NCBI GenBank assembly: GCA_031288595.1
Contig: JAITRB010000003.1
Location: forward strand, 27,861 to 91,860
Reading direction: 5' to 3'
Source of the DNA: Puniceicoccales bacterium
GTDB taxonomy: Bacteria; Verrucomicrobiota; Verrucomicrobiia; Opitutales; JAIRLG01
Length of the DNA stretch: 64,000 nt
The notes under the pieces: model-generated
Told to the model about the DNA's origin: nothing
Databases searched by the model: none
The model's input: the letters and a program-made list of their open reading frames with translations, nothing else
Program-made: the position numbers and the translations under genes
Shown here: piece by piece, positions 1 through 64,000 of the stretch
How the letters are laid out: each line of letters starts with the position of its first letter
How positions within the stretch are numbered: the first letter of the stretch is position 1

Positions 1-1
1 G

Positions 2-1060
2 ACGACGCCCGAGACCTACAACGGGATGAAGGAGACCATGTTGGCCTACGAGCACCAGGGTCTCGCCTTTTCCCGCCACGCAGTGGCCATCACCTGTAGG
101 GATAGCCTGCTTGACCAGGAGGCTCGACGGGAAGGTTGGCTGCATGTCTTTCCCCTGTGGGAGTGGGTCGGTGGCCGGACCAGCGTCATGTCGGCGGTGG
201 GCCTACTGCCACTGGCACTTCTCGGCATCGACACGAGCTCCTTTCTAGACGGCGCACGCGCGATGGATCGCCTCACGCGCGGAACGGATGAGAATAATCC
301 CGCCATGCGTCTGGCCCTGGCCTGGTATGTGGCCACGAAGGGAAGAGGCGAGAAGGCGATGGTCATTATTCCCTACAAGGATCGCCTCTCCCTGCTGACC
401 CTCTATCTCCAGCAGTTGGTCATGGAATCGCTGGGCAAGCGCACGGACTTCGATGGCCATCTCGTGCGGCAGGGCTTGACGGTTTATGGGAATAAGGGCT
501 CGACGGACCAGCATTCCTATGTCCAGCAACTGCGCGACGGCCTGCAGAACTTCTTCGTCACCTTCGTAGAGGTTTTGAGAGATAGGGAAGCATTCGGCCA
601 TCGGACGCTGCTGCCGGTGACGACGGGCGACTATCTGGAAGGATTTTTGCTGGGCACGCGGGAGGCCCTGATGGAGGAAGCCTGCGATTCGATAACCCTC
701 ACGCTGCGGGAGCTGAATGCAGCTTCGATAGGGATGCTCATCGCCCTCTATGAGCGGACAGTAGGGTTTTACGCCCAACTCATCCGCGTCAATGCCTATC
801 ACCAGCCAGGTGTGGAGGCGGGCAAGAGGGCAGCCCAGGCGCTGCTGCAGATGCAGGAGGTCCTTCACGGGATCTTCGAATCGGCGGAGGCGGGTAGCGA
901 CTGGAGTGTGGAGGAACTGGAGGAGGAGCTACGGGCAAGGGGGAAGCTGGTGGAATTCGAGCTCATCTTCAAGATTCTCGAACACCTGGTTGCCAATAGC
1001 CGCCTGCGGGTCAGTCGTTCTGCACACATCGGCGATCAGCGCTATGCGAAGAACGCTTGA
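2..1060 (+). CDS. pgi: Glucose-6-phosphate isomerase, C-terminal part (5' end lies upstream of the window)
   Basis: The frame is open from nt 2. The translation has PGI-type segments (GGRTSVMSAVGLLPLAL, STDQHSYVQQLRDG, NAYHQPGVEAGK). Confidence 0.8.
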   Translation, partial: TTPETYNGMKETMLAYEHQGLAFSRHAVAITCRDSLLDQEARREGWLHVFPLWEWVGGRTSVMSAVGLLPLALLGIDTSSFLDGARAMDRLTRGTDENNPAMRLALAWYVATKGRGEKAMVIIPYKDRLSLLTLYLQQLVMESLGKRTDFDGHLVRQGLTVYGNKGSTDQHSYVQQLRDGLQNFFVTFVEVLRDREAFGHRTLLPVTTGDYLEGFLLGTREALMEEACDSITLTLRELNAASIGMLIALYERTVGFYAQLIRVNAYHQPGVEAGKRAAQALLQMQEVLHGIFESAEAGSDWSVEELEEELRARGKLVEFELIFKILEHLVANSRLRVSRSAHIGDQRYAKNA

Positions 1061-1112
1061 CAATATCGGGAGCAGGCCGAGCCTTGGTCCCTCATGAGAG
1101 GAGGTGAGCGAA

Positions 1113-1313
1113 ATGTCCGTTGAAGTGAAGCTGCGCAAGGGTGAGAGCATCGACAAGGCCCTGCGGCGTCTGAAAAAAAAGCTGGACCGCGAGAACATTA
1201 TCAAGGACGTGCGGGCGAAGCGCTTTTTCGAAAAGCCATGCGAGCGCCGCCGCCGCAAGGAGAAGGTCGCTAAGTTCAACAACATGTTGCGCCTGCGCTA
1301 CGAAAACGCCTGA
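1113..1313 (+). CDS. rpsU: 30S ribosomal protein S21
   Basis: MSVEVKLRKGESIDKALRRLKKKL... is a typical S21 sequence. ATG 1113 lies 5 nt after SD GAGGAGGTGA. The track ORF starts at the upstream GTG 1104. Confidence 0.9.
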   Translation: MSVEVKLRKGESIDKALRRLKKKLDRENIIKDVRAKRFFEKPCERRRRKEKVAKFNNMLRLRYENA

Positions 1314-1407
1314 GTCTGGTGCAGACTTATAGCGGTCTCTGAAGGACTGGAGTTTTAGAAGATGTCGGGTAGGATCTCTTTGGGTATCCTAAGAGTGGGG
1401 AGGTGGT

Positions 1408-1502
1408 GCCGCCTTAAAGCCCTTTGGGCTTGCCCGCGAAGCGGGCATGCGACTAGGTAAACGAAGGCCTTAGGCCTTTGTTTGCCTAGTCGCTAAGGCG
1501 GC
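1408..1502 (-). repeat. Cloverleaf palindromic repeat CLR-A, copy A1 (inverted order H3-H2-H1 on + strand)
   Basis: Outer stem gccgcctta/taaggcggc. Hairpins are aagccc-ttt-gggctt, tgcccgc-gaa-gcgggca, and the long gcgactaggtaaac..gtttgcctagtcgc with inner aaggcc-tta-ggcctt. Confidence 0.8.
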
Positions 1503-1607
1503 GGAGCCTCTGAGCCTGCTTCCACTCCGGTGCTGAAAAAAGTGCCTTTTGAGTTTGAGATTGACCGTAATGGGGCAAAACCTAGTGCTGGTCCTTGTTT
1601 TTTCAGA

Positions 1608-1698
1608 GGAGAGATGGCAGAGCGGTCGATTGTGCAGCACTGGAAATGCTGTGTACCTCTTAAGGGTACCGAGGGTTCGAATCCCTCTCTCTCCGCCA
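1608..1698 (+). tRNA. tRNA-Ser (anticodon GGA), class II with long variable arm, CCA encoded
   Basis: Acceptor GGAGAGA/TCTCTCC. Anticodon stem CAGCA/TGCTG with loop CTGGAAA. Variable stem GTACC/GGTAC. T arm GAGGG-TTCGAAT-CCCTC. Confidence 0.9.
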
Positions 1699-2091
1699 GT
1701 ATCTACTTTTATGACAAGTGCTTCTTTTGCGACGTTCACTTGCTTGGTATGACGGGAGTTTTAGAAGATGCCAAGATGCAAGAAGGGATAGGGCGAGACG
1801 GGGGTGCGACGTGCTACGCTAGTGCTGTGGCCGATCCTGACGACTGCTTCGCCCAAGGAATACAAGGGGATAAATGCACCCCGTACTGCTGTCGGCTGAC
1901 GCTGCATTACGCCGACCCACGACGGGCAGTTGCCGGAGGGCCAACTATCGACCACCTCCTTCGATTCATGGAGGAGAAACGCCGGCAATCCTTTTCCCCA
2001 TAATGGAGAAATAATTCCCTAAACCCTTCCACTTCTTCTGCCTCCGCGCTCCGTCCATCCCTTTGCTCCCATTTTCGACGAGTATTCGAAA

Positions 2092-2532
2092 GTGCTCATC
2101 TTGGGCACGTTCCCATCCGTGAAGTCGAGGGAATCCGGTTTCTATTACGGCCATCCGCAGAATCGATTTTGGAAACTGCTCGCCGTTCTCACGGAGACGA
2201 AGGCGCTTCCGTCCAGTATCGAGTCTAAAAAACAGATCTTGCTGAAGAGCGGAATCGCCCTCTGGGATGTGGTGGCCAGCTGCGAGATCCAGGGTTCCAG
2301 CGACCTCAGCATAAGCCAGGTCGTGCCCAACGATTTGTCCGCCCTTCGGGAAAGGGCAGCGGTGAAAAAAATATTTGCCAACGGCGACAAGGCCTACAAG
2401 CTCTACGGGAAATTTTGGAGCGACTCCATCGAAAAGCTCCCTTCGACGAGTCCCGCCAATGCGAATTACTCCTTTTCAGCGCTCCTAGAAAAATGGAAGG
2501 CTCTCTTGCCCTACCTCGAAAAGATCTGTTAA
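2092..2532 (+). CDS. Hypoxanthine/uracil-DNA glycosylase superfamily protein (UDG family 6-like); true start probably upstream of the GTG
   Basis: ILGTFPSVKSRESGFYYGHPQNRFWKLL, IALWDVVASCEIQGSSD and LPSTSPANA match this family. Homology-like sequence (HPFAPIFDEYSK) continues upstream in frame to about 2053. Confidence 0.75.
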   Translation: MLILGTFPSVKSRESGFYYGHPQNRFWKLLAVLTETKALPSSIESKKQILLKSGIALWDVVASCEIQGSSDLSISQVVPNDLSALRERAAVKKIFANGDKAYKLYGKFWSDSIEKLPSTSPANANYSFSALLEKWKALLPYLEKIC

Positions 2533-2671
2533 AAGTCTGAGTTTTCTCCTGGGGAAAGTGTTCTCGGAAAAGCGGACAGCGGACTCTTTGCTTCTAAAAA
2601 TGCTGAAGACGCTGAAAATTAAAAGCTTTCGAGACTCGGTTATTCACCGGCTGACCGCGGAACGGATCATC

Positions 2672-2746
<75 letters not shown>

Positions 2747-2864
2747 GAGGGATGTATGGAAACAAAGAGAAGGGACCAAGAGGCGCAAGCCGTTTCTGGG
2801 TAGGACGAAAATCTGCTTTAGTTTTTAGATTTTCATGCCAATTTAAATCTGGATTGGGCTTGGG

Positions 2865-5800
2865 ATGGGAAGGGGGAAACAAACATACGCGCCCAGTGGG
2901 GGATTTTCGATGCTCCTGGTGCTGAGCTCGATCACGGTTCTGCTGCTCTGGATCATTTTCATCAATTTCTGCTCGGTCTTTGTCCGTGAACGCCAGCAGA
3001 AACATCGCTCCCATGAGCGTTTGCAGCTATGCGCGGAGTATGCGCTTCAAGATGCCCTGCAGCACCTGCAGTCCGCCGCCGCAGCGGACCAAAGGGTAAG
3101 CGCCAGGGCAGAGATTTTTGATGCTACGGATGATGGGGTGCCGGAATCACAGCGCCTCTGGACGGGGGTCTGGCGTACGGAGCTGGAAGGGAGGGTGCAG
3201 GATACTCCCCAATTCTTCTCCTGGTTGGTCTCCCATCCCCATGAAGCGGGTGCTTGCCAATACATCCACAACGAGGCTTTTCCCCGCACTCAGCTGGAGG
3301 ATAAGAACAGCTATGCCTGGTCTTCCGATGAATGGAATTCTCCGCAGGTGATTCGCGCGCCCTGGGTCGACATAAGGGACAGCGAATCCCATCTCATCGG
3401 TCGCTATGCCTATTGGATCGAAGATGAGAGCCAGAAGGCGTGCTGCACGCTGCCACATCGGGAAAATTTGGAGGCCGAGGTGCTGCGTTCCTGTCCTCCG
3501 CAGAACGGCACTGACTTTCTGGATGGATTGTCGAGATTTCCCCAGAGTTCGCCGCAGTTGTCCTCCTGCGAGACATTGGAAGAGCTCGAGGCTCGGCATC
3601 CGGATTTTCAGGTGACGGGCAGTGACAATCCTTCCATCCGCAGCTTGCGTTTCTATGAACATGATTTAAGCTGCTGCTCCAAGGGGCTTTTGACGGACTC
3701 CTGCAACGGAGGATTCAGAAAAGACCTGACAGCTTTCTTTCAAGAGGCTGCGCCTGCTCCTCCCTATCCGGCGCTGACGGAGGAGATTTTTCGCGTCGAA
3801 AATGCAGATCCCGAACCGGCGCCGAGCTGGGGAATCCTGAGAAATTTTGCCCGATTGGGCGAAGGGGTTGTTTCGGGAAAACGGGAAGCTCAACTGGCGA
3901 CCAAAACCTATACCCCCATCGATTACAAGGATTACAGCTCCTGGCAGCGCAGCGATCTACCCCGAGAGGAACTGCAGATTCCCGAAGTCTCTCCGCTGGC
4001 TCCCATCATCACTCATTTTTCCCTACTCATACGCGTGAAGAAAATGGCCTTGGATACTTCCTCTGGAAATGGGAGCCTTCGCTTCGAGTTCATCCCGCAG
4101 CTGACGCTCTACAATCCGCACAACGTCACCCTGAATCCCCGCACCTATCGCTTCAGTTATAAGAGCCTGAAGGACAGGACCCCTCAGGCAGCGATAAGGG
4201 CCGTTCTTTTGAGTCCTGGCACTGCAGAGGAATCTAGGGTTACCCTGGCGCTTGGCGGTGCTTCGGGTATATTTTGGGAACTGCTCTCCTGCACCGCGAG
4301 TGTTGGGGAATTACCGGCCGGACAATCGGTGACTATGGGTTTAGGAGATTCCTGGCCATCGACGGAGATGAATGGCGGAAAAGCATTGCTGAGCGGAGGG
4401 CAGGGGGCATTTACCCATGACTGGAATTTCAGGCTGCAGGATATTTCGCCATGGTGGGCCATGTCTCTCTCCTCTTTTGCACTCGTTGTAGAACGCATCC
4501 CTGGTATTACTGCGGGGAGTGGAAGCATGAGCAATGGCTGGCAGCACTTCTACCTCTTTCTTCAGGACGAAACGTCACTGGCGCAGGAAGTGGCCAAGGT
4601 GCAGATCGAGGATGGTTCATCGAGTGCCCCCAAGAGTGTGGAACAGAAGCTGCTCTCGATGCCGCTCGATATGTCCTCTGTGCCGCTCTTCGGTCTGTCG
4701 GCCTGCCTCAAATCCGATCGAGAGGTGGATTGCAGCGGCAATAACGGCATGCGCTGGCTGGCGGAGGGCAATCCCCGCGCTTCATGGATGGGCCGTTCCC
4801 AGCTTCAGGATGGGGACTATATGGCTCCCAATCCCATGATTCCCGCAATTGGCAATGCCGGACTTTCCAACTGGCACTGGTCAGCCAAGTGGTTGCCGAC
4901 AGACAATCTTTCCAATTTGAATGTCCTGCCTCCAGGAAATAGTTTTTCTGGCATCCTCTTTGATATTCCCCGTAAGGATTTCGGTGTTTTGAATCTAGCC
5001 TTTCTGCAGCACGCCAACGTCACGCCCTTCGGCTATCATCCGGCCTATGCCATCGGCAATTCCCTACAAGCACCGCGCATCGCGAGAGAGGCTGCTTTTC
5101 GAAAAAATTCTGCCGGCCCGCTGTGGGTTTCGCACTGCAAGGTGGAAATGCTCTACGATTACTCTTACCTGCTCAATCGGGCCCTCTGGGACAGCTATTT
5201 CCTCTCGGCTGTAAGGGATGGGAAATCGCTCAACCCGCGTCTATGGCCCTGGAAGGTGAAGGAAGATTTAGGCAATATTCTCAATCCCTGGAATGATAGG
5301 GCCTCCAGGCTTTACATCCGCGGCGCGTTCAATGTTCACAGTACGTCAGTATCCGCCTGGTTTGCGGTGCTCTGCGGGCTCTACGACTCCAGGGAGGATA
5401 AGGTCTCTTTCGGAAGATTTCCAGGCAAGAGCACGGGAAGGATTCAGCTCTCCCGGGATCAGTTATGGTCGTTGGCAGAGGGAATTGTCGTGGAGGTGAA
5501 GCGGCGCGGCGTTGTTTCCGGACTCTCCGATTTCATCAACCGCAGATTGGTCGATAAAAATTCTCCCCAAGCGGCCCAGGGCCTGAAGGGGGCGTTACAG
5601 ACGGCCATCGATGCGAGTCTGCACGGCGCTGAAGTGCAGGTAAATTCCACTAGGGACATGGCCGGTTTTGACGACGAGGCGGCCAGCGGCGATCGGTCAT
5701 TTGGCAGAGCGGACTACCTGACGCAGGCGGATCTCCTGCAGTCGCTGGGAACTTTTCTGACGGCCAGGGGAGACAGCTTTACGATTCATGTCTGCACTGA

Positions 5801-5939
5801 GCTGCTCAGTCCGCAGGGGCAGAAGATCCGCGGTCTTCGTGCCGATGTGAAGGCGCAGAGAATGCCGGACTACCTAGATCCGAGCCATCCGCAGCAGGGA
5901 CGAAGGTTCATCTTACGCCCTGTTCGCTGGTCGAGATAG
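2865..5939 (+). CDS. Large (about 1010-1024 aa) membrane-anchored protein with a GspK/pseudopilin-like N-terminal hydrophobic segment; function unknown
   Basis: The N-terminus ...GGFSMLLVLSSITVLLLWIIF is a prepilin-like segment without Glu+5. The motif RYAYWIEDESQKA recalls large verrucomicrobial 'cassette protein A'/GspK-like proteins (from memory, not verified). Confidence 0.45.
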   Translation: MGRGKQTYAPSGGFSMLLVLSSITVLLLWIIFINFCSVFVRERQQKHRSHERLQLCAEYALQDALQHLQSAAAADQRVSARAEIFDATDDGVPESQRLWTGVWRTELEGRVQDTPQFFSWLVSHPHEAGACQYIHNEAFPRTQLEDKNSYAWSSDEWNSPQVIRAPWVDIRDSESHLIGRYAYWIEDESQKACCTLPHRENLEAEVLRSCPPQNGTDFLDGLSRFPQSSPQLSSCETLEELEARHPDFQVTGSDNPSIRSLRFYEHDLSCCSKGLLTDSCNGGFRKDLTAFFQEAAPAPPYPALTEEIFRVENADPEPAPSWGILRNFARLGEGVVSGKREAQLATKTYTPIDYKDYSSWQRSDLPREELQIPEVSPLAPIITHFSLLIRVKKMALDTSSGNGSLRFEFIPQLTLYNPHNVTLNPRTYRFSYKSLKDRTPQAAIRAVLLSPGTAEESRVTLALGGASGIFWELLSCTASVGELPAGQSVTMGLGDSWPSTEMNGGKALLSGGQGAFTHDWNFRLQDISPWWAMSLSSFALVVERIPGITAGSGSMSNGWQHFYLFLQDETSLAQEVAKVQIEDGSSSAPKSVEQKLLSMPLDMSSVPLFGLSACLKSDREVDCSGNNGMRWLAEGNPRASWMGRSQLQDGDYMAPNPMIPAIGNAGLSNWHWSAKWLPTDNLSNLNVLPPGNSFSGILFDIPRKDFGVLNLAFLQHANVTPFGYHPAYAIGNSLQAPRIAREAAFRKNSAGPLWVSHCKVEMLYDYSYLLNRALWDSYFLSAVRDGKSLNPRLWPWKVKEDLGNILNPWNDRASRLYIRGAFNVHSTSVSAWFAVLCGLYDSREDKVSFGRFPGKSTGRIQLSRDQLWSLAEGIVVEVKRRGVVSGLSDFINRRLVDKNSPQAAQGLKGALQTAIDASLHGAEVQVNSTRDMAGFDDEAASGDRSFGRADYLTQADLLQSLGTFLTARGDSFTIHVCTELLSPQGQKIRGLRADVKAQRMPDYLDPSHPQQGRRFILRPVRWSR

Positions 5940-6041
5940 AGGAAATTTTCGGCCGTTCGCCTCCATTGAATGGATCTTGGATATTTAGGTAAATCCACAG
6001 GATGGAAATTGACCTCTGAACGGGCTTCTCTTTCCTCTTGA

Positions 6042-6371
6042 TTGCCAATGGATGTGAAGGGTTTGGGTTCTATTTTTTCCTCTCAGGAGTTCGTGATGCT
6101 GCTCAAGACCCTCTGTTTCCTGGCCCTAGTGGCGCTGGGGGGGTGTTTAGCGGTCTATTTCCACCGTCGACGCTGGTTCACGAGGGGGGAATTGTCTTTA
6201 TCGGGAAAGAGGGGAGAGGAAGGCATCGAGATCCTTGACCGGAAGTGGCTGGGGGGCCGGCAGTACCTGAGTCTGATTCGCTGTGGTCGGAAGAAGGTGC
6301 TCGTCGGCATTAGCCGTGACCGAATCGTGCGACTCCTGGAAATCGGGTCTGGGGAAGATGAGTCCTCCTGA
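6042..6371 (+). CDS. Small single-pass membrane protein with FliO-like architecture
   Basis: It has a TM segment (LLKTLCFLALVALGGCLAVYF) followed by IEILDRKWLGGRQYLSLIRCGRKKVLVGISRDRIVRLLEI. This resembles the FliO C-terminal pattern, but the similarity is weak. Confidence 0.3.
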   Translation: MPMDVKGLGSIFSSQEFVMLLKTLCFLALVALGGCLAVYFHRRRWFTRGELSLSGKRGEEGIEILDRKWLGGRQYLSLIRCGRKKVLVGISRDRIVRLLEIGSGEDESS

Positions 6372-6408
6372 GAAAATTTGGGGGTATTTGGGGCGTGATG
6401 GAATGTCT

Positions 6409-6504
6409 GCCGACTGGCTTTGCCATGGGCGAAGGGCAGCTGCCCTTCGCCCCTGGCGGCCCGCGCAGCGGGCCCGATTTCTCCGAAATCGAAAGCCAGT
6501 CGGC
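6409..6504 (+). repeat. Cloverleaf palindromic repeat CLR-A, copy A2
   Basis: Outer stem gccgactggcttt/aaagccagtcggc. H1 is ggcgaagggcag/ctgcccttcgcc (perfect). H2 is ggcccgc-gca-gcgggcc. H3 is cgatttc-tcc-gaaatcg. Confidence 0.85.
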
Positions 6505-6557
6505 GGGAAATAGCCATAGGCGTATTTTGCTCTTCCCAAGGACCTTGGGCTCTTTTT

Positions 6558-7418
6558 ATGCCGGCGATGACTCTATCTTCTCTGTTGGATCGGGCCGTGC
6601 GTTTTCTGCAGGGCCGAGGCGTGGCAGCGGCACGGGTCGAGGTCGAATGTCTGCTGGCCCATGTACTGGATTGCCGGCGCTGCGAACTCCATCTGCGCCT
6701 GAGGGAAAAGGTCGAACGGGCTCTGCTGGCTGAATTTCTTCCCCTATTGCGCCGCCGTGGCCGGCGCGAACCGCTGGCTTATATTCTGGAGGAATCCGAC
6801 TTCCATGAGCTCTCGCTGCGCTGTGACCGGAGGGCGCTCATCCCGCGACCCGAAACGGAAGAGCTGGTCGAATGGCTGCTGGATCGATGGGAAAAAAATC
6901 CTCCGGCCCATGTCTTGGATCTGGGGACCGGCAGCGGGGCCATTGGCCTTGCCCTAGCCAAGGCTTTCCCGAGTAGCCGCGTGACGGCCGTCGACATCGA
7001 TCCGGAAGCATTGCTGCTGGCGAAGGAGAACGCAGAGAGCAATCGAGTGAGCAACATCCACTTCGTCCGCTCGGATTGGTTCGAGAAAATCAGGGGTCGC
7101 TTCGACCTGATCGTGGCAAACCCTCCCTACCTGACGGCGGAGGAGCTGGAGAGTGCCGAGCCGGAGGTTCGGGATTATGAGCCGAGAAGAGCGCTGGGCG
7201 CAGCTGAGGAGGGACGTGCCGAGCTGCTACGCATCTTGAGGAACGCGAGAGATTTCATGACCCCCTCGGCCTGGCTGGTGATGGAAATGGGCATCGCCCA
7301 CGGGGAGCTTCTGAAGGGAGAAGCCGAAAACTTGGGCTTCTCCACCGTGCGAATTCGCCACGACCTTTCGGGTCGACCGCGCTTTTTCCTGACGAGTCAA
7401 GGGCCGCTTGCGTTCTAG
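6558..7418 (+). CDS. prmC: Peptide chain release factor N5-glutamine methyltransferase
   Basis: It has the SAM motif VLDLGTGSGAIG and the catalytic IVANPPYL (NPPY). The start is moved to ATG 6558 because the track's 6420 start reads through repeat A2. Confidence 0.85.
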   Translation: MPAMTLSSLLDRAVRFLQGRGVAAARVEVECLLAHVLDCRRCELHLRLREKVERALLAEFLPLLRRRGRREPLAYILEESDFHELSLRCDRRALIPRPETEELVEWLLDRWEKNPPAHVLDLGTGSGAIGLALAKAFPSSRVTAVDIDPEALLLAKENAESNRVSNIHFVRSDWFEKIRGRFDLIVANPPYLTAEELESAEPEVRDYEPRRALGAAEEGRAELLRILRNARDFMTPSAWLVMEMGIAHGELLKGEAENLGFSTVRIRHDLSGRPRFFLTSQGPLAF

Positions 7419-7951
7419 GGCTTTTCGAGAAATTTCGGCGTTTCCTGCGGCGCAATTGCCCGAGACAGCAGCGGCGCTGACAAGTGCTGCGAGCGCAGAA
7501 ATCCGCTTACGAAAAGGTGAATCTTTAGCTTTTTCGCCACCCCAAGCTCATCGACCAGGAGGCGCTGCAGTTCGAACTGGAGACGCGAGCCCAGGTCCTG
7601 CAGCGACTGCTGTTGGAGCATTTTGAAGTAGATGCTGAGCTCGATGCGACGGTGCTGGACTCGGATGACGATGTGGGGTCTCGTCCGGATGCCCTGGTCG
7701 AAGCAGGTCTGGATGAGGAGGTCTTTGAGGGCTGATTTCTGCAGGAATATCTTCCCCACCTTTCCCTGTACAAGACAGAGCTTTCGGTAGGGATGCACCA
7801 AGAGGTGGTAGACGCGCAGGAGAATCCAAAGGAGAAGGAGATAGCGAAGGGGCAGGCTGTGGTAAATGTCATGGAACAACGAAGCCCAGTCCATATTCCA
7901 CAGAATTTCGTGCAGCTCGAAAAACCAGCGATTGACGGCACCTAAATCCAT
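7415..7951 (-). CDS. Hypothetical membrane protein
   Basis: This is a 178-aa ORF with one hydrophobic segment (LRYLLLLWILLRVYHLLV). It lies 10 nt downstream of sufU on the same strand. I recognise no family. Confidence 0.45.
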   Translation of the reverse strand: MDLGAVNRWFFELHEILWNMDWASLFHDIYHSLPLRYLLLLWILLRVYHLLVHPYRKLCLVQGKVGKIFLQKSALKDLLIQTCFDQGIRTRPHIVIRVQHRRIELSIYFKMLQQQSLQDLGSRLQFELQRLLVDELGVAKKLKIHLFVSGFLRSQHLSAPLLSRAIAPQETPKFLEKP

Positions 7952-7961
7952 GAGTTCTCCT

Positions 7962-8396
7962 TCAATTTTCTTTTCTTACGGCTTCATCAAAAGCATGCCA
8001 GGCCAGTGTGGCGCATTTCACGCGCATGGGAAATTTTTTTACGCCTTCCAAAGCCAGCAGTTCGCCCTGGTTTTGAAAAAATTCCGGATCTCCTCTATCG
8101 CAGAGGGCTGCCTGCAGCTCAGCGGAAAATCGCTGTGCCTCCGCCAAGGTCTGGCCCAGAAGTTTTTCGCTCATGAGGGAGGCGGAAGCCCTGGAGATGG
8201 CACAACCTTCTCCCTGAAAACTGATGTCCTCAATTCTATCCGACTGAATGCGCAGGAAGACCTGAAGCTCATCGCCGCAGTTGGGATTGTGGCCTCTGGC
8301 CCAATGAGTGGCATCGCTCATCGCCTGGGCATGGCGTGGGTGGCGATTGTGCTCCAGAATGATCTCCTGATAGAGCTCTTGCAGTGGACTGTCCAT
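7962..8396 (-). CDS. sufU: SUF-type Fe-S cluster assembly scaffold/sulfur acceptor (SufU/IscU-like)
   Basis: LYQEIILEHNRHPRH, NPNCGDEL, GEGCAISRASASLM and RVKCATLAWHAF are typical SufU/NifU-N motifs. Confidence 0.8.
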   Translation of the reverse strand: MDSPLQELYQEIILEHNRHPRHAQAMSDATHWARGHNPNCGDELQVFLRIQSDRIEDISFQGEGCAISRASASLMSEKLLGQTLAEAQRFSAELQAALCDRGDPEFFQNQGELLALEGVKKFPMRVKCATLAWHAFDEAVRKEN

Positions 8397-8539
8397 CGAT
8401 GGCGAGAAGAGTGAGGTGAGAATTTTTTTAGAGAAAAGCTTTTAGCGAAAGGCAATGGGAAAATTTTTTTAAAACCCTTCGGAAGGGAATGCATTGCCTT
8501 GAAAGTGTTTCCCAGGCGCCTTAGGGGAGGCGTTTATTT

Positions 8540-8799
8540 TTGTTCACAGGGTTGAGGTGAATAACCTGTGAATATTTTCCGCTTGAGACAGAGACTTTTC
8601 TCGCATAGCCCCCTCCTCGGGGCTTCCCATTCAGGCGATGAGGAAAGATTAAGCCCCTGGTCTTTCTCCCACAAATCCTAGGTTGGATGCGTGATAAGTG
8701 TTGTTTTTCAATCGGAATGAGATCCCTGTGTGCCGCCGGAAGAGGAAACCGGGAGTTGACGTCCACGGGCGAATAAGTTTCAAGTAGGGCTGTGAATAA
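8540..8799 (+). promoter_or_regulatory. Cluster of DnaA-box-like 9-mers upstream of dnaA (dnaA promoter region or candidate oriC)
   Basis: TGTGAATAA 8791-8799 has 1 mismatch to TGTGGATAA. TTGTTCACA 8540-8548, GGTGAATAA 8556-8564 and TGTGAATAT 8567-8575 each have 2 mismatches. AT-rich tracts lie at 8421-8475. Confidence 0.3.
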
Positions 8800-8814
8800 C
8801 TTCCAAAACCCCTC

Positions 8815-18345: not shown

Positions 18346-20322
18346 ATGGAAATTTCGGAACAGTCTAGCTGGCAGCTGGTGGCCCATAGCGCCCGTGGAC
18401 TGGTGATGGACATGGTCGCAACGGCGAAGTCGGGTCACCTGGGCACGCCATTGGGCTTGGCCGAGCTGGGAGCTGCCCTCTGGGGGAAGCTCCTGCACTA
18501 CCATCCTCGGGAACCCCGTTGGATGGGGCGTGACCGTCTAGTGCTCTCCGCCGGCCATGCCAGTGCTTGGCTCTATGCCTGGCTCCATCTGGCGGGCTAC
18601 GAACTTTCCATCGACGAGCTACGCTCCTTTCGCCAGAAAGGGAGCCGGACTCCCGGCCATCCCGAATTCGGCCGAACCCCTGGGGTAGAGTGCAGCACCG
18701 GCCCATTGGGGCAGGGTATCGGCAACGCGGTGGGAATGGCCGTCTCGGCCAAAATGCTGGCGGCGCGATTCGACACGGCTTCCTCCGGGCTCTTCGACTA
18801 TCGGGTGATCTGCGTCTGCGGTGATGGTTGTCTGCAGGAGGGCCTTTCTTCGGAGGCCTGCTCTCTAGCTGGCCTATGGCATCTGAACAACTTCATCCTT
18901 CTCTACGACGCGAACCAGGTCACGCTGGATGGCCCGTTGGCTCTCTCCCAGAACGAGGATGTGGTCCGACGCTTCGAGGCCTATGGCTTCGATGTACAGG
19001 AAATCGATGGCCATGACCTCACAGCTATCGTGCGGGCCTACGCCCAGGCCGCCCGTTCGGCTGAGCGTCCCCAGCTCATCATCGCCCATACGGTCATCGG
19101 TCGAGGCATAGTGGCCATCGAGGGCAGTTCCAAGGCGCATGGGGAGAGTGGGGCGCTCTATGCCCGGGAATTGCGCGAGAAGCTCGGACTTGGCCCGGAG
19201 CCCTTTTCCGTAGCTCCGGAGATCCGGGAATTTTTGAGGCAACAGCAAGGGCAACAGCTCACCTATTATCGGGATTGGCAGGAACGATTCGGGGATTGGA
19301 AACGGAAATTTCCGGGAAAAGCGGAGGAGCTGAGATCTCTAAGCGCTGGAGAGGATTTCGATTTGGCCGAAGGGGCAATCCCTGCCACGACCTCTCCGGA
19401 GGCCACGCGGAGCAGCTCCGGACGCATTCTGCAGGTTCTTGCCGAGCGGAACAGCTCCCTCGTTACAGGTAGCGCCGATCTCTTCAGCTCCTGCCGAAAT
19501 TACCTCGCATCGGCCGGAGACTTTTCCTCCTCCGATTTTGGGGGACGAAACCTGTTCTTCGGCGTGCGGGAGCAGGCCATGGGTTCCATCCTGAACGGCA
19601 TCGCCTATGACGGATTTTTTCGGCCATCGGGCTCCACTTTTCTCGTGTTTTCAGACTACCTGCGCCCGGTCATACGCCTGGCCGCCCTGGCGCACCTGGC
19701 CATCGTCTATGTCCTGACACACGATTCGGTTCTAGTCGGAGCGGATGGTCCGACGCACCAACCGGTGGAGCAGCTCGCTGCGCTGCGCTGTATCCCGAAC
19801 CTCGATGTCATCCGGCCAGCCGATGCGGAAGAAGTGCTGGGGGCCTGGCAGGCGGCCCTGGAGAGACGTGAAGGGCCTACGGCGCTGGTTCTTTCCCGCC
19901 AGGAGCTGCCGCCATTGGAAGGGCTTCCGGCCGCTCTGCGCCGGCAGGGTGTGAAGCGAGGCGCTTACATCGCCAGAGAGGAAACGCTGCCCCTTCGGAA
20001 AATCCTCCTGGCGACGGGCAGCGAGCTGGCACAGGCCCTGGAAGTCGGAGCGAAATATCCGGATACACGGGTCGTCTCGATGCCCTGTATGGAGCGCTTC
20101 GAACGGCTCAGCCCGGAGGAAAAAGAAGCCGTCTTGCCAGCCTCCTGTCGCAGAAGAGTGGCGATGGAGGCGGGTTCCGCTCAACCTTGGTATCGTTATG
20201 TGGGTGCGGAGGGGCGCGTCCTGAGCGTCGAGGATTTCGGGTTCAGCGCACCGGCCGAGGAACTGCGGGAACATTTTGGCCTGACAACCCTCCGCCTGGA
20301 GGCAATTTTGCAGGAGCTTTAG
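18346..20322 (+). CDS. tkt: Transketolase
   Basis: SGHLGTPLG, the GDGCLQEG ThDP motif and HDSVLVGADGPTHQPVEQLAALR are present. The protein is 658 aa. Confidence 0.9.
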   Translation: MEISEQSSWQLVAHSARGLVMDMVATAKSGHLGTPLGLAELGAALWGKLLHYHPREPRWMGRDRLVLSAGHASAWLYAWLHLAGYELSIDELRSFRQKGSRTPGHPEFGRTPGVECSTGPLGQGIGNAVGMAVSAKMLAARFDTASSGLFDYRVICVCGDGCLQEGLSSEACSLAGLWHLNNFILLYDANQVTLDGPLALSQNEDVVRRFEAYGFDVQEIDGHDLTAIVRAYAQAARSAERPQLIIAHTVIGRGIVAIEGSSKAHGESGALYARELREKLGLGPEPFSVAPEIREFLRQQQGQQLTYYRDWQERFGDWKRKFPGKAEELRSLSAGEDFDLAEGAIPATTSPEATRSSSGRILQVLAERNSSLVTGSADLFSSCRNYLASAGDFSSSDFGGRNLFFGVREQAMGSILNGIAYDGFFRPSGSTFLVFSDYLRPVIRLAALAHLAIVYVLTHDSVLVGADGPTHQPVEQLAALRCIPNLDVIRPADAEEVLGAWQAALERREGPTALVLSRQELPPLEGLPAALRRQGVKRGAYIAREETLPLRKILLATGSELAQALEVGAKYPDTRVVSMPCMERFERLSPEEKEAVLPASCRRRVAMEAGSAQPWYRYVGAEGRVLSVEDFGFSAPAEELREHFGLTTLRLEAILQEL

Positions 20323-20354
20323 CCCGAATGGGGAGGCGTGTGTATCATTCGGCT

Positions 20355-20453
20355 GGGCTGTCTTTGCAAGGGGCTCCGGAGGGCAGCTTATGCCCTCCGG
20401 ATCCCCTTGAGGCCCGCGCAGCGGGCGATTCCTTTGGAATCCAAAGACAGCCC
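20355..20453 (+). repeat. Cloverleaf palindromic repeat CLR-A, copy A4
   Basis: Outer stem gggctgtctttg/caaagacagccc. H1 is caagggg(c)tccggagggca-gctta-tgccctccgga(t)ccccttg. H2 is gcccgc-gca-gcgggc. H3 is gattcc-ttt-ggaatc. Confidence 0.85.
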
Positions 20454-20504
20454 CTTCCCATCAAATCCCCTCAGCAAAACCCAGCGCACTGCCAGCTTAT
20501 GCAT

Positions 20505-20530
20505 TTCCGATTTGAGAAAATCGGAATTTT
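20505..20530 (+). terminator. AT-rich hairpin plus T4, a possible weak intrinsic terminator between tkt and pgk
   Basis: The hairpin is ttccgattt-gaga-aaatcggaa, followed by tttt. Confidence 0.25.
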
Positions 20531-20567
20531 CCCAAAAATGGGGCATGTTTCAAACTGAGGAATTTCT

Positions 20568-21758
20568 ATGAAGACCATAAGAGAACTTGCCCTTGCCGGC
20601 AAAAGGGTCCTGCTGCGGGTGGATTTCAATGTTCCGCTGGACGAGCGGGGAAAGGTAGCGGACCGAACGCGCATCGAAGCCGCTCTGCCGACGATTCAGC
20701 ACCTCAGGCAACAGGGTGCCCGCGTAATTCTCATCAGCCACCTGGGACGACCCGAAGGAGAAAAACTAGCCAGGTATTCACTAAGGCCGGTAGCCGAAGC
20801 GCTGGAGCTCCTACTCAAGCACCCCGTCCGTTTCTGCGATGACTGCGTGGGCGAATCGGTTCAGAGAGCGGCGAGCGAGCTTCGGGATGGCGAGCTGCTC
20901 CTGCTGGAAAACCTGAGATTTTATAAGGAGGAAACGGAGAACGATCCCACCTTTGCCCAGAAGCTTGCTGCTTTGGCCGAGGCCTATGTCGACGATGCTT
21001 TTGGATGTGCGCATCGGGCCCACGCGTCGACGGTCGGGGTGACGAAATTTCTCTCGCCCTGCGCGGCCGGACTCTTGGTTGAGAAGGAGCTGAGCTATCT
21101 GGGGGAAAAAATTTCCCATCCGGAGCGGCCGCTGAGCATCATCCTGGGCGGCGCGAAGGTGAGTGACAAGATAGGGATCATCCAAGCCCTGCTGGATAGG
21201 GCGGATAAGATGCTCATCGGCGGAGCAATGGCCTATACCTTTTCGGCGGCTCTGGGCCATGCCGTTGGCCGGAGTCTGGTCGAACCGGACAAATTCGACG
21301 TGGCCCTAGCGGCGATGGCCAAGGCGAAACAACGGGATATCTGCCTGCTCCTGCCAGTCGACCATATCGTCAGCGATTCCGTTGATTGCACCGCGCGTAC
21401 CGTGGGGACATTGAGGACAGTGAAGGAGAATGAGCTTCGGGAAAGGGACATCGCCGTCGACATCGGCCCGAAGACGGTGGCACTCTACTCACAGACAATA
21501 GCCAATTCCAAAACCGTGCTCTGGAATGGTCCTATGGGGATTTTTGAAATTACGGACTGCGCGGTCGGTACCCTGGCCATCGCCCGGGCCGCGGCTGAAT
21601 CACCGGCGACCTCCATCATCGGTGGCGGGGATTCCATCAAGGCCGTTCGGGAAAGCGGCTATGCCTCGAAAATTTCCTTCATGAGTACCGGTGGTGGGGC
21701 GAGCCTGGAATATCTGGAAGGAAAAATCCTGCCCGGAATCGCGGCCCTTGATGACTGA
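20568..21758 (+). CDS. pgk: Phosphoglycerate kinase
   Basis: RVDFNVPLD, ILISHLGRP and the C-terminal STGGGASLEYLEGK are present. The protein is 396 aa. Confidence 0.95.
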   Translation: MKTIRELALAGKRVLLRVDFNVPLDERGKVADRTRIEAALPTIQHLRQQGARVILISHLGRPEGEKLARYSLRPVAEALELLLKHPVRFCDDCVGESVQRAASELRDGELLLLENLRFYKEETENDPTFAQKLAALAEAYVDDAFGCAHRAHASTVGVTKFLSPCAAGLLVEKELSYLGEKISHPERPLSIILGGAKVSDKIGIIQALLDRADKMLIGGAMAYTFSAALGHAVGRSLVEPDKFDVALAAMAKAKQRDICLLLPVDHIVSDSVDCTARTVGTLRTVKENELRERDIAVDIGPKTVALYSQTIANSKTVLWNGPMGIFEITDCAVGTLAIARAAAESPATSIIGGGDSIKAVRESGYASKISFMSTGGGASLEYLEGKILPGIAALDD

Positions 21759-22260
21759 GACCATTCGCTTCCTGGGCATCGACTACGGCTCCCGACGCAT
21801 CGGCCTCAGCCATGGCGATACGGAGCTCTACACCGCACTGCCGCTACCGGCCATTTCTCCCCGCAATCCGGAGATATTTTGGCAAGAATTGCGGCAGCTA
21901 TTCACCTCATCTCCCTGGGACGTTTTTGTCGTAGGCTATCCGCTCCAGATGGACGGCCGTGTCGGCAGCCAGGCCAGGGAAGTGGACCATTTTATCTCGC
22001 AGCTGGAACGGAAATTTTCCCTGCCAGTCGTGCGCTCGGACGAGAGGCTTACGAGCGAAGAGGCCTTTGAGTACGTAAAAGCCTGCAGCAAAAGATGCCC
22101 GCGCCAGGCGTTTCAGTGGAAGCGTTTTCGCCAAAAGGGTCGGGTGGATTCCGAAGCGGCCGCCTTGATCCTGCAGGACCATCTGAATATCCTGAGGATT
22201 CCCATTCCCGATGCACTGGGGAATAGCGTTGACGGCGGCGGGCAAGACCTGCAGCCTTAG
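21751..22260 (+). CDS. ruvX: Putative pre-16S rRNA nuclease / Holliday-junction resolvase-like YqgF
   Basis: The N-terminus is IRFLGIDYGSRRIGLSHGD. ATG 21751 overlaps the pgk stop (ATGACTGA). The track start at 21691 lies inside pgk. Confidence 0.75.
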   Translation: MTETIRFLGIDYGSRRIGLSHGDTELYTALPLPAISPRNPEIFWQELRQLFTSSPWDVFVVGYPLQMDGRVGSQAREVDHFISQLERKFSLPVVRSDERLTSEEAFEYVKACSKRCPRQAFQWKRFRQKGRVDSEAAALILQDHLNILRIPIPDALGNSVDGGGQDLQP

Positions 22261-22282
22261 GCTCGGCCTTGGGATATTGCAT

Positions 22283-22357
22283 GCTCCCGTAGTTCAATGG
22301 ATAGAACATCGGTCTCCGGAACCGACGATCCGGGTTCGAGTCCCGGCAGGAGCGCCA
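22283..22357 (+). tRNA. tRNA-Arg (anticodon CCG), CCA encoded
   Basis: GCTCCCGTAGTTCAATGGATAGAACATCGGTCTCCGGAACCGACGATCCGGGTTCGAGTCCCGGCAGGAGCGCCA. Anticodon stem TCGGT/ACCGA with loop CTCCGGA. There is one C-A mismatch in the acceptor stem. Confidence 0.85.
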
Positions 22358-22410
22358 GGTGAAAGGTGGTAGGTTGGGTTTTTCAAGGTCGGCGTGGGTT
22401 TGGCCAGCGA

Positions 22411-22510
22411 GCTTAGCGCCTTTGAGCCCCCAGGGGGGCTCATGCCCGCTTCGCGGGCTGCGGATGAAAAAATGAAAATTTTCATTTTTTCATTCGCAAA
22501 GGCGCTAAGC
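22411..22510 (-). repeat. Cloverleaf palindromic repeat CLR-A, copy A5 (inverted order)
   Basis: Outer stem gcttagcgcctttg/caaaggcgctaagc is a perfect 14 bp. H3 is gagcccc-cagg-ggggctc. H2 is gcccgc-ttc-gcgggc. H1 is gcg(g)atgaaaaaatgaaaa/ttttcattttttcat(t)cgc. Confidence 0.85.
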
Positions 22511-22529
22511 CGAGCAAAATACCACCGAC

Positions 22530-24305
22530 TTGAGTGATGCTCAGGCCATCATGAAGGAAGCTGTGGAGCCGAAAATAAGGCGCTATTTCCAGTCCTTGGC
22601 GAAGAAGATTGAGGAACATGACCGGCATTACTATCGAGAAGCGCTTCCCCTTATCTCCGATTTCGAGTACGATTGCCTGAAGCACGAGTGGCGGGAGCTG
22701 CGCCAGAAATACCCTTCTCTGTGCCTGGAATCGGAAGGCGTAGGCGACGATCGGCAGGAGGGTTTTGCGAGCTTTCCTCATCTATCCCCGATGCTGAGCC
22801 TGGAGAATACCTATGACCGCTCGGAGGTGGATGCGTTCGATCGGCGCATTCGCCATAGCCTGGGAGAAGAAGGAAGGATCGAGTACGTTCTCGAGCATAA
22901 AATCGACGGCGTGGCGGTGAACCTTATCTATGAAAAGGGCCGTCTGGTACGTGTACTGACACGTGGGAATGGCCTTGAGGGTAACGATGTGAGCGAAAAT
23001 GTCCTGACAATTTCGGATGTGCCGAATTTTTTAGAGAATGCACCAGAGCATCTGGAGCTCCGAGGGGAAATCTATATTCCGCTAAAAGTCTTCAAGCGCC
23101 TTAATCGCCAACAGGAAGAGCTGGAGGAAAGTGTTTTTGCCAACCCGAGAAATTTGGCCGCCGGTACCCTGAAGACGAAGGACGTGAACGTAGTGCGGGA
23201 ACGCGATCTGCGGCTTTGGATCCACAGCCTGGGCACCTGCGAGGGACAGGAAATCCCAAGCCTGCTTGATTTTTTCCAGCAATTGCGGAGGTGGCATTTG
23301 CCGCGGGTCGAGTTTTTCGAGCTGGCCCACTCTCCAGAGGAGATTTGGAAAGGGATCGAGAACATTGATCGGCGCCGTTCCGCGCTGGATTTCGCGACTG
23401 ACGGAGCGGTGTTGAAGCTCAATGAGCGCCGCCTGCAGCGGATGCTGGGTGAGACCCAACGTGCCCCACGCTGGGCTTTTGCCTACAAATTTACGCCGGA
23501 GTGCGTCGAGACACGCCTGGAACGGATCGCACTGCAGGTAGGGCGCAGCGGAGTCGTGACCCCGATCGCCGAGTTGTTGCCGGTGTGGATTGCGGGTACA
23601 GAGGTCCGCCGCGCAACACTGCACAATGCCGCCGAAATTAGGCGGCGGGACATCCGCGAGGGCGATACCGTCCTGCTTGAAAAGGCCGGTGAGGTCATTC
23701 CGGCAGTCGCTGAGGTGGTTTTGGCCAAGAGGCCGAGGGACTCATCGCCCTTCGTCTTTCCTCAAAACTGTCCCCGCTGCGGCTCTCTCCTATGGCAGGC
23801 AGCTGGAGAAGTGGCCTGGCGCTGTCCCGATGAGGATTGTCCGGCCAAGGTAGAGGCTCGTATTTTGCACTTCGTCTCCCGTTCGGCGATGCACGTCGAG
23901 GGCCTGGGCGAAAGTCTCATCGCTCAGCTCTTCCAGAGGGGTTTTTTGAGGAATGTGGCGGATCTCTATGATCTCTCCGTCGAACGGCTCATGGCCTGTG
24001 AGAAAATTGGGCAGAAGTCTGCTGAAAAAATCCTGAGCCATCTCGAACGGAGCAAGGGACAAGCCCTGTGGCGCCTGCTCCACGGTCTGGGCATTCCGGG
24101 TATCGGAGAGAAGAGCGCGAAGGATTTGGAGAAGCTGTTTCCCTGCCTGAATGCTCTCCTGGCGGCTTCGGCCGAGGCCTTGACCACCATCCCTGGCATT
24201 GGGGGAAAAACAGCTGTGGATTGCGTGGCCTATCTTCGGCTGCCATCAATGCAAGAGATCATTTGCCGTCTGGAAGCGGCGGGTGTACGGAACATAGGGG
24301 CATAG
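22530..24305 (+). CDS. ligA: NAD-dependent DNA ligase LigA (short form, no BRCT domain)
   Basis: It has the adenylation motif EHKIDGVAV, a Zn finger CPRCGS...CPDEDCPAK and HhH repeats (GIPGIGEKSA, IPGIGGKTA). The ORF ends right after the HhH region. The start is TTG 22530 or ATG 22551. Confidence 0.9.
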   Translation: MSDAQAIMKEAVEPKIRRYFQSLAKKIEEHDRHYYREALPLISDFEYDCLKHEWRELRQKYPSLCLESEGVGDDRQEGFASFPHLSPMLSLENTYDRSEVDAFDRRIRHSLGEEGRIEYVLEHKIDGVAVNLIYEKGRLVRVLTRGNGLEGNDVSENVLTISDVPNFLENAPEHLELRGEIYIPLKVFKRLNRQQEELEESVFANPRNLAAGTLKTKDVNVVRERDLRLWIHSLGTCEGQEIPSLLDFFQQLRRWHLPRVEFFELAHSPEEIWKGIENIDRRRSALDFATDGAVLKLNERRLQRMLGETQRAPRWAFAYKFTPECVETRLERIALQVGRSGVVTPIAELLPVWIAGTEVRRATLHNAAEIRRRDIREGDTVLLEKAGEVIPAVAEVVLAKRPRDSSPFVFPQNCPRCGSLLWQAAGEVAWRCPDEDCPAKVEARILHFVSRSAMHVEGLGESLIAQLFQRGFLRNVADLYDLSVERLMACEKIGQKSAEKILSHLERSKGQALWRLLHGLGIPGIGEKSAKDLEKLFPCLNALLAASAEALTTIPGIGGKTAVDCVAYLRLPSMQEIICRLEAAGVRNIGA

Positions 24306-24372
24306 TTGCTTGCGGGAGCAGAGTTCTATTGCCGTCGATTATGCCGGAAAATCTGAACCCCTTGCTCCTCAT

Positions 24373-24475
24373 TTCGCCGCCTTTGCGGGGAGAAACATGG
24401 AAAGAACCCTTTCCATGTTTCTCCCCGAGGCCCGCGCAGCGGGCCGGGAGCCCTTCGGGCTCCAAAGGCGGCGAA
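24373..24475 (+). repeat. Cloverleaf palindromic repeat CLR-A, copy A6
   Basis: Outer stem ttcgccgcctttg/caaaggcggcgaa is a perfect 13 bp. H1 is a 19-bp perfect stem, cggggagaaacatggaaag-aacc-ctttccatgtttctccccg. H2 is ggcccgc-gca-gcgggcc. H3 is ggagccc-ttc-gggctcc. Confidence 0.9.
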
Positions 24476-24548
24476 CCCGCCCTGAATCCTGAATCACCGC
24501 TCGAGCTTCTCCAGGGGAAAGGGACTCGCAGGGAGTGGAAAAGTTTTT

Positions 24549-25262
24549 TCAGCTTGAAAAGCCCAGGTAGCGAATCCGGAGCTCTGGAAATTTTTCTGCT
24601 AATTCTGTCCGGAGCGAACCTATGGCTTCCGCCGACCACGGGCGAAAGTTCTGCCATTGCGGATTCAGGGTTTTCTGGGGACGAAATGACTGAATCGTCC
24701 ACTGCCTGGCTCCCCGCAGGGAAGCGGCGATGGCCAGCATATCCTCTCTCCTGTGGATTTCTGAGATTAAAGTTGTCCGAAATTCGTAATCTACAGAGCC
24801 ACTCAGGAGGGTTTGGACGGATTCCTGAATGCTCTCCAGGTTGGGGGAAATCCCGCTGATCGAGTCGTAGTAGGATGCCTGCAGGCAGTGCTTGATGTCC
24901 ATCGCGACAAAATCGAGAAGCTCTCCCTGTATCAGGGATTGCAGGACGTTGGGATGGATGCCGTTCGTGTCCAGCTTGGTGGCGAAGCCGAGGTCCCGAA
25001 TGCGCCGAAGCCAAGTCTCCAAATCGGGATGCAAAGTGGGCTCTCCTCCGGAGATGACCACGCCATCGAGAGCCTTTCGGCGCTTTTCTAGAAAGGTAAA
25101 AACTTCCTCTTCGGCGAGGCAGTTCCCGAACTGTTTCGGCTCGACCAATTCCGCATTGTGGCAAAACCCACAGCGAAAGTGGCAACCCTGGGTAAAGAGA
25201 ACACAGGCGAGCTTTTTGGGAAAGTCGATGGTGGAGTATTTCTGTATTCCGCCGATGCGCAT
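24549..25262 (-). CDS. Radical-SAM activating enzyme, NrdG-like (anaerobic RNR activase family)
   Basis: The N-terminus is GGIQKYSTIDFPKKLACVLFTQGCHFRCGFCHN (CxxxCxxC cluster), followed by VVISGGEPTL. The protein is 237 aa. Confidence 0.7.
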   Translation of the reverse strand: MRIGGIQKYSTIDFPKKLACVLFTQGCHFRCGFCHNAELVEPKQFGNCLAEEEVFTFLEKRRKALDGVVISGGEPTLHPDLETWLRRIRDLGFATKLDTNGIHPNVLQSLIQGELLDFVAMDIKHCLQASYYDSISGISPNLESIQESVQTLLSGSVDYEFRTTLISEIHRREDMLAIAASLRGARQWTIQSFRPQKTLNPQWQNFRPWSAEAIGSLRTELAEKFPELRIRYLGFSS

Positions 25263-25403
25263 AGGATTCTATGTAAGTGTGGCTGTGATTTTTTCAATCA
25301 ATTGGGGAAAAGGGAAGAAAAATCTTCATCTTTTTTCTGCTGCTGAGGATTTGGTCTATCGGAGATGCGCTGCTCAAAAAAATGGCAGGATGGCGAGCCG
25401 AGC

Positions 25404-25850
25404 TTAGAGCTTGCTGAACTCGAATTCCACGATTTTGCTCAGGCGGCGCTCGTGGCGACCGCCTTCAAATTCGGTGTTGAAAAAGATATCCAACATTGCA
25501 TTGAGGAGCTCCGGTGAGGTATAGTCGCTGCCTGCACAGAGAACATTGGCATCATTATGCCGACGAGCCAAGCGGACCATTTCCTCATTCATGGACAGTG
25601 CCGCTCGAATACCCTGGAATTTATTGGCGGCGATGGACATACCCACCCCTGTTTGGCAGATGAGGATCCCAAAATTGGCCTTCATCGTCCGGATATCTTT
25701 GGCGATCTTTCGGGCGATATCCGGATAGTCCACCGCTGCGGTGTCCATGGTACCGCGGTCGATGACCTCGAAGCCCATCATCTCCAGATGGGCGATGACG
25801 GACTTTTTCAGTTCCACAGCGTGGTGGTCGACGCCTAAAGTGACAATCAT
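25404..25850 (-). CDS. rpiB: Ribose-5-phosphate isomerase B
   Basis: MIVTLGVDHHAVELK..., ILICQTGVGMSIAANK and RRHNDANVL match the RpiB/LacAB family. The protein is 148 aa. Confidence 0.85.
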   Translation of the reverse strand: MIVTLGVDHHAVELKKSVIAHLEMMGFEVIDRGTMDTAAVDYPDIARKIAKDIRTMKANFGILICQTGVGMSIAANKFQGIRAALSMNEEMVRLARRHNDANVLCAGSDYTSPELLNAMLDIFFNTEFEGGRHERRLSKIVEFEFSKL

Positions 25851-25952
25851 AGGAGCTCGTGAGCTGCTTGACGATGACCGGAGGTTTAGGAAAATCCGGT
25901 GACGGAAGCAAGATTTATTTCACACGGAAAGGGCAGAAATGCGAAAAATTTT

Positions 25953-27392
25953 TTAAAACTGCTGCCTTTCGGACGAAAGGGCTTGTATTTTCCTATAAAG
26001 TGTTCTACGGCTGATTCCCAGCCTCTGGGCCGCCAGGGTTTTATTGCCCCTGCTCTCTTCCAGTGCCTTCTGCAGGCACTGTGGGTTCAGCCTTTCCTGA
26101 TGGTCTTCCAGATAGATGGATCGTGCGAGGGGAACGAGTTCGGGTGGATGGGGACTCCGGTCGGGCAGCTGTCCGAGGAATTTTGGATCCAGGTCTCCCC
26201 GCTCGATGATGTAGCGGTGTTCCGGCAGGAGAATCGCAGCGCTCTCGCAAGTGTGGCGCAGCTCGCGGATATTGCCCGGCCAGAAGTAGTGCTGCAGCGC
26301 GTCGATGGCATCGGACGAGAAGTGCAATTGTCTTCCGATACCGTTTTCAAAGCAGGCCTTTTGCAGGTAAAAATCCAACAGCAACGGGATGTCCATGGGC
26401 CGTTCCCGCAGGGCAGGAAGAGACAATTTGACGACGTGAAGGCGGTAGTAGAGGTCTTCCCGAAAACTTCCTTCACGTATCATGGCTTCGAGGGAACGGT
26501 GAGTGGCGGTGATGAGGCGGACGTCCAGGGACAAGGGCTCCGTGCTCCCGACGCGCTCGATTTGCAGGGTTTCGATGAAGCGCAGCAGTTTGACCTGAGT
26601 CTGAAGGTTGATCTCCCCGATCTCATCGAGAAAAATCGTGCCGCCATGGGCCCGTTCGAAATAGCCCACGTGGCGGTTCATCGCTCCGGTGAAGGCCCCG
26701 CGCTCGTGGCCGAACAGTTCGCTCTCCAGCAGGGTTTCCGACAATGCCGCGCAGTGCACCGTCACCATAGGCCCCGAGGCCCGAGGACTGTTGTAGTGGA
26801 TCCAGTGGGCGAAGACCTCCTTGCCGGTACCGGTCTCTCCTTGCAACAGTATACTGGCCTGCGTTCTGGCTACCTGGGTCGCCTTTTGCTGCAGGGAGAC
26901 GAGTGGCGAGTCCGGTGCACAGAGAAGATTTCCCTGTCGGGAAGCGGGCGATCGGGTCTGATGGCGAAGGGGATTTTCCGGAAGAAGAATGACCGGCTTC
27001 TCCTCCTCAGGAATCGAGGATTTCCTGGACCTTTTCCCTTCCACCGCCTGGAGTAGGACAATGCGCAGGTTCTCGAGGTTCAGGGGTTTGCTGAGGAAAT
27101 CGAAGGCACCTCTCTTCATCGCCTTGACCACCGTTTCTACGTCCCCACGGGCGCTCATGAGGACACAGGTCGGTTCCGGTGAGAGGCGGTGCAGGAGCTC
27201 GAGCAGTTTCAGCCCGTCATGAGCCTGTCGGAGGCAGAGCTCGCTCAGCACGACATCGATGCTCTCCTTATGCAGCCAGAATTCCGCCTCTTCCAGGCAA
27301 GTGGCTGAGTAAATGTCCCAGGAATCCTGAAAGGCAGCTTTTAAGAGCTCTTGGGTTTTCTTCTCTCCGTCGACCAGGAGCAGCTTCCGCAT
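25953..27392 (-). CDS. Sigma-54-dependent transcriptional activator (NtrC family) with atypical receiver domain
   Basis: It has a receiver (MRKLLLVDGEKK...DVVLSELCL...SKP), an AAA+ domain (GETGTGKEVFA, GAFTGA, TIFLDEIGE) and a Fis-type HTH (AAQRLGISRRTLYRKI). The start is moved to ATG 27392. Confidence 0.85.
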   Translation of the reverse strand: MRKLLLVDGEKKTQELLKAAFQDSWDIYSATCLEEAEFWLHKESIDVVLSELCLRQAHDGLKLLELLHRLSPEPTCVLMSARGDVETVVKAMKRGAFDFLSKPLNLENLRIVLLQAVEGKRSRKSSIPEEEKPVILLPENPLRHQTRSPASRQGNLLCAPDSPLVSLQQKATQVARTQASILLQGETGTGKEVFAHWIHYNSPRASGPMVTVHCAALSETLLESELFGHERGAFTGAMNRHVGYFERAHGGTIFLDEIGEINLQTQVKLLRFIETLQIERVGSTEPLSLDVRLITATHRSLEAMIREGSFREDLYYRLHVVKLSLPALRERPMDIPLLLDFYLQKACFENGIGRQLHFSSDAIDALQHYFWPGNIRELRHTCESAAILLPEHRYIIERGDLDPKFLGQLPDRSPHPPELVPLARSIYLEDHQERLNPQCLQKALEESRGNKTLAAQRLGISRRTLYRKIQALSSERQQF

Positions 27393-27414
27393 ATCGGTGC
27401 ACAGGGGTGAGGGA

Positions 27415-28065
27415 TTATTCCTCATCCTCGTCATTTTCATCGTCTTTCTCGATGTCCCGACAGTTGGTCATGACGCGCAGCCATACCTCCCGCAGATCGA
27501 AACAGGCCAGAATGGCATCCTGCAGGAGCAACTTGGCCTTTTCGGAATTCCCTGGTGCCTTTTGGATCAAGCCCATGCTGTAATTGATGCTCTGGAGTGC
27601 CGATTTGAAGTGGCAGATGGCCAGAACGGGGTCATCGGCATCCATGCAGGCAATGCCGAGGAGGGCATCGTGTTCCCCGCTGCCCAACAAGCGGGCGTAG
27701 ACCCAGGACATCTGGAGATTCTGATCCCCGCTGCATTCCTGGTAAAGTTCCCAGTTCTTATAGAGAAAGTGATAGAGCCCGTGCGTGACGATGTAGACCG
27801 GATGTTTGTGCAGCGTTTGTGGGCCTTCTCGCCAGCGCTTCTGCAAAATAGCCTCGATGGAATTATCTTCCTGCTGCGTCCAGCCCATCTGGAGGGCGAT
27901 GAGGTCCAGGTGGTTGATGATTTGTCTTAACTGGACGAATTTCTTGAGAAACAGGGTCGTTTCCACATCGATCTGTGTGAGATAGCGCCGCCAGTCAGCT
28001 TCATTCCAATCATCGGCCGAAAACTCACCCCCATCCCGTGCGCCGTATTCCCCTTCGAAACCCAT
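27415..28065 (-). CDS. Hypothetical protein with acidic C-terminus, upstream of the sigma-54 activator
   Basis: This is a 216-aa ORF. It ends 22 nt before the revised activator start. I recognise no family. Confidence 0.5.
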   Translation of the reverse strand: MGFEGEYGARDGGEFSADDWNEADWRRYLTQIDVETTLFLKKFVQLRQIINHLDLIALQMGWTQQEDNSIEAILQKRWREGPQTLHKHPVYIVTHGLYHFLYKNWELYQECSGDQNLQMSWVYARLLGSGEHDALLGIACMDADDPVLAICHFKSALQSINYSMGLIQKAPGNSEKAKLLLQDAILACFDLREVWLRVMTNCRDIEKDDENDEDEE

Positions 28066-28280
28066 GGGCCGGCATACTACTCCCTCCTCGATTTTAACAA
28101 GAGCATTGTGGATGGAGATGTACAGGATCTCTGCCTCTTGCAGCTTTTTCTCTCATCGGCGGCAAGAGTTGATCGCTAACAGGAGCAAGCGCGGCTTCGG
28201 GATCTTCTTGGCTAAGACCGACGGGAAGGGAAATTTTCCGCATCCATGAGCATTTTTTTTAAACTGTGTAAGGGGAAATC

Positions 28281-28958
28281 TCACGCGCGTTCCCTCTCCT
28301 TTGACTCCGCCGTTCTCTTCCCTTCATTGGCGATAGCCCAAAGGTAGAGAGAAGCGGTGCTGCCGCAAGGGCTGTAGCGCCGACAGTACATTTGAAACTG
28401 TTCCTTTGTAAGGCCTTCGAGGCCGTAGAGACGCATCAGGCCATGGCGGATGCCCAGGTCATTCCAGGAAACGATGTCGGGGCGACGGTAGGAGAAAAGG
28501 AGCAGCATTTCAGCTGTCCAGGGGCCAATCCCTGGGCAAGCGGTCAAGGTCCGAATGAGCTCCTGGTCACTGAGCTTTCGGAGATCTTCCAGATCCAGTA
28601 TTCCGCCAGCAACCCGTTCGGCAATGCCCCGGATGTACTGGACCTTGCGCTCGCTCAGACCACAGGAGCGCAGATGAGAGGGATCGATGGCCTGCAGGGC
28701 TTTGGCCTCCATGGAAGGACAGAGAGCGCAGAGGCGCTCCCAAATCACGCGAACCACTTTCCTGGATAGCTGCTGTCCGGCGATACTTCTGATGAGCGCG
28801 GCGAAGGGATCGAGCACAGGCCTAGGCCACTCCAGTTGACCGAGACGTTCTATTACCCTACCCAGGAGAGAATCCTGTTTCCGGAGATAGTCGAGGGCAT
28901 CGGGGCTGCACAAAGTCTGGGGCCCCTTGGAATCCGAGGCTGTTCGGTGTTGGGTCAT
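28281..28958 (-). CDS. HhH-GPD DNA glycosylase (AlkA / 3-methyladenine glycosylase II-like)
   Basis: IAGQQLSRKVV, LTACPGIGPWTAEMLLLFS (HhH-GPD) and DLGIRHG are present. Confidence 0.75.
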   Translation of the reverse strand: MTQHRTASDSKGPQTLCSPDALDYLRKQDSLLGRVIERLGQLEWPRPVLDPFAALIRSIAGQQLSRKVVRVIWERLCALCPSMEAKALQAIDPSHLRSCGLSERKVQYIRGIAERVAGGILDLEDLRKLSDQELIRTLTACPGIGPWTAEMLLLFSYRRPDIVSWNDLGIRHGLMRLYGLEGLTKEQFQMYCRRYSPCGSTASLYLWAIANEGKRTAESKERERA

Positions 28959-28971
28959 AAGTTTCTGCCTT

Positions 28972-29062
28972 CCTCGCCAGCGATCCCAAAACTTTTAAGT
29001 TTTGCTGCTGCGCTCCGCGCAGCAGGCGCTGGGCGGGAGCCCAGCGCGGATCGCTGGCGGGG
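28972..29062 (-). repeat. Cloverleaf palindromic repeat CLR-B, copy B1
   Basis: Outer stem cctcgccagcgatc/gatcgctggcgggg. Hairpins are caaaactt-tt-aagttttg, ctgctgcgc-tcc-gcgcagcag and gcgctgggc-ggga-gcccagcgc. It matches the reverse complement of B3 at 89 of 91 positions. Confidence 0.9.
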
Positions 29063-30419
29063 CCGTCGTTTGCCCTTTTTCCTGCCGCTCCCGCTTCAGC
29101 TGCTTCCAGTGCTCCAGTCGCTCCGCAATGCTCGCTTCAGCCCCCACCTGTTTGGGGAAGTAAAAGGTTTTTGGCTGCAGCATGAACTCCTGTCCGGAAA
29201 TATTTTCCTCAAAATCGTGACTGTAGCGGTAGTCCTGAGATTGGCCCAGTTGCTTGCCGATGGCCGTGCTAGCATCGCGCAACCACAGCGGTACCGCCTG
29301 TGTTCCTTCCTGACGGATGCTCTCCCGAGCCCTGTTCAGGGCGAGGTAAGTGGAATTGCTCTTGGGAGCAGTGGCGAGGAAGACGGTCACATGGGCCAGG
29401 TTCAGAGCGCATTCCGGCAGGCCGACGCGTTCACAGGCATCGAAGCAGGCGGCGGCCAGAGGCAGGGCCCGGGAATCGCCTAAACCGACATCCTCGGAGG
29501 CCGCGATGAGCAGCCGGCGGGCGACGAAGCGCGGGTCTTCGCCACCCTCCAACATCTTGGCCAGCCAGTAGAGGGCCGCATCCGGAGCGCCTCCGCGGAT
29601 GCTCTTGATGAAGGCGGAAATGGTATTATAATGCTCATCCTCGTCCGCGTCATAGCGAATCTGCCTCTCTTGGGCAAAGAGCGCCAGGTCGTCGAGGCCC
29701 AGTTCCCTTCCCATGGGAAGGCTCATGACAAGGGTTTCCAACGCATTCAGGGCCCGACGCAGGTCACCATCGCAGAATCGGGCGAGTTGGAGAAGAACTT
29801 CCGGCCCAGCCGAGCACTGGGTGTTCCCCAGACCCCGGATCTTGTCCTGAAGGGCCAGGACTAGTACAGCGACGACCTCGCCCTCGGAAAGTGCTTCCAA
29901 ATGGAAGAGCTGGCTGCGACTCAGCAGCGGAGGGATGATGGAGAAGCCGGGGTTGTGCGTCGTAGCGCCGAGGAGCCGGACACAGCCGCTTTCGAGATCA
30001 GGCAGGAGAAGGTCCTGCTGGGCCTTGTTGAAGCGGTGAATCTCGTCGATGAAGAGGAGGGTCGAGCACCGGAGATTTCTTCGGGCCGTCTGGAGGATTT
30101 CCCGCAGCTCGCTGACATTGGATGATACGGCATTGAGGGGGACGAGTTCGAGCTGTGTCTCCCGGGCGATGACTTCGGCCAGCGAGGTCTTGCCGCAGCC
30201 GGGTGGGCCGTAGAAGAGAAGGCTGCCGAAGGAGTTCTGACGGATGAGCTTCGGCAAAAGGCAATCCTCGCCCAAAATCTGCTGCTGGCCCACCATTTCT
30301 TCCAGACGGCGTGGCCGCAGCCGGGTGGCCAGTGGCACATAGCGCCGCAGGCCTCCATTCTCCTCATCCGCTGAGTTCTGAGACCACCAGTCCCCATCTG
30401 CCGGAGGAGAATCTTTCAT
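28995..30419 (-). CDS. rarA: Replication-associated recombination protein A (RarA/MgsA AAA+ ATPase); last ~22 codons lie inside repeat B1
   Basis: It has Walker A GPPGCGKTSLA, LLFIDEIHRFNK and the C-terminal MgsA domain (DEHYNTISAFIKSIRG, YRYSHDF). Confidence 0.9.
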   Translation of the reverse strand: MKDSPPADGDWWSQNSADEENGGLRRYVPLATRLRPRRLEEMVGQQQILGEDCLLPKLIRQNSFGSLLFYGPPGCGKTSLAEVIARETQLELVPLNAVSSNVSELREILQTARRNLRCSTLLFIDEIHRFNKAQQDLLLPDLESGCVRLLGATTHNPGFSIIPPLLSRSQLFHLEALSEGEVVAVLVLALQDKIRGLGNTQCSAGPEVLLQLARFCDGDLRRALNALETLVMSLPMGRELGLDDLALFAQERQIRYDADEDEHYNTISAFIKSIRGGAPDAALYWLAKMLEGGEDPRFVARRLLIAASEDVGLGDSRALPLAAACFDACERVGLPECALNLAHVTVFLATAPKSNSTYLALNRARESIRQEGTQAVPLWLRDASTAIGKQLGQSQDYRYSHDFEENISGQEFMLQPKTFYFPKQVGAEASIAERLEHWKQLKRERQEKGQTTAPPAIRAGLPPSACCAERSSKT

Positions 30420-30434
30420 GAGAGAGGAAGGAGA

Positions 30435-31094
30435 TCAGGCTCGAACATGGGGATTGTGCCGCTTTTCCTGAAGAATGGAACTCAGCGGGCCATGGCCCGG
30501 GACGATGCAGGTCTCGTCCGGTAGGGCATACAGTTGTTCTCGAATGCTCCGGAGCAGGCGCTCTTCATCCCCACCTGGGAGGTCACTACGCCCGATGCTG
30601 TCCGCGAAGAGGGTATCGCCGACAAAGGCGATGGAGATTTGAGGGAAAACATAAGCAAAACTGCCCGGGGAGTGCCCGGGAACGTGCAGAGCTCTGAGGG
30701 AAAGTGTGGGAAAAATTTCACAAAGTTCTCCATTTACCAGCCAATGCCCTATCCGGCAAGGAGCTAGGCAAGTTTTGGGGCCGAAGGCCTCCATGATTTC
30801 CGGATGTCGGAAGAAAAGTTCATCCCCTTTGCCGGCCCATAGGAGGGCCTGCGCATCGGCAAAACGCGAGGCATCGGCCATGTGATCCCAATGGCCATGC
30901 GTCAGGAACAGCTGCGTCAGCGTCCACTCGGATGGCGAGAAGTGGTTTTGGGAAAAATTCCAGCTGTCGGGAGGCGCATCCACCACGGCGAGGCGATGGG
31001 CCTTCTCGTCGAGGATGAAGCCGACATTGGTCCCCAGTGGGCCGATTGGCTCAAGACAGAGGCAGAAACGTTCATCCGAAAAAAGGGTCTTCAT
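30435..31094 (-). CDS. MBL-fold metallo-hydrolase (glyoxalase II-like)
   Basis: The THGHWDH metal motif is present, plus HVPGHSPGS and GDTLF. The protein is 219 aa. Confidence 0.8.
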   Translation of the reverse strand: MKTLFSDERFCLCLEPIGPLGTNVGFILDEKAHRLAVVDAPPDSWNFSQNHFSPSEWTLTQLFLTHGHWDHMADASRFADAQALLWAGKGDELFFRHPEIMEAFGPKTCLAPCRIGHWLVNGELCEIFPTLSLRALHVPGHSPGSFAYVFPQISIAFVGDTLFADSIGRSDLPGGDEERLLRSIREQLYALPDETCIVPGHGPLSSILQEKRHNPHVRA

Positions 31095-31213
31095 ATTCGG
31101 AACAACGGCAGAGTCGCTAAGTTAGCTAAAGGTCTCGAAATTTCAAGGCGAGAGGGAAAAGACTTGATTTGTTTTTTATTTGAGCTGGGTGGGCTGAACC
31201 TTCGCTGTCATTT

Positions 31214-31312
31214 AGGCTGCCGCCTTTGCGCGCGATGGGGATGAAATTTCATCCCCCTCGCGCGTTGTCCGCAAAGCGGACGGAGCCCGAAGGGCTCCAA
31301 AGGCGGCAGCCT
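31214..31312 (+). repeat. Cloverleaf palindromic repeat CLR-A, copy A7
   Basis: Outer stem aggctgccgcctttg/caaaggcggcagcct is a perfect 15 bp. H1 is cgcgcga(t)ggggatgaaa/tttcatcccc(c)tcgcgcg. H2 is the variant gtccgc-aaa-gcggac. H3 is ggagccc-gaa-gggctcc. Confidence 0.9.
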
Positions 31313-31435
31313 CGCCGCAAAAGCGGAGATGCCATCCGGATCTTCATTCCTTTTATTGGAGTGCAGTAGACCGAAGTACGGAGCCTCGGTCAGGCCATTG
31401 CCTTTGGGAGGAAAGACCTTTATCTCTCGCGAGAA

Positions 31436-32242
31436 ATGACCTTATCGGAACAGCATCAGTCGGGAAAATATCCGCTGACGGCGCTCGTCATCGCCTCCAA
31501 CGAGGAGAGAAACATCGGGCGCTGCCTGCGGAGTGTTGGGGACTGGGTTGCCGAAAGCCTCGTCGTGGTTAACGACTGCACGGATGCGACGGTACGTGTG
31601 GCAAAAGCCCTGGGAGCCAGGGTGCTGGAGCATACCTGGGAGGGCTATGGGGCCCAGAAGAATTTCGGCAGTGCTCTTGCCACACAGAGCTGGATCCTTT
31701 CCCTCGACGCCGATGAGGAAATTTCTCCAGAGCTGAGGTGTTCCATCCAAAAATTCCTTTCGCAGAACAGCTCCAACTATGCCGCTGCCTATTTCCAGCG
31801 CATGGTCTGTTTCCAGGGCCGGTGGATTCGCCATGGAGACTGGTATCCGGATGAGCAGCTGCGGCTCTACCGGAAGGACAGGGGTCGCTGGACGGAGCAT
31901 GCCGTGCACGAGCACCTGGAGGTGAAAGGAAGGATAATGCGCCTTCGCGGCCCCCTCCACCATTACACTTACCGCTCGCTACGGGAGCAGGTCCAAGTGG
32001 GCTTGAATTATGGTGAGCTCTGGTTGCGGGATCGAAAACTGCGGCCGGTCTGGGTCTTCGAGATCCTGGCTCGGGCGTTCTGGAGATTCTTCAGGGGCTA
32101 TCTACTGAAGTTCGGCTTCCTCGATGGATTTCTGGGACTCTACATCGCCCTGAGCCAGAGCTTTCTCGTTTTTTATCGCTACACGAGTTTGCGGGAATGT
32201 TATGAGGAGAAGCGTTGGGGCCAGGGAGAGAGAATGTCTTAA
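31436..32242 (+). CDS. Family-2 glycosyltransferase (LPS core type, KdtX/WaaE-like)
   Basis: LTALVIASNEERNIGRCL and ILSLDADEE (DxD) are present. It lies immediately upstream of waaA. Confidence 0.7.
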   Translation: MTLSEQHQSGKYPLTALVIASNEERNIGRCLRSVGDWVAESLVVVNDCTDATVRVAKALGARVLEHTWEGYGAQKNFGSALATQSWILSLDADEEISPELRCSIQKFLSQNSSNYAAAYFQRMVCFQGRWIRHGDWYPDEQLRLYRKDRGRWTEHAVHEHLEVKGRIMRLRGPLHHYTYRSLREQVQVGLNYGELWLRDRKLRPVWVFEILARAFWRFFRGYLLKFGFLDGFLGLYIALSQSFLVFYRYTSLRECYEEKRWGQGERMS

Positions 32243-32273
32243 TTTTTAGGGGGAATTGGATGGTTTGGGCATT

Positions 32274-32365
32274 GGGACTGCCTTTGCGCCGAAGCCCCCT
32301 AAAAGGGGGCTTCGGCGAGGCCCGCCTTCGGCGGGCCGCTTCCTGCGGAAGCCAAAGGCAGTCCC
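32274..32365 (+). repeat. Cloverleaf palindromic repeat CLR-A, copy A8
   Basis: Outer stem gggactgcctttg/caaaggcagtccc. H1 is cgccgaagccccc-taaaa-gggggcttcggcg. H2 is ggcccgcc-ttc-ggcgggcc. H3 is gcttcc-tgc-ggaagc. Confidence 0.9.
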
Positions 32366-32472
32366 CAAAACAGCTAACCGCTGAGGTCCAGTGCCCAGGA
32401 AACCACTCCTCTGCTTGCCTGGAGCCTATTTTAGCCTCGCCCCTTGGGGCAGGTTCCGGATATTGCCCCCGG

Positions 32473-33777
32473 ATGATCTTCGTCTACCGCCTCCTGTACC
32501 CGCTGCTCTGGTGCCTGTCGATGCCGTATTTCCTCCTGAGGCGCCTGAAGCGTAGGGGCTATGGGCGCCGCTGCTGGCAACGCTGGGGATGCTACGAAAA
32601 ATCCCTATCGGAAAAATCTTCTGACAAGAGGCGCATCTGGTTCCAGGCGGTCAGCATCGGCGAGCTTAAGGCCATCGATCCTCTGCTCCGCCACTTGGCT
32701 AGAGATCCTCGATTGGAGATTTTTCTGAGCATCTCCAGCAGCAGCGCTTACCGGATGGTGGAAAGGGATTACGCTTCTCTGCTCCTGGGCTATGCCTGGT
32801 TCCCCTGGGACTTTTTCCCGGTCATGAGCGCAGCTTGGGCGTACATTCGGCCTGACCTGGCCATCCTGAGCGAGGAAGAGCTCTGGCCGGAATTTCTCAC
32901 CCAGGCCGAGCAGCATAGGGTTCCGGTTTTCCTGGTCAATGGGCGCCTGTCGGAACGCTCCTGCCGCCGCTACCGGTATTTTCCCTTTTGGAGCCGATGG
33001 CTATGGCGGCATCTTTCTTGGATAGCGCTGCCGTCACCGGCCGAAGCGAAGAAATTCAAAGATCTAGGAGCACCGGAGGGGCTCCTGACGGTCATAGGGA
33101 ATTTAAAGGGCGACCGGCTAGCTCCTTCGCTGAGCCAGGAGGGGTGCTTGCTCCTGAGAAAAGAGCTCGGGTTTGCACCGAATGACCTCGTCCTGATCGG
33201 TCTGTCGACCTGGCCCGGTGAGGAGGCCCTGCTCCTGGAATGGCTGGGGCGCCTGCGGCGTGAGGAGCCTATGCTGTCCCTGCGATTGCTCCTGGTCCCC
33301 CGCCATGCGGAGCGCGGGAGGGAAATCGCAAAACTGCTCCAGCGCAGTTCTTTTTCCTGGTATCGGCGCTCGGAAGGACCTGGCTTAGCTGGGGCCGACG
33401 TCGGGCTGGTCGACACGACGGGAGAGCTGGAACAGCTGGCCTTAGTGGGCGATCTCGCCTTTATCGGCAAGAGCTTATGTCGGCATCGCGGCGGACAGAA
33501 TCCTCTCGACGCGGCCTTTGCGGGTCTGCCTATGGTCTATGGGCCCCACATGGATAATTTCAGAACGCTGAGCGCGGCGCTGGAGAGAGAAGGGGTGGCC
33601 TGGGGAGTGCACGACCCAGAGGAAGTCTTCGAAAGGCTCAGGTGGCTTCTGAAAAATCCTGCGTTGCGGCGGGAAATATCCTCCCGTCTTCGGAGATGGA
33701 CCTCCAGACAGGCCGGAGCTACGGAGAGGGTTTTGGAGAAGATCCTCCAGCACTTTGGGCTTGAAAATGAGAGCTGA
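32473..33777 (+). CDS. waaA: 3-deoxy-D-manno-octulosonic acid (Kdo) transferase
   Basis: MIFVYRLLYPLLW..., IWFQAVSIGE, LLVPRHAERG and GGQNPLDAA are present. The start is moved to ATG 32473 because the track's 32215 start reads through repeat A8. Confidence 0.85.
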   Translation: MIFVYRLLYPLLWCLSMPYFLLRRLKRRGYGRRCWQRWGCYEKSLSEKSSDKRRIWFQAVSIGELKAIDPLLRHLARDPRLEIFLSISSSSAYRMVERDYASLLLGYAWFPWDFFPVMSAAWAYIRPDLAILSEEELWPEFLTQAEQHRVPVFLVNGRLSERSCRRYRYFPFWSRWLWRHLSWIALPSPAEAKKFKDLGAPEGLLTVIGNLKGDRLAPSLSQEGCLLLRKELGFAPNDLVLIGLSTWPGEEALLLEWLGRLRREEPMLSLRLLLVPRHAERGREIAKLLQRSSFSWYRRSEGPGLAGADVGLVDTTGELEQLALVGDLAFIGKSLCRHRGGQNPLDAAFAGLPMVYGPHMDNFRTLSAALEREGVAWGVHDPEEVFERLRWLLKNPALRREISSRLRRWTSRQAGATERVLEKILQHFGLENES

Positions 33778-33814
33778 ACCCCCTCGCTCGAAGAGCGACT
33801 TTTTTCTCGGTTCT

Positions 33815-34789
33815 ATGGAAACTCTCTCCGACCTGCTGCGGCGCATGGCCGACCTACAGATCCTCGTCATTGGGGATGTCATGCTGGATCGCTACATCTC
33901 CGGTGAGGTGTTCCGCCTCTCGCCCGAGGCACCGGTGCCGGTGATTGCGGTCGAGGACGAGCGCCATGTGCTTGGGGGTGCTGCAAATGTCGCTCATAAT
34001 CTCTCTGCTCTGGGCATTCGGACCAAGATCTGGGGAACTTGGGGACGAGATGCTTCGGGACTCCTCTTGGAGAATTTATTGCAAGAAGCCCAGATTGATC
34101 CCGTCGATGGCAGTGCGATTCCTGGAATACAGACCATTCTCAAGACGCGCATCGTGGCACGGCAACAGCAGCTCTGCCGCCTGGATCGGGAGGAAGCACC
34201 AGAGCGTTACCGGAAGGATTTTGGACAAGTCCTGACTATTGCCCTGCTCGAGAAGATCTTGGCCGAAGTCGATGCGGTGATCCTCTCCGACTACGCCAAG
34301 GGAGTTATCGATCAGCCCTGCGTCGACTTCGTCGCCAACTGCGCCCGAAAGGGGCAGAAGATTCTGGCCTGGGATCCTAAGCCGAAGCACGCGCTGCGTT
34401 TCCCTTATCTCACGCTCATGACCCCCAATCGTGCGGAGGCCTTCGCCTTAGCCGGCGAACCGGAAGAACATCGGCAGTTTCCGGCGGAGCGCATCAGCCA
34501 GAAGATTTTTCAATGCTATCATCCGGAATATCTGCTCATCACCCTGGGAGAGGAGGGTATGTTGCTGAGTCGTCAGGGTGAGCTGATTTCCCGCATCCCG
34601 ACCTGTGCGCAGGAGGTCTTCGATGTTTCGGGAGCGGGCGATACGGTGGTGACTTTCCTGACGGCGGCACTGGCAGCCAAGGCCTCACCGGAAGAGGCGA
34701 TTCATCTAGCCAATCGGGCGGCTGGTCTCGTCGTGGCGAAACGGGGAACGGCGGTGGTGACGCCGGAGGAGCTCAGGGGCTCGTTTTAA
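33815..34789 (+). CDS. hldA: D-glycero-beta-D-manno-heptose-7-phosphate kinase (RfaE domain I / PfkB family)
   Basis: ILVIGDVMLDRYISGEVFRLSPEAPVPV, GGAANVAHNL and DVSGAGDTV are present. The start is moved to ATG 33815, after the waaA stop. Confidence 0.75.
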   Translation: METLSDLLRRMADLQILVIGDVMLDRYISGEVFRLSPEAPVPVIAVEDERHVLGGAANVAHNLSALGIRTKIWGTWGRDASGLLLENLLQEAQIDPVDGSAIPGIQTILKTRIVARQQQLCRLDREEAPERYRKDFGQVLTIALLEKILAEVDAVILSDYAKGVIDQPCVDFVANCARKGQKILAWDPKPKHALRFPYLTLMTPNRAEAFALAGEPEEHRQFPAERISQKIFQCYHPEYLLITLGEEGMLLSRQGELISRIPTCAQEVFDVSGAGDTVVTFLTAALAAKASPEEAIHLANRAAGLVVAKRGTAVVTPEELRGSF

Positions 34790-34831
34790 ACTTTGAAAAT
34801 TTCCCCTAGCTCCCATAAAGGAAAGGAGCAT

Positions 34832-36007
34832 ATGGTCATCAAACCGAGAATTCGTGGCTTCATCTGCGTAACGGCCCATCCGGAGGGCTGCCGGGAGCAC
34901 GTCCGGGAGCAGATGGCCTATGTCCAAAAGCAGGGTGTGATTTCCGGAATGCCGAAAAAATTTCTCATCATCGGTTCCTCCACTGGCTATGGACTGGCGA
35001 GCCGCATCGTGGCGGCCATGGGCTGTCGGGCGGACAGCATCGGCGTGTTTTTCGAACGGCCAGAAGAGGCGGAACATCCAGCTTCAGCCGGCTTCTACAA
35101 CGCACGGGCACTGGATGCTTATGCTCGAGCTGAAGGCCTGCTGTCCGAGAGCATCAATGGCGATGCGTTTTCCGATGCGGTTAAGGAAGAGGCTATCGAG
35201 CTCATCCGCCGACATCTGGGGCAGGTGGAGGCCATCATCTACAGCCTGGCCTCCCCACGGCGTACGGATTCCAGAACCGGCGAGACCTACCGCTCGGTGC
35301 TGAAGCCCATCGGCCAACCCTTTCACGGCAAGACCGTTCATACCGATAAAAAAGAGATAGGGGAAATCCATCTGGAGCCTGCCAGCGAGACGGAAATTCG
35401 CGAGACCATCCGGGTCATGGGAGGCGAGGATTGGCGGCGCTGGCTGGAAGCCCTGCGTACGGCCGGCGTCCTTGCCAGAAATATTCAGACCTGGGCCTAT
35501 TCCTATATCGGACCCGAGTTAACTCGGCCCATCTATGCCGAGGGGACGATGGGGCAGGCGAAACGGGATCTGGAAGAGACAGCCCGGTGCATCACGGATG
35601 ATTTATCGGGTCTTGACGGTCGGGCCTTCATCGTCATCAACAAGGCCGTCGTGACGCAGGCCAGCTCGGCAATTCCGGTCGTGCCGCTCTACATGTCCAT
35701 TCTCTTCAGAGTGATGAAGCAGAAGGGCCTGCACGAGGATTGCATCCAGCAAATGGATCGTCTCTTTCGCGAACAGCTGGCCCAGGGGGAACAGGCCCTC
35801 CGCGACGCCGAAGGCCGCATCCGCCTGGATGATTGGGAGATGCGCCTCGATGTGCAGGAAGAGGTGAGGAAAATTTGGCCGCAAATCACGACCGAGAACC
35901 TGGAGGAGCTTTCCGATTTTGCCGCTTACCAACAGGATTTCCTGAAACTCTTCGGCTTCGGCTTTCCCTACGTGGACTACGAAGCGGATATCCCTCTGAC
36001 CCATTAA
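34832..36007 (+). CDS. fabV: Enoyl-ACP reductase FabV (trans-2-enoyl-CoA reductase family)
   Basis: MVIKPRIRGFICVTAHPEGC and LIIGSSTGYGLASRI are present. SD AAAGGAAAGGAG lies before ATG 34832. Confidence 0.85.
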   Translation: MVIKPRIRGFICVTAHPEGCREHVREQMAYVQKQGVISGMPKKFLIIGSSTGYGLASRIVAAMGCRADSIGVFFERPEEAEHPASAGFYNARALDAYARAEGLLSESINGDAFSDAVKEEAIELIRRHLGQVEAIIYSLASPRRTDSRTGETYRSVLKPIGQPFHGKTVHTDKKEIGEIHLEPASETEIRETIRVMGGEDWRRWLEALRTAGVLARNIQTWAYSYIGPELTRPIYAEGTMGQAKRDLEETARCITDDLSGLDGRAFIVINKAVVTQASSAIPVVPLYMSILFRVMKQKGLHEDCIQQMDRLFREQLAQGEQALRDAEGRIRLDDWEMRLDVQEEVRKIWPQITTENLEELSDFAAYQQDFLKLFGFGFPYVDYEADIPLTH

Positions 36008-36109
36008 GGAGATCGGGGCCTTGGAAGGTCTCCATGGTCGCCTCTTACTGCTGCCTCCGTAAGGATCATGGTCTGCTTAAAACTTAGGGGCATGGCTAGC
36101 GCCCTTGTT

Positions 36110-36205
36110 CTCCCCGCCAACGATCCGCGCTGGGCCAAAGGCCCAGCGCCTGCTGCGCAGAGCGCAGCAGCAAAGCTTAAAAGCTTTGGGATCGTTGGTG
36201 GGGAG
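36110..36205 (+). repeat. Cloverleaf palindromic repeat CLR-B, copy B2 (diverged, with paired substitutions)
   Basis: Outer stem ctccccgccaacgatc/gatcgttggtggggag. Hairpins are gcgctgggcc-aaa-ggcccagcgc, ctgctgcgc-aga-gcgcagcag and caaagctt-aa-aagctttg. Confidence 0.9.
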
Positions 36206-36365
36206 GACTGAGAGCATCCCCAAAGCCTTATAAGGAGAACAAGTGAAGACTTCCCTCTCCGAAGAGAATCGGGCAGAGGAGTACTTTTATTAAAATCACA
36301 CTTTTTTCCGCCACTTCACGTTTTACGAAAGTTTGCTCGTTGTTTCATTAATACTTTTCAGCCTT

Positions 36366-37664
36366 ATGCTGGAATTGCGCTCGGGGCAGATTCAAATTCA
36401 GCGGCAGGTCATGGTTCCGGCTCTGGTCCATTCACTGCATTATCTGCAGTTGCCGTGGCCGGAGCTAGAACTGGAGCTGCGGCAGCTCTGGGAAAGCAAC
36501 CCGTGTATCGACCTCATCGTTTCACCGAGAGAGGAGGGAGAAATGGGCTGCAGAGCGGCTCCGGCGACGAGAGAAGGGAGATGGGAGGAGAATCTAGCTG
36601 CTCAGGAGTCGTTGGAGAACCATCTGGCCCGTCAGGTGCCGGAGCTGGGAGAGGAGGAGAAGAAAATTTTTTCCTTCCTCATCTCGCATCTGGACGAGCG
36701 CGGCTATCTGAAGGGATCAACGGAAGAGCTGGCTCGAGCAAGTCCCTGGACGGCTGAGAACCTGGAATCCGTGCGGGAGATCCTATGTTCGCTGGAACCT
36801 AAAGGGATCGGAGCCCGGGATATCGTCGATTGCTGGCTGGCGCAGATGGCGAAAGAGCGGGCCCCGCTACGGGAATTTCTGCTGCTCAATCGGGATGACC
36901 TTCTGGCCAAGCGCTATGGCCGCATTCTTCGGCGGATGCATTGGGATCGTCGACAGCTGGCTCATGCCTTGCAGGGATTGCGCAGCTTGGCGACGGCCCC
37001 ACTGAGGACTTGGCAGGAGAATGAGGCTGTACTGCGCATGCCTGATCTCTATTTTTCAAAGGACGGGACTGGAAACTGGAATTTGCACCTGGCCTCAGAA
37101 TCCTATACGCTGCGCTGGAGCGAGGGGTACAAGGATTGGTTGGCCGATGAGGAGCAGCGGAGCGACCGAAGGGCCATGGCCTATTTTCGTACCCAGCGGC
37201 AGCTGGCCAAGCGCTGGATGCACGCGCTATCGCGGCGAACGGCGACGTTGCGGCGTATCGGCGAGTTTATTTTGAAGGAGCAGCGCCCGTTCTTCGAGGA
37301 GGAAGATCATCCGCTGCGAGCCTGCTCCCAGAAAGATGCGGCGGGAGAGCTGGGGCTGAATCCAGCTACGCTCTGTCGAGCCCTGCGGGATAAGTACGCT
37401 GCCTTGCCCTGGGGAACGCTGGCTCTGGTCGATTTTTTCCCGGGCTCCTGGAGGGGCAGCGGCTCGGATATCCCCATCCCGCAGATTCGCCAGAAGCTCG
37501 ACGAGTGGATTGCGGAGGAGGACAAAGAGGATCCTTTGAGCGATAGGGTCCTTGCGAAAAGATTTCGGGAGGAGATGGGTTGGCCCATTCCCCGTCGAAC
37601 CGTGGAAGCCTATCGCCGGCGCTGGGGGATTGCCTCTGCCAACGACCGCAGATATGGCCTGTAG
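36366..37664 (+). CDS. rpoN: RNA polymerase sigma-54 factor
   Basis: It has the region I MLELRSGQIQIQRQVMVPAL and a C-terminal RpoN box, PRRTVEAYRRRWGI. The start is moved to ATG 36366. Confidence 0.85.
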   Translation: MLELRSGQIQIQRQVMVPALVHSLHYLQLPWPELELELRQLWESNPCIDLIVSPREEGEMGCRAAPATREGRWEENLAAQESLENHLARQVPELGEEEKKIFSFLISHLDERGYLKGSTEELARASPWTAENLESVREILCSLEPKGIGARDIVDCWLAQMAKERAPLREFLLLNRDDLLAKRYGRILRRMHWDRRQLAHALQGLRSLATAPLRTWQENEAVLRMPDLYFSKDGTGNWNLHLASESYTLRWSEGYKDWLADEEQRSDRRAMAYFRTQRQLAKRWMHALSRRTATLRRIGEFILKEQRPFFEEEDHPLRACSQKDAAGELGLNPATLCRALRDKYAALPWGTLALVDFFPGSWRGSGSDIPIPQIRQKLDEWIAEEDKEDPLSDRVLAKRFREEMGWPIPRRTVEAYRRRWGIASANDRRYGL

Positions 37665-37666
37665 CC

Positions 37667-39043
37667 ATGCTGAATCCGGAGATTTGGCAGAAGTTCACAG
37701 CGGGGCAGTGGGTCAGGGGCAAACTGCCGCCTGTGGCGGGTCCCTTCTGCCACGACAGCCGCCGCTGTCGAGCGGGAGAGATCTTTCTGGCCCTTAGAAC
37801 CGAACGGACGGATGGACACGCCTTTGTGGCTGACGCGCAGCGCCGAGGGGCGCTGGCCGCCATCGTGGAATGTTACCGGGAAGAGCTATCCCTGCCGCAA
37901 TTTCTCGTCCCATCTGTCCTGCAGGCGGCGCAGGCCCTGGCCCATGCCCATCGGCGGCAATGGGGAGCAAATGGTCTCCGTCCTCTGATAGCCATCGGTG
38001 GAAGCTATGGCAAGACCACGACGAAGGACATGCTGGCGCTGCTTCTGGGTCCCCACACCTTAGCTACCCATGGAAATGAGAACAATATACTGGGCATATC
38101 TCTGAACCTAAGCCGGCTAGGGCCGGAACATGCCCAGGCCGTCGTTGAAATCGGCATTGACCATCCTGGGGAGATGGCGCTCGCTTCGGCGATGACGCGG
38201 CCCGAGCTGGGAGTGATGACGGGCATCGCCCCCGTACACGCCATCCACTTCCGCTCACTGGAAGAGCTTGTAGAGGAAAAACTTGGCCTTCTGCGCGACA
38301 TTCAGGCATCGGGTGGGAAAATCTACTTCTCCGCCTCTTGCCTGCTCCAGAGTCCTTTTCACGCTCTGGCCAACGCTGCGACCATCCTCGTCTTTCGAGA
38401 GGAGAAGCACTTGGTCCTGGGCTTCCCCTCGCTTGTTTCTTGCGAGCTGCGGGAATCCAGCTCGGAGCTCCGACTCAGCTTTGAAAGAACTGGTGAGGAA
38501 GCCTATTCCATCCCTTCCCTGTCGCAGGGTCAGGTTCGGAGCCTGGCCCTAGCACTCTGCGTGGCGAGGGACAGAAGATGCTCTCGAGAGGATTTACAGG
38601 AGCGTCTCCGGTTGTGGCAGCCCCCTTTGCATCGCGGGCAATGGAAATCATCTTCCTTGGGACGCGTCTACCTCGACTGCTACAATGCCAATCCCGTCAC
38701 CATGCAGGACGCGGTGGATTTCTTTCACCGGAAAACTGCTGACGAAAGGCGTGTTTGGATTCTGGGTGGCATGCGGGAATTGGGAATTTTTTCAGAGGAG
38801 GCCCATCGGCGTCTGGGCCGAAGCTTTCCACTCCGGACCGGTGATGCTGTCTTGGGAGTTGGTCGAGAGATGGAGGGCTGCCTGGAGGCCATGCAGAATC
38901 GCACCATAGCGGACGTCGAACTCGAGTATTCGGAGACGGGCGAAGGGGCTAGGGAGTGGCTTTGTTCCCATCAAGCATGCTTTTTCGTCAAAGGAAGCCG
39001 CTACTATGCCCTGGAACAGCTCTTCGAAGGCCTCTGGAACTGA
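37667..39043 (+). CDS. murF: UDP-N-acetylmuramoyl-tripeptide--D-alanyl-D-alanine ligase
   Basis: IAIGGSYGKTTTKDML, the Mur ligase middle domain and YLDCYNANP are present. ATG 37667 lies 2 nt after the rpoN stop. Confidence 0.85.
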   Translation: MLNPEIWQKFTAGQWVRGKLPPVAGPFCHDSRRCRAGEIFLALRTERTDGHAFVADAQRRGALAAIVECYREELSLPQFLVPSVLQAAQALAHAHRRQWGANGLRPLIAIGGSYGKTTTKDMLALLLGPHTLATHGNENNILGISLNLSRLGPEHAQAVVEIGIDHPGEMALASAMTRPELGVMTGIAPVHAIHFRSLEELVEEKLGLLRDIQASGGKIYFSASCLLQSPFHALANAATILVFREEKHLVLGFPSLVSCELRESSSELRLSFERTGEEAYSIPSLSQGQVRSLALALCVARDRRCSREDLQERLRLWQPPLHRGQWKSSSLGRVYLDCYNANPVTMQDAVDFFHRKTADERRVWILGGMRELGIFSEEAHRRLGRSFPLRTGDAVLGVGREMEGCLEAMQNRTIADVELEYSETGEGAREWLCSHQACFFVKGSRYYALEQLFEGLWN

Positions 39044-39061
39044 TATCTGGGCGCTTTGGGG

Positions 39062-39152
39062 CTTCGCCAGCGATCCGCGCTGGGCTCCCGCCCAGCGCCT
39101 GCTGCGCGGAGCGCAGCAGCAAAACTTAAAAGTTTTGGGATCGCTGGCGAGG
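39062..39152 (+). repeat. Cloverleaf palindromic repeat CLR-B, copy B3
   Basis: Outer stem tcgccagcgatc/gatcgctggcga. Hairpins are gcgctgggc-tccc-gcccagcgc, ctgctgcgc-gga-gcgcagcag and caaaactt-aa-aagttttg. Confidence 0.9.
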
Positions 39153-39180
39153 AAAACAGAGAACGACTTCTGGAGGGAAG

Positions 39181-40221
39181 ATGCATTGGGCTTCGTTGAG
39201 TGAAGAGCCTTGTCAAAGGAGAAGAAGCTTGCAAAAAGGACTCTCTTTGTCGGAGGCCATTCGAGTCGAATCTCTGAGCAAGCGCTATGGGAAGCTCATC
39301 GCGGTGGATGGGATTTCCTTCAGTGTCCAGGCGGGCGAAGTCGTGGGGTTTCTGGGCCCCAATGGGGCAGGCAAGTCTACGACGCTGAAAATCCTTGCCG
39401 GTTTATTGGAGGCAGAGGCAGGACGAGTTGCCCTTTTCGGCCAATCGGTAGCTGAAAATCCCCGCATCGCCAGTGCCCATATAGGCCTGATGCTGGAGAA
39501 TAACCCCTTACCAGGGAAACTGCGGGTCGGTGAGTACCTGCGCTTCCGGGCACGGATGAAAGGCGTCGCCTCGGAGAGCGTTTATCAGCATGTCGAAAAG
39601 ATCATGCGCTACTGCGACCTCTACCACAAGGCGCGGCACCGGCGCATCACCTCACTTTCCAAGGGCTTCCGCCAGCGGGTTGGGGTGGCGGAGGCCCTTT
39701 TGGGTAGTCCGCAAATCGTCATCCTCGATGAACCGACTATTGGCCTAGACCCGCACCAGGTTCTACTCTTCCGCCAGCTCATCGAGGCCTTTCGGAGCCA
39801 CTACACTTTCGTGATTTCCAGTCACATTCTTTCCGAAATCGAGGCCATTTGCGACCGCATCCTCATCCTCCACCAGGGTCGCTTGGTGGCCGACGGCAAT
39901 ATCGTCCAGCTGAGAAGGGAATTCGCGCCGGAGGCGACCCTAGTTCTGCAGCTGTCGGGGGATGCCCGCTCACTTCAGGCCTTTGAGCAGCGCTACCCAC
40001 AGTGGAACTACCGCCGGCTCAAGGCGGACTTATTGGCCGATACGCAGCAGATGGCCATCGATTTCAAGGATTGCCTGGAGGAAAGGCGTGCCGTATGGGA
40101 GGCGATTTTTTCTTACCGCGACTGGAAGGTGTTGGGCCTGGAGGAAAAAAGGGCGACGCTGGAGGACATTTTTCTGGCGGCCACGCGGCGCCATTGGGAT
40201 GAAAAATCGCTGAAGGGATGA
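39181..40221 (+). CDS. ABC transporter ATP-binding protein (ABC-2/export type)
   Basis: It has Walker A GPNGAGKST, signature LSKGFRQR and Walker B IVILDEPT. The exact start is uncertain. Confidence 0.8.
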   Translation: MHWASLSEEPCQRRRSLQKGLSLSEAIRVESLSKRYGKLIAVDGISFSVQAGEVVGFLGPNGAGKSTTLKILAGLLEAEAGRVALFGQSVAENPRIASAHIGLMLENNPLPGKLRVGEYLRFRARMKGVASESVYQHVEKIMRYCDLYHKARHRRITSLSKGFRQRVGVAEALLGSPQIVILDEPTIGLDPHQVLLFRQLIEAFRSHYTFVISSHILSEIEAICDRILILHQGRLVADGNIVQLRREFAPEATLVLQLSGDARSLQAFEQRYPQWNYRRLKADLLADTQQMAIDFKDCLEERRAVWEAIFSYRDWKVLGLEEKRATLEDIFLAATRRHWDEKSLKG

Positions 40222-40985
40222 AAAGATTCTGTTTCCTGTGCGCCAATGAGGCCCGTCTGTTGGGCTATTCCTCCGTGAGCCATATTGGGGCGGCGGCCTT
40301 TCTGTTCGCCATGGGCTTCCTCTTCCTCTTTCTCCTGGAGGAATATACCCGATTCGCGCAATCGGAGCTTTTGGCCATAGCCTTTTTCAAGGCCTTTTGG
40401 ATTCCGAGCCTCTTAATCATTCCGGCCATCACCGCTTCCCTTTTCGCCGAACGCTTGGGGGATAGGAGCTTTGCTTCCCTGCGCATCCTGCCGATACGCC
40501 TCTCGTCCATCCTTCTCGGCGATTGGCTAGTCGCTTATGCTTATTACCTGAGCCTGTGGGCCATCGCCATGCTCTTCCCCTGGATGGCGCAAGTCCTGTT
40601 CCCCGAAATCGGCAGGTCCATGCCCTTTTTTCCCCTGTCCTGTGCCCTGGGAGGCTATGCTTTCATCGCCCTGAGCGGGAGCTTTTTCATCGCCATCGGT
40701 CTGTTCTGCTCCTCACTGTTGAGAAGCTCCCTGGTGTCAGGCGTGCTGAGCTTCGCGTTTCTCCTGGCCCACTTCCTCTCCGGCGAGGGGCTCCGGCAAC
40801 TGGAAGCCCTGCGGGGAAAATCCTTTGGCCCTCCTTTTCTCTCTCCGGATTTCTATAACGTCTTTCTCCAGATGGAGGATTTCTGCCGCGGCATCATCGA
40901 TACGCGGGTCATCGCCTTCTATCTCGCCGGAACACTTTTCTTCCTCTTTTTGGCTCACCTCATGCTGGACCGACATTCCGTCTGA
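40218..40985 (+). CDS. ABC-2 type transporter permease
   Basis: This is a multi-TM 255-aa protein. It overlaps the ATPase gene by 4 bp (ATGA). Confidence 0.6.
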   Translation: MKRFCFLCANEARLLGYSSVSHIGAAAFLFAMGFLFLFLLEEYTRFAQSELLAIAFFKAFWIPSLLIIPAITASLFAERLGDRSFASLRILPIRLSSILLGDWLVAYAYYLSLWAIAMLFPWMAQVLFPEIGRSMPFFPLSCALGGYAFIALSGSFFIAIGLFCSSLLRSSLVSGVLSFAFLLAHFLSGEGLRQLEALRGKSFGPPFLSPDFYNVFLQMEDFCRGIIDTRVIAFYLAGTLFFLFLAHLMLDRHSV

Positions 40986-41020
40986 GCAAAGTGTCTGTTT
41001 TCATCTTCCTCAAGGCTCGT

Positions 41021-42031
41021 TCAGAATGGGAAACTCGGGTGTTCCAGTGCCCTCATGGGATGGCTGGGCAGGACGCTTCCCCAGGGGAAAGAATGTCCGA
41101 GCAGGAAGGAGGTAACAGGCATGCATTTTCCTCCAGGGATCTGAATCTCTCTTAGGAACAAGTACTTCCCATCGCCGGCGACAATGGCAGCCTGACGAGG
41201 GGGGATGGATAGCAGGGTTCCTGCTTCCTTGTCGCAGAAAGATGATGGACCCACATCCGTCGAGCAGATTTTATAAATCCTATCGCCGAGCTCAAAAATA
41301 CAGCCAGGCCGTGGGCTCAGCGCGCGAATCCGCCGGTGCAGAACTTCTGCCGGCGCGTGGAAATCCAGGAATCGGTCGCGGGTCTCGAGTTTCCGGCAGT
41401 AGCTGACTTTGCTGCTATCCTGCGGATGGTATTCGGCCGTACCCGACAGCAATTGCGGCAGAAATTGCTCAGCCAGGGATCGGGCCGCATGGCTCAGCTT
41501 GGCCGTTAGCTCGGTCTGGGTATCGAAGAAATCGATGGGGACAGAGAGCGAACCCAGGCAATCCCCAGCATCCATGGCCGCGGTGATTTCCATCAGGCTC
41601 ACGCCTGTTTCGGCGGCCTCCGAGGCCAGGGCCGCTTCCGTTGGGGTCGCTCCGCGGAAGCGCGGGAGCAGGGAGGCATGGAAGTTGAAAATGCCCAGGC
41701 GTGGGCATTCACGAATGGACTTCCCTATCATCTGCCCATAGGCCATGACGAGGAGCAACTCACAGGACTGTTGCTTCAACCATTTCAACGTCCCTTCATC
41801 CAACTTCTCAGGCCGATGGAGAGGAATTTTTCGCTCCAGGGCCCATTGGGCAACCAGGGTCGGTTTTGAGCTCTTTCCCCTTCCGCTAGGTCGATCGGGT
41901 TGGCTGATGATGCCCCTTAGGCGTAGGTGCTGGGCCAGCACGTCTTCCTGATGGAGGAGATCCAACAGCGGCAGGGCGATGGAATGGGAAGCGGCGAAGA
42001 TGACGGAGGGAATGCTCTCAGGCTTGGGCAT
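41021..42031 (-). CDS. fmt: Methionyl-tRNA formyltransferase
   Basis: SQPDRPSGRGK and FNFHASLLPRFRGATP are present. The start is moved to ATG 42031 because the track's 42163 start reads through repeat C1. Confidence 0.85.
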   Translation of the reverse strand: MPKPESIPSVIFAASHSIALPLLDLLHQEDVLAQHLRLRGIISQPDRPSGRGKSSKPTLVAQWALERKIPLHRPEKLDEGTLKWLKQQSCELLLVMAYGQMIGKSIRECPRLGIFNFHASLLPRFRGATPTEAALASEAAETGVSLMEITAAMDAGDCLGSLSVPIDFFDTQTELTAKLSHAARSLAEQFLPQLLSGTAEYHPQDSSKVSYCRKLETRDRFLDFHAPAEVLHRRIRALSPRPGCIFELGDRIYKICSTDVGPSSFCDKEAGTLLSIPPRQAAIVAGDGKYLFLREIQIPGGKCMPVTSFLLGHSFPWGSVLPSHPMRALEHPSFPF

Positions 42032-42057
42032 TTTTTGCTCGGTTGTGCAGATTTTGC

Positions 42058-42152
42058 GCGACGGCCCCTTGACAGAGTCAAGGGCAAGCTTCCCGCTCCG
42101 CGGGAAGCTTGCGGTCAGCGCCCGGCGAAGCCGGGCGCTGACTGGCCGTCGC
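42058..42152. repeat. Cloverleaf palindromic element CLR-C (singleton in this window)
   Basis: Outer stem gcgacggcc/ggccgtcgc. Hairpins are ccttgac-aga-gtcaagg, gcaagcttcccgc-tcc-gcgggaagcttgc and gtcagcgcccggc-gaa-gccgggcgctgac. Confidence 0.8.
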
Positions 42153-42248
42153 ATGAAGAACAAGAGAGCCTCCCCATCGATTCTTGCCCCTAGGGCTGAA
42201 AGTGGCCATTGTATACTGAGCAGTCCCCGCCTTTTTCTGAGCTCCTTA

Positions 42249-43565
42249 TCAGAAAAGGAGGTATTCCTGTGGGAACCAGGGTCTGAGGACTTTAGGAATG
42301 GCTACGCTCTTCCGGTCTTCCCGTAAAGAATTTTCGAGCAGGGCGGCCAAAACGCGCGGGACAGCGAGACCGGAACCATTGAGGGTGTGAAGGAAGGCGG
42401 TCTGGCCCGCTTTCCCATTCCGAAAGCGGATATGGGCCCGACGCGCCTGAAAGTCGCTAAAATAGCTGCAGCTGGAGACCTCCAGCCAGCGCTTCTGCCC
42501 ACCGGCCCACACCTCCAGATCGTACTGCTTGGCGTGCGGAAAGCCCATGTCGCCCGTGCAAATCTCCAGAACGCGGTAGGGCAGTTCCAGTTTCTGCAGC
42601 AGGACCTCTGCATCGGCCCGAAGAGATTCGAGCTCTTCCAGGCCTCGATCGGGATCTACCCATTTGACCAGTTCCACCTTGTCGAATTGGTGAAGGCGAT
42701 TGAGTCCCCGCACTTCTTTCCCCCAACTGCCGGCTTCGCGGCGAAAGCAGGGTGTATAGGCACAGCGGTAAATCGGCAGTTCTTTCGCCTCAAAAATCTC
42801 ATCGCGGAAGAAGTTGGTGACCGGTACTTCGGCCGTCGGTATGGCGTAAAATCCATCCTCAGATGCCCGATACATCTGGCCCTCCTTGTCCGGCAGCTGT
42901 CCGGTAGCCCTCGCACTGGAAACATTGACGAAGAGAGGCGGCATGAGCTCGACATAACCCCTGCTCCTCGCCTCTTCGAGGAAGAAGGCGATGAGCGCCC
43001 GGACGAGACGGGCCATATCACCGACGTAAAAGGGGAAACCGGCTCCGCTCACCTTGACCCCACGGGCGAAATCAATCGCCTTCTCAAAGCCGGGAATCTC
43101 GTAATGGGGCATGGCATGAGCTGAGACCTCTTGGGGCCTATAGGGCTCATGTGAATCCTCTTCGGCCTTCCTTAAATCCCGATAGGGCTGGGGGATCTCC
43201 CGATTATCTTCGGCCGTTGCTCCTAATGGTGTGGAGGAATGCGGGAGGTTGGGGATGGCCGCGAAGGCCTCTTCCCAGCGCGCTTCCAGCAGATGCAGGG
43301 TCTCTTCCTCTGTCTTCAGCCGCAGGGAAAGTGCCCGCAGCCGCTCCACTTCGGAGTGAAAGGTTTCGGAGGATTTCTCGACGTGCGACAGGGCCTCACT
43401 GGCCCTATTTTGCTCCGCCCGCAGGGCCTCGACTCGGGAAAGCAGCTGGCGCCACTCGAGGTCAAGGGCGAGAAAAGCATCGAGGTCTCCGTCGAATTTC
43501 TTCTTGGCCACACCCTCCCGCAGGAGATCTGGATGGGCCCGGCACCATTGAATGTCCAGCGTCAT
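42249..43565 (-). CDS. serS: Seryl-tRNA synthetase
   Basis: It has an N-terminal coiled-coil arm and class II motifs (YTPCFRREAGS, LNGSGLAVPR). The protein is 438 aa. Confidence 0.9.
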   Translation of the reverse strand: MTLDIQWCRAHPDLLREGVAKKKFDGDLDAFLALDLEWRQLLSRVEALRAEQNRASEALSHVEKSSETFHSEVERLRALSLRLKTEEETLHLLEARWEEAFAAIPNLPHSSTPLGATAEDNREIPQPYRDLRKAEEDSHEPYRPQEVSAHAMPHYEIPGFEKAIDFARGVKVSGAGFPFYVGDMARLVRALIAFFLEEARSRGYVELMPPLFVNVSSARATGQLPDKEGQMYRASEDGFYAIPTAEVPVTNFFRDEIFEAKELPIYRCAYTPCFRREAGSWGKEVRGLNRLHQFDKVELVKWVDPDRGLEELESLRADAEVLLQKLELPYRVLEICTGDMGFPHAKQYDLEVWAGGQKRWLEVSSCSYFSDFQARRAHIRFRNGKAGQTAFLHTLNGSGLAVPRVLAALLENSLREDRKSVAIPKVLRPWFPQEYLLF

Positions 43566-44887
43566 ACGAGTTCTTTCTCCGTTTCCTCCGAAAGCGGCGA
43601 GGCTTCCTCCGGCAAGGGCTTGTGGTATTTTATGCCTAATTTTTCCAGCTTCCGGCAGTCGACCAGCAGGCCTCCATCTCCTTCGATTTTTTTCATTTCG
43701 TAGGAGAATTGTGCCTGCAGCTTGCCGAAGAGTTTGCCCACTTCCCTGAGGGACTCGAGCAATTCCCCAAATTTTCGATGCAGATAGCCTCCCCGTTCGG
43801 CGATTTCCTGAGCATTCCTATTCTGCCGCTCGATTTGCCAGAGCAACTGGATGAGCTTGAGGCTCAGGAATAGGGTCGACGGATAAACCGGAATGACGTT
43901 CCGCTCCCGGGCATATTGGGCCAAACTCCTGCCCTCTCCCTGTTGCTGGGAACTGATGGCCGTGGCATAGGCGGATTCCATGGGGATGAACATGAGAAGA
44001 AATGGGCAAATCGAAAGCCCTGTTTTCAGATCGTGATATTTGGCGATTTCGTCGATGTGCCGGCGCAGAGAGAGCCGGTGTTGCTCAAGTGCTCTCCTGT
44101 AGGCCTCCTCATCGCCCTCATTCTGGGCCAGAATCATCTGCTCGTAGTCCGTGAGCGAGACCTTGGCGTCGATGAGCACCCACTGATTCCTGGGCAGCCG
44201 AAAGAGAAAGTCCGGCTTCGCACCGCGCTGGTCCTCGAACCGCAGCCCTAGGCCGATGCCTTGGCGGATGAAATCCCCGTTCTCCTCGGACAGCCCCGCC
44301 TCTTCCAGCAGCGTTTCCAGCTGCATCTCACCCCAGTTCCCCTGGAGCTTGTTGTTCCCTCGCAGGGCTTGGGTCAGACTTTCCGTCGTGCTCTGCATGC
44401 GCTCCGCCTGGCGGATGAAGGTTTCAAAATGACCGGAAAGTCGGAGGCGCGATTCCTTTTCCGGCTCGAAAATACTCCGATGAAAATGCTCGAACTCCTC
44501 CTTCAGCCGCTGAACCAGATCGCCAATCTCTTTCTGGGCTTCCCGAGAAAAATTCTGCTTTTTAACTTCCAGGATCTCCTGAGCCAGCTGGGCCATCTCC
44601 AATCTAAAGCTCTCGCGGCGCTTTTCCTCCTCCTGCTGGTAGTGGGCCAATGAGGCATTTCTTTCCACCAAATCACGCAGCTGTCCCTGAAGGAATTCCT
44701 CTCTCTGCCGCTGTTCTCCTATCTGCCGCTCGTAGTTCTCGATTTTTCCGGTGGCTTTGGAGTAATTCCCCAGCAGCTCTTCCTGTTTCCGCCGCAGGGC
44801 CCATTCCCGATACCGGAAATAGAAAAACATCCCCAGCATGGTGACCCAGGAGCTGAGGAGAAGCAGTCCTAAGAGGGAGAGCTTCAT
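43562..44887 (-). CDS. rmuC: DNA recombination protein RmuC
   Basis: It has an N-terminal TM segment, a long coiled coil and KPDFLFRLPRNQWVLIDAKVSLTDYE. Confidence 0.8.
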   Translation of the reverse strand: MKLSLLGLLLLSSWVTMLGMFFYFRYREWALRRKQEELLGNYSKATGKIENYERQIGEQRQREEFLQGQLRDLVERNASLAHYQQEEEKRRESFRLEMAQLAQEILEVKKQNFSREAQKEIGDLVQRLKEEFEHFHRSIFEPEKESRLRLSGHFETFIRQAERMQSTTESLTQALRGNNKLQGNWGEMQLETLLEEAGLSEENGDFIRQGIGLGLRFEDQRGAKPDFLFRLPRNQWVLIDAKVSLTDYEQMILAQNEGDEEAYRRALEQHRLSLRRHIDEIAKYHDLKTGLSICPFLLMFIPMESAYATAISSQQQGEGRSLAQYARERNVIPVYPSTLFLSLKLIQLLWQIERQNRNAQEIAERGGYLHRKFGELLESLREVGKLFGKLQAQFSYEMKKIEGDGGLLVDCRKLEKLGIKYHKPLPEEASPLSEETEKELV

Positions 44888-45948
44888 TCCGGATTTTGGG
44901 AAAAATTCACCCTGGGCTCCGTCCTCTCGTGTTTGCGGAAGCTCTTGACGAGCTGTGGCAGCTTTTCCCGAACGGCGTAAAAGCGGTTTGCCTGGGCGTA
45001 TTCCATTGCCGGTGTGCCGCGGAGAAAGGATTTTGGGGGAATGCTCTTGGCGACGCCAGACTGGGCACCAATTTGGCTGTGATGGCCGATCCGAATATGC
45101 CCGGCAATGCCCACTTGCCCGCCGAGGATGACGTGCTCTTCGAGGCTGGAACTACCCGCAATGCCCACTTGGGCCACGAGGATACAGTGGGAACCGATGC
45201 GGACATTGTGGCCAATTTGGACGAGATTGTCGATTTTACTGCCGTGCTCCAAGAGGGTCGTCGCGAAGCGCGCACGGTCAATGGCCACATTGGCCCCGAT
45301 CTCCACATCGTCTTCGATGACGACATAGCCGATATGGGATAGCTTTTCGTGCACACCTTCCGCATTCATCTCGTAGCCGAAGCCATCAGAACCGATGACC
45401 GTTCCGGAATGGATGATGACCCGCTGTCCGATTTGCGAGCCATCCAGAATGCTCACATGGGGGTAGATTTTGCTCTGCGCTCCGATCCGGCAGTGGGAAG
45501 CGACGACGACATGCGACTGGATTTCGACCCCAGCCCCGATGAGAGAGTTTTTCCCGATGACGGCGTAGGGACCGATGCTGGCGGAAGGGTCGACCATCGC
45601 GCCTTCCGCGATGATGGCCGTCGGGTGGATGCCCGAAATGGGTGCTCGTGCCCTTTTTTCTTCGATGTGGCGGCAGAGGATTCCCAAACTCCGCGATGGA
45701 GAGGGACAGTGGAAAAAAACCTGTTCCTCCTTCGGCTCTCCGATATAGTCCTCCGGAAGCAGAATCAGCGAGGCCCGACTGCGGGCGACTTCGGGACGGT
45801 ATTTGGGATTGGAGAGAAAGGACAGGTCACCGGTTTCGGCCTCGGTGAGGTCGCTGATGCGGGAAATGCTACACCGGGAGTGGCCGACGATGCGGCTGGG
45901 CTTGAGCAAAATCTCCAGTTCCTGGATAGAAAAACCAAAGTCCCCCAT
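44884..45948 (-). CDS. lpxD: UDP-3-O-(3-hydroxyacyl)glucosamine N-acyltransferase
   Basis: It has an N-terminal LpxD domain and long hexapeptide-repeat region (IHPTAIIAEGAMVDPSASIGPYAVIG...). The protein is 354 aa. Confidence 0.85.
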   Translation of the reverse strand: MGDFGFSIQELEILLKPSRIVGHSRCSISRISDLTEAETGDLSFLSNPKYRPEVARSRASLILLPEDYIGEPKEEQVFFHCPSPSRSLGILCRHIEEKRARAPISGIHPTAIIAEGAMVDPSASIGPYAVIGKNSLIGAGVEIQSHVVVASHCRIGAQSKIYPHVSILDGSQIGQRVIIHSGTVIGSDGFGYEMNAEGVHEKLSHIGYVVIEDDVEIGANVAIDRARFATTLLEHGSKIDNLVQIGHNVRIGSHCILVAQVGIAGSSSLEEHVILGGQVGIAGHIRIGHHSQIGAQSGVAKSIPPKSFLRGTPAMEYAQANRFYAVREKLPQLVKSFRKHERTEPRVNFSQNPE

Positions 45949-46046
45949 GGCCCTTCATGGCAAAGCTTTGCTTCCCAGTGTCAACGGAAGAAAGCGAATA
46001 GATAGGCATTCGGCCTGTTGTAAGCCCTTAGATCCGGGCCTTCGGT

Positions 46047-46150
46047 GGGTGCAGCGCCTTTAGAGGCCTTTGGGCTCTCGCCCGCTGCGCGGGCTGCGCC
46101 CAGGGAAGAAAAGAAATTTCTTTTCTTCCCTGGGCGCAAAGGCGCTGCCC
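46047..46150 (-). repeat. Cloverleaf palindromic repeat CLR-A, copy A9 (inverted order)
   Basis: Outer stem ggg(t)gcagcgccttt/aaaggcgctgccc. H3 is agag(g)cc-ttt-gg(g)ctct. H2 is gcccgc-tgc-gcgggc. H1 is a perfect 21+21 palindrome, gcgcccagggaagaaaagaaa/tttcttttcttccctgggcgc. Confidence 0.85.
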
Positions 46151-46191
46151 TTCGGCTTGCCGAGGAATGCTCCTGCCTAATCGCTCACCTG

Positions 46192-47214
46192 CTACAATCT
46201 CCAGGAAGCTTCCAACAGAGGGCTTGCCTGGGTATGGGAGGGATCCACGAGGGCGGCAAAGGCGATCATGGCCGCATTGTCGCCCGCATGGCGGAGATAT
46301 GGCTGCAGCAGAGGGATGGAGAATTCCCGGGCCAACGCCTCCATCTCAGCTCGCAGGAGACCATTGGCGGCGACACCGCCGGAAAGGGCCAGACTGGCAA
46401 ATCTTTTTTCCGAAAATACTTGTCTGGTCTTGTGACATAGGGTTTCGACCACCGTCTTCTGATAGCTGGCACAGAGATCGGCCTGTTGGGCTGGAAAGTT
46501 TTCATCCGGAATCTTTTCCAGCAGATAGCGCAAACTGGTCTTCAGGCCGGAAAAGCTGAATTTCCTGTCCTCTGCTTTGGCGAAGGCCCTAGGGAAATCG
46601 TAAGCATGAGGATTAGCCCCGAAGGCCTTTTTCTCGATTTCTGGTCCGCCAGGGTAGGGGAGACCCAGAAGCTTGGCGCCCTTGTCAAGGGCCTCGCCGG
46701 CCGCATCGTCGACGGTCGCCGCCAGCACCTGAACTGACCAATGGGCATCCAGCTCCAGCAGCAGCGTATGGCCACCCGAAACCAGGAGTGCGAGCTGCGG
46801 AAGAAAGTTCGGATAACGGGAGAGAAAGGTAGCCGGTTCTTTCTCGAAAAGAGGGATCCAGGCAGAGAGAAGATGTCCCCGAAGGTGGTGAACCCCATGG
46901 AGGGGTTTTTGCCAAGCGGCGGCGAGCGCCTGGGCTGCCTGTATTCCCATGGAGAGAGAAGCTGCGAGCCCGGGCCCCGTGGTGACTGCCAAGCAGTCGA
47001 TTTCGGCCACATTCCTGCTTTCCTGCAGATTTTCCAGGAGTAGGGGAATGGAGCGCAAGTGCTCCCGTACGGCCAGACCGGGCACCACCCCGCCGTAGCG
47101 CCGATGGAGATTCAGTTGCGACTGCGTGGACTCATAGAGAATGCCTGTTGCGGACGAAAATACGGCCAGACCAGCATCGTCGCAGGAGGACTCGATGGCG
47201 AGAACGCACGTCAC
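46192..47214 (-). CDS. tsaD: tRNA N6-adenosine threonylcarbamoyltransferase
   Basis: VLAIESSCDDAG, GVHHLRGH and LSGGVAAN match the Kae1/Gcp family. Confidence 0.9.
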   Translation of the reverse strand: MTCVLAIESSCDDAGLAVFSSATGILYESTQSQLNLHRRYGGVVPGLAVREHLRSIPLLLENLQESRNVAEIDCLAVTTGPGLAASLSMGIQAAQALAAAWQKPLHGVHHLRGHLLSAWIPLFEKEPATFLSRYPNFLPQLALLVSGGHTLLLELDAHWSVQVLAATVDDAAGEALDKGAKLLGLPYPGGPEIEKKAFGANPHAYDFPRAFAKAEDRKFSFSGLKTSLRYLLEKIPDENFPAQQADLCASYQKTVVETLCHKTRQVFSEKRFASLALSGGVAANGLLRAEMEALAREFSIPLLQPYLRHAGDNAAMIAFAALVDPSHTQASPLLEASWRL

Positions 47215-47564
47215 TGCTCGTCGCTGCGGTAGGTGATGGACTGCGATTCGAAATCAGGAGGGAAGGACAGCAACGCCTCTTCCGGCAACGCGCATTCCGG
47301 AAAATCGGGAACATGGTTCCATGGAGTCTGAATGTAGAGCGCCGCCGTATCCTCCAAGTCCATCTGGTCATCGAGCGAGGCACTCTTAGGGAGAAGTGTC
47401 AGGAAAGGCTCTGGCGGAATAGGTCTGGGAAAGGACCCGAAGGTCCAGCACGTCCGGGAGGCTAGGAAGCCGACAGCTCCTAAAATTCCCAGCGTCAGGA
47501 TGCAGACACCGAACAAGCGTCGGCTCAATGCCAGCGATTCGACCTCTTCTCGGCGAACGTTCAA
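47211..47564 (-). CDS. Hypothetical single-pass membrane protein (TTG start, no visible SD)
   Basis: It has a TM segment LFGVCILTLGILGAVGFLA. It overlaps tsaD by 4 bp. It is in frame with the upstream small ORF across a TGA. Confidence 0.45.
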   Translation of the reverse strand: MNVRREEVESLALSRRLFGVCILTLGILGAVGFLASRTCWTFGSFPRPIPPEPFLTLLPKSASLDDQMDLEDTAALYIQTPWNHVPDFPECALPEEALLSFPPDFESQSITYRSDEQ

Positions 47565-47585
47565 AGCCGATGACGTGATTCTGAC

Positions 47586-47747
47586 TCAGGCATCCGGGAG
47601 GGTCTTGGGAAGGCCCGTGACCCGCGTGCGCGCTTCATCCCACTGCCCGCGCCGGCGCAGAAGCTCGATGCGCTCGAAGCGCTTAAGAACACTGCGCTTG
47701 TTGAAGATACCGCCACCCTGTTGGCGAAAACTGGGATGCTGAGACAT
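47586..47747 (-). CDS. Small basic ORF (53 aa) with a strong SD
   Basis: AAAGGAGAGTGAATC precedes ATG 47747. The product is MSQHPSFRQQGGGIFNKRSVLKRFERIELLRRRGQWDEARTRVTGLPKTLPDA. It is not in the track because it is under 60 aa. Confidence 0.4.
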   Translation of the reverse strand: MSQHPSFRQQGGGIFNKRSVLKRFERIELLRRRGQWDEARTRVTGLPKTLPDA

Positions 47748-47817
47748 GATTCACTCTCCTTTAGATAGCCTCATTTCAAAGCAGCATAGCTTGAAAAGCA
47801 AGTCAAATCGTCCTCTC

Positions 47818-48291
47818 CTAAAGTCCGTCTGGGGAATGAAGGAGTCTTCCCAGAATCCCGATACCCTCCGCCATGCTGCTGTTTTCAATTTCAATACTAC
47901 CTAAAAGCTCGGCAGGGGCGATGTTTTCTCCTTCGAGAAGCGAAATTTCTTTCTGGAAGGGGACCTCGGCTATTCCTTCCTCAAGGTATTTCTGCAGGAT
48001 CTCCAGAAGGTCTGTTTCCCGTTGAATGATGGATTCTCCGTCGGCGTAGCCGCGTTGGCCCCAAAATTGCGCGATCTCATCTTCTGGGCTCTTCTATATC
48101 TCCAGTATTTGGCTCTCTTGCTCTTCTTCTCTTGGAGAATCAAGCTTGGCTGGGAGAAGGCTAAAATTTCTCGCAGGCACCTGCGACCCTCTTGTTAAAA
48201 GGGATCCTTTCCCATCCATCCCCAATGACCTTGGCGAGAACGAGCAGTGCACTTGTCTCCTGAGTGAGCTCTCCAGGGAAACAGTTCGCAC
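47818..48291 (-). pseudogene. Minus-strand frame of about 157 codons interrupted by an in-frame TAG (48094-48096); product unknown
   Basis: The 65-aa track ORF (48094..48291) is followed in the same frame by 91 further sense codons. These read KSPEDEIAQFWGQRGYADGES...EILQKYLEEGIAEVPFQKE...HSPDGL and contain no ATG, GTG or TTG start. Confidence 0.3.
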
Positions 48292-48611
48292 GGCCAGATT
48301 TATCCAGTTAGCCCTGATGAGTTCTATTTCGGGTATATTTTCTCCGCTATTGCCTCATTCATCCATCCACCAGGAACTGCGTCCTGAGAAAGAGCTTCCA
48401 AGTCCATCAAAGGCGTCGCCTGCAGTCCAAGAGCGCAGGAGTCCATCGCAGCGAGTATGCCGGCAATCCTCAATTGTTCATCTGTCTCTCTCGGAAAGTC
48501 ATCATTCTGCCCGTGTGAATTCTGTCCCAGCGCCCATACCTGCATTCTCTCCTCAGTCTCTGTTCTTGAAGAGAGGTCGATAAGTGCTAAAGCTGGGAGG
48601 AGAGGCAGGAG

Positions 48612-50135
48612 ATGGCGATGGGCAGGAAGAGAGATCGGGATACGGGAGATACTTTCACCCATCGGACTAAAAATCTCTACGGCGGGATTGTGGCCAATCC
48701 TCTCTCCCTGAGCGAATCCCGGCGCTGGGGCGATATTGGCCGCTCTTCCCGAAAATTCCTGCAGTACCTCTCGGCCCTTGGAACATCCTTTTGGAGGATT
48801 TCCGAACATCCTCCAGGGACTCTCTTTTCAGGAGAGAGGGGAGCTCACTCTCAAGGCATCTGGTCCTCTGCATTGGCTCCCAATCCTCTCTATGTCGACG
48901 CTCTAGATCTATACGAATGGGGCTTATGGACAGCGGAAGAAAGAGATTTTTTCGAGGCTTATGCGGGGAGTGATTGGCCGAGCTACGCCGCCGTGAAAGA
49001 TTATCTCCTGCGCCTGGCGGCACGGAGATTTTCCTATCGGGCGTCCGGGGAATTGATGGTGGAATTTCTGTCCTTTTCCAAAACTGAGAAGGAATGGCTG
49101 GAACCCTATGGCCTATTCCAGTCCATCCATCGCGCTTTGGGAAAGCGTCCCTGGCAGAATTGGCCCGAGGCATTGAAGTGGAAGCATAAAAGAGCAATGG
49201 ATGTGAGCAAATGGCAATTGTCGGAAGCCATGCAGGTCGAACGCCTGTTGCAGTTCTTCTTTTATCGGCAATGGAGCTCATTGCGCACCATGGCTAAAAA
49301 TCTTGGCATTTCTCTCATCCCATCCATCCCCCTCTGGCTCGATGAGTCCATGGCCGACTTATGGTTGGAGGCGAAATTCTTTTCCCTCGACTCTCGGGGA
49401 CATCCAAATATCCGGGTGCTTCCCCAGAGCCAAAGAGAGAGAAGCTCGAAATCTCTGCCCCTCTACCACGCTTATCGCTGGCAGCGCATGGCGGAGGACC
49501 ATTATGCTTGGTGGGGGAGGCGCGTGCAGATCCTTGGCCAGCACTGCGATGCGCTGTACCTCAGCGATTTCCATGATCTCCTGCGTCACGCCGAAATTTC
49601 TCTGATGGCGGAGGGCAATATAAAGGATGATAGCGCCTACGTCGCTGGGCCTGGAGTTGCCTTTTTCCAGGTCCTGCAATTCCGCTCAGGCCACAAGCTC
49701 TGCATCGCAGATCCGAAAGATCCGAAGACAGAACCCCTCAGTTCCTCGGTGGAGTGGACCTCTCTGCGCGATGTCCTGTCGAGCTTTTGGTGCGAACGGG
49801 ACTCCGAGTCTCCCATGGGGGAATTGGCTGGGGAAGTCCCTGCAAAGGATGCTTTTCGGTGGGTTCAGCTCTTATGCCCCATGGAACAGAAAAGGCCCAC
49901 TTCGGGAAAAAGCATCGCCCGCATCTTTCAGAAATACGGACCTTGGAGCAAGGCGCTTAAGGGTGTTCTTGATCTTGGGAAACTCCGTCTCCTGCAGCGC
50001 TGGGGAAAGTGGCGCCATAAGCAATTTTTTGGTCTGCCTCTCTACCTTCGCCTCCAACGCCTCAGGATTGCCTGTTCGCGCTTGATGCCTTACCTCAAGA
50101 CCTGCATCCGGAAGATTTCCAAGAGAGATAGCTAG
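48612..50135 (+). CDS. Divergent GH77 4-alpha-glucanotransferase (MalQ)-like protein
   Basis: It follows the MalQ-like pattern: YGGIVANPLSLSES..WGDIG...FLQYL, ERLLQFFFYRQWSSLRTMAKNLGISLI, and YAWWGRRVQILGQHCDALYLSDFHD. The motifs are poorly conserved. Confidence 0.5.
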   Translation: MAMGRKRDRDTGDTFTHRTKNLYGGIVANPLSLSESRRWGDIGRSSRKFLQYLSALGTSFWRISEHPPGTLFSGERGAHSQGIWSSALAPNPLYVDALDLYEWGLWTAEERDFFEAYAGSDWPSYAAVKDYLLRLAARRFSYRASGELMVEFLSFSKTEKEWLEPYGLFQSIHRALGKRPWQNWPEALKWKHKRAMDVSKWQLSEAMQVERLLQFFFYRQWSSLRTMAKNLGISLIPSIPLWLDESMADLWLEAKFFSLDSRGHPNIRVLPQSQRERSSKSLPLYHAYRWQRMAEDHYAWWGRRVQILGQHCDALYLSDFHDLLRHAEISLMAEGNIKDDSAYVAGPGVAFFQVLQFRSGHKLCIADPKDPKTEPLSSSVEWTSLRDVLSSFWCERDSESPMGELAGEVPAKDAFRWVQLLCPMEQKRPTSGKSIARIFQKYGPWSKALKGVLDLGKLRLLQRWGKWRHKQFFGLPLYLRLQRLRIACSRLMPYLKTCIRKISKRDS

Positions 50136-50365
50136 GCCGCTTTTACGATTTTTCCTGCCTTGATCGCCTTAACGGATACCCAGAGGCGCTTGATCTGTCC
50201 GGATGGCAATACGATGCAAATACGCTGCAGATTCGGGCGAAACTTTCGCGGCGAACGCTTGATGATGTGCGTCCCAATACCTCCGCTCTTCTTCGTCTGT
50301 CCGCGGCGCAGAATGCGATTCCCCTTAACCGGTCGTTTCCCAGTAATGTAGCAAATCTTGGACAT
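50132..50365 (-). CDS. rpmB: 50S ribosomal protein L28
   Basis: MSKICYITGKRPVKGNRI...HIIKRSPRKFRPNLQ is typical L28. Confidence 0.9.
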   Translation of the reverse strand: MSKICYITGKRPVKGNRILRRGQTKKSGGIGTHIIKRSPRKFRPNLQRICIVLPSGQIKRLWVSVKAIKAGKIVKAA

Positions 50366-50483
50366 AGCAGCGAATGACAGCTTCTCATTGGATGGAGAAG
50401 TTCGGGAACTGTCAAGGGTTAACTCTCAATATGAGCCAAGACATGGGCCGCAAATCCGGAAGCAACTGAAGCAAATGCCAAGA

Positions 50484-50936
50484 TTACACCTGGACTGTCG
50501 CACAATCGCTTGCCGTCGCTTGAAGTGTCAGAATGGAGCTTTTTAAGAGCAAACAGGTCTTGGTCTCCCCAGAATTGGTATTCTGTCTATCTTGTGTGGC
50601 TTTCTCACGCCCTGCTCGAGAGACATTGCTCGTCAGATAATAACAGAACTTAGCATAGGCCTCTTTGTCAGCGGCACTCAGGGCCGCAATGGAAGCGCTT
50701 TCATGGGAACGGTATTGTTCCAGTAGAGCTTTGGCTCCGGTGATATTTCCGTTCCGGAACATCGCCTGGATATCCGTCGCGTCGCCTTTAAGATAGGAGC
50801 TGAATTGCTTGTAGAGCATGAGATAAGCGGGGCAAAAGGAATCCTTTATCACGCTGAAGCTGGTGGCTCCAGTATCCAAATAATTGAAGAGTAGATTCAG
50901 GAAAGCACCCGGATTCTCAAAGCTGCTCTGCCCCAA
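50484..50936 (-). CDS. Hypothetical protein (AT-richer ORFan)
   Basis: This is a 150-aa ORF. By eye it is AT-richer than the flanks. I recognise no family. Confidence 0.45.
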   Translation of the reverse strand: MGQSSFENPGAFLNLLFNYLDTGATSFSVIKDSFCPAYLMLYKQFSSYLKGDATDIQAMFRNGNITGAKALLEQYRSHESASIAALSAADKEAYAKFCYYLTSNVSRAGREKATQDRQNTNSGETKTCLLLKSSILTLQATASDCATVQV

Positions 50937-51306
50937 AGGAAGTGCTCAAACCGTTTGACGCGTCTGTTCGCAAAGGCGACCAATGCCCCCGTCGCTCCCA
51001 TCTCCCGCCGTTCTTCGGATTGGCTTCCCTCTCCCGGTGGCTTCGTTCAAGCCTGCTGTGAGCGGTGGATGCTTTTGTGAACTGCACTCGACACAAGGGA
51101 TGCCACCAGCGCGATGATCGCCACGCTGAGCAGCAGCCCTATCGGACTGAAACCGCGCGTTGGGGTCAGCTGTCCCGATCGAGCCGGATGATGAAATCGC
51201 TTCCCTATACCCCTGTATCAGTATAAATCGATTTTCTCGTGGGCCAAGTGGATTCCCCAGGCGCTCTTCGGCCCATGGCTTACCTTGACAGCTTCCTCGA
51301 GAGGAG

Positions 51307-52554
51307 ATGATGGAGGGCATGGATTTCAGGAAGTTTTTCGCGGAGCGCATCGGGGGTGAAATTTTCGGCCTTGAAAAGGCCTATAAGATGGAGCGGATCA
51401 AGGAGGCGAAGCGGCGGGCGCTGGAGCTCTTTCCGGAACGGCGTTTTTTGGATTTGGGCATTGGGGAACCGGATGCTATGGCCGATGGACGGGTCGTGAG
51501 CGCGCTCTCCCGGGCGGCTGAGAAAAGGGAAAATCGCGTTTATGCCGACAATGGAGCGCCTCTTTTCAAAAGGGCCGTGGCGGAATACATGCGGAGAATT
51601 TACGGGGTCGTTTTGGATGCAGAACGGGAAATCATCCACTGCATCGGGGCGAAATCCGCTCTTTCCTACCTGCCACTCTGCCTGGTAAATCCCGGCGATG
51701 TCGTCGGTGTAACGAAACCGGGCTATCCTGTCTTGGGCCAGCATGTCCGTTTTCTCGGCGGGGAAATCCTCGAGCTCCCCCTGCTGGCTAAAAATCACTA
51801 CCTGCCCGATTTAGAATCCATTCCGACGGAGATGGCAAAGCGGATGAAGCTGCTCTCGCTCAATTATCCCAACAACCCGACCGGAGCGGTCGCGACACGG
51901 GCATTTTTGGAAAAAGCCGTCGCCTGGGCTCGACGGCACGAAGTCATCCTCATCCACGATGCGGCCTATGCTGCGCTGGTCCATGGACAGGCCGAGGCGC
52001 TTTCCCTGCTCTCGGTCGAAGGGGCTAGGGAAGTGAGTATCGAAGTGCATTCGATGTCCAAGGCCTTCAACATGACCGGTTGGCGCCTGGGGTGGGTTTG
52101 TGGACCAGCGGAGCTCGTTCGGGCCTTTGCCTTCGTCAAGGACTACAGCGATTCGGGACAGTTTTTGGCCATTCAGGAGGCGGCCTGCGAGGCGCTTGCC
52201 CATCCGGAAATCACGCGGCGTACGGCTGAAAAGTATGCCCGCCGCATGGAAAGAGTTTCCGCCACATTGAAGGCAAATGGCTGGTCAGTCTCGCCCGCTA
52301 GGGCCGGATTTTTTCTCTACACCGCCGCACCGCGGGCGGTGCAGATCGCCGATGAGACCAGCGTCGATTTTCCCAACGCCGAGGCATGCGCGGCTTGGCT
52401 CTTGGATGCCCTGGGCATTATCTGCGTGCCTTGGGATGATGTCGAGCCCTCCCTGCGCTTCTCGATGAGCTTCGAGGCACCCTCATCGGAAGATGAGAGG
52501 GCCTTTTGCGAGGAACTGGGCAGGCGCCTAGCTCCGTATCGCTTCGAATTTTAA
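51307..52554 (+). CDS. dapL: LL-diaminopimelate aminotransferase (DapL-type PLP aminotransferase)
   Basis: The N-terminus FAERIGGEIFGLEKAYKMERIKEAKRRA...LDLGIGEPD is present, along with NYPNNPTG and SMSKAFNMTGWRLGW (PLP lysine). Confidence 0.7.
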   Translation: MMEGMDFRKFFAERIGGEIFGLEKAYKMERIKEAKRRALELFPERRFLDLGIGEPDAMADGRVVSALSRAAEKRENRVYADNGAPLFKRAVAEYMRRIYGVVLDAEREIIHCIGAKSALSYLPLCLVNPGDVVGVTKPGYPVLGQHVRFLGGEILELPLLAKNHYLPDLESIPTEMAKRMKLLSLNYPNNPTGAVATRAFLEKAVAWARRHEVILIHDAAYAALVHGQAEALSLLSVEGAREVSIEVHSMSKAFNMTGWRLGWVCGPAELVRAFAFVKDYSDSGQFLAIQEAACEALAHPEITRRTAEKYARRMERVSATLKANGWSVSPARAGFFLYTAAPRAVQIADETSVDFPNAEACAAWLLDALGIICVPWDDVEPSLRFSMSFEAPSSEDERAFCEELGRRLAPYRFEF

Positions 52555-52610
52555 GGACTTCCCACCCAGAATTTCGGGGCTTTGCGAGACGGGAACTGCT
52601 TGGGATAGGT

Positions 52611-52718
52611 TTTTTTTCGCTGTCTTTGGAGCCCGCAGGGGCTCGCCCGCGGAGCGGGCCTCAGCGCCGGAAACAAAAGTTCCTTTTATTTCCGGCGCTG
52701 CAAAGACAGCGAAAAAAA
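52611..52718 (-). repeat. Cloverleaf palindromic repeat CLR-A, copy A10 (inverted order), flanked by T7/A7 runs
   Basis: Outer stem tttttttcgctgtctttg/caaagacagcgaaaaaaa is a perfect 18 bp. H3 is gagccc-gcag-gggctc. H2 is gcccgc-gga-gcgggc. H1 is cagcgccggaaa(c)aaaag-ttc-ctttt(a)tttccggcgctg. Confidence 0.9.
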
Positions 52719-52756
52719 CTCCGACCCATCGAGAACAGAACTAGACCGGTTTCGAA

Positions 52757-54016
52757 CTAGGCTGGTCTCCGCAGGCAGGCGCGGTGGTTTTGCAAAATGC
52801 TTCCCAGCATGTAGAGCGAACCGGTGATCAGTTTCTTCTCGATACCTTGGAGCAAGGCTCCGATCCGTGACAGGGAAAGGACATGGGATTTTTCTAAAAA
52901 CCGGGAGGGCAGGCAGTTCAGCAGCTCTTCGGGCGAAAGATGTCGCTCGTAGCCATCAGCGACGAGAAAAATTTCCCTGAATTGAGGGGCCAGGACCTCC
53001 AGCATCGCCCGGGCACGAATGGCTTCAATCGATCCGAAAATGAGCTGGCTAAAGGGTTTTCCCAGAAATCTGTAGCGGTCGATTTCCCGCAAAATGGCCT
53101 CGGCCCCCTCAAGGTTATGTGCCCCGTCGAAGACGATCTCTCCGCCGGCCTCGTTGCCAAAGCATTCCCAACGGCAGGGCCAGTAGAAGCGGGGCGATTC
53201 TCGATGCCAGAGCTTGGGAGGCACGGGAAACTTTTCCTGCAACTGCCCCACAACAGCCTTTGCCGTAGCCAGGTTATCCCGCTGGTAGAGGGGTAGATGG
53301 GCGTAGTGCTGTGCCCATTCCTCCTCGCCGATGCTGGAGCTTGAAGCCCATAGGATGGGGACTTCTCGTATTTGAGCTTCTTCCCGAAGCACGGTCAGGG
53401 CCTCGCCCTGAATATTGCCCAGCACGAGTGGAATTTTGGGAAGGAGAATGCCGGCCTTTTCACGGGCGATCTCTCCCAAAGTCTCGCCCAGATACAACTG
53501 GTGGTCGTAGTGGATTGTCGTGATAACGCTCAGGTCGGCGGCCGTCGCCGTCGTCGCATCGCAGCGTCCTCCCAGGCCGGTTTCCAGCACGACGATTTCC
53601 GGACGCTGTTCCTTAAAAAAGGAGAGCGCCATCGCCGTTAAGTACTCGAAATGCGAGATGGGGCTTTGAGGATTGCGCTTCTCCCAGTCCTGGGCGATGG
53701 TCTGCAGCTTTTGGAATTGCCGCATAAAATCCTCTCGAGATATAGAGGTCCCCGAAATCTGGATCCGCTCCCGAATGTCCAGCAGGTGCGGTGAGGAGTA
53801 GAAACCCACTTTATAGCCCGCCTGATGATAGACATGGGCCAGAATGGCACAGACGGAACCCTTGCCATTGGTACCGGCCACATGGATGACGAAGGAGGGG
53901 AGTCGCCGTGTTTTACTCGAGTCCAGAAGATACTGAATGCCTTCCAGGGTATAGTGCCTATGTACCGGCCGGTGCTCGAGAAAATGGACGATGCTCTCGA
54001 AATCAAAGAGATCCAT
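52757..54016 (-). CDS. folC: Bifunctional folylpolyglutamate synthase / dihydrofolate synthase
   Basis: VIHVAGTNGKGSV and the Mur-ligase family layout are present. The protein is 419 aa. Confidence 0.85.
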   Translation of the reverse strand: MDLFDFESIVHFLEHRPVHRHYTLEGIQYLLDSSKTRRLPSFVIHVAGTNGKGSVCAILAHVYHQAGYKVGFYSSPHLLDIRERIQISGTSISREDFMRQFQKLQTIAQDWEKRNPQSPISHFEYLTAMALSFFKEQRPEIVVLETGLGGRCDATTATAADLSVITTIHYDHQLYLGETLGEIAREKAGILLPKIPLVLGNIQGEALTVLREEAQIREVPILWASSSSIGEEEWAQHYAHLPLYQRDNLATAKAVVGQLQEKFPVPPKLWHRESPRFYWPCRWECFGNEAGGEIVFDGAHNLEGAEAILREIDRYRFLGKPFSQLIFGSIEAIRARAMLEVLAPQFREIFLVADGYERHLSPEELLNCLPSRFLEKSHVLSLSRIGALLQGIEKKLITGSLYMLGSILQNHRACLRRPA

Positions 54017-54039
54017 ACCGGGTTGAGGCAGTCCAGTCC

Positions 54040-54906
54040 TCAGACTACCACCTGGGTCTTGTAGAAAAGCGTTTTGAGGAAGTAGATGAGCCGCTTCCGC
54101 AGCTCGCCGCGGGGAACGATTTGGTCGATGAGCCCGTGTTCGAGGAGAAACTCCGCACTTTGAAATCCCTTGGGCAGCTTTTGCCGTATCGTCTCCTCGA
54201 TCACCCGCGGACCGGCGAAGCCGATCAGTGCCCCGGGCTCAGCCAGAAGGATGTCCCCGAGCGTGGCGAAGCTGGCCGTGACCCCGCCGGTGGTGGGATG
54301 GGTCAAAACGGAGAAAAAGGGAATCCGTTGCTCCCGGAGCTTTGCGAGCGCGGCGGCGGTCTTGGCCATTTGCATCAGGCTTAAAATTCCCTCGTACATG
54401 CGCGCGCCACCGGATGCCGAGACGATGATCACCGGATGCCTCTGTTCGCAGCCGCGCTCGATGCATCGGGTGATGCGTTCGCCGACGACAGAACCCATGC
54501 TGGCCCCGAGAAAGCGAAAATCCATCACCGCCAGCTCGACGGCCAAGCCATCCATGCGGGCACTGCCGCAGAGCACCGCCTCCGTGAGGCCTGTCTTCTC
54601 CTGGTTCTCGATGAGCTTCTGGGCATAGTTCAGGTTTCCCGAAAAGCCCAGAAAGTCGATGGAACTCAGTTCCTCGTCGTGGGCCTGAAAACTGTCCTTA
54701 TCCGCGAGCATTCGGATGCGCTGCGGGGCACCGATGGGGAAGTGGTAGGCGCTCTTGGGGTCTACCCAGTCGTGCTCCTCCAGTTCCCGCCGAAGCAGGA
54801 GGAGGCCACTTTGGGGATGTTTTACCCACAGCTGGGGAGGAATCTCCCTCTTCGGCCCCCGATAGCGAAGGCGAGAATGGTGAGCTGGTTTCCTCTCTTC
54901 GGACAT
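54040..54906 (-). CDS. accD: Acetyl-CoA carboxylase carboxyltransferase beta subunit (zinc-ribbon cysteines absent)
   Basis: GGSMGSVVGE-type (LGASMGSVVGE), SASGGARMYEGILSLMQMAKT and IGFAGPRVIE are present. The start is chosen at ATG 54906 (MSEERKP). Confidence 0.85.
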   Translation of the reverse strand: MSEERKPAHHSRLRYRGPKREIPPQLWVKHPQSGLLLLRRELEEHDWVDPKSAYHFPIGAPQRIRMLADKDSFQAHDEELSSIDFLGFSGNLNYAQKLIENQEKTGLTEAVLCGSARMDGLAVELAVMDFRFLGASMGSVVGERITRCIERGCEQRHPVIIVSASGGARMYEGILSLMQMAKTAAALAKLREQRIPFFSVLTHPTTGGVTASFATLGDILLAEPGALIGFAGPRVIEETIRQKLPKGFQSAEFLLEHGLIDQIVPRGELRKRLIYFLKTLFYKTQVVV

Positions 54907-54954
54907 GCCGCCTAGCGAAGTCCCGGAACCTGGTCTTGTCAAGTACACCCATTC

Positions 54955-55518
54955 TTGACTAAGATTGACGTTCATCCTCAAAAAAAATCACCCATGAATC
55001 ATCAGAGGATAAAATGTATTTTACTGGGCCTGTGCTTTACGGCCGTCGCCCTATCTCCCCTGCGCTGTTCCCGCTGGGAATCCACCCGATGGATCAGGGA
55101 TACGGGGGATATGGCCGAAGTCATCATGCCCTGCCTCACCACGGCCGTCATTCTCCTGAGGGATGACTGGGCCATTTTCCCCCACTGGCTCGTTGCCTGC
55201 GCCGCGACGACCCTGTCCGTCTCTCTTTTGAAACACGCGATTCCGGCCAGAAGGCCAGGGGGCGGTCAGCACAGCTTTCCCTCCGGTCACACGGCAACCG
55301 CCTTCCTCAGCGCCTGTTTTCTTCTTTTGCGCTATGGTTCCCGCTGGGGACTTCTGCTGCTGTGGGCCGGCTTTGTCGGCTTCTCCAGAATTTATTCTCA
55401 CAGTCACTACTTACGGGATGTTCTGGCCGGTGCATTGATAGGATCGGCCTGCGCCTGTCTCTCCGGTTTTATTTGGAGGAAGCTCCTACGTTGTTTTGCA
55501 ACATACCAGAAGGACTAG
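54955..55518 (+). CDS. PAP2-family phosphatase (lipid phosphate/undecaprenyl-PP or lipid A phosphatase-like)
   Basis: The PAP2 motifs are KHAIPARRP, PSGHT and SRIYSHSHYLRDV. Confidence 0.75.
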   Translation: MTKIDVHPQKKSPMNHQRIKCILLGLCFTAVALSPLRCSRWESTRWIRDTGDMAEVIMPCLTTAVILLRDDWAIFPHWLVACAATTLSVSLLKHAIPARRPGGGQHSFPSGHTATAFLSACFLLLRYGSRWGLLLLWAGFVGFSRIYSHSHYLRDVLAGALIGSACACLSGFIWRKLLRCFATYQKD

Positions 55519-56162
55519 CTTCCCCATTCGCTAGCTCCTTCAATGCTAACCGCCTCTTTTAAGATTTCCTGCTTAAAAGCCTCAGCTCCATCGATCCCCC
55601 GATCATAAGCGATTTCGGCATGAGGTTTTAGAAAATTATCTATTTTTTCCTTGAGAGCATAAAGGGCATTGTGCACAGCGTCAGCATTCGAAGAATGCCT
55701 AAGAGCTGGATCATAAAATGCAGCAAGCATATTATCCAATTTTCCTGAAAGTTCCTGAAAAACTCCCCTCGTCACATTTGCCTTCAATCGAAAGTGCAAG
55801 ATTTCTCTTCTGAGTTCCGATTTAAGTGCTGTCAGCTTTGTTTGAACTTCTGGAGGATTCGTTCCCGCTATTCCTGAAGCCTTGGCACTGAAGGTTATAG
55901 CTGTATCGCGCAGGGGAGTTTGGGGAACTACAGGGCGAGCAAGATTCTCAAGGGCTTGTTGAACCTTTGCTTGATCAAAACCCAGGCAGAATTTTATCGT
56001 CGCAAAAAAAGCCCGCAGTTCTGAAAAGGCTCCTCCATAATTTCTCGCTACCCGAGCCTGGACATCTCCGAATGAGTGCCCATTCAATCTTTCGAAACTC
56101 ATCTCATATCCCTCTCTCAAAGAGCTAACAGAAATTCTACATTTATCAAAGCAAAAATTCAA
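55515..56162 (-). CDS. Hypothetical protein (AT-richer ORFan); likely start ATG 56102
   Basis: It is 215 aa in the track, or 195 aa from MSFERLNGH, which is preceded by GAGAGAGGGATATGAG. It is predicted helical and I recognise no family. Confidence 0.5.
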   Translation of the reverse strand: MNFCFDKCRISVSSLREGYEMSFERLNGHSFGDVQARVARNYGGAFSELRAFFATIKFCLGFDQAKVQQALENLARPVVPQTPLRDTAITFSAKASGIAGTNPPEVQTKLTALKSELRREILHFRLKANVTRGVFQELSGKLDNMLAAFYDPALRHSSNADAVHNALYALKEKIDNFLKPHAEIAYDRGIDGAEAFKQEILKEAVSIEGASEWGS

Positions 56163-56306
56163 ACTTGGCTTTATCCCGATGATTTAGTCTTTCAGCTGCA
56201 AAACTTCCCCTGCTCATTATCGGATTGATGCGGAGGGGCTTAAGGCTTTAAAGAAGCGGTATTATCCGCTTTCCATGGGAAGGAGAAGCTATTTCGAAGT
56301 GATTTT

Positions 56307-57842
56307 ATGAAGCATTTTTACCTGACGACGGCCATCGACTATGCCAATGGTCAGCCGCATATGGGCCACGCTTACGAAAAGGTATTGGCCGATGTTATCG
56401 CCCGCCACCGGCGGCTCTGTGGACAGCCGGTGTATTTCCTAACGGGTTTGGACGAACATGGCCAGAAGGTACAGCAGACGGCCGAAAAGGAAGGTATCGA
56501 GCCTCAGCAGCTCTGCGACCGCGTCGCCGGGGATTTCCAAAAGCTGTGTCACTCGCTTCATATCTCCCATGATGACTACATCCGGACAACGGAGAAACGG
56601 CATAAAATCGTCGTTCAAAGCGTCCTGCAGAAGCTCTTCGAGCAGGATGAGATCTACTTGGCGGATTATCAAGGGCTCTACAGCCCACGCCTGGAGCAGT
56701 TCCTGCAGGAGAAGGATAAGGTGGACGGCCATTGGCCGGAGGAATTCGGGGAGGTCATCGAGATTTCGGAAAAAAACTACTTCTTTCGCCTACGCCGCTA
56801 CTACCCATGGCTAGTACACTACATCAAGACCCATCCGGACTTCATCTTCCCGCATTTTCGAGCCAAGCAGGTTTTGGAGTTTCTCAAGGACGAGCCGAAT
56901 GATCTCTGCATCTCGCGTCCGAAAAAACGCCTTGCCTGGGGGATTCCCTTGCCCTTCGACGAGGACTACGTCACCTATGTGTGGTTCGATGCCCTTTTGA
57001 ACTACCTCTCGGCCGTCGGCTATGGAGAGGAAGCTCTAGGCCACTACTGGCCAGTGGATATTCAGATCATCGGCAAGGATATTTTGCTGCCGGCCCACAC
57101 GATCTACTGGCCCTGTATGCTGAAGGCGCTGGAGCTAGAAATGCCCCGAACCCTGCTGGCCCATGGCTGGTGGTTGGTCTCCGGCTCCAAGATGTCGAAG
57201 AGCACGGGACAGGTCGTCCAGCCGCTCGACTATGTGCGGCTCTGCGGCGCCGATGCCTTCCGCTATTTCGTCATGCGCGAGATGGTCATCGGCCAGGACT
57301 GTGACTTCTCGCACGAGCGCTTCATGGCCCGTTACAACGGCGACCTGGGCAATGATTTCGGCAACCTCGTCCATCGCCTGCTCCACATGCTGCGGCGCTA
57401 CTGCGGATCGGCGATTCCCCGGGGGAATTTTTCCGATGCGGATGATCAGGCTCTGCGGCAGCACTGGCAGGAAATTTTGCCAAGAATCTCCGAGGCCTAC
57501 CAGCACTTCGCCATCCATTCGGCCCTGGAACTTCTCTGGGAGATGCTGCGCCTTTTGAACCGTTTTACCGAACTGCGTTCCCCGTGGTCACTGGCCAAAT
57601 CCTCCCGAGATGAAGACAGGAAAAAACTAGAGGCCACCCTGGCCACCTTGGCCGAAGGCCTACGCCTCGTAGTGAACGCGCTGCAGCCGGTCATGCCGGA
57701 AACCTCCCGCATTGTGCTGAATGCCCTGGGATTAACTTCGGAAGCGAATCTCCACTGGGATCAATCGCTTCGCTGGTCGCAGGGACTGGAGGGCCGATCA
57801 GTGGGGGACCCAAGCGTCCTCTTCCCACGAGTGGAAGGCTAG
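56307..57842 (+). CDS. metG: Methionyl-tRNA synthetase (short form without C-terminal tRNA-binding domain)
   Basis: It has the HIGH-type motif ANGQPHMGHAYE and KMSKS (GSKMSKSTG). The protein is 511 aa. Confidence 0.9.
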   Translation: MKHFYLTTAIDYANGQPHMGHAYEKVLADVIARHRRLCGQPVYFLTGLDEHGQKVQQTAEKEGIEPQQLCDRVAGDFQKLCHSLHISHDDYIRTTEKRHKIVVQSVLQKLFEQDEIYLADYQGLYSPRLEQFLQEKDKVDGHWPEEFGEVIEISEKNYFFRLRRYYPWLVHYIKTHPDFIFPHFRAKQVLEFLKDEPNDLCISRPKKRLAWGIPLPFDEDYVTYVWFDALLNYLSAVGYGEEALGHYWPVDIQIIGKDILLPAHTIYWPCMLKALELEMPRTLLAHGWWLVSGSKMSKSTGQVVQPLDYVRLCGADAFRYFVMREMVIGQDCDFSHERFMARYNGDLGNDFGNLVHRLLHMLRRYCGSAIPRGNFSDADDQALRQHWQEILPRISEAYQHFAIHSALELLWEMLRLLNRFTELRSPWSLAKSSRDEDRKKLEATLATLAEGLRLVVNALQPVMPETSRIVLNALGLTSEANLHWDQSLRWSQGLEGRSVGDPSVLFPRVEG

Positions 57843-57909
57843 GGAGCGCTGAATTGTAAATTGTATTTACAGTTCCAGGAGAAACACCACACAGAGGAGA
57901 GTTTCTCAT

Positions 57910-58245
57910 ATGTCATACGAAAAGATCATCCACCTCTCTAAGGAAAATTTCACCCCCACGGTTCAGGAGAGCCGTAAACCTGTCTTGGTCGACTTTTGGG
58001 CGCCCTGGTGCGGGCCGTGCCGCACCCTGTCCAGTCTCATCGATGAAGTGGCGGAGGAACATCCGGAATGGGTTGTGGCCAAGCTCAACACCGACGAAGA
58101 GGAGGCTTTGGCAGAGGAATACGACGTGAGGGCGCTCCCCACCCTGCTGTTCTTCAACGCCAAAGGGCAGCTGGTCGATCGCTCCGTAGGCAGCCTCACA
58201 AAGAGCGATCTGCTGACCCGATTGGAAAAGGTGGCCCACGGATGA
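57910..58245 (+). CDS. trxA: Thioredoxin
   Basis: The active site is VDFWAPWCGPCR. The protein is 111 aa. Confidence 0.9.
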   Translation: MSYEKIIHLSKENFTPTVQESRKPVLVDFWAPWCGPCRTLSSLIDEVAEEHPEWVVAKLNTDEEEALAEEYDVRALPTLLFFNAKGQLVDRSVGSLTKSDLLTRLEKVAHG

Positions 58246-58294
58246 TCGGCGATAAAGCTTCTCCGATGTAGAGCGCAATTTTCTCCTCGAGATC

Positions 58295-59218
58295 ATGATC
58301 CCAAATTCTCAGCTGCCCATCGCTGTTAAACGCCCACTCCTGGGCATTTTTTGGTTCTGCCTGAGCCTCGTCGTCTGCTCCGGCAATGATGTCCTGATGA
58401 AGTACCTAGGGAACGATTTCCACAATTTCCAGGTCGTCTTCCTGCGCTTTTTTTTCGGAACGCTCAGCCTGCTGCCATGGATGATTTTTTCCAGAAAAAA
58501 GGCCTTTCGAACCCGAAGCATCGGGTTTTATGTCCTGCGGGGAACCCTACTCTTCGGCGGAGTATGCCTCTGGTGCCAAGGTTTGCGGACAACTCCCATC
58601 GCCGTCGCTTCGTCCATCGATTTCAGCATCCCCATTCTGACTATGCTACTGGCTATGCCATTCTTGGGCGAGCGGATTTCAGCCAAGCGCTGGATAGTCG
58701 CCGGGCTGGGATTCCTCGGTGTCTGGATCGTCCTCCATCCGGGCCAGAATTCCTTTCCTTTTCGACCGGCCATTGGGATGATGGCGGCAGCCCTCATGTT
58801 CGCCTACCTCGATATTTTGAACAAGAAGTACCTGCTGCAGGAAGGGGTGCTGACGATACTCTTCTATACCGCTCTGCTGACCATGCTCCTGGCAGCCATA
58901 CCGGCCCTGCGGATCTGGAGACCGATCCCCTCTGGCCCGATGCTCCTTTTCTTTGCCTTGGGCTGTGGGGCCAATCTGATCCTCTATTGCATTCTGAAGG
59001 CCTTCGAGCAGGTGGAGGTGTCGGCGGTGGTTCCTTTTCGCTATGTGGAGCTCATCCTGGCAGCCCTATTCGGCTACCTCTTCTTCGACGAAGGTCTGTC
59101 GTTGCGCCTCTTCCTGGGGGCTTCCGTCATCGCCCTGAGCTCGCTCTACCTGGCCTGGGAAGAGCTGCGTGAGGCGAAGGAATCGGACAAGAATCACTCC
59201 TCTTTTTCCTGCTGCTAG
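58295..59218 (+). CDS. EamA/DMT-family transporter
   Basis: It has about ten TM segments in the two-EamA-repeat layout. Confidence 0.7.
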   Translation: MIPNSQLPIAVKRPLLGIFWFCLSLVVCSGNDVLMKYLGNDFHNFQVVFLRFFFGTLSLLPWMIFSRKKAFRTRSIGFYVLRGTLLFGGVCLWCQGLRTTPIAVASSIDFSIPILTMLLAMPFLGERISAKRWIVAGLGFLGVWIVLHPGQNSFPFRPAIGMMAAALMFAYLDILNKKYLLQEGVLTILFYTALLTMLLAAIPALRIWRPIPSGPMLLFFALGCGANLILYCILKAFEQVEVSAVVPFRYVELILAALFGYLFFDEGLSLRLFLGASVIALSSLYLAWEELREAKESDKNHSSFSCC

Positions 59219-59306
59219 GGGAAATTTTCCAAAATTTCCCTGCCTTTTCTTCCCAAAGCTCCTTTGCTCCCGATCAGCACCCCAAGAGGGCCGATGGGCC
59301 TCTTCA

Positions 59307-59404
59307 CTTCGCTGTCTTTGGATTCCGAAGGAATCGGCCCGCTGCGCGGGCCACGAGCTTTTCCGCAAAGGCTTCTTTGCGAAAAAGCTCGAAAGACAGC
59401 GAAG
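59307..59404 (-). repeat. Cloverleaf palindromic repeat CLR-A, copy A11 (inverted order)
   Basis: Outer stem cttcgctgtcttt/aaagacagcgaag. H3 is gattcc-gaa-ggaatc. H2 is ggcccgc-tgc-gcgggcc. H1 is cgagctttt(c)cgcaaag-gctt-ctttgcg(a)aaaagctcg. Confidence 0.9.
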
Positions 59405-59483
59405 GAACTCCGCCTCACCTCGTGCCGCCCTTCCCTCCAGGACTCTGCTTGACTCTAGAGGGCCCATCCGGTATGCTACGGAC

Positions 59484-61076
59484 GTGGATGGTAAGGGAAA
59501 GGCTTCCTTAAGAGTGGATGGGCAAGCTTATTCCATCGGGAAGGAACGCCAGGTGCTGGAACTCTGCCTGGCCAACGGCATCGAGCTGCCCCACCTCTGC
59601 AACCAAAAGGGCCTCAGCGTCGAGACAAGCTGCGGGCTCTGCTTCATCGAGCAGAGGATACAGGGACAGTGGTTACCCGTCCTTGCCTGCGTCCTCGTCC
59701 CACAGGACGGCATCGAAATTCGGACGGAATCGGAGAGCATCAGCACCCTACGCCGGCTCAGCGCCATGAACCTACTCCGAATCCACAGCGTCCGCTGCGA
59801 AACCTGCTCAAAGCTCGGCAGCTGCTTCCTCCGAAAGATTTATCGACAGGTCCCCTGCGGTCTGACGCTCGAACTGGCTCCAGATGAGGAATTCGAAGCC
59901 CCCGTGGCCTTGGGACAGAATAGTCTCTGCATCGATCGGCGCAAATGCATCGGCTGTGGACTCTGCGTGCGCTATGTCCAGGAAGTTCTGGGGGAGGACT
60001 GGCTGTCCATCGAAACCCTGCCGCACGGATTCCGCCGCATCGATGCCTATCCCGGCATCCACATTCCACCCGAGGAGAACAGCTCGCTCATGAAACTCTG
60101 TCCTGTACAGGCGCTGTCGGACAGGCGGCAGCGGTCCATCAGGGTTTACGACACCTATAAGATGGATCATGGCCTGGGTCTACAATCGGAGGCTAGGAAG
60201 AATGACCTATGGCCGCAACGGCATCGGCTGGTCAAGGGATCCGCCAGACGTCCGGACATTCCACTGGAATTTCGGGAAGCAGAGGCACGAAGAGAACTGG
60301 TCGAGCGCCGCTTTCGGGAGGATTCCAGGCTACAGCAGCCCCTAATCCATGGGAAGCCGAGCGGGCTCACTTCAGCGCTCTCCCGTATTCTCGCTGCCCT
60401 GAGCAGCTCTCGGTGCCTCGGCTTCATTCTGTCCGATGACCTGTGCCTCGAGGATCTGCTCCTCGTCCATCGCTGGTGTTTGCAGCGCAAACCGGGAAAA
60501 ATTTGGTTCGTCGCAGGCCCTGCTCCGGAGCGCCGCTACCCACCCACTCACACCATGGGCCATCGGGTCTTTTCCGATTTGGGTTTGGGGAATTTCGCTG
60601 ACCAAAGGTCCGATTTCCTGGAAATCCACCAGGCGACAGAGGCACGGATCATCGATGCCATCTGTTTATTTGGCGACATCGTCTCCCAAGGACTGAATGG
60701 GAAAGCACTCTGTGCTGTTCCGAGCCTCTACATGGGCCCGAACTCCAATACGAGCAGTGAGCTCTGCGATTTCGTCCTGCCGACGGCCTTGCCCGATGAA
60801 AGGGACGGATGGACTCTGGGAGAGGACCAAAGGCTGCGCGCATTTCGGGCCGAGAAAAGGGGAGGAGCTGAGGTTTATCCAGAGTGGCAATGGATGGCGA
60901 TGATGATCAATCTCTACGCCGACTACCCCCAAGGGCAGTGGAAATACATGAATCGAACGGCCCTGTGGAGTGAGCTGCAGATTTTCTATCCGGCTCTGGG
61001 AAAAATCACCGATGAGGCCCTGCCGAGCGAAGGCTTGGAACTCGAGTTGGGCGGCCGGAGAAAGCTAAAGAGCTAA
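59484..61076 (+). CDS. NuoG-like Fe-S protein (2Fe-2S + HCCC 4Fe-4S + CxxCxxC...CP 4Fe-4S N-terminal module) with a divergent C-terminal domain
   Basis: LRVDGQAYSI...LPHLCNQ...SCGLCFIE, HSVRCETCSKLGSC, CIGCGLCVRY and LCPVQAL are present. GTG 59484 is chosen because the track start at 59169 reads through repeat A11. Confidence 0.6.
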   Translation: MDGKGKASLRVDGQAYSIGKERQVLELCLANGIELPHLCNQKGLSVETSCGLCFIEQRIQGQWLPVLACVLVPQDGIEIRTESESISTLRRLSAMNLLRIHSVRCETCSKLGSCFLRKIYRQVPCGLTLELAPDEEFEAPVALGQNSLCIDRRKCIGCGLCVRYVQEVLGEDWLSIETLPHGFRRIDAYPGIHIPPEENSSLMKLCPVQALSDRRQRSIRVYDTYKMDHGLGLQSEARKNDLWPQRHRLVKGSARRPDIPLEFREAEARRELVERRFREDSRLQQPLIHGKPSGLTSALSRILAALSSSRCLGFILSDDLCLEDLLLVHRWCLQRKPGKIWFVAGPAPERRYPPTHTMGHRVFSDLGLGNFADQRSDFLEIHQATEARIIDAICLFGDIVSQGLNGKALCAVPSLYMGPNSNTSSELCDFVLPTALPDERDGWTLGEDQRLRAFRAEKRGGAEVYPEWQWMAMMINLYADYPQGQWKYMNRTALWSELQIFYPALGKITDEALPSEGLELELGGRRKLKS

Positions 61077-61125
61077 AATCGCAGCAATCTTCAAGCCAGA
61101 TATTCCCTTCGATGGGCGCTAGGGC

Positions 61126-61229
61126 TTTTGTCGCCTTTGGAGCCCAAGGGGCTCTCGGCCCGCTGCGCGGGCCGTTGGGGAGAAGCAGGGAAAAGCCTTT
61201 TCCTGCTTCTCTCCACAAAGGCGACAAAA
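61126..61229 (-). repeat. Cloverleaf palindromic repeat CLR-A, copy A12 (inverted order)
   Basis: Outer stem ttttgtcgcctttg/caaaggcgacaaaa is a perfect 14 bp. H3 is gagccc-aag-gggctc. H2 is ggcccgc-tgc-gcgggcc. H1 is ggggagaagcagg(g)aaaag-cc-cttttcctgcttctctcc, with one G-T pair and one bulge. Confidence 0.9.
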
Positions 61230-61315
61230 AAACACCAACTCCTCTCTTAAATTCCCGAAATCTTTCCCCGAACTTGGGCTTGCCAGGCCAGGATGAAAGG
61301 TTTAGGAAATAGGGA

Positions 61316-64000: not shown

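Follow-up and report, generated by a model that had tools for sequence, protein, structure and literature searches.

Predicted cloverleaf repeats of Puniceicoccales carry a long hairpin arm that is inherited but changes rapidly

Small palindromic repeats such as REPs, REPINs and MITEs are common in bacterial genomes, and the way in which their structure is kept up while the sequence drifts is still debated, with selection on one side and the copying of one arm from the other on the other side. The RAYT (Y1 transposase) gene is usually flanked by its REPs. Integron attC sites, which are recognized in folded form, carry the core sites R''/L'' and L'/R' (RYYYAAC...GTTRRRY). Hairpins that arise from replication errors have so far been backed mainly by the histories of rRNA and microRNA. 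According to the excerpted text of PMC3733652, a GTAG or CGTC tetranucleotide lies directly at one end of the REP palindrome. Template switching between the arms of an inverted repeat homogenizes the arms, inverts the spacer and makes perfect stems in a single step (PMC8794818); the creation of perfect stems by template switching is likewise described in the excerpted text of PMC8604942.

The DNA analysed here is a 64,000-nt stretch (the window) of a MAG from a Puniceicoccales bacterium (Verrucomicrobiota). The transketolase that it encodes is identical to a protein recorded for a Puniceicoccales MAG. The sample labels in the names of three related MAGs suggest that this host and its relatives are termite-gut bacteria. 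A motif search together with a generic four-way-junction scan identified 13 copies of a cloverleaf repeat, family 1, in the window, which also carries four copies of two further cloverleaf families (families 2 and 3). The family-1 unit is a four-way junction of 88-108 nt with the order outer stem-H1-H2-H3-outer stem. The outer stem is 7-19 bp long and conserved next to the junction, where ..GCCTTTG, ..GTCTTTG or ..GGCTTTG pairs with CAAAGGC.. and its equivalents. H2 is a conserved GC-rich hairpin (GGCCCGC-NNN-GCGGGCC), H3 is a hairpin of 6-8 bp and the junction has almost no unpaired bases. The H1 arm measures 13-22 bp in a slot with fixed borders; it is not the sole variable part, as compensated variation also occurs in the distal outer stem, in H3 and even in H2. 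All of the cloverleaf copies in the window are intergenic and both orientations occur. Most family-1 copies lie 28-90 nt beyond a stop codon or adjoin a tRNA gene, and the neighbours are housekeeping genes (for example those for transketolase, PGK and DNA ligase).

A structural pattern scan covered one genome per species, with a fold check on the matches listed. Among these matches, real cloverleafs occur in three Puniceicoccales MAGs: Ct408_bin121, Pcl387_bin38 (P38) and Pcl387_bin136. The listed matches from other taxa lack the cloverleaf fold, and the pattern scan did not find the family pattern in viral contigs. A fold-based scanner detected at least 124 cloverleaf copies in the fetched DNA, nearly all of them in Puniceicoccales MAGs. 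A DNA ligase protein scan of metagenomes returned only relatives at 34-41% identity. Orthologous copies were compared through the P38 contigs L001 and L112 and through a further genome, MAG-X, represented by L117, which has 91.5% nucleotide identity to P38 and 87.4% identical fourfold-degenerate sites. The family-1 copies are as follows, where the strand is the orientation that reads outer-H1-H2-H3-outer.

24373..24475, + strand: family-1 copy with the arm flagged by the initial annotation; outer stem TTCGCCGCCTTTG/CAAAGGCGGCGAA, H2 GGCCCGC-GCA-GCGGGCC, H3 GGAGCCC-TTC-GGGCTCC
P38 L001 8574-8674: ortholog of the 24373 copy; outer stem, H2 and H3 the same, H1 unrelated
24386..24427, + strand: H1 arm of the 24373 copy; 19-bp perfect stem with loop AACC, 5' half 84% purine
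1407..1503, - strand: family-1 copy; junction variant CTTA/TAAG, upstream of tRNA-Ser
6406..6507, + strand: family-1 copy; H1 includes the 13+13 palindrome 6427-6452
16139..16226, + strand: family-1 copy; H1 GCCCGAAGGAAAGG... is the type of several P38 copies, GGGGCTGGCTTT subfamily
20355..20453, + strand: family-1 copy between the transketolase and PGK genes; orthologs at P38 L001 4112-4200 and MAG-X L117 ~4542-4630
22411..22510, - strand: family-1 copy after tRNA-Arg; H1 is of the type amplified in Ct408_bin121; orthologs in P38 and MAG-X
31215..31311, + strand: family-1 copy; compensated H2 variant GTCCGC-AAA-GCGGAC
32276..32363, + strand: family-1 copy; 13-bp H1 CGCCGAAGCCCCC, common to three P38 copies (L027 ~1477, L034 ~4020 and L059 ~375)
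46051..46148, - strand: family-1 copy; H1 palindromic through its centre without flaw, 46095-46138
52611..52718, - strand: family-1 copy between convergent genes; H1 base CAGCG and distal outer stem CGCTG are reverse complements
59307..59404, - strand: family-1 copy; P38 has an element of a different subfamily in the same spacer
61127..61228, - strand: family-1 copy; P38 ortholog L112 1806-1912 shares the locus-specific outer stem TTTTGTCGCCTTTG, H2 and H3, with a different H1
62324..62406, - strand: family-1 copy; H2 variant GCCCAT/ATGGGC, P38 ortholog L112 3024-3110

The initial annotation had quoted five H1 hairpins, and direct reading of the sequence finds every one of them in place. These are a 19-bp perfect stem in which 24386-24404 pairs with 24409-24427 around a 4-nt loop, a perfect 21+21 palindrome (46096-46116/46117-46137; 22+22 if 46095/46138 is counted), a 12+12 palindrome at 6428-6451 that extends to 13+13, and 13-bp stems at 16147-16159/16171-16183 (14 bp with the flanking G-C) and 32287-32299/32305-32317. 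Of perfect hairpins whose stem has at least 12 bp and whose loop does not exceed 12 nt, the window contains nine, all within cloverleafs, and the same criterion yields none in 30 first-order Markov simulations. When folded as single-stranded DNA, 24373-24475 is predicted to form the cloverleaf at -54.2 kcal/mol (z = -10.8), and none of 200 shuffles is equally stable.

Several features distinguish pairing in DNA from pairing in RNA. G.U pairs make up about 1% of all pairs, equally on both strands, and the elements occur in both orientations relative to the flanking genes. Runs of T lie 5' and runs of A lie 3' of the element on both strands, where they extend the outer stem; an intrinsic terminator was rejected since the T and A runs are on the reverse sides. 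At the gathering threshold, Rfam matches only four tRNAs in the window, and a permissive scan of it adds only matches far below threshold. The H2 loop is a triloop in 117 of 119 copies, 82% of these being GNA or its complement TNC, and is closed by a C-G pair in 118 of 119; among H3 loops, C-G-closed triloops of the GNA or TNC type make up 71%. The motif c-GNA-g is an exceptionally stable DNA mini-hairpin (PMC13037366, PMC3201870). About a quarter of the even-length H1 arms are palindromic through the centre (a visual count from a gapless pairing table). A preference of about 3:1 places GNA on the strand carrying the purine-rich half of H1, a coincidence which hints that one DNA strand may be the folding strand. 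Judged from these patterns, the cloverleaf pairing is at the DNA level, Watson-Crick on both strands, and the unit probably folds as single-stranded DNA.

Like REP, BIME and REPIN elements, which RAYT transposases (IS200/IS605-type Y1) mobilize, the cloverleafs have a high copy number, are intergenic and often sit just past the 3' ends of genes, and they are GC-rich palindromes in both orientations, sometimes clustered, with no target-site duplication seen; H2 by itself is REP-like. Vertical inheritance with presence/absence differences and a probable recognition as folded single-stranded DNA are further points in common. They differ in architecture, as the cloverleaf holds three hairpins within a terminal stem whereas a REP is a hairpin or doublet of 20-40 nt, and in having one hypervariable arm. 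No GTAG or CGTC tag adjoins the outer stem of the cloverleaf. The heptamer GGAGACG (CGTC on the other strand) occurs about 20 nt outside the H3 side in only one subfamily, the amplified one of Ct408_bin121, and is absent from most window copies. Nor was a RAYT homologue found in the sampled DNA: a tblastn search that used E. coli RayT as query and covered the window and every fetched locus, a partial sample of the genomes, gave nothing below E = 2.

Bacterial MITEs (Correia, ERIC, RPE and Nezha) resemble the cloverleafs in their length of about 100 nt, in terminal inverted repeats, to which the outer stem corresponds, in the burst of a single subfamily (Ct408_bin121) and in insertion polymorphism between related genomes. 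In contrast to MITEs, neither a target-site duplication nor a related transposase-bearing IS was found for the cloverleafs: no direct repeat flanks the family-1 copies examined, and the sampled Puniceicoccales DNA, from incomplete genomes, contains no multicopy ORFs as transposase candidates. The interior also differs, consisting of three perfect hairpins around a junction that has hardly any unpaired bases, and the stems of orthologous cloverleafs are conserved well beyond the neutral level, unlike those of decaying MITEs. With integron attC sites the cloverleaf would share a way of working: a conserved base is recognized as folded single-stranded DNA, and a variable terminal structure needs only to fold, so that its sequence and length can differ from site to site as long as it remains self-complementary. 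However, on reading the ends (...GCCTTTG/CAAAGGC...) no R/L core sites (GTTRRRY) are present, neither an integrase nor a cassette array is found among the neighbours, and the structure is a four-way junction rather than a bulged hairpin. The fourth comparison is with a process, quasipalindrome template switching (Ripley/Lovett; PMC8794818 and the excerpted text of PMC8604942). Arm homogenization, multi-base compensated change, loop inversion and perfect stems are common to both. The process has been described in rRNA, microRNA and yeast genes and not in a repeat family, whereas in the cloverleafs a dispersed DNA element would be exposed to it time and again, with loops that change several times faster than neutral sites.

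The sampled relatives show how H1 is passed on. A single H1, GCGGTAAGGAAAAATG-CAAAGCGGGAGCTTT-CATTTTTCCTTACCGC, is common to 42 of the fetched copies, 40 of which are in Ct408_bin121, where they also have a common outer stem, H2 and H3. The unit of this burst reaches about 25 nt past the cloverleaf on each side, and the set is a recently amplified subfamily. The same H1 type is also present in P38, in Pcl387_bin136, in the organism represented by L115 and in the window copy at 22411. Further H1 types are also found more than once, each in company with its own types of outer stem and H3; three P38 copies, for example, have the H1 of the window copy at 32276. The claim that H1 is unique in every copy is thus correct for the window, where no two of the 13 arms are alignably alike, and fails in the related genomes. 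Likewise, the proposal that H1 is made de novo in each copy does not agree with one H1 in 42 copies and with types that recur along with the other stems. In the relatives the arms fall into families, the outcome that the initial annotation had set against its own idea. The description of H1 as always a near-perfect palindrome needs to be read literally: near-perfect it is, but only 35% of the non-burst H1 arms are flawless. It was also too strong to say that H1 shares no sequence between copies. Read in the H1-H2-H3 orientation, 72 of 75 non-burst copies have a purine-rich 5' half of H1 (on average 75% purine, compared with 38% and 34% for the 5' halves of H3 and the outer stem), and most arms begin with GC or CA. 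A comparison of H1 defects between burst and other copies was discarded, the structured 15-nt loop in the burst H1 being a confounding factor.

These data bear on the idea, also raised in the initial annotation, that H1 half-sites are captured from elsewhere. In its general form it would make H1 foreign or local DNA that is rendered palindromic in a fixed slot, after the manner of a CRISPR spacer or a cassette. The fixed borders of the slot with a variable arm length of 13-22 bp would suit such a process, as would the stems of 19-22 bp, which have the size of guide RNAs. However, long H1 half-arms have no matches elsewhere in the window or in the loci fetched from relatives. Two arms were searched as 18-mers in viral contigs, where one gave a chance-level match and the other none; the match was rejected as a source of H1, as it has no extension, hairpin or wider similarity and the count is at the chance expectation. 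The absence of the family pattern from viral contigs, the purine-rich polarity common to H1 arms and the unchanged inheritance of H1 in amplified subfamilies (the same H1 in about 40 copies of one genome) also stand against capture, which is largely refuted and which we regard as scarcely tenable.

Five loci hold the same subfamily in both the window and P38 (window starts 20355, 22411, 24373, 61127 and 62324 for loci 1 to 5). Between the two genomes 71% of fourfold-degenerate sites are identical and 29% differ. In the non-H1 stems only nine of 252 bases differ (3.6%), and eight of the nine fall in four compensated pairs; in the H2 and H3 loops, 12 of 30 bases differ. The behaviour of H1 varies between loci. 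At locus 1 a 7-bp base of H1 is kept with two compensated changes and the distal part is replaced. H1 is kept at locus 2 with one mismatch, and at locus 5 with one compensated transversion pair and tip changes, along with one compensated pair in H2 and one in the outer stem. At loci 3 and 4, H1 is completely different, even in its first base pairs. When ranked against random H1 pairs, the pairs of loci 1 and 3 come 15th and 56th of 67 and are thus no more alike than these. Transition-only hypermutation was rejected for the replaced pairs, the purine/pyrimidine patterns also failing to align by eye. The expectation that H1 does not evolve by ordinary single-base drift is therefore borne out, with whole replacement at two of five loci and distal replacement at one, and so is the expectation that both halves change together, as shown by the compensated pairs in the other stems and by a symmetric change at the tip of H1.

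Whole-arm replacement could be an artefact of descent if the orthologous spacers had been colonized separately by different members of the same subfamily. The outer-stem types are those of the subfamily consensus rather than specific to the locus, and spacers are reused by different cloverleaf families in different genomes, both of which would fit independent insertion; a sixth shared spacer indeed holds different subfamilies in the window and P38. At locus 4, however, the borders are identical and both genomes have the locus-specific distal outer stem TTTTGTCGCC, which other members of the subfamily lack, a finding in favour of a single ancestral insertion with later replacement of H1. Given also that the same subfamily occupies five of the six shared spacers and that the immediate flanks are conserved, we consider independent insertions quite improbable. 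The element is mobile or, at the least, its copies come and go. Two P38 copies, L055 3927 (compared with window 13922) and L001 9731, are absent from the window, and the unit of insertion or deletion spans the outer stem too.

A second source of whole-arm replacement would be exchange of modules, in which H1 is swapped with another copy by gene conversion or recombination through the homologies at the CTTTG junction and H2, so that old variation is shuffled. This would explain the sharp borders of the replacements at loci 3 and 4, where outer stem, H2 and H3 stay identical, and why the non-H1 parts lie near the subfamily consensus. At locus 4, the H1 found in P38, CGCCCGAGGGAGGGAAT, is similar to that of two other copies of the GTCGCC subfamily (L011 3797 and L037 5806), and the finding of different families in the same spacer in different genomes also accords with exchange. 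On the other hand, no donor copy was found in the sampled DNA for any replaced H1, the H1, outer-stem and H3 types are mostly linked rather than shuffled, and the flanking homologies are just 5 and about 17 nt. Exchange also leaves the loop flips, symmetric tip changes and compensated pairs unexplained. As the main process it seems to us somewhat unlikely, though it merits more weight than the other alternatives.

The closer comparison, of P38 with MAG-X, captures earlier stages of change. At locus 1, in the transketolase-PGK spacer, none of 80 stem and junction bases differ and six of nine loop bases do, for a neutral difference of 12.6%; in the H1 loop, GAA has turned into TTC, the exact reverse complement. 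The same flip (GAA/TTC) is seen in a long-arm loop of a family-3 cloverleaf, in which a second loop has changed at two of three bases and one base pair has been inserted on both halves of an arm. In H1 of locus 2 the central 8 nt have changed from AAAATTTT to GGAATCCC, with two compensated pairs, and the other 30 nt are identical. Loop inversion is also seen within genomes: four Ct408_bin121 copies carry the 15-nt H1 loop in inverted form, and Pcl387_bin136 and the L115 organism have it in both orientations, although flipped copies of a single genome may represent old sub-lineages and need not stem from repeated events. A pair of the same species (L115/L116, 99.98% identity) was uninformative, with two differences that both lie outside the elements. 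Across the comparisons, the rate at loops and tips is several times that of neutral sites, the rate in stems is about eight times lower than neutral, and the earliest changes are symmetric and centred on the tip. Turnover is confined to the long arms. In family 2 (arms of 7-10 bp) all three arms are kept across three window copies and one ortholog, and in family 3 (two arms of at least 13 bp) both long arms differ between distant orthologs. The orthologous comparisons total 5 + 3 element pairs, every one between MAG contigs. Since the arms do not exceed 22 bp and both reads and assembly k-mers are far longer, the orientation of loops should be resolved correctly in such contigs.

Pure structural selection, with compensatory point mutations that preserve an RNA or DNA structure (a stabilizer of mRNA 3' ends, a terminator-like element or a protein-binding four-way junction), has to be weighed against these rates. 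Stems that change about eight times more slowly than fourfold-degenerate sites, mostly with compensation, are what it predicts; most copies lie just downstream of stop codons, and three unrelated sequence families have the same architecture. Compensation in two steps should, however, be slower than neutral change, and H1 and the loops are faster. In addition, exact inversion is expected by chance in about one in 63 changed triloops and was seen twice. The RNA version has the further difficulty that the elements show no G.U excess, strand bias or Rfam match, stand in both orientations and have T and A runs in the reverse of the terminator arrangement. Selection on structure as the sole cause is therefore unlikely. 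Of the two processes named in the initial annotation, template switching and structural selection, each leaves its trace, the former in the loop flips and the symmetric tip change and the latter in the slow stems.

We lean, with some reserve, towards an explanation that joins the two: a REP/MITE-like DNA element, uncatalogued before, in which the long arm turns over through tip-centred template switching under a constraint to fold. On this view the cloverleafs of termite-gut Puniceicoccales are non-coding palindromic repeats that act at the DNA level and form a family which is large, old and diversified. H1 is an inherited part of the element, and an amplifying subfamily passes one H1 to all of its new copies; the H1 arms of the window look unique because the 13 copies stem from many old subfamilies and because the long arm turns over much faster. 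Turnover would begin at the tip of the hairpin, where the folded arm may provoke template switching between its halves during replication or repair, which would flip the loop, copy one half onto the other and re-centre or extend the palindrome. Since one half is copied from the other, the new sequence would be self-complementary from the outset. Slippage in purine runs, and probably occasional conversion from other copies, would supply raw variation. Copies that cannot fold would be selected against or lost, which would keep the other stems far above neutral conservation; the roughly eightfold slowdown of the stems points to such a constraint on folding.

The template-switch mechanism itself and the source of the whole-arm replacements are what we infer here, and three considerations qualify this joint explanation. 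Template switching only copies existing sequence, so a further source (conversion, or deletion and regrowth) is needed for loci 3 and 4, where the orthologous H1 arms differ right from the base. The 5' purine polarity seen in 72 of 75 copies would be worn away if loops were inverted and arms copied again and again, so a constraint or mutational bias must act on H1. Finally, unbiased copying from arm to arm predicts a near-neutral rate, and the eightfold slowdown of stems thus needs selection or homogenization.

The recurrence of one architecture in three unrelated families of a single genome would also fit a more speculative reading, which we rate as unlikely on present evidence, that the cloverleaf is the substrate of an undescribed enzyme for folded single-stranded DNA, such as a junction-binding transposase, recombinase or nuclease. 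H2, H3 and the junction would then form the recognition module, and the long purine-polar arm would be a spacer free in sequence yet constrained in polarity; the tip-centred turnover could be a by-product of repeated processing at the hairpin. If this were so, the conservation of stems at the level of the host would point to a domesticated function, for example in chromosome organization or 3'-end processing.

The family offers a clean natural readout of how palindromic repeats are kept up, with four helices of different length in each unit, dozens of copies of graded age and orthologs at two distances. Should template switching be the cause, it would provide a field example of hairpins that are created and maintained by replication errors. 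A four-way junction in three unrelated families points to structure-specific mobilization or a host function in a poorly known phylum. The cloverleaf repeats also probably fragment the MAG assemblies of termite-gut Puniceicoccales.

Some smaller observations concern the base of H1 and the flanks of the elements. Runs shared between the H1 base and the inverted distal outer stem, a signature of fold-back, average 3.15 against 2.44, a significant but small difference; it was set aside as evidence, as it is driven by one related group of copies. A positional profile of H1 identity within subfamilies was also dropped, being too noisy, ungapped and based on a crude definition of the subfamilies. 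In L114, a family-3 insertion has a duplication of about 43 bp on its flanks.

The window carries two further cloverleaf families, the same intergenic DNA architecture of an outer stem enclosing three hairpin arms. The second shares no sequence similarity with family 1, and is represented by three copies in the window and by an ortholog on L114, a locus fetched from another genome:

28972-29062, window, second-family cloverleaf
36107-36208, window, second-family cloverleaf
39062-39152, window, second-family cloverleaf
L114 3149-3240, second-family ortholog

The outer stem of this family reads ..GCCAGCGATCC and its arms read GCGCTGGGC.., CTGCTGCGC.. and CAAAACTT... Each arm is short, at 7-10 bp, and all three are kept from copy to copy among the three window copies. 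The L114 ortholog shows compensated-pair differences in the outer stem and in one arm, and two of its triloops are wholly changed.

In the third family the outer stem is GCGAYGGCC, two of the arms are long and the remaining one, CYTTGNC, is short:

42058-42152, window, third-family cloverleaf
L001 (P38) 6166-6280, third-family cloverleaf
L117 (MAG-X, a close relative of P38) ~6613-6722, third-family cloverleaf
L115 (another related organism) 16740-16849, third-family cloverleaf
L114 499-598, third-family cloverleaf

Between the close orthologs in P38 and MAG-X, the differences in the long arms are one flipped loop and one compensated indel; between the distant orthologs in the window and L115, the long arms are unrelated. 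Comparison of L114 417-457 and 680-720 with window 33742-33781 shows that L114 carries a third-family insertion at a position where the window has none. The insertion is flanked on both sides by a direct duplication of ~43 bp of its target. This target is the stretch in which two genes overlap, and the duplication therefore leaves both reading frames intact.

At the following sites, one and the same intergenic spacer is occupied by cloverleafs of differing families or subfamilies depending on the genome:

window 28972 and 39062, versus L115 3698 and 13448
window 52611, versus L083 4067
window 59307, versus L112 (P38) 1-25

This points either to a strong preference for certain sites or to resident elements being inserted into or replaced. 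Neighbouring cloverleaf pairs were also found (for example L011 3663/3797, L020 310/472 and L008 5722/5891).

Among the matches listed, several loci that fit a loose structural pattern lie in a handful of unrelated genera: Rheinheimera (L010, L038 and L079), Actinophytocola (L047, L070 and L077) and Marinobacter (L060 and L068). The fold-based scanner found no three-branch fold in these listed loci except in L010, where the fold looked spurious when the sequence was read. These matches may be GC-rich palindromic repeats native to those organisms.

Two features of family 1, both on the same strand, point to a strand polarity. In 72 of 75 copies (window and loci combined) purines predominate in the 5' half of H1, and GNA triloops outnumber TNC triloops by ~3:1 in H2 and 2.3:1 in H3. 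Three of the 13 window copies lie within ~100 nt of a tRNA gene:

1407-1503, family-1 copy; tRNA-Ser at 1608
16139-16226, family-1 copy; tRNA-Pro at 16329-16405
22411-22510, family-1 copy; tRNA-Arg at 22283-22357

In the amplified subfamily of the related MAG Ct408_bin121, the repeat unit is longer than the cloverleaf itself (e.g. L015 1378, L032 5742 and L046 2596). The extension on the H3 side is a conserved CGCC-GGTCGA-CGGAGACG, the opposite strand of which contains CGTC; that on the H1 side is a weaker ..CTCGGGAGTATTC.

Follow-up and report, generated by a model that had tools for sequence, protein, structure and literature searches.

Aspartate-less receivers (ALRs, or pseudo-receivers), among them ChxR (with Glu), RitR (Asn), FleQ, and the plant PRRs (Glu), are domains recognized as REC in which the phospho-acceptor Asp is absent (PMC4395418, PMC12632262). 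As a rule they have also lost the second acidic residue and retain the Lys, and most of their genes are orphans (PMC4395418, PMC12632262); the Asp is most often replaced by Glu, at 26% (PMC4395418), and how these domains are switched on and off is "largely a mystery" (PMC12632262). Glu can mimic phospho-Asp in NtrC (PMC4395418, PMC12632262), and D54E in enteric NtrC, a laboratory mutant with a pocket that is otherwise intact, is active, its Glu mimicking the phosphorylated residue in part (Klose et al., 1993, as cited in PMC4395418); in many cases, an Asp-to-Glu change does not by itself suffice for activation (PMC4395418, PMC12632262).

One of the closest described systems is FlbD-FliX of Caulobacter crescentus, in which FlbD, an NtrC-family sigma-54 activator, has a receiver without key phosphorylation residues and no cognate kinase, its activity being set through direct binding of the small trans-acting protein FliX (PMC3096577). 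In PspF-PspA, HrpS-HrpV, FleQ-FleN, and NifA-NifL, a separate and usually neighbouring protein, not a kinase, acts on the AAA+ domain (PMC3105312, PMC8528422, PMC12998190). The linker between receiver and motor also differs among activators, structured coiled-coil linkers going with negative control and unstructured ones with positive or hybrid control (PMC10696123).

The activator described here was found in a 64-kb stretch of DNA (the window) from a Puniceicoccales genome (Verrucomicrobiota), whose relevant features are collected in Table 1. The open reading frame (25953-27440, minus strand) matched the Pfam domains Response_reg, Sigma54_activat (PF00158, 3.7e-66), AAA_lid_14, and HTH_8, and the start at 27392 (MRKLLLVDGE) is the same as in the orthologs P0003, P0004, and P0005. 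AtoC and NtrC were the top NCBIfam matches, both scoring under the cut-offs, and a protein with 100% identity (P0001) is recorded from a Puniceicoccales metagenome-assembled genome (MAG). The Walker A (GETGTGKE) and Walker B (FLDEIGE) motifs align to those of ZraR and NtrC1, the GAFTGA loop that contacts sigma-54 is intact at 26682-26699 (minus strand), and dN/dS across the AAA+ region (residues 166-395) is 0.07. By its GAFTGA/Walker motor, its Fis-type HTH, and the presence of rpoN in the same genome, the protein is classed as a bacterial NtrC-family sigma-54 enhancer-binding protein. Its closest canonical relatives, the kinase-coupled Opitutales NtrC/AtoC-like regulators of the P0010, P0040, and P0063 group (46-48% identity), share the REC-AAA+-HTH_8 architecture; however, they keep the canonical D-D-D-T-K set (P0040 with a conservative substitution of Glu for the first acidic Asp), have a short NtrC1-like linker, and are preceded at 9-53 nt by a histidine kinase in the slot that is filled here by up216.

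Table 1. Positions of the activator gene, its domains and diagnostic codons, and two further genes in the window.
Feature	Position	Strand	Evidence or remark
Activator, sigma-54 enhancer-binding protein, 479 aa	25953..27392	-	Pseudo-receiver, disordered linker, AAA+, HTH_8 (Pfam domains)
HTH_8 (Fis-type) DNA-binding domain	25980..26081	-	PF02954 at 1.1e-13
AAA+ sigma-54 interaction domain and lid	26157..26903	-	Pfam, motifs, alignment; intact
Linker REC-AAA+, residues 119-165, 7 prolines	26898..27038	-	Predicted disordered
Pseudo-receiver (REC), residues 1-118, intact (beta-alpha)5 fold	27039..27392	-	PF00072 at 4.6e-17
Glu51 codon GAG, at the phospho-acceptor Asp position	27240..27242	-	Alignments, codon read
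Gly9 codon GGA, in place of the second acidic Mg-binding residue (CheY D13 column)	27366..27368	-	
up216, 216 aa, acidic, all-helical, uncharacterised family; candidate partner/co-regulator	27415..28065	-	Co-oriented, upstream
rpoN (sigma-54), the factor that the activator acts on	36366..37664	+	Sigma54_AID, CBD, DBD domains

The acceptor column was assigned from three independent alignments together with Pfam detection of REC, for which the score of 62.6 bits lies above the cut-off of 30.2. In the phmmer alignment to Aquifex NtrC1 (1ny5/4l4u), 'vvlsElclrqahdgl' pairs with 'vvllDlllpdv-ngl', and a MAFFT alignment with E. coli CheY and NtrC equates CheY D12, D13, and D57 with D8, G9, and E51, and the switch residues T87, Y106, and K109 with S80, F99, and K102, so that Ser80, Phe99, and Lys102 are kept as switch residues. 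A sequence-only reading of this DNA had placed Glu at the phospho-acceptor position within a VDGE acidic pocket, and both assignments were borne out, with no true Asp in the acceptor column of the Pfam-recognized domain. The AF2 model of the receiver has five strands and five helices (pLDDT ~85-93), with E51 at the C-terminal end of beta3. Measured against canonical response regulators, the acceptor Asp is Glu51 and the Mg2+-binding acidic pair is D8-G9; the pocket motif is VDDEK in canonical relatives and VDGEK or VDGDK in the activator's own clade, and the beta3-alpha3 loop is longer by one inserted residue and lacks the usual M-P pair. Recognized by PF00072 and carrying Glu in the Asp column, the domain is thus, on its sequence, a pseudo-receiver. 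It resembles the described ALRs in its Pfam-recognized REC fold and replaced acceptor (PMC4395418, PMC12632262), and it is unlike them in that its output is a sigma-54 AAA+ motor and in that Asp, Glu, and Asn states all occur among the positional orthologs of one small clade, where the loss can be followed with uncommon clarity. Like NtrC D54E, it is an NtrC-family receiver with Glu in the acceptor position, and the replacement suggests a phosphomimetic that might make the activator constitutive; however, its Mg-binding Asp is also gone, its beta3-alpha3 loop is altered, and its linker is different.

Positional orthologs were recovered from three loci (L001, L003, and L005) that share the gene order Lactamase_B-MgsA-HhH_GPD-up216-activator-RpiB with the window. 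The Asp and Asn lineages are represented by the assemblies JAIRRP01 and JAITIW01, respectively, and the isolate names of relatives (Pcl387, Ct408) might hint at a termite gut as the source environment. The acceptor is Glu in the window protein and in P0002 and P0003, which are separately recovered relatives at 88-89% identity; Asp in P0004, which has the complete canonical DD-D-T-K set; and Asn in P0005-8. The corresponding codons are GAG in the window, GAA in L001, GAC in L003, and AAT in L005, and Glu therefore persists across a synonymous codon change. In the Asn lineage, four of the five catalytic residues are gone and an insertion has appeared, so that Pfam no longer recognizes the receiver. 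Within the AAA+ domain, L003 and L005 are 94% identical, whereas either is 83-84% identical to the window protein, which makes the Asp and Asn lineages sisters and implies two separate departures from Asp, one to Glu and one to Asn, each by a single-base change. As read from this comparison, the acceptor Asp has been lost twice independently in the clade, once to Glu and once to Asn with further decay. The sequence comes from a MAG, and a sequencing or assembly error or a pseudogene could in principle have produced the Glu codon; however, the reading frame is full length with every motif intact, dN/dS is far under 1 in every domain, Glu and Gly both recur in P0002 and P0003 (one with the synonymous difference), and P0002 is itself encoded on two contigs, one from JGI and one from Logan. 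An artefact was accordingly ruled out.

As had been proposed from the sequence, the window contains no recognizable histidine kinase: a regular-expression search for the H-, N-, G1-, and G2-boxes across its 64 kb was empty, and the best match to a kinase HMM, built from 58 sequences at the loci fetched for the relatives, had an E-value of 1.7. Nor was a kinase found in the fetched flanks of L001, L003, L005, L086, and L172. Among more distant relatives, all 77 loci tested have the acceptor Asp, 75 of them showing the full D-D-D and the two remaining hits not covering the N-terminus, and 42 of the 77 have a co-oriented kinase no more than 60 nt upstream; at 35-47% identity, most relatives have it 9-53 nt upstream. 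Retention of the Asp thus goes with an adjacent kinase in most distant relatives but not in the Asp-keeping positional orthologs (P0004 at L003, and the L086/L172 clade), in which up216 lies upstream and the fetched flanks are kinase-free. Taken together, this pattern shows a kinase-coupled ancestral state that the window's lineage has left, which strengthens the case for kinase independence.

Continued control by an orphan kinase outside the window, acting through another acidic residue or Glu51, or by small phosphodonors, was judged quite improbable. Orphan response regulators usually have a kinase elsewhere (PMC12632262), the kinase search covered 64 kb of the genome, and P0004 combines a fully canonical pocket with no adjacent kinase. 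However, the acceptor Asp and one Mg-binding Asp have both been replaced in the window protein, bacterial signalling by Glu phosphorylation is not known (PMC4395418), and the beta3-alpha3 loop carries its insertion and lacks the M-P pair. Moreover, Asp, Thr, and Lys have been lost in the sister lineage, as would be expected only if selection for phosphotransfer had ended. The proposal of a kinase-independent activator was thus supported by the lost pocket residues and by the kinase-free window and ortholog flanks.

The upstream gene had been described as encoding an unknown acidic protein, and this description held: up216 (pI 4.7) had no Pfam or NCBIfam match at E<=0.01 and no PDB match, and a Foldseek search of its AF2 model (pLDDT 82) against PDB gave no match at E<=0.001, with nothing PspA/IM30-like among the matches listed. 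Clustered at 50% identity, the family forms 347 clusters. Across the three orthologous loci, up216 is 79-97% identical and lies immediately upstream of the activator; its dN/dS is 0.027, and H86, H88, C151, H152, C202, and the motif FDLREVW are invariant. Co-conservation of the two genes, suggested as a check from the sequence, held in these loci and in a second clade (L086/L172), where the pair is kept though the flanks are rearranged, but not at most of the fetched loci with distant homologs (30-41% identity), where no activator was found in flanks that are often short. The two genes overlap by 4 nt in the 878-kb contig CP095464.1. Homologs of up216 also abut another, REC-less activator paralog (L095-097, L128) and lie 2.5 kb from a third, and activator density around them is ~20 per Mb against a background of ~2 per Mb, though in few independent lineages; none was found within 10 kb of the kinase-coupled relatives. 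Pseudo-receivers are already a known kind, but in this clade the activator is constantly paired with up216, in the operon slot that holds the kinase in relatives. The canonical pockets beside up216 in P0004 and L086/L172 mean that this linkage alone does not imply kinase independence.

The activator might instead be purely constitutive and partnerless, its receiver a decaying vestige, its own expression the sole control, and up216 merely co-transcribed as part of an unrelated process or as a member of the sigma-54 regulon. The receiver is indeed the fastest-evolving folded part of the activator, and the Asn lineage shows how far its decay can go; however, receiver dN/dS (0.21, against the 89% ortholog) indicates that the fold is still under purifying selection and does not fit neutral decay. 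Several up216 homologs adjoin a gene for a PhoD-like phosphatase, directly downstream at a few loci, and not an activator. Several distant homologs are preceded at 50-85 nt by sigma-54-like GG-N10-GC motifs, found in 19 of 75 upstream regions against ~9 expected, which could explain the proximity to activators without protein-protein control. In the window and its orthologs, in contrast, the region preceding up216 gave no sigma-54 promoter and has a conserved TAAAAT-type box; in addition, the up216-activator pair has survived flank rearrangement, with the 4 nt overlap, and up216 adjoins three different activator paralogs. A partnerless, purely constitutive activator was therefore considered unlikely.

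The probable explanation is an NtrC-family activator whose receiver is now a pseudo-receiver and which works independently of a kinase, with activity set by its expression level and probably by up216. Judging from its residues, the activator would no longer accept a phosphoryl group, and with a receiver unable to take one, no kinase would gate its ring assembly or ATPase activity. In place of the structured linker that restrains NtrC1/DctD-type activators, there appears to be a long, disordered linker rich in prolines (pLDDT <50 at residues 121-154 in the AF2 model of the activator; shorter, proline-free, and NtrC1-like in alignments of the kinase-coupled relatives), so that the receiver could not clamp the AAA+ domains. 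The conserved receiver fold would probably serve dimerisation or assembly as a module fixed in an "on-like" state, in which Glu51 probably contacts Ser80 and Lys102. Beyond expression level, activity would most likely be set by up216, the co-transcribed helical His/Cys protein, which by analogy with FliX-FlbD, PspA-PspF, HrpV-HrpS, and FleN-FleQ would act on the AAA+ domain; the receiver evolves far faster than up216, which argues against the receiver as its docking site.

Control of the activator by up216 in the manner of FliX or PspA may thus be proposed by analogy. As for FlbD, a receiver lacking key phosphorylation residues is combined with a kinase-free neighbourhood, here the 64-kb window; unlike FliX and FlbD, up216 and the activator share one operon, their pairing being known from gene linkage, and no similarity was seen between FliX and up216, which is without a Pfam or NCBIfam match. 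PspA is an all-helical protein of ~220 aa, and up216 is likewise all-helical and of about that length. However, up216 is not homologous by sequence to PspA, HrpV, FleN, or NifL, which have no counterpart of its His/Cys signature, and a Pfam search for the PspA/IM30 family (PF04012) gave no match. A broader idea, possible but doubtful, is that up216 represents a new family of Opitutia proteins that co-regulate sigma-54 activators; it would have taken the kinase slot, would bind the AAA+ domain of several paralogs, and would relay a metal or redox signal through its invariant HxH...CH...C residues. If true, this would leave the phosphorylation site dispensable and explain its double decay in the clade.

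The clade forms a natural series, from canonical Asp to Glu to decayed Asn on the same AAA+ motor and beside the same conserved neighbour, with which a few constructs could test Glu as a phosphomimetic in a sigma-54 activator and the replacement of a kinase by a small protein as input. For an unannotated protein family of ~350 clusters, the locus also offers a first hint of function, and the activator gene should not be annotated as a two-component response regulator.

The rpoN gene had been placed ~9 kb from the activator, and its identity was upheld by the sigma-54 domains detected (Table 1); its open reading frame spans 36333-37664, and it holds the same relative position in L005. A scan of the window for TGGCAC-N5-TTGCW with at most two mismatches gave 26 matches against 30 expected, with no convincing intergenic site. 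Two candidate sigma-54 sites were rejected: one at 48056, where the region preceding a GH77 gene is poorly resolved, and one upstream of the FliN-FliP genes, which is without the -12 GC. The window also encodes these flagellar/type III export-type proteins, FliN and FliP, as a further likeness to the FlbD-FliX system.

A reading of the sequence had placed Glu in the phospho-acceptor column of the sigma-54 activator's receiver, and both alignments agreed: VVLSELCLRQAHDGL paired with VVLLDLLLPDV-NGL of Aquifex NtrC1 in phmmer, and a MAFFT alignment of the receiver to E. coli CheY, E. coli NtrC, and twelve relatives matched the CheY columns D12, D13, D57, T87, Y106, and K109 to D8, G9, E51, S80, F99, and K102, respectively. 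The pocket does read VDGE, with Gly9 replacing one Mg-binding Asp (the CheY D13 column); with Glu51 at the acceptor position the original observation is correct, and the switch residues Ser, Phe, and Lys are kept. AlphaFold2, given 40 homologs, models the receiver as a regular (beta-alpha)5 fold (pLDDT ∼85–93) in which E51 closes beta3 as its final residue; the beta3-alpha3 loop carries a one-residue insertion and has lower confidence. The start at 27392 (MRKLLLVDGE) is shared by the orthologs P0003, P0004, and P0005. The activator matches a 'MAG: Puniceicoccales bacterium' protein (Verrucomicrobiota) at 100% identity, and its best NCBIfam matches, AtoC and NtrC, are each far under the equivalog cut-off.

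Three ortholog groups share the synteny Lactamase_B-MgsA-HhH_GPD-unannotated gene (216–218 aa)-activator-RpiB. P0002 and P0003 (88–89% identity to the window) share its Gly and Glu; P0004 (68%) has canonical DD-D-T-K with acceptor codon GAC; and P0005–P0008 (60%) have an Asn acceptor (AAT), Lys for Thr, no Lys-Pro motif, and a ∼14-residue insertion following beta4, with REC undetected by Pfam. The Glu codon of the P0002 gene in locus L001 is GAA, synonymous with GAG in the window. An assembly error at Glu51 was ruled out, as Glu also occurs in the separately recovered P0002 and P0003; P0002 is present on two contigs, JGI and Logan. Since the AAA+ domains of the Asp and Asn lineages are 94% identical and either is 83–84% identical to that of the window, Glu and Asn arose from Asp in separate events, a single base change sufficing for each.

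Among 77 other loci (35–47% identity; GTDB species representatives, Opitutales and related), the acceptor was Asp in all, and D-D-D occupied the three acidic positions in 75, the N-terminus lying outside the hit in two. In 42/77 (within L008–L085), the canonical-Asp activator was preceded on the same strand by a histidine kinase ending ≤60 nt before it, which, with Asp throughout, indicates a kinase-regulator operon as the ancestral arrangement; in the window's clade, a 216-aa gene (up216) fills that slot in place of the kinase. Recognisable histidine kinases are indeed lacking in the window: a regular-expression search for the H-, N-, G1-, and G2-boxes in all six frames gave no match, and a kinase HMM (58 sequences from kinases in the relatives' loci, seeded with E. 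coli NtrB) gave a best E-value of 1.7. The presence of rpoN was borne out. That the window lineage left a kinase-coupled ancestry is well supported, and the sequence-only reading of a kinase-independent activator holds, given Glu51 and Gly9, no kinase in the window, and Asp in kinase-coupled relatives. Judged from sequence, there is good support for an activator that would no longer be switchable by phosphorylation.

Features of the window and of related loci
Feature	Location	Strand	Remark
1024-aa ORF	2865–5939	+	no Pfam match
dnaA	8815–10254	+	N-terminal, AAA+, C-terminal domains
LpxC + FabA/FabZ-like dehydratase fusion	10293–11633	+	single ORF
FliN/SctQ-like	14756–15418	+	group spans 14004–16111
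FliP/SctR	15455–16111	+	same group
Activator	25953–27392	-	Response_reg, Sigma54_activat, AAA_lid_14, HTH_8 (Pfam)
E51 codon	27240–27242	-	GAG, activator receiver
up216	27415–28065	-	216 aa
rpoN	36333/36366–37664	+	sigma-54 gene
TGGCCCCAAAATTGCG	48056–48071	+	sole -24/-12-like match outside called ORFs
Kinase-activator loci (examples)	L052 8782–9981; L008 5792–7000
P0005–P0008 activator gene	L005/L007 10001–11563		sister-lineage activator, Asn acceptor
up216 homolog + HTH-less activator	L086 8001–9812; L172 6001–7820
CGGAATTTTATTTGC	L133, L149, L157, L159, L170, L171		50–85 nt upstream of up216 homolog; sigma-54 -24/-12 spacing

Between the window and L001, dN/dS was 0.21 for the receiver, 0.17 for the linker, 0.07 for AAA+, 0.16 for the activator C-terminus, and 0.027 for up216. 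The receiver, which evolves much faster than up216, is thus relaxed yet not neutral, which argues that its fold still does something. The linker (residues 119–165) contains seven prolines and has pLDDT <50 in the AlphaFold2 model; that of kinase-coupled relatives, RRLQEENTVLHERLDKKYQF, is ∼30 residues shorter, without proline, and similar to RKLRKENELLRREKDLKEEEYVF, the linker of NtrC1. Structured linkers of the coiled-coil type are a mark of activators repressed by the unphosphorylated receiver, and positive or hybrid control accompanies unstructured linkers (PMC10696123). The helical linker is missing in every up216-paired activator, including Asp-keeping P0004 and those of L086 and L172, and regulatory rewiring likely preceded decay of the phospho-site.

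Aspartate-less or pseudo-receivers are common, and Glu replaces the acceptor most often (26%); they usually lack the second acidic residue and retain the Lys, and orphans make up almost all those studied (PMC4395418, PMC12632262). In NtrC, Glu at the acceptor site is activating, but for other regulators the Asp-to-Glu change by itself often does not suffice (PMC4395418). By inference, Glu51 would act as a built-in phosphomimetic and up216 would be the new input to the activator. The closest functional precedent is FlbD, an activator of the NtrC type whose receiver is degenerate; it has no kinase and is controlled by the small protein FliX (PMC3096577). In PspA-PspF, HrpV-HrpS, FleN-FleQ, and NifL-NifA, anti-activators act on the AAA+ domain (PMC3105312, PMC8528422, PMC12998190). 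up216 has no homology to FliX, PspA, HrpV, FleN, or NifL. The activator finding is real and its mechanism is not new; of most interest is up216 itself, a conserved and uncharacterised His/Cys protein recurrently encoded near sigma-54 activators.

The description of the upstream gene as acidic, co-oriented, and unannotated was accurate (pI 4.7; no match in Pfam or NCBIfam scans). Its AlphaFold2 model is all-helical (pLDDT 82), and PDB searches by fold and sequence gave no significant match. All matches with a taxon name in a word-indexed search were Verrucomicrobiota, mostly Opitutia, and a full HMM scan defined 347 clusters at 50% identity. Invariant positions include W20, E22, W25, Y28, H86, H88, P89, C151, H152, C202, and FDLREVW, and the invariant motifs are HxHP, CH, C, and FDLREVW. 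In a few loci, the gene directly downstream of the homolog encodes a PhoD-like phosphatase.

Each of the three orthologous groups has up216 directly upstream of the activator. The pair recurs within different flanks in a second clade, whose homolog is 50% identical to up216, the homolog lying 3 nt before (L086) or overlapping by 4 nt (L172, CP095464.1) a REC-AAA+ activator with a canonical Asp pocket and without HTH; this HTH-less architecture resembles that of chlamydial CtcC. CP095464.1 is an 878,461-bp contig, and a related scaffold with the same pair is 757 kb; both are large and possibly reduced genomes. Immediately upstream of the homolog in L095–L097 and L128 is another activator paralog, one that has no REC (in L096 its ORF stops 3 nt short of the homolog's ORF), and a third paralog is 2.5 kb away in six further loci. 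Across lineages (window, L086, L172, L095–L097, L116), the family adjoins three different activator paralogs. Activator density was ∼20 per Mb around distant homologs versus ∼2 per Mb in activator-centred locus flanks, an excess to which few independent lineages contribute; most fetched homolog loci had no activator in their often short flanks. If up216 binds activators, AAA+ would be the likelier target, as the only domain common to the three neighbouring types; the much faster evolution of the receiver relative to up216 points the same way.

The conserved motif CGGAATTTTATTTGC, of the form GG-N10-GC and found 50–85 nt ahead of several distant homologs, occurred in 19/75 homolog upstream regions versus ∼9 in shuffles, and this excess suggests that some family members may be sigma-54 targets, like pspA. 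The motif is absent upstream of up216 in the window, where there is a conserved TAAAAT box. From the match TGGCCCCAAAATTGCG it is ∼550 nt downstream to a gene for a GH77 4-alpha-glucanotransferase (48612–50135), and the coding status of the intervening DNA is ambiguous.

Elsewhere in the window, a 246-aa unannotated ORF precedes the FliN/SctQ-FliP/SctR genes. Flanked by a phosphofructokinase gene and tRNA-Pro, this group resembles a lone piece of a flagellar or type III export cluster; it could be a sigma-54 target, but no -24/-12 site was found upstream of it. The presence of dnaA suggests that the window is perhaps near a replication origin, and cumulative GC skew has no turning point there. 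The ORF after the LpxC-FabA/FabZ fusion is a putative LpxA, judging by the N-terminal sequence only.

Follow-up and report, generated by a model that had tools for sequence, protein, structure and literature searches.

CLR-B, a four-helix intergenic repeat of Puniceicoccales: probably an unusual variant of REP/MITE-type repeats

The 64-kb window (the whole stretch of Puniceicoccales, Verrucomicrobiota, DNA analysed) carries three copies of a repeat of about 100 nt, CLR-B, two of them in inverted orientation about 10 kb apart. The question that they raise is whether a repeat able to fold into a four-way junction represents an RNA gene, a site of DNA inversion or a dispersed intergenic element. 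We conclude that CLR-B is an unusual variant of REP/MITE-type repeats, and not a demonstrated RNA gene or inversion switch. It is read in this way because the genome contains many more intergenic repeats of a similar kind, to which CLR-B belongs. The features concerned are the following:

28964..29064, minus strand: CLR-B copy B1, at the rarA / HhH-GPD glycosylase junction, co-directional with both genes (131 bits)
36102..36213, plus strand: CLR-B copy B2, at the fabV / rpoN junction, co-directional with both genes (123 bits)
39060..39160, plus strand: CLR-B copy B3, at the murF / ABC-ATPase junction, co-directional with both genes (130 bits)
28995..29064, minus strand: the last ~23 codons of rarA, encoded by B1 (APPAIRAGLPPSACCAERSSKT, then stop; ORF translation)
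29065..39059, no strand: the block bracketed by B1 and B3, which also holds B2
31214-31312 and 32274-32365: two CLR-A-type junction elements inside the 10-kb block

Architecture of the repeats in the window

We confirm the preliminary description in that B1 (28972-29062) and the reverse complement of B3 (39062-39152) agree at 89 of 91 positions; because both mismatches sit outermost, the junction core is identical in the two copies. The places were given correctly, but the repeated unit extends beyond those coordinates: a repeat search recovers arms of 101 nt that are 96% complementary (28964-29064 against 39060-39160). The inverted cores measure 88 nt and contain no mismatch. A 3' tail rich in purines (..GACAGAGAC) also belongs to the unit, and some copies have a 5' leader, RAAACRAC, as well. 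Read on the minus strand, B1 consists of an outer stem (CGCCAGCGATCC/GGATCGCTGGCG) and three hairpins, H1 (GCGCTGGGC-TCCC-GCCCAGCGC), H2 (CTGCTGCGC-GGA-GCGCAGCAG) and H3 (CAAAACT-TAAA-AGTTTTG); its 3' tail, which comes next, reads GAGGAAGGCAGAAAC. B3 starts 17 nt past the murF stop and ends 20 nt short of the next ATG. The paired changes described earlier for B2 are all present on re-reading its sequence: the outer stem CCAGCG/CGCTGG becomes CCAACG/CGTTGG, and H3 changes from CAAAACTT/AAGTTTTG to CAAAGCTT/AAGCTTTG, placing G-C where B1 and B3 have A-T. The H1 loop changes from TCCC to AAA with an additional closing C-G pair, and the H2 loop from GGA to AGA. The outer stem of B2 reaches up to 20 bp (GTTCTCCCCGCCAACGATCC/GGATCGTTGGTGGGGAGGAC) with one G·T wobble. 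Searching the window for a 28-nt family pattern with at most three mismatches recovers B1, B2 and B3 alone, against an expectation of 0.00 in shuffled sequences.

Each of the three copies folds, on either strand, into the outer stem and three hairpins with zero unpaired bases at the junction. The RNA fold energies range from -70 to -82 kcal/mol (z -8 to -13; 0 of 200 shuffles equal), and the DNA folds reach z -9 to -12. With an outer inverted repeat (10-21 bp in the 11 complete copies of the family) surrounding three perfect hairpins, either DNA strand or an RNA copy can make a four-way junction. Neither ARAGORN nor the Rfam tRNA model detects the repeat as a tRNA, and its arms of 7-12 bp and lack of unpaired junction bases differ from a tRNA-like cloverleaf. 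A search of the window with Rfam 15 returned four tRNAs only; the best match on B3 reaches 20 bits, where the cut-off is 35.

The rarA ORF overlaps B1 at its 3' end and terminates at the TAA of the H3 loop. The Pfam MgsA_C domain of RarA ends at residue 439 of 474. The same fusion is found in the related genome L011 (GCA_031259625.1), where RarA has 481 aa, and the protein is 453-458 aa long in relatives without CLR-B.

The window has at least 17 four-way-junction repeats, of which CLR-B makes up one sequence family; all of them lie at gene junctions, in short spacers between housekeeping genes. These elements are ~85-110 nt long, are made of shared and swapped hairpin modules and occupy ~27% of the gene junctions (12 of 42 co-directional, 3 of 9 convergent and 1 of 9 divergent), at a fairly regular density of one in about 3.8 kb. 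Through their architecture, other families are weakly picked up by the CLR-B covariance model. Elements of the CLR-A type are found in both orientations, and one of them is flipped in place with collinear flanks, which shows recombination between its arms.

Paired changes across the CLR-B family

In total, 13 CLR-B copies were detected in three closely related Puniceicoccales genomes: three in the window, two in L011 and eight, scattered over unrelated loci, in the MAG JAITKE. Plasmids and phages gave no match, and the JGI metagenome contigs gave chance matches alone. This distribution is consistent with a young sequence family that is probably confined to one clade. Across the 13 copies, 98.1% of the cells of the 38-bp core pair, and 7 of the 38 core pairs are altered on both sides, with at least one such pair in each helix. 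Shuffles yield a mean of 2.8 ± 1.1 paired changes and none of 500 attains seven; structures slid by 1-3 columns give 0-1. Positional orthologs differ in the same manner: B1 and its ortholog L011a in the outer stem and H2, B2 and L008a in two outer-stem pairs, and B3 and L008b in H1. The H1 and H3 variants of B2 are common to B2 and L008a. Per-site diversity is lowest in the stems (0.05) and rises from 0.09 for the loops of H2 and H3 to 0.61 for that of H1 and 0.65-0.76 for the flanks, so that the stems vary less than the loops and the structural reading is not weakened. The repeat is far more conserved than its flanks; the flanking genes share 80-89% nucleotide identity.

The earlier proposal that the structure, rather than the primary sequence, is maintained therefore holds as a description of the family (98.1% pairing, seven paired changes). 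It does not extend to selection acting on an RNA, because both strands fold equally well, no G·U asymmetry is seen and template switching mimics compensation. Switching between the arms of a palindrome produces 'compensatory' changes in one step and without selection (PMC8794818). This mechanism in quasi-palindromes (the Ripley model; PMC8794818) accounts for the one-step paired changes, for growth of nested palindromes, which is observed in H1 of L001, L005 and L006, and for in-place inversion between arms. It is a mutational mechanism and not a class of elements, and leaves the multi-copy spread and the sense bias of CLR-B unexplained.

History of the occupied junctions and of the 10-kb block

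The near-identity of B1 and B3 had been taken to mark B1 as a recent copy. The near-identity stands, but insertion into an empty site does not fit the relatives: both sites are filled in sister genomes (L011a and L008b), and in more distant relatives they hold CLR-A-type elements. Such an element is found at the rarA / HhH-GPD junction of L012, L014, L015 and L016 and at the murF / ABC junction of L012, and further ones lie downstream of fabV in L014, all of these being genomes without CLR-B. This suggests that CLR-B probably took over sites that were already filled. Over 81 core columns, B1 and B3 show no differences, as compared to four between B1 and L011a, four between B3 and L008b and six between B2 and L008a. 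Likewise, L011a and L011b differ at one position and have a private H2 change in common. Since B1 and B3 are nearer to each other than to their positional orthologs, and their sites are occupied in sisters and outgroups, gene conversion or replacement explains their near-identity better than fresh insertion.

A conventional MITE would have the outer stem as its terminal inverted repeats and move by cut-and-paste or copy-in with a transposase encoded elsewhere, B1 or B3 having recently transposed. The size of ~100 nt, the outer inverted repeats of 12-20 bp, the dispersal of the MAG copies over unrelated loci and the presence of L011b at a junction that is unoccupied in the window would all fit, as would the similar architecture of several sequence families, which is expected if a common enzyme recognises them. 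We nevertheless regard this reading as unlikely. The 11 complete copies all lack flanking direct repeats, a result that is not absolute given the fuzzy element boundaries; the distal stem varies between copies and yet stays complementary; and another junction family already sits at all three window sites in outgroups, the B1 and B3 sites being filled in sister genomes. Nor was a RAYT gene or IS transposase identified among those ORFs of the 64-kb window that were scanned, or a homolog of the repeat in plasmids or phages. No clean pair of filled and empty sites could be aligned among the relatives examined; as neither such a pair nor a target-site duplication is at hand, the mode of spread is one that we infer.

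The inverted pair brackets rarA, an MBL-fold hydrolase, a GT2 glycosyltransferase, waaA/kdtA, an hldE kinase domain, fabV, rpoN and murF, as first described, and was proposed as a substrate for a 10-kb inversion. Inversion between B1 and B3 is possible in principle: the identical 88-nt inverted cores are long enough for homologous recombination, the identity of the copies itself implies sequence exchange between them, and the repeat superfamily shows flipping between inverted arms on a small scale. The comparison of synteny, however, revealed no fixed inversion in the relatives examined, as gene order is collinear. L012 and L013, which are without CLR-B, keep the order and orientation of the window over the whole block, which indicates that this arrangement is ancestral. 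L011 is collinear over the B1 junction (MBL-fold hydrolase-rarA-B1-HhH-GPD) and L008 from fabV through B2, rpoN and murF to B3. In L014 the collinear stretch runs from fabV through rarA and further, but on the other side of fabV comes alaS in place of rpoN-murF. An invertible DNA switch is expected to occur in both orientations beside a recombinase, whereas one orientation is found in all relatives examined and no recombinase or invertase gene adjoins B1 or B3. The block also comprises essential housekeeping genes for which alternative promoters are not obvious. A programmed switch, or frequent RecA-mediated flipping of the rarA-murF segment, is thus highly improbable.

Likeness to known repeats and possible roles

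In a broad sense CLR-B resembles the REP and BIME elements of Enterobacteria and Pseudomonas, including REPINs. These are high-copy, G+C-rich, intergenic palindromes, often within operons and at gene 3' ends and scarcer in divergent promoter regions. They form mosaics of hairpin modules, are co-transcribed, and belong to lineage-specific families that persist at orthologous positions. The 17 window elements are likewise multi-copy, strictly intergenic, G+C-rich palindromic modules in mosaics, and many REPs are reported from Opitutus terrae, another verrucomicrobium (PMC3733652). A REP, however, is a single hairpin of 20-40 bp, one end of which bears the conserved tetranucleotide GTAG or CGTC (PMC3733652), and a REPIN is one long hairpin, whereas the CLR-B unit of 85-110 nt has four helices, with three hairpins inside a long outer stem. 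Direct reading of the sequences found neither GTAG/CTAC nor CGTC/GACG inside the unit, and no RAYT gene was identified among the window ORFs that were scanned.

The repeat also resembles MITEs with structured transcripts, such as the Correia/NEMIS elements of Neisseria, the enterobacterial ERIC/IRU and the RPE of Rickettsia, which are intergenic, 100-170 nt long and bounded by terminal inverted repeats, and whose transcripts are stable hairpins able to alter mRNA processing. The outer stem of CLR-B corresponds to such terminal repeats, and B1, which became coding sequence for the RarA C-terminus, recalls the RPE. CLR-B differs from these MITEs in lacking a recognisable target-site duplication, IHF site or parent IS, in folding into a four-way junction with perfect helices where they form one long, imperfect hairpin, and in its apparent spread by replacement of residents. 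With the attC sites of integrons (e.g. VCRs), imperfect palindromes of ~60-140 nt between co-oriented genes that are recognised as folded single strands, it has in common the precedence of structure over sequence. Unlike them, it is flanked by syntenic core housekeeping genes and not by cassettes, and has no R/L boxes, extrahelical bases or integrase.

A cis-acting structured RNA in operon mRNAs, selected at the RNA level because it stabilises or attenuates the message, offers RNase III/E a processing site or acts as 'punctuation', is a tentative possibility that we hold to be doubtful. All five independent copies between co-directional genes (B1/L011a, B2/L008a, B3/L008b, L011b and L001) lie in sense orientation, which gives a one-sided p of only ~0.03. 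Orientation tracks transcription and not replication: GC skew is positive from 1 to 40 kb, yet B1 is on the minus strand and B2 and B3 on the plus strand. Also in keeping with an RNA are the polarity of the unit with its 5' leader and 3' tail, the wobble pairs (5:1 for the sense strand, not significant), the paired changes in all four helices, the fairly conserved H2 and H3 loops and the continued occupancy of the same junctions as the sequence family turns over. On the other hand, at two convergent sites, L004 and L006, CLR-B runs antisense to the gene closest to it, and in the 13 window junction elements between co-directional genes G·U and A·C pairs relative to transcription number 12 and 12, with no excess for the sense strand. 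CLR-A occurs in both orientations and flips in place. The helices of CLR-B are without the internal loops and conserved unpaired bases that ribozymes and riboswitches show, and the unit has no Rfam match, U-tract or promoter consensus. No terminator-like call falls on it in sense orientation, and its 3' flank is purine-rich.

The equal folding of both strands, the lack of G·U bias, the in-place flip of CLR-A and the nested palindrome growth in H1 favour reading CLR-B at the DNA level, as the explanation that we consider probable (below) does. In a more specific form, by analogy with BIMEs that bind IHF and gyrase, the four-way junction might bind proteins or act on DNA topology, for example as a cruciform or a mimic of a Holliday junction to which nucleoid or recombination proteins attach. 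The equal folding of both strands as DNA, the perfect helices with fully paired junctions, the high and fairly regular density on the chromosome and the indifference of CLR-A to orientation would suit it. We consider this specific form quite improbable: neither a binding motif nor a protein partner was identified, extrusion of several hairpins from duplex DNA is unproven in vivo, and the polarity of CLR-B is left unexplained. The 5' leader, the 3' purine tail and the sense orientation are not predicted by a symmetric DNA palindrome and fit a role that is RNA-level or coupled to transcription.

The explanation that we consider probable is that CLR-B is a young, clade-limited family within an older and larger superfamily of ~85-110-nt nested-palindrome intergenic repeats, nearest to REP/BIME and MITE-type elements. 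Its spread would have been mainly a take-over of resident elements, by gene conversion or targeted replacement, and less a matter of inserting into empty DNA, and conversion would have homogenised B1 and B3; within one genome, non-orthologous copies can be more alike than positional orthologs. The changes in CLR-B stems are mostly paired, and the helices may be kept perfect by templated correction from arm to arm (template switching in quasi-palindromes), by purifying selection for a hairpin or cruciform, or by both; formation of that structure may be needed for the element to propagate or persist. Copies in the 17-100-nt gaps between co-directional genes are probably co-transcribed, and their most likely effect, by analogy with REPs, would be to give the operon mRNA a highly stable fold at which 3'-5' decay is blocked or processing takes place.

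The maintenance of site occupancy across genera could reflect function instead of inherited junk. The four-way-junction elements, CLR-B included, would then form an undescribed class defined by architecture, kept at set junctions of Puniceicoccales for a positional function as sequence families turn over, with CLR-B as a new family that homes into and replaces the residents. We rate this as a long shot. If true, the positional function might be, for example, operon 'punctuation', with processing by an RNase that recognises the structure, or that of a DNA site resembling a Holliday junction and used by recombination or nucleoid proteins.

CLR-B copies and their distribution

The three copies of CLR-B in the window, a repeat of ~100 nt built of an outer stem and the hairpins H1, H2 and H3, occupy gene junctions at the two ends and in the interior of a 10-kb block.

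CLR-B copies in the window
28972-29062 (-), B1, between rarA and the HhH-GPD gene
from 36117 (+), B2, between fabV and rpoN
39062-39152 (+), B3, between murF and an ABC gene

The preliminary description of these copies is borne out in their locations, in the sequence changes that distinguish B2, and in the content of the block between B1 and B3 (rarA, an MBL-fold hydrolase, a GT2 glycosyltransferase, waaA, an hldE kinase domain, fabV, rpoN and murF). B1 and the reverse complement of B3 agree at 89 of 91 positions, and the junction cores of the two are identical because both mismatches lie at the distal end; repeat finding extends the pair to 101 nt (96%). In B2 a G-C pair of the outer stem is replaced by A-T and an A-T pair of H3 by G-C, the H1 loop is AAA instead of TCCC and is closed by one additional C-G pair, and the H2 loop is AGA instead of GGA. 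All three copies form an outer stem and three hairpins on either strand, with zero unpaired nucleotides at the junction. RNA folding gives -70 to -82 kcal/mol (z -8 to -13), and DNA folding z of -9 to -12. Searching the window for the family pattern with up to three mismatches recovers B1, B2 and B3 only, at a chance expectation of 0.00.

Among 185,579 species-representative genomes scanned for the exact pattern, one other genome carries CLR-B, the Puniceicoccales (Verrucomicrobiota) MAG JAITKE/Pcl387_bin38. Seven of its contigs match, and an eighth, truncated copy was seen by inspection on one of them (L008). A further hit of the scan, L002, comes from an alphaproteobacterium; it is a hairpin that resembles H2 by chance and not CLR-B. 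JGI metagenome contigs scanned with CGATCCGCGCTGGGC..GCCCAGCGC gave two chance matches in coding regions and no family members, and plasmid and phage collections gave no match. Further relatives were found through a RarA homolog search followed by inspection of their contigs. One of them, L011 (GCA_031259625.1; RarA 90% identical, DNA ~86-88%), carries two copies, L011a and L011b. CLR-B is absent from the contigs of four more distant relatives (L012/L013, L014, L015 and L016), whose RarA is 80-84% identical and whose DNA, in L012-L014, is ~65-76% identical. A covariance model built from 13 copies recovers all 13 (84-134 bits) and finds no additional ones in 156 kb of window and relatives' DNA.

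Three of the MAG contigs end inside or beside CLR-B copies, so the repeats fragment assemblies made from short reads.

CLR-B copies at contig ends
L001 3852-3942, contig end
L008 1-84, contig end
L007 7425-7520, 95 nt from the end

The CLR-B unit has polarity: its 3' end carries a purine-rich tail (..GACAGAGAC), and its 5' end, in five copies, the leader RAAACRAC. The 5' flank common to L011b and the copies at the end of rarA was first read as rarA DNA carried along in copying. This reading was rejected: L006 and L007, two unrelated loci, have the leader too, which makes it a part of the unit in one subfamily. The rarA reading frame has no stop before B1; it continues for ~23 codons inside CLR-B and ends at the TAA of the H3 loop (window 28995-29064 (-); L011 3147-3216, by ORF reading). 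RarA accordingly measures 474 aa in the window and 481 aa in L011, and 453-458 aa in the relatives without CLR-B. Mechanically called ORFs or their 5' extensions also cross G+C-rich repeats (window 39004-39234 (-), 28836-29483 (+), 32215-~32400 (+) and 42000-42163 (-)). These are probably spurious or have starts called too early; in the 520-aa waaA ORF, for example, homology starts at about residue 87-90.

Paired changes in the stems

In the 13-copy alignment, standard pairs occupy 98.1% of the cells of the 38-bp core. Seven core pairs have changed on both sides, compared with 2.8 ± 1.1 in shuffles (0 of 500 reach seven) and 0-1 when the structure is slid by 1-3 columns; every helix contains at least one such pair, and the count is 13 when the variable distal stem is included. 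The stems have a diversity per site of 0.051; the loops of H2 and H3 reach 0.088, the H1 loop 0.61 and the flanks 0.65-0.76. Unpaired stem changes at the rate of the loops, which would have weakened the structural reading, are thus not what the copies display.

Paired changes also separate copies at the same junctions in different genomes. Between B1 and L011a, an outer-stem A-T is replaced by G-C and a T-A of H2 by G-C; between B2 and its positional ortholog L008a, two adjacent outer-stem pairs have changed; and between B3 and L008b, a T-A of H1 is replaced by C-G. Uncompensated states are few: G·A in L011b, A·A in L008b, T·T in L007, T·G and G·A in L004, and G·T in B2. Judged by the aligned sequences, the G·A mismatch of L011b looks like an intermediate of the double change that gives G-C in L011a. 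The earlier statement that structure and not sequence is maintained thus holds as a description of pairing and of both-sided changes; selection on RNA is not established.

Template switching between the arms of quasi-palindromes is known to create and maintain perfect hairpins; substitutions that look compensatory arise by it in a single step, and the spacer that separates the arms is inverted (PMC8794818). Such a process fits the nested palindrome, e.g. TTCAAAGCCC-TTG-GGCTTTGGA, that lengthens H1 in three MAG copies (L001 3865-3895; L005 ~5385-5440; L006 ~2790-2835). The extra palindrome resembles hairpin modules of CLR-A, another four-way-junction type, which suggests that modules were inserted, or palindromes grew, at the tips of hairpins.

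Occupied junctions and family turnover

Combining a scan for outer stems enclosing at least three hairpins with covariance-model and BLAST matches, we found 17 four-way-junction elements in the 64-kb window, CLR-B included.

Four-way-junction elements in the window
1408-1502
6409-6504
16133-16231
20355-20453
22411-22510
24355-24480
from 28975, CLR-B
31214-31312
32274-32365
from 36117, CLR-B
from 39064, CLR-B
42058-42152, distinct family
46051-46148
52609-52715
59307-59405
61126-61230
62324-62406

Each of the 14 non-CLR-B elements has an outer stem and three perfect hairpins. The majority belong to the CLR-A type, with the outer stem ...GCCGCCTTTG/CAAAGGCGGC..., a CTTTG/CAAAG junction and the middle hairpin GGCCCGC-NNN-GCGGGCC, which is accompanied by short and long hairpins that vary. 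CLR-A and CLR-B share no obvious internal homology, and the same architecture is found in distant relatives. Elements are present at 12 of the 42 co-directional junctions, at 3 of the 9 convergent ones and at 1 of the 9 divergent ones, a REP-like distribution covering ~27% of the gene junctions of the window. At the GT2-waaA junction, where the window has the single element 32274-32365, L011 carries a 189-nt composite (657-845), apparently one junction element nested in another.

In the relatives without CLR-B, elements of the CLR-A type are found at the junctions where the window has CLR-B.

CLR-A-type elements at CLR-B junctions
L012 11426-11528, rarA/HhH-GPD
L014 11431-11527, rarA/HhH-GPD
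L015 ~4994-5098, rarA/HhH-GPD
L016 ~2072-2176, rarA/HhH-GPD
L012 1680-1780, murF/ABC
L014 3670-3762 and 3839-3946, downstream of fabV

Within the shared block L012 has three occupied junctions, all of which are occupied in the window too (hypergeometric p ~0.035 by hand calculation, C(5,3)/C(13,3), with ~13 block junctions of which the window occupies five). On these sequence comparisons, the simplest history would be a replacement of resident elements by CLR-B in one or more ancestors of the window/L011/JAITKE clade. At the junction of L011b, the window (28066-28280 (-)) has no intact element; AGCGATC ... GCAGAGATCC fragments there, which align poorly, could be a decayed remnant.

B1 and B3 are identical in the 81 core columns compared, where B1-L011a and B3-L008b have four differences each and B2-L008a six; L011a and L011b differ once and have a private H2 substitution in common. 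Non-orthologous copies within a genome are thus closer than orthologs, which argues for gene conversion or repeated replacement. B1 and B3, previously described as a recent copy, are therefore better explained by conversion or replacement at sites with a long history of occupation than by recent insertion into empty DNA. B2 and L008a keep common derived states in H1 and H3, so this copy has remained separate from the time the genomes split.

The inverted orientation of B1 and B3 had also suggested inversion of the block between them. The synteny comparison gives no support to this proposal, as the relatives are collinear: L012 and L013 match the window in order and orientation over the whole block, L011 retains MBL-hydrolase-rarA-[CLR-B]-HhH-GPD, L008 retains fabV-[CLR-B]-rpoN-murF-[CLR-B], and in L014 the collinear stretch runs from fabV to rarA and continues past it. 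The inverted block occurs in none of these relatives, and the matching order indicates that the window has the ancestral arrangement. No recombinase gene adjoins B1 or B3. On the far side of fabV, L014 (GCA_031255915.1) is rearranged at the junction that holds B2 in the window: alaS follows fabV in place of rpoN-murF, and two junction elements lie at this rearrangement junction (3570-4324).

Orientation, classification and significance

Observations bearing on a role of CLR-B at the level of RNA, or linked to transcription, point both ways. The polarity of the unit favors such a role, as do the independent copies between co-directional genes, all five of which are in sense, although 5/5 is weak evidence and CLR-B is antisense to the nearest gene at two convergent junctions. 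GC skew has the same sign at B1 (- strand) and at B2 and B3 (+ strand), so orientation follows transcription and not replication. The asymmetry of G·U over A·C, considered as a test of RNA-level selection, supports no conclusion: wobble pairs in CLR-B are 5:1 sense to antisense (not significant), whereas the 13 elements that the window has between co-directional genes give 12 versus 12. Counting against such a role, CLR-A elements are found in both orientations, and at rarA/HhH-GPD they are reverse-complemented between L015 (~4994-5098) and L016 (~2072-2176) and between L012 (11426-11528) and L014 (11431-11527); with both flanks collinear, this indicates a flip in place. CLR-B also contains neither a U-tract terminator nor a sigma-70-like promoter.

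Rfam returned nothing at gathering score and noise only at permissive thresholds, and a tRNA reading found nothing. Read as an intrinsic terminator, as a tRNA-like element, as a known Rfam RNA or as an invertible switch, CLR-B in each case lacks a tested defining feature. No target-site duplication, the strict feature of MITEs, is present at any of the 11 complete copies, and the filled and empty sites (L001 versus window ~47.9 kb; L011b versus window 28066-28280) are too diverged to define boundaries. No transposase was identified in the part of the window ORFs scanned. The verrucomicrobium Opitutus terrae has REPs with GTAG or CGTC tags (PMC3733652), whereas CLR-B lacks these tags and departs from strict REPs in unit size. 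In the literature searched, REP, REPIN, BIME, ERIC and Correia elements each consist of one hairpin or of a simple inverted repeat; searches on cloverleaf or four-way-junction intergenic repeats and on repeats of Puniceicoccales or Verrucomicrobia did not return a description of these elements, and the architecture of CLR-B is absent from that literature and from Rfam. The best place for CLR-B is among REP/BIME/MITE-like intergenic repeats, of which its perfect four-way junction makes it an architecturally new variant.

Repeats of this kind break MAG assemblies, give rise to spurious ORFs and alter a protein terminus, that of RarA. They could also mislead pipelines for RNA-motif discovery in which covariation counts as proof that an RNA is functional. 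Should the description apply to the whole genome, extrapolation from 17 elements in 64 kb predicts hundreds of perfect four-way-junction repeats in this lineage. With paired changes between positional orthologs, family replacement at the same junctions and in-place flips, they offer a natural system for asking whether 'compensatory' changes in palindromic repeats reflect selection on structure or templated DNA repair.

Follow-up and report, generated by a model that had tools for sequence, protein, structure and literature searches.

The spacer between serS and fmt in a metagenome-assembled Puniceicoccales (Verrucomicrobiota) genome contains a 95-nt sequence, here called CLR-C (positions 42058 to 42152 of the 64-kb stretch of DNA that we analyzed, hereafter the window), that is perfectly paired and cloverleaf shaped. 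The question raised by this locus is whether such a fold is maintained and, if so, what it does between these two genes. We find that the four-way-junction fold of CLR-C is real and that its shape is under maintenance; its function is putative. Drawing on the analogy with known bacterial repeats, we give a probability of roughly one in two to CLR-C belonging, as its serS-fmt representative, to a REP-like class of nested palindromes that is specific to a small Puniceicoccales clade, with a maintained fold that probably acts as an orientation-independent structure between cistrons.

Fold and gene context of CLR-C

The outer stem of CLR-C joins GCGACGGCC (42058 to 42066) to GGCCGTCGC (42144 to 42152, the serS-side half as read on the plus strand) over 9 bp and encloses a short arm of 7 bp (42067 to 42083, CCTTGAC-AGA-GTCAAGG), a middle arm of 13 bp (42084 to 42112, GCAAGCTTCCCGC-TCC-GCGGGAAGCTTGC), and a long arm (42113 to 42143, GTCAGCGCCCGGC-GAA-GCCGGGCGCTGAC) whose hairpin proper, also of 13 bp, spans 42114 to 42142, with an optional G-T pair at the base of the arm and a C-GAA-G loop context. 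Sequence and folding agree with the preliminary description of this locus, which had proposed a 95-nt element with a 9-bp outer stem and triloop hairpins of 7, 13, and 13 bp; the fmt-side half of the outer stem is part of a conserved block (42054 to 42066, GGCCGTCGCGCAA on the sense, or minus, strand) that reaches 4 nt past the boundary drawn there, to 42054. Folded as RNA, the plus strand adopts exactly the four-way junction at -83.6 kcal/mol (z = -10.9), which none of 200 shuffles equaled, and the minus strand reaches -82.3 kcal/mol (z = -11.0); as single-stranded DNA the value is -54 kcal/mol (z = -11.4), and the fold survives in 261 nt of native context. CLR-C has the architecture by which we define the class, namely, a closed outer stem, three adjacent hairpins, no more than 3 unpaired junction bases, and a length of 82 to 101 nt.

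Both neighboring genes lie on the minus strand. The fmt gene (methionyl-tRNA formyltransferase, 41021 to 42031) encodes a 336-aa product with 100% full-length identity to the NCBI-annotated protein P0001, which confirms the corrected start that had been proposed for it and, with it, the position of CLR-C, whose end lies 26 nt upstream of the fmt ATG; for annotation, the correct fmt start is the one at 42031, and the long ORF that reads through CLR-C from a TTG at 42163 is erroneous. The stop codon of serS (seryl-tRNA synthetase, 42249 to 43565) is 96 nt from CLR-C. No consensus match to an fmt promoter was found within or upstream of CLR-C, and no intrinsic terminator (a GC-rich hairpin followed by a T-run) was found on either strand between 41900 and 42400; the sequence following CLR-C is GCAAAATCTGC, which has no T-run. 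A search of Rfam 15 at CLR-C returned no family at the gathering threshold (best subthreshold E value above 4), and the only Rfam matches in the whole window were four tRNAs. A tRNA or tmRNA identity was ruled out for CLR-C, with neither ARAGORN nor the Rfam tRNA model detecting one.

A class of four-way junctions in the window and in relatives

The 64-kb window contains at least 17 intergenic elements of this four-way-junction architecture, each with three arms and 82 to 101 nt long, and 17 copies amount to about 2.5% of the DNA. A perfect-stem descriptor (an outer stem of at least 6 bp and three adjacent hairpins of at least 6 bp each) identified 7 elements in the window and 0 in 50 dinucleotide-preserving shuffles, and under relaxed settings it found 0 in 20 shuffles. 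An RNAfold-based descriptor returned 18 matches, made up of 17 intergenic elements and 1 probable false positive inside tkt, compared with 0, 0, 1, 0, 0, and 0 matches in six shuffles. With 17 to 18 elements in the window against about 0 in shuffled sequence, and triloops in 47 of 72 loops across the 17 copies, the earlier proposal that the architecture recurs across sequence families is upheld.

Thirteen copies belong to a main family (CTTTG...CAAAG). They are at 1408 to 1502, 6409 to 6504, 16139 to 16226, 20355 to 20453, 22411 to 22510, 24374 to 24474, 59307 to 59404, 61129 to 61226, and 62324 to 62406; at 32274 to 32365 and 46051 to 46148, both with orthologs in a related contig (see below), at 52617 to 52712 between convergent genes, and at 31214 to 31312 between divergent genes, where a 3' barrier would make no sense. 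Most elements sit 20 to 100 nt past a stop codon, both arm orders are present between plus-strand genes, and the main-family copies have no obvious preference for one orientation to either side of dnaA. Family A comprises three copies. The element at 39064 to 39150 is identical over 85 of 85 nt to the reverse complement of 28975 to 29059, the identity ending at the foot of the outer stem without a target-site duplication, and the element at 36110 to 36205 departs from these two through compensated changes, located in one arm and in the outer stem. The inverted copy at 28975 overlaps the last ∼21 codons of the rarA/mgsA ORF; elements can supply a gene's C-terminal codons, as in rarA. We found no direct repeat or flanking motif at the identical family A copies or at main-family copies, and none of the 48 ORFs of the window that were scanned against Pfam encodes a transposase, a RAYT (REP-associated tyrosine transposase), or another candidate partner. 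Canonical hairpin-plus-T terminator-like sites were not enriched anywhere in the window.

CLR-C had been described as unrelated in sequence to the other families apart from a CCCGC-N3-GCGGG core in one arm. That core is present, but "unrelated" is too strong: the middle arm of CLR-C ends in CCCGC-TCC-GCGGG, and the main family carries (G)GCCCGC-N3-GCGGGC(C) in its middle arm at the same position. The junction-proximal stem of the main family (...GC[CT]G[CT]CTTTG / CAAAG...) does not occur in CLR-C, where the stem is GCGACGGCC/GGCCGTCGC. The main-family covariance model (R1) aligned to CLR-C over its full length on the plus strand with a borderline 18.0 bits (E = 0.12) and to family A copies with 23.6 bits (E = 0.006), compared with 13.8 bits for the best unrelated noise. 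The core is absent from the CLR-C orthologs in L004, L018, and L006. Given how rapidly the arms are replaced between orthologs, a single ancestral family that diverged is no less likely than separate families that converged on a common shape. The sequence type of CLR-C is single copy in the 64-kb window and in an 18.9-kb syntenic relative, and no second copies of, or protospacer-like matches to, its long-arm sequences were found.

Five related contigs (L004, L005, L006, L007, and L018), whose Fmt proteins are 64 to 83% identical to that of the window, hold an element before fmt, and the distance to the fmt start is 26 to 35 nt in the window and these five relatives. The block GGGCC[G/A]TCGCGCAA of the outer stem is invariant in all six sequences. 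The relatives have an outer stem of 13 to 14 bp (TTGCGCGAYGGCC(C)), which is shortened in the window by loss of the four outermost pairs on the serS side. In L005, the arms differ from those of the window only by compensated double changes: on the sense strand the short arm reads CCTTGGC-GGA-GCCAAGG, in which an A-T pair has been replaced by G-C through compensated change, and the middle arm (GCAGGCTTCCCGC-GGA-GCGGGAAGCCTGC) likewise carries a compensated double change. In the more distant relatives the arm sequences are unrecognizable and the hairpins are retained, with the L004 and L006 copies folding as four-way junctions at z = -9.3 and -9.6. The short arm of CLR-C resembles the CTTTGC-TTT-GCAAAG of L004 and L018, a segment that lies 3' in these two contigs and 5' and reverse complemented in L006, indicating an interior flip. 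CLR-C is conserved in relatives, with orthologs in five contigs keeping the four-way junction while the arms change. Across these orthologs, conservation of the outer stem extends to its sequence (6/6) and is not confined to shape.

L004 and L018 are identical at 26 of 26 positions in the outer stem, 15 of 15 in the short arm, and 28 of 30 in the middle arm, values to be set against 70% for fmt third codon positions and about 60% for the spacer upstream; in this one close pair, the outer stem and two arms are far better conserved than synonymous sites. L004 shares 18 kb of synteny with the window, and the spacers containing the elements at 46051 and 32274 both retain elements in it (L004 3286 to 3386 and 17589 to 17689, respectively). 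L004 also has an element between rmuC and serS, genes that overlap in the window, and the mur-ligase/ABC spacer contains a family A element in the window and L005 and a main-family element in L004 and L007. Relatives such as GCA_021294815.2 and L009 have no such elements.

Searches of wider collections returned little. Among species-representative genomes, the middle-arm pattern AAGCTTCCCGC-N3-GCGGGAAGCTT matched only two Ruminococcus metagenome-assembled contigs, each a lone palindrome without a four-way junction, and because these were the only matches, the source genome or the CLR-C middle arm is absent from that collection. A metagenome scan with a main-family short-plus-middle-arm pattern gave 0 matches even though the pattern finds L004 locally, and the scanned collection therefore lacks these samples; a second scan with GCCTTTGGAGCCC-N3-GGGCTC gave 8 matches, of which the covariance model recognized 0. 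A scan of viral sequences gave 0 matches, BLAST against plasmids and phages gave none, and we found no description of such elements in the literature.

Pairing, covariation, and loops

Pairing extends to 94% of cells in the main family, compared with ∼45% in slid controls. Both sides have changed in 24 of the 32 pairs, with 107 double-change cells against ∼12 G-U cells, a level of covariation reached by 0 of 500 shuffles and almost wholly Watson-Crick. Relative to transcription the G-U pairs show no asymmetry, with 12 counted on the sense strand and 11 on the antisense. When wobble pairs are counted by element orientation, taking the strand that reads short-middle-long arm, they divide 21 to 6; for internal wobble pairs only the split is 14 to 4 (P = 0.03), with 4 of the 14 coming from one element. 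Judged from the aligned orthologs, the support for the outer stem of CLR-C itself is sequence conservation and not covariation: only one pair covaries, probably through one event, which is not significant.

Loops are enriched for C-GNA-G/C-TNC-G. Of the 47 triloops, 30 are GNA or TNC (about 6 expected), a count to which partly inherited loop types contribute as nonindependent observations, and 39 are closed by 5'-C...G-3'. The tetraloops are mostly AATT, AGCT, or A/T rich, and not GNRA or UUCG. Loops of the d(C-GNA-G) type form exceptionally stable DNA mini-hairpins and occur in phage single-strand origins, parvoviral termini, and Streptomyces telomeres. Another possible source of the near-perfect Watson-Crick pairing is a palindrome-correcting process acting on DNA, and the near absence of G-U pairs together with the DNA-type triloops suggests that the constraint may lie on DNA and not on the transcript; if it does, the inter-cistron role would be a by-product.

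Competing explanations and known systems

We hypothesize that each unit, with an outer stem around three hairpins and almost no unpaired bases in its 82 to 101 nt, would form only while the region is single stranded, either as a transcript or as single-stranded DNA. The copies act as discrete units in which the arms change by paired Watson-Crick replacement and the interior can invert between the outer inverted repeats. Purifying selection would keep the fold, probably assisted by intrastrand template-switch correction, a known route from quasi-palindrome to perfect palindrome that would explain both why G-U pairs are nearly absent and why loop centers are palindromic (AATT/AGCT). Once fixed between co-directional genes, the unit would provide a very stable (-83 kcal/mol), orientation-independent structure in the inter-cistron transcript, and CLR-C could serve the serS message as a 3' barrier and, 26 nt ahead of the fmt start codon, act as a structured 5' boundary, an RNA-level role that is suggested by the likeness to enterobacterial REP/BIME. 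A structure-specific single-strand DNA enzyme and gene conversion are candidate sources of new copies. We infer that CLR-C is a member of a mobile family and that it is neither a classical terminator nor a gene-specific riboswitch.

Several of these observations would also be expected of selfish palindromic DNA without a cellular function, in which pairing is a by-product of template switching and persistence reflects weak deletion pressure: covariation is nearly all Watson-Crick with very few G-U pairs, tetraloop centers are palindromic (AATT, AGCT), two copies are identical up to the stem foot, orientation is independent of transcription, and presence differs among relatives in the rmuC-serS and mur-ligase/ABC spacers. 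We nevertheless consider this unlikely, since the stem and the short and middle arms of L004 and L018 are identical at 69 of 71 positions where fmt third positions reach 70% and the spacer ∼60%, since template switching in tight hairpins cannot explain how stem halves separated by 77 nt stay complementary and unchanged across six lineages, and since 3 of 3 orthologous spacers checked keep an element of the same kind at an Fmt identity of 66%. A functional single-stranded DNA junction, acting in replication, repair, or transposition as the substrate of a structure-specific protein (e.g., an HUH-type transposase or a junction-binding or -resolving protein) that maintains and propagates the element, appears quite unlikely, despite accounting for the excess of C-GNA-G/C-TNC-G triloops (30 of 47), the near lack of G-U pairs, wobbles that follow the orientation of the element (21 to 6; internal 14 to 4) and not that of transcription (12 to 11), exact duplication from stem foot to stem foot without target duplication, and an interior inversion that resembles the flip/flop of the AAV terminal repeat. 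Against it, the 48 ORFs scanned in the 64 kb include no candidate enzyme, a conserved cleavage motif and a GTAG/CGTC tag are both lacking, main-family orientation around dnaA lacks an obvious bias, the wobble asymmetry is weak with one element contributing 4 of the 14 internal pairs, and the partial inheritance of loop types makes those observations nonindependent. This reading is the closest version of the shape-recognizing partner envisaged in the preliminary description.

Explanations tied to the neighboring genes fare worse. A gene-specific 5' leader RNA regulating fmt through protein or ligand binding or translation control would fit the constant position 26 to 35 nt before the start in six sequences and the conservation of the outer-stem half nearest fmt and of the bases that follow it, but we regard it as highly unlikely given that the arm sequences are unconserved and the interior is inverted in one lineage, that essentially no conserved unpaired nucleotides are available for a binding pocket, that 16 unrelated loci of the window share the architecture, and that Rfam offers no match. 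An intrinsic (Rho-independent) terminator of serS is more improbable still: the structure is very stable, GC rich, and located past a stop codon, as most elements are at 20 to 100 nt, and canonical hairpin-plus-T terminators are not enriched in the window, but no T-run follows CLR-C on either strand, some copies have T-runs upstream and A-runs downstream that lengthen the stem instead, and one copy sits between two divergently transcribed genes. Breaks in public short-read contigs tend to fall at the elements, with a 4-kb Logan serS contig broken inside two, yet a chance fold or assembly artifact has a negligible probability, as no shuffle folds equally well and independent JGI, NCBI, and Logan assemblies hold the same element or its orthologs. 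A more far-reaching proposal, which we regard as doubtful, is that the elements are a shape-defined class of four-way junctions formed on one DNA strand or transcript, which a putative junction-specific protein would recognize, excise or copy at the stem foot, and flip; they would then stand apart from REPs and MITEs as a novel type of single-strand element, mobile or punctuating, with only topology and a few loop and closing-pair features specified and arm sequences free.

If the REP-like interpretation is correct, a host-associated or poorly sampled lineage of Verrucomicrobiota spends about 2 to 3% of its DNA on ∼95-nt junctions, and selection holds these four-way junctions folded over genus-level divergence. 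The REP/MITE concept would be widened from simple hairpins to a defined multihelix topology, and the elements would offer a natural system in which to separate RNA- from DNA-level structural constraint through Watson-Crick-only covariation, GNA triloops, and flip/flop inversion. It would also account for the fragmentation of short-read assemblies of these genomes at intergenic sites.

Comparison with known systems points to several partial likenesses. The topology and length (about 90 nt) recall a tRNA-like cloverleaf, but the elements have triloops in place of D, anticodon, and T loops of 7 to 8 nt, stems of 7 to 20 bp, and no conserved tRNA positions. The integron attC site is likewise recognized in recombination in its folded single-stranded form, its outer pairing being conserved and its center variable and in some cases branched; it carries R/L boxes and extrahelical bases and flanks promoterless cassettes near an integrase gene, whereas the elements described here have housekeeping neighbors, perfect pairing, and no integrase present. 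The inverted terminal repeat of parvoviruses such as AAV is T shaped, with an outer palindromic stem around small palindromes that have 3-nt loops, and it folds as single-stranded DNA with its interior in two inverted forms (flip and flop). It forms the ends of a linear single-stranded genome and contains Rep-binding and nicking sites, and it differs from the elements in being a three-way and not a four-way junction and in not being a dispersed chromosomal repeat.

The MITEs of bacteria (Correia/NEMIS, ERIC, RUP, Nezha, and bcr1) are similar in size (∼100 to 150 bp), have terminal inverted repeats that pair as an outer stem, and are intergenic, cotranscribed with their neighbors, and variably present among relatives. 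They differ in having target-site duplications, interiors that do not consist of closed hairpins, and, usually, unpaired mismatches in their copies, compared with identical family A copies without flanking duplication and pairing of at least 94% with compensated changes in the elements. The REPs of proteobacteria are single imperfect hairpins of 20 to 40 nt with a GTAG/CGTC tag, clustered as BIMEs, and GTAG-type REPs have been noted in Opitutus terrae (PMC3733652). The elements, in contrast, are closed four-way junctions of 82 to 101 nt (95 nt in CLR-C) with three perfect hairpins, no consistent tag, and no RAYT gene among the 48 ORFs scanned in 64 kb; within GGCCGTCGC, the window, L005, and L006 have CGTC and L004, L007, and L018 have CATC, and the main and A families have no GTAG/CGTC tag. 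The likeness to REP/BIME (REPINs, RAYT associated) lies in their being high-copy intergenic palindromes, often between co-directional genes, that occur in both orientations without target-site duplications and fold in single-stranded DNA or RNA, and that are proposed to act as mRNA stabilizers or barriers and thought to be mobilized as folded single strands.

Fold and setting of the serS-fmt element

The 95-nt element CLR-C (window 42058-42152) lies between two minus-strand genes, serS (42249-43565) and fmt (41021-42031, with a 336-aa product). It reads GCGACGGCC / CCTTGAC-AGA-GTCAAGG / GCAAGCTTCCCGC-TCC-GCGGGAAGCTTGC / G, followed by GTCAGCGCCCGGC-GAA-GCCGGGCGCTGAC / T / GGCCGTCGC. The four-way junction proposed in the preliminary description is predicted for both strands, with folding energies of -83.6 kcal/mol (z = -10.9) for the plus-strand RNA, -82.3 kcal/mol (z = -11.0) for the minus-strand RNA, and -54 kcal/mol (z = -11.4) for single-stranded DNA; no shuffled sequence matched these values, and the fold was retained inside 261 nt of native context. 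The window Fmt and the NCBI-annotated Fmt of a Puniceicoccales metagenome-assembled genome (P0001) are 100% identical from end to end, which fixes the start codon and agrees with the 26-nt gap to the element described earlier; we therefore rejected as the gene a mechanical ORF that begins at TTG 42163 and runs through the element.

We compared descriptor-based searches with shuffled controls, as had been suggested for this element, and recovered 7 or 18 real elements versus approximately none in shuffled sequence. A strict descriptor (a perfect outer stem of at least 6 bp and three adjacent perfect hairpins of at least 6 bp) identified 7 elements in the window and 0 in 50 dinucleotide-preserving shuffles or in 20 shuffles at relaxed settings, and an RNAfold-based descriptor allowing a few mismatches identified 18, versus 0, 0, 1, 0, 0, and 0 in six shuffles. 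Seventeen of the 18 are intergenic; the match at 18458-18557, inside the tkt (transketolase) coding region, is a weaker, imperfect three-hairpin fold of which the shuffles yield one in six, and is probably a false positive. The 17 elements are 82 to 101 nt long, occur about once per 3.8 kb, and make up ∼2.5% of window DNA, in a neighborhood of housekeeping genes (dnaA, lpxC/A/D, pfk, tkt, pgk, ligA, rpoN, metG, serS, fmt, and others). The dnaA gene (8815-10254) is preceded by a gene-poor stretch (∼7950-8815) within which the replication origin could lie. A 1024-aa plus-strand ORF (2865-5939) lacks a Pfam match at E ≤ 1e-5, as do several smaller ORFs (7415-7951, 14004-14744, 40218-40985, and 52757-54016).

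The main family (n = 13 in the window) has the outer stem ...GC[CT]G[CT]CTTTG/CAAAG..., a short arm of GAGCCC-N3-GGGCTC or GATTCC-N3-GGAATC, a middle arm of GCCCGC-N3-GCGGGC, and a highly variable long arm of 12 to 20 bp with a purine-rich 5' half and a loop usually of 4 nt (for example, 24386-24427, 46095-46138, 61176-61215, and 22459-22498). With the element oriented short-middle-long arm, such purine-rich halves read, e.g., GGGGAGAAACATGGAAAG and GGGGAGAAGCAGGGAAAAG. Some long arms are recognizably related between genomes (window 22459, GAAAAAATGAAAA..., versus position 11078 of L004, a contig of a related genome, GAAAAAATGCAAAGC...), and this "hypervariable" arm therefore has subfamilies. 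Family A has three copies (28975, 36110, and 39064), and CLR-C is the sole copy of its sequence type. The CCCGC-N3-GCGGG core that had been noted in CLR-C is indeed present, in the middle arm, matching its location in the main family. A covariance model built from the main family recovered all 17 training copies at 60 to 89 bits. Scores were 23.6 bits (E = 0.006) for family A copies and 18 bits (E = 0.12) for CLR-C, which aligned end to end; noise at unrelated loci reached 13.8 bits. CLR-C could be a far-diverged relative of the main family.

Conservation, turnover, and spread among relatives

Only six other proteins are 64 to 83% identical to the window Fmt, the next best being 47% identical, and we compared the contigs of five of these six (L004, L005, L006, L007, and L018), of which L004 (JGI 3300042618) is syntenic with the window over 18.9 kb. 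The combination of uniqueness and lack of conservation, which the preliminary description had named as evidence against its claim, does not apply: an element lies 26 to 35 nt upstream of the fmt start in all five. The terminal block GGGCC[G/A]TCGCGCAA is invariant in six of six sequences (the window and five contigs), two of which lack part of the element, since assembly from short reads breaks at these repeats. The complete L004 and L006 copies fold as four-way junctions (z = -9.3 and -9.6), as does the L018 copy. In L005 (Fmt 83% identical), the arms are homologous to those of the window, and the only differences are compensated double changes (GCAAGCTT.../...AAGCTTGC to GCAGGCTT.../...AAGCCTGC, and CCTTGAC/GTCAAGG to CCTTGGC/GCCAAGG), and the spacer from element to ATG is only ∼65% identical. 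In L004, L018, and L006 (Fmt 64 to 69%), arm sequences are unrecognizable relative to the window and hairpins remain, with loops of 3 to 8 nt. L004 and L018 have the short arm CTTTGC-TTT-GCAAAG in 3' position; in L006 its counterpart, CTTTTGC-AAA-GCAAAAG, is reverse-complemented and in 5' position. Inversion has therefore affected the interior, which lies between the outer inverted repeats, and left the outer stem in place.

The L004-L018 pair provides a calibration, with Fmt 88% and fmt third codon positions 70% identical. Their elements before fmt share 26/26 outer-stem, 15/15 short-arm, and 28/30 middle-arm positions, and the 30 nt from element to ATG are identical at 26; the spacer upstream of the element is ∼60% identical, with gaps, and the long-arm tip has been replaced with pairing kept. 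As judged from these alignments, most of the element appears to be under purifying selection, with one arm undergoing rapid paired turnover.

Other loci record both persistence and change. Main-family elements occupy the tsaD-lpxD spacer (window 46051; L004 3286) and the spacer between two glycosyltransferase genes (window 32274; L004 17589) in both genomes, the latter pair having a common atypical short arm that differs by compensated changes. In L004, rmuC and serS are separated by a 155-nt spacer (6236-6390) that contains a main-family element, and in the window the two genes overlap by 4 nt (43562-43565), a presence/absence difference between relatives. The mur-ligase/ABC transporter spacer carries family A in the window (39044-39180) and L005 (2879-3104) and a main-family element in L004 (10724-11256) and L007 (2932-3075), a site at which one element type either replaced the other or was inserted independently. 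The family A copies 28975 and 39064 run in opposite directions and match at 85/85 nt; identity ends at the outer-stem foot and we found no target duplication at either copy, which indicates that elements spread, or are homogenized, as discrete folded units. A minus-strand rarA/mgsA-like ORF (28995-30419) runs ∼21 codons into the family A element at 28975-29059 and takes its stop codon there (tail ...APPAIRAGLPPSACCAERSSKT*); residue 439 of 474 is the last of its MgsA_C domain, and the C-terminal tail thus seems to come from the element. Public short-read contigs of the clade begin or end inside such elements (L005 1-62 and 3060-3104; L007 1-45 and 3047-3075; both ends of L001, a 4-kb Logan contig carrying serS that starts midway along the palindromic long arm in element 46051 and at its other end extends 15 nt into CLR-C); the repeats are evidently sites at which assemblies break up.

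The class is confined to this clade: no four-way-junction elements occur in the 21 kb around fmt of L008 or of L009, another Puniceicoccales contig, and metagenome and viral collections yielded no true members. In the genome collection, the CLR-C arm pattern matched only unrelated Ruminococcus contigs. L008 (GCA_021294815.2, CP095464.1; Verrucomicrobiota) has the nearest Fmt outside the clade, at 47% identity, lacks serS-fmt linkage, and is presumably from a reduced symbiont since its genome is a single 878-kb contig. A large ankyrin-repeat protein in L004 (2-1447) hints that the clade is host-associated.

Possible strand symmetry of the constraint

In the main-family alignment, 94% of cells are standard pairs and 24 of 32 pairs have changed on both sides, a level of pairing reached by 0 of 500 shuffles (slid controls, ∼45%). 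Double-change cells number 107 versus about a dozen G-U cells, a scarcity of G-U that is unusual for a structure selected only as RNA. Both orientations of arm order occur between plus-strand genes, and G-U pairs show no bias relative to gene direction (sense versus antisense, 12 versus 11). Over 24 elements (window, L004, L006, and L018), G-U (G-T wobble) pairs are commoner on the strand reading short-middle-long arm (21 versus 6; internal pairs only, 14 versus 4, p = 0.03), a weak hint of a strand-specific folded form because four pairs come from one element.

Triloops account for 47 of 72 hairpin loops; GNA and TNC loops make up 30 of them (∼6 expected), a 5'-C...G-3' pair closes 39, and d(C-GNA-G) is a classic hyperstable DNA mini-hairpin. 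Most tetraloops are AATT, AGCT, or A/T-rich instead of GNRA or UUCG, so that the hairpin is a perfect DNA palindrome. In the main family, the covarying outer stems pair only if the whole unit is single-stranded; they would not be explained if the three inner palindromes were extruded as cruciforms from duplex DNA, a possibility that we considered and rejected. Taken together, Watson-Crick covariation, wobble counts, loops, and outer stem point to a constraint that is symmetrical or that operates on DNA. It could be selection acting on each of the two strands, an intermediate of single-stranded DNA, intrastrand template-switch correction, or a combination of these, and any RNA-level effect would be additional.

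Competing explanations and known systems

We hypothesize, with a probability of roughly 0.5, that CLR-C is a copy, old and fixed, from a REP-like class of nested palindromes that is specific to this lineage and whose single-strand fold is maintained, and that its most likely effect would be to place an orientation-independent, very stable intercistronic structure between serS and fmt. That the elements are selfish palindromes, perfected by template switching alone, seems rather unlikely given the 97% versus 70% contrast in conservation and the invariance of the distant outer-stem halves. Somewhat less likely still is a functional single-strand DNA site with a putative junction-specific partner, a reading favored by the triloop types and the weak bias of wobble pairs toward one element strand and opposed by the absence of transposase, integrase, or HUH domains from all 48 window ORFs scanned. 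Similarity to plasmid and phage records was not found.

An fmt-specific leader RNA is improbable. Rfam searches of the window brought only four tRNAs to threshold, with relaxed matches at CLR-C having E above 4, and ARAGORN found no match at the element. We consider an intrinsic terminator very improbable: CLR-C is followed by no T-run, and a terminator scan of the site gave no match. Terminator-like hairpin-plus-T-run sites in window 1-60000 are not enriched over shuffled sequence (25 versus 20.5, 30 versus 21, and 28 versus 24.8), which suggests that this genome has few canonical intrinsic terminators. Chance or artifact is a negligible explanation in view of the near absence of such folds from shuffled controls.

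No prior description of such elements was found in the literature or in Rfam. This proposed REP-like class comes closest to REP/BIME elements and to MITEs whose terminal inverted repeats are long; the elements described here lack both the REP hallmarks (a GTAG/CGTC tag and a single short hairpin) and the target duplication of MITEs, and we therefore assign them to neither kind. Their nearest structural analogue is the AAV terminal repeat, in which an outer palindrome surrounds triloop hairpins and flip and flop forms occur.
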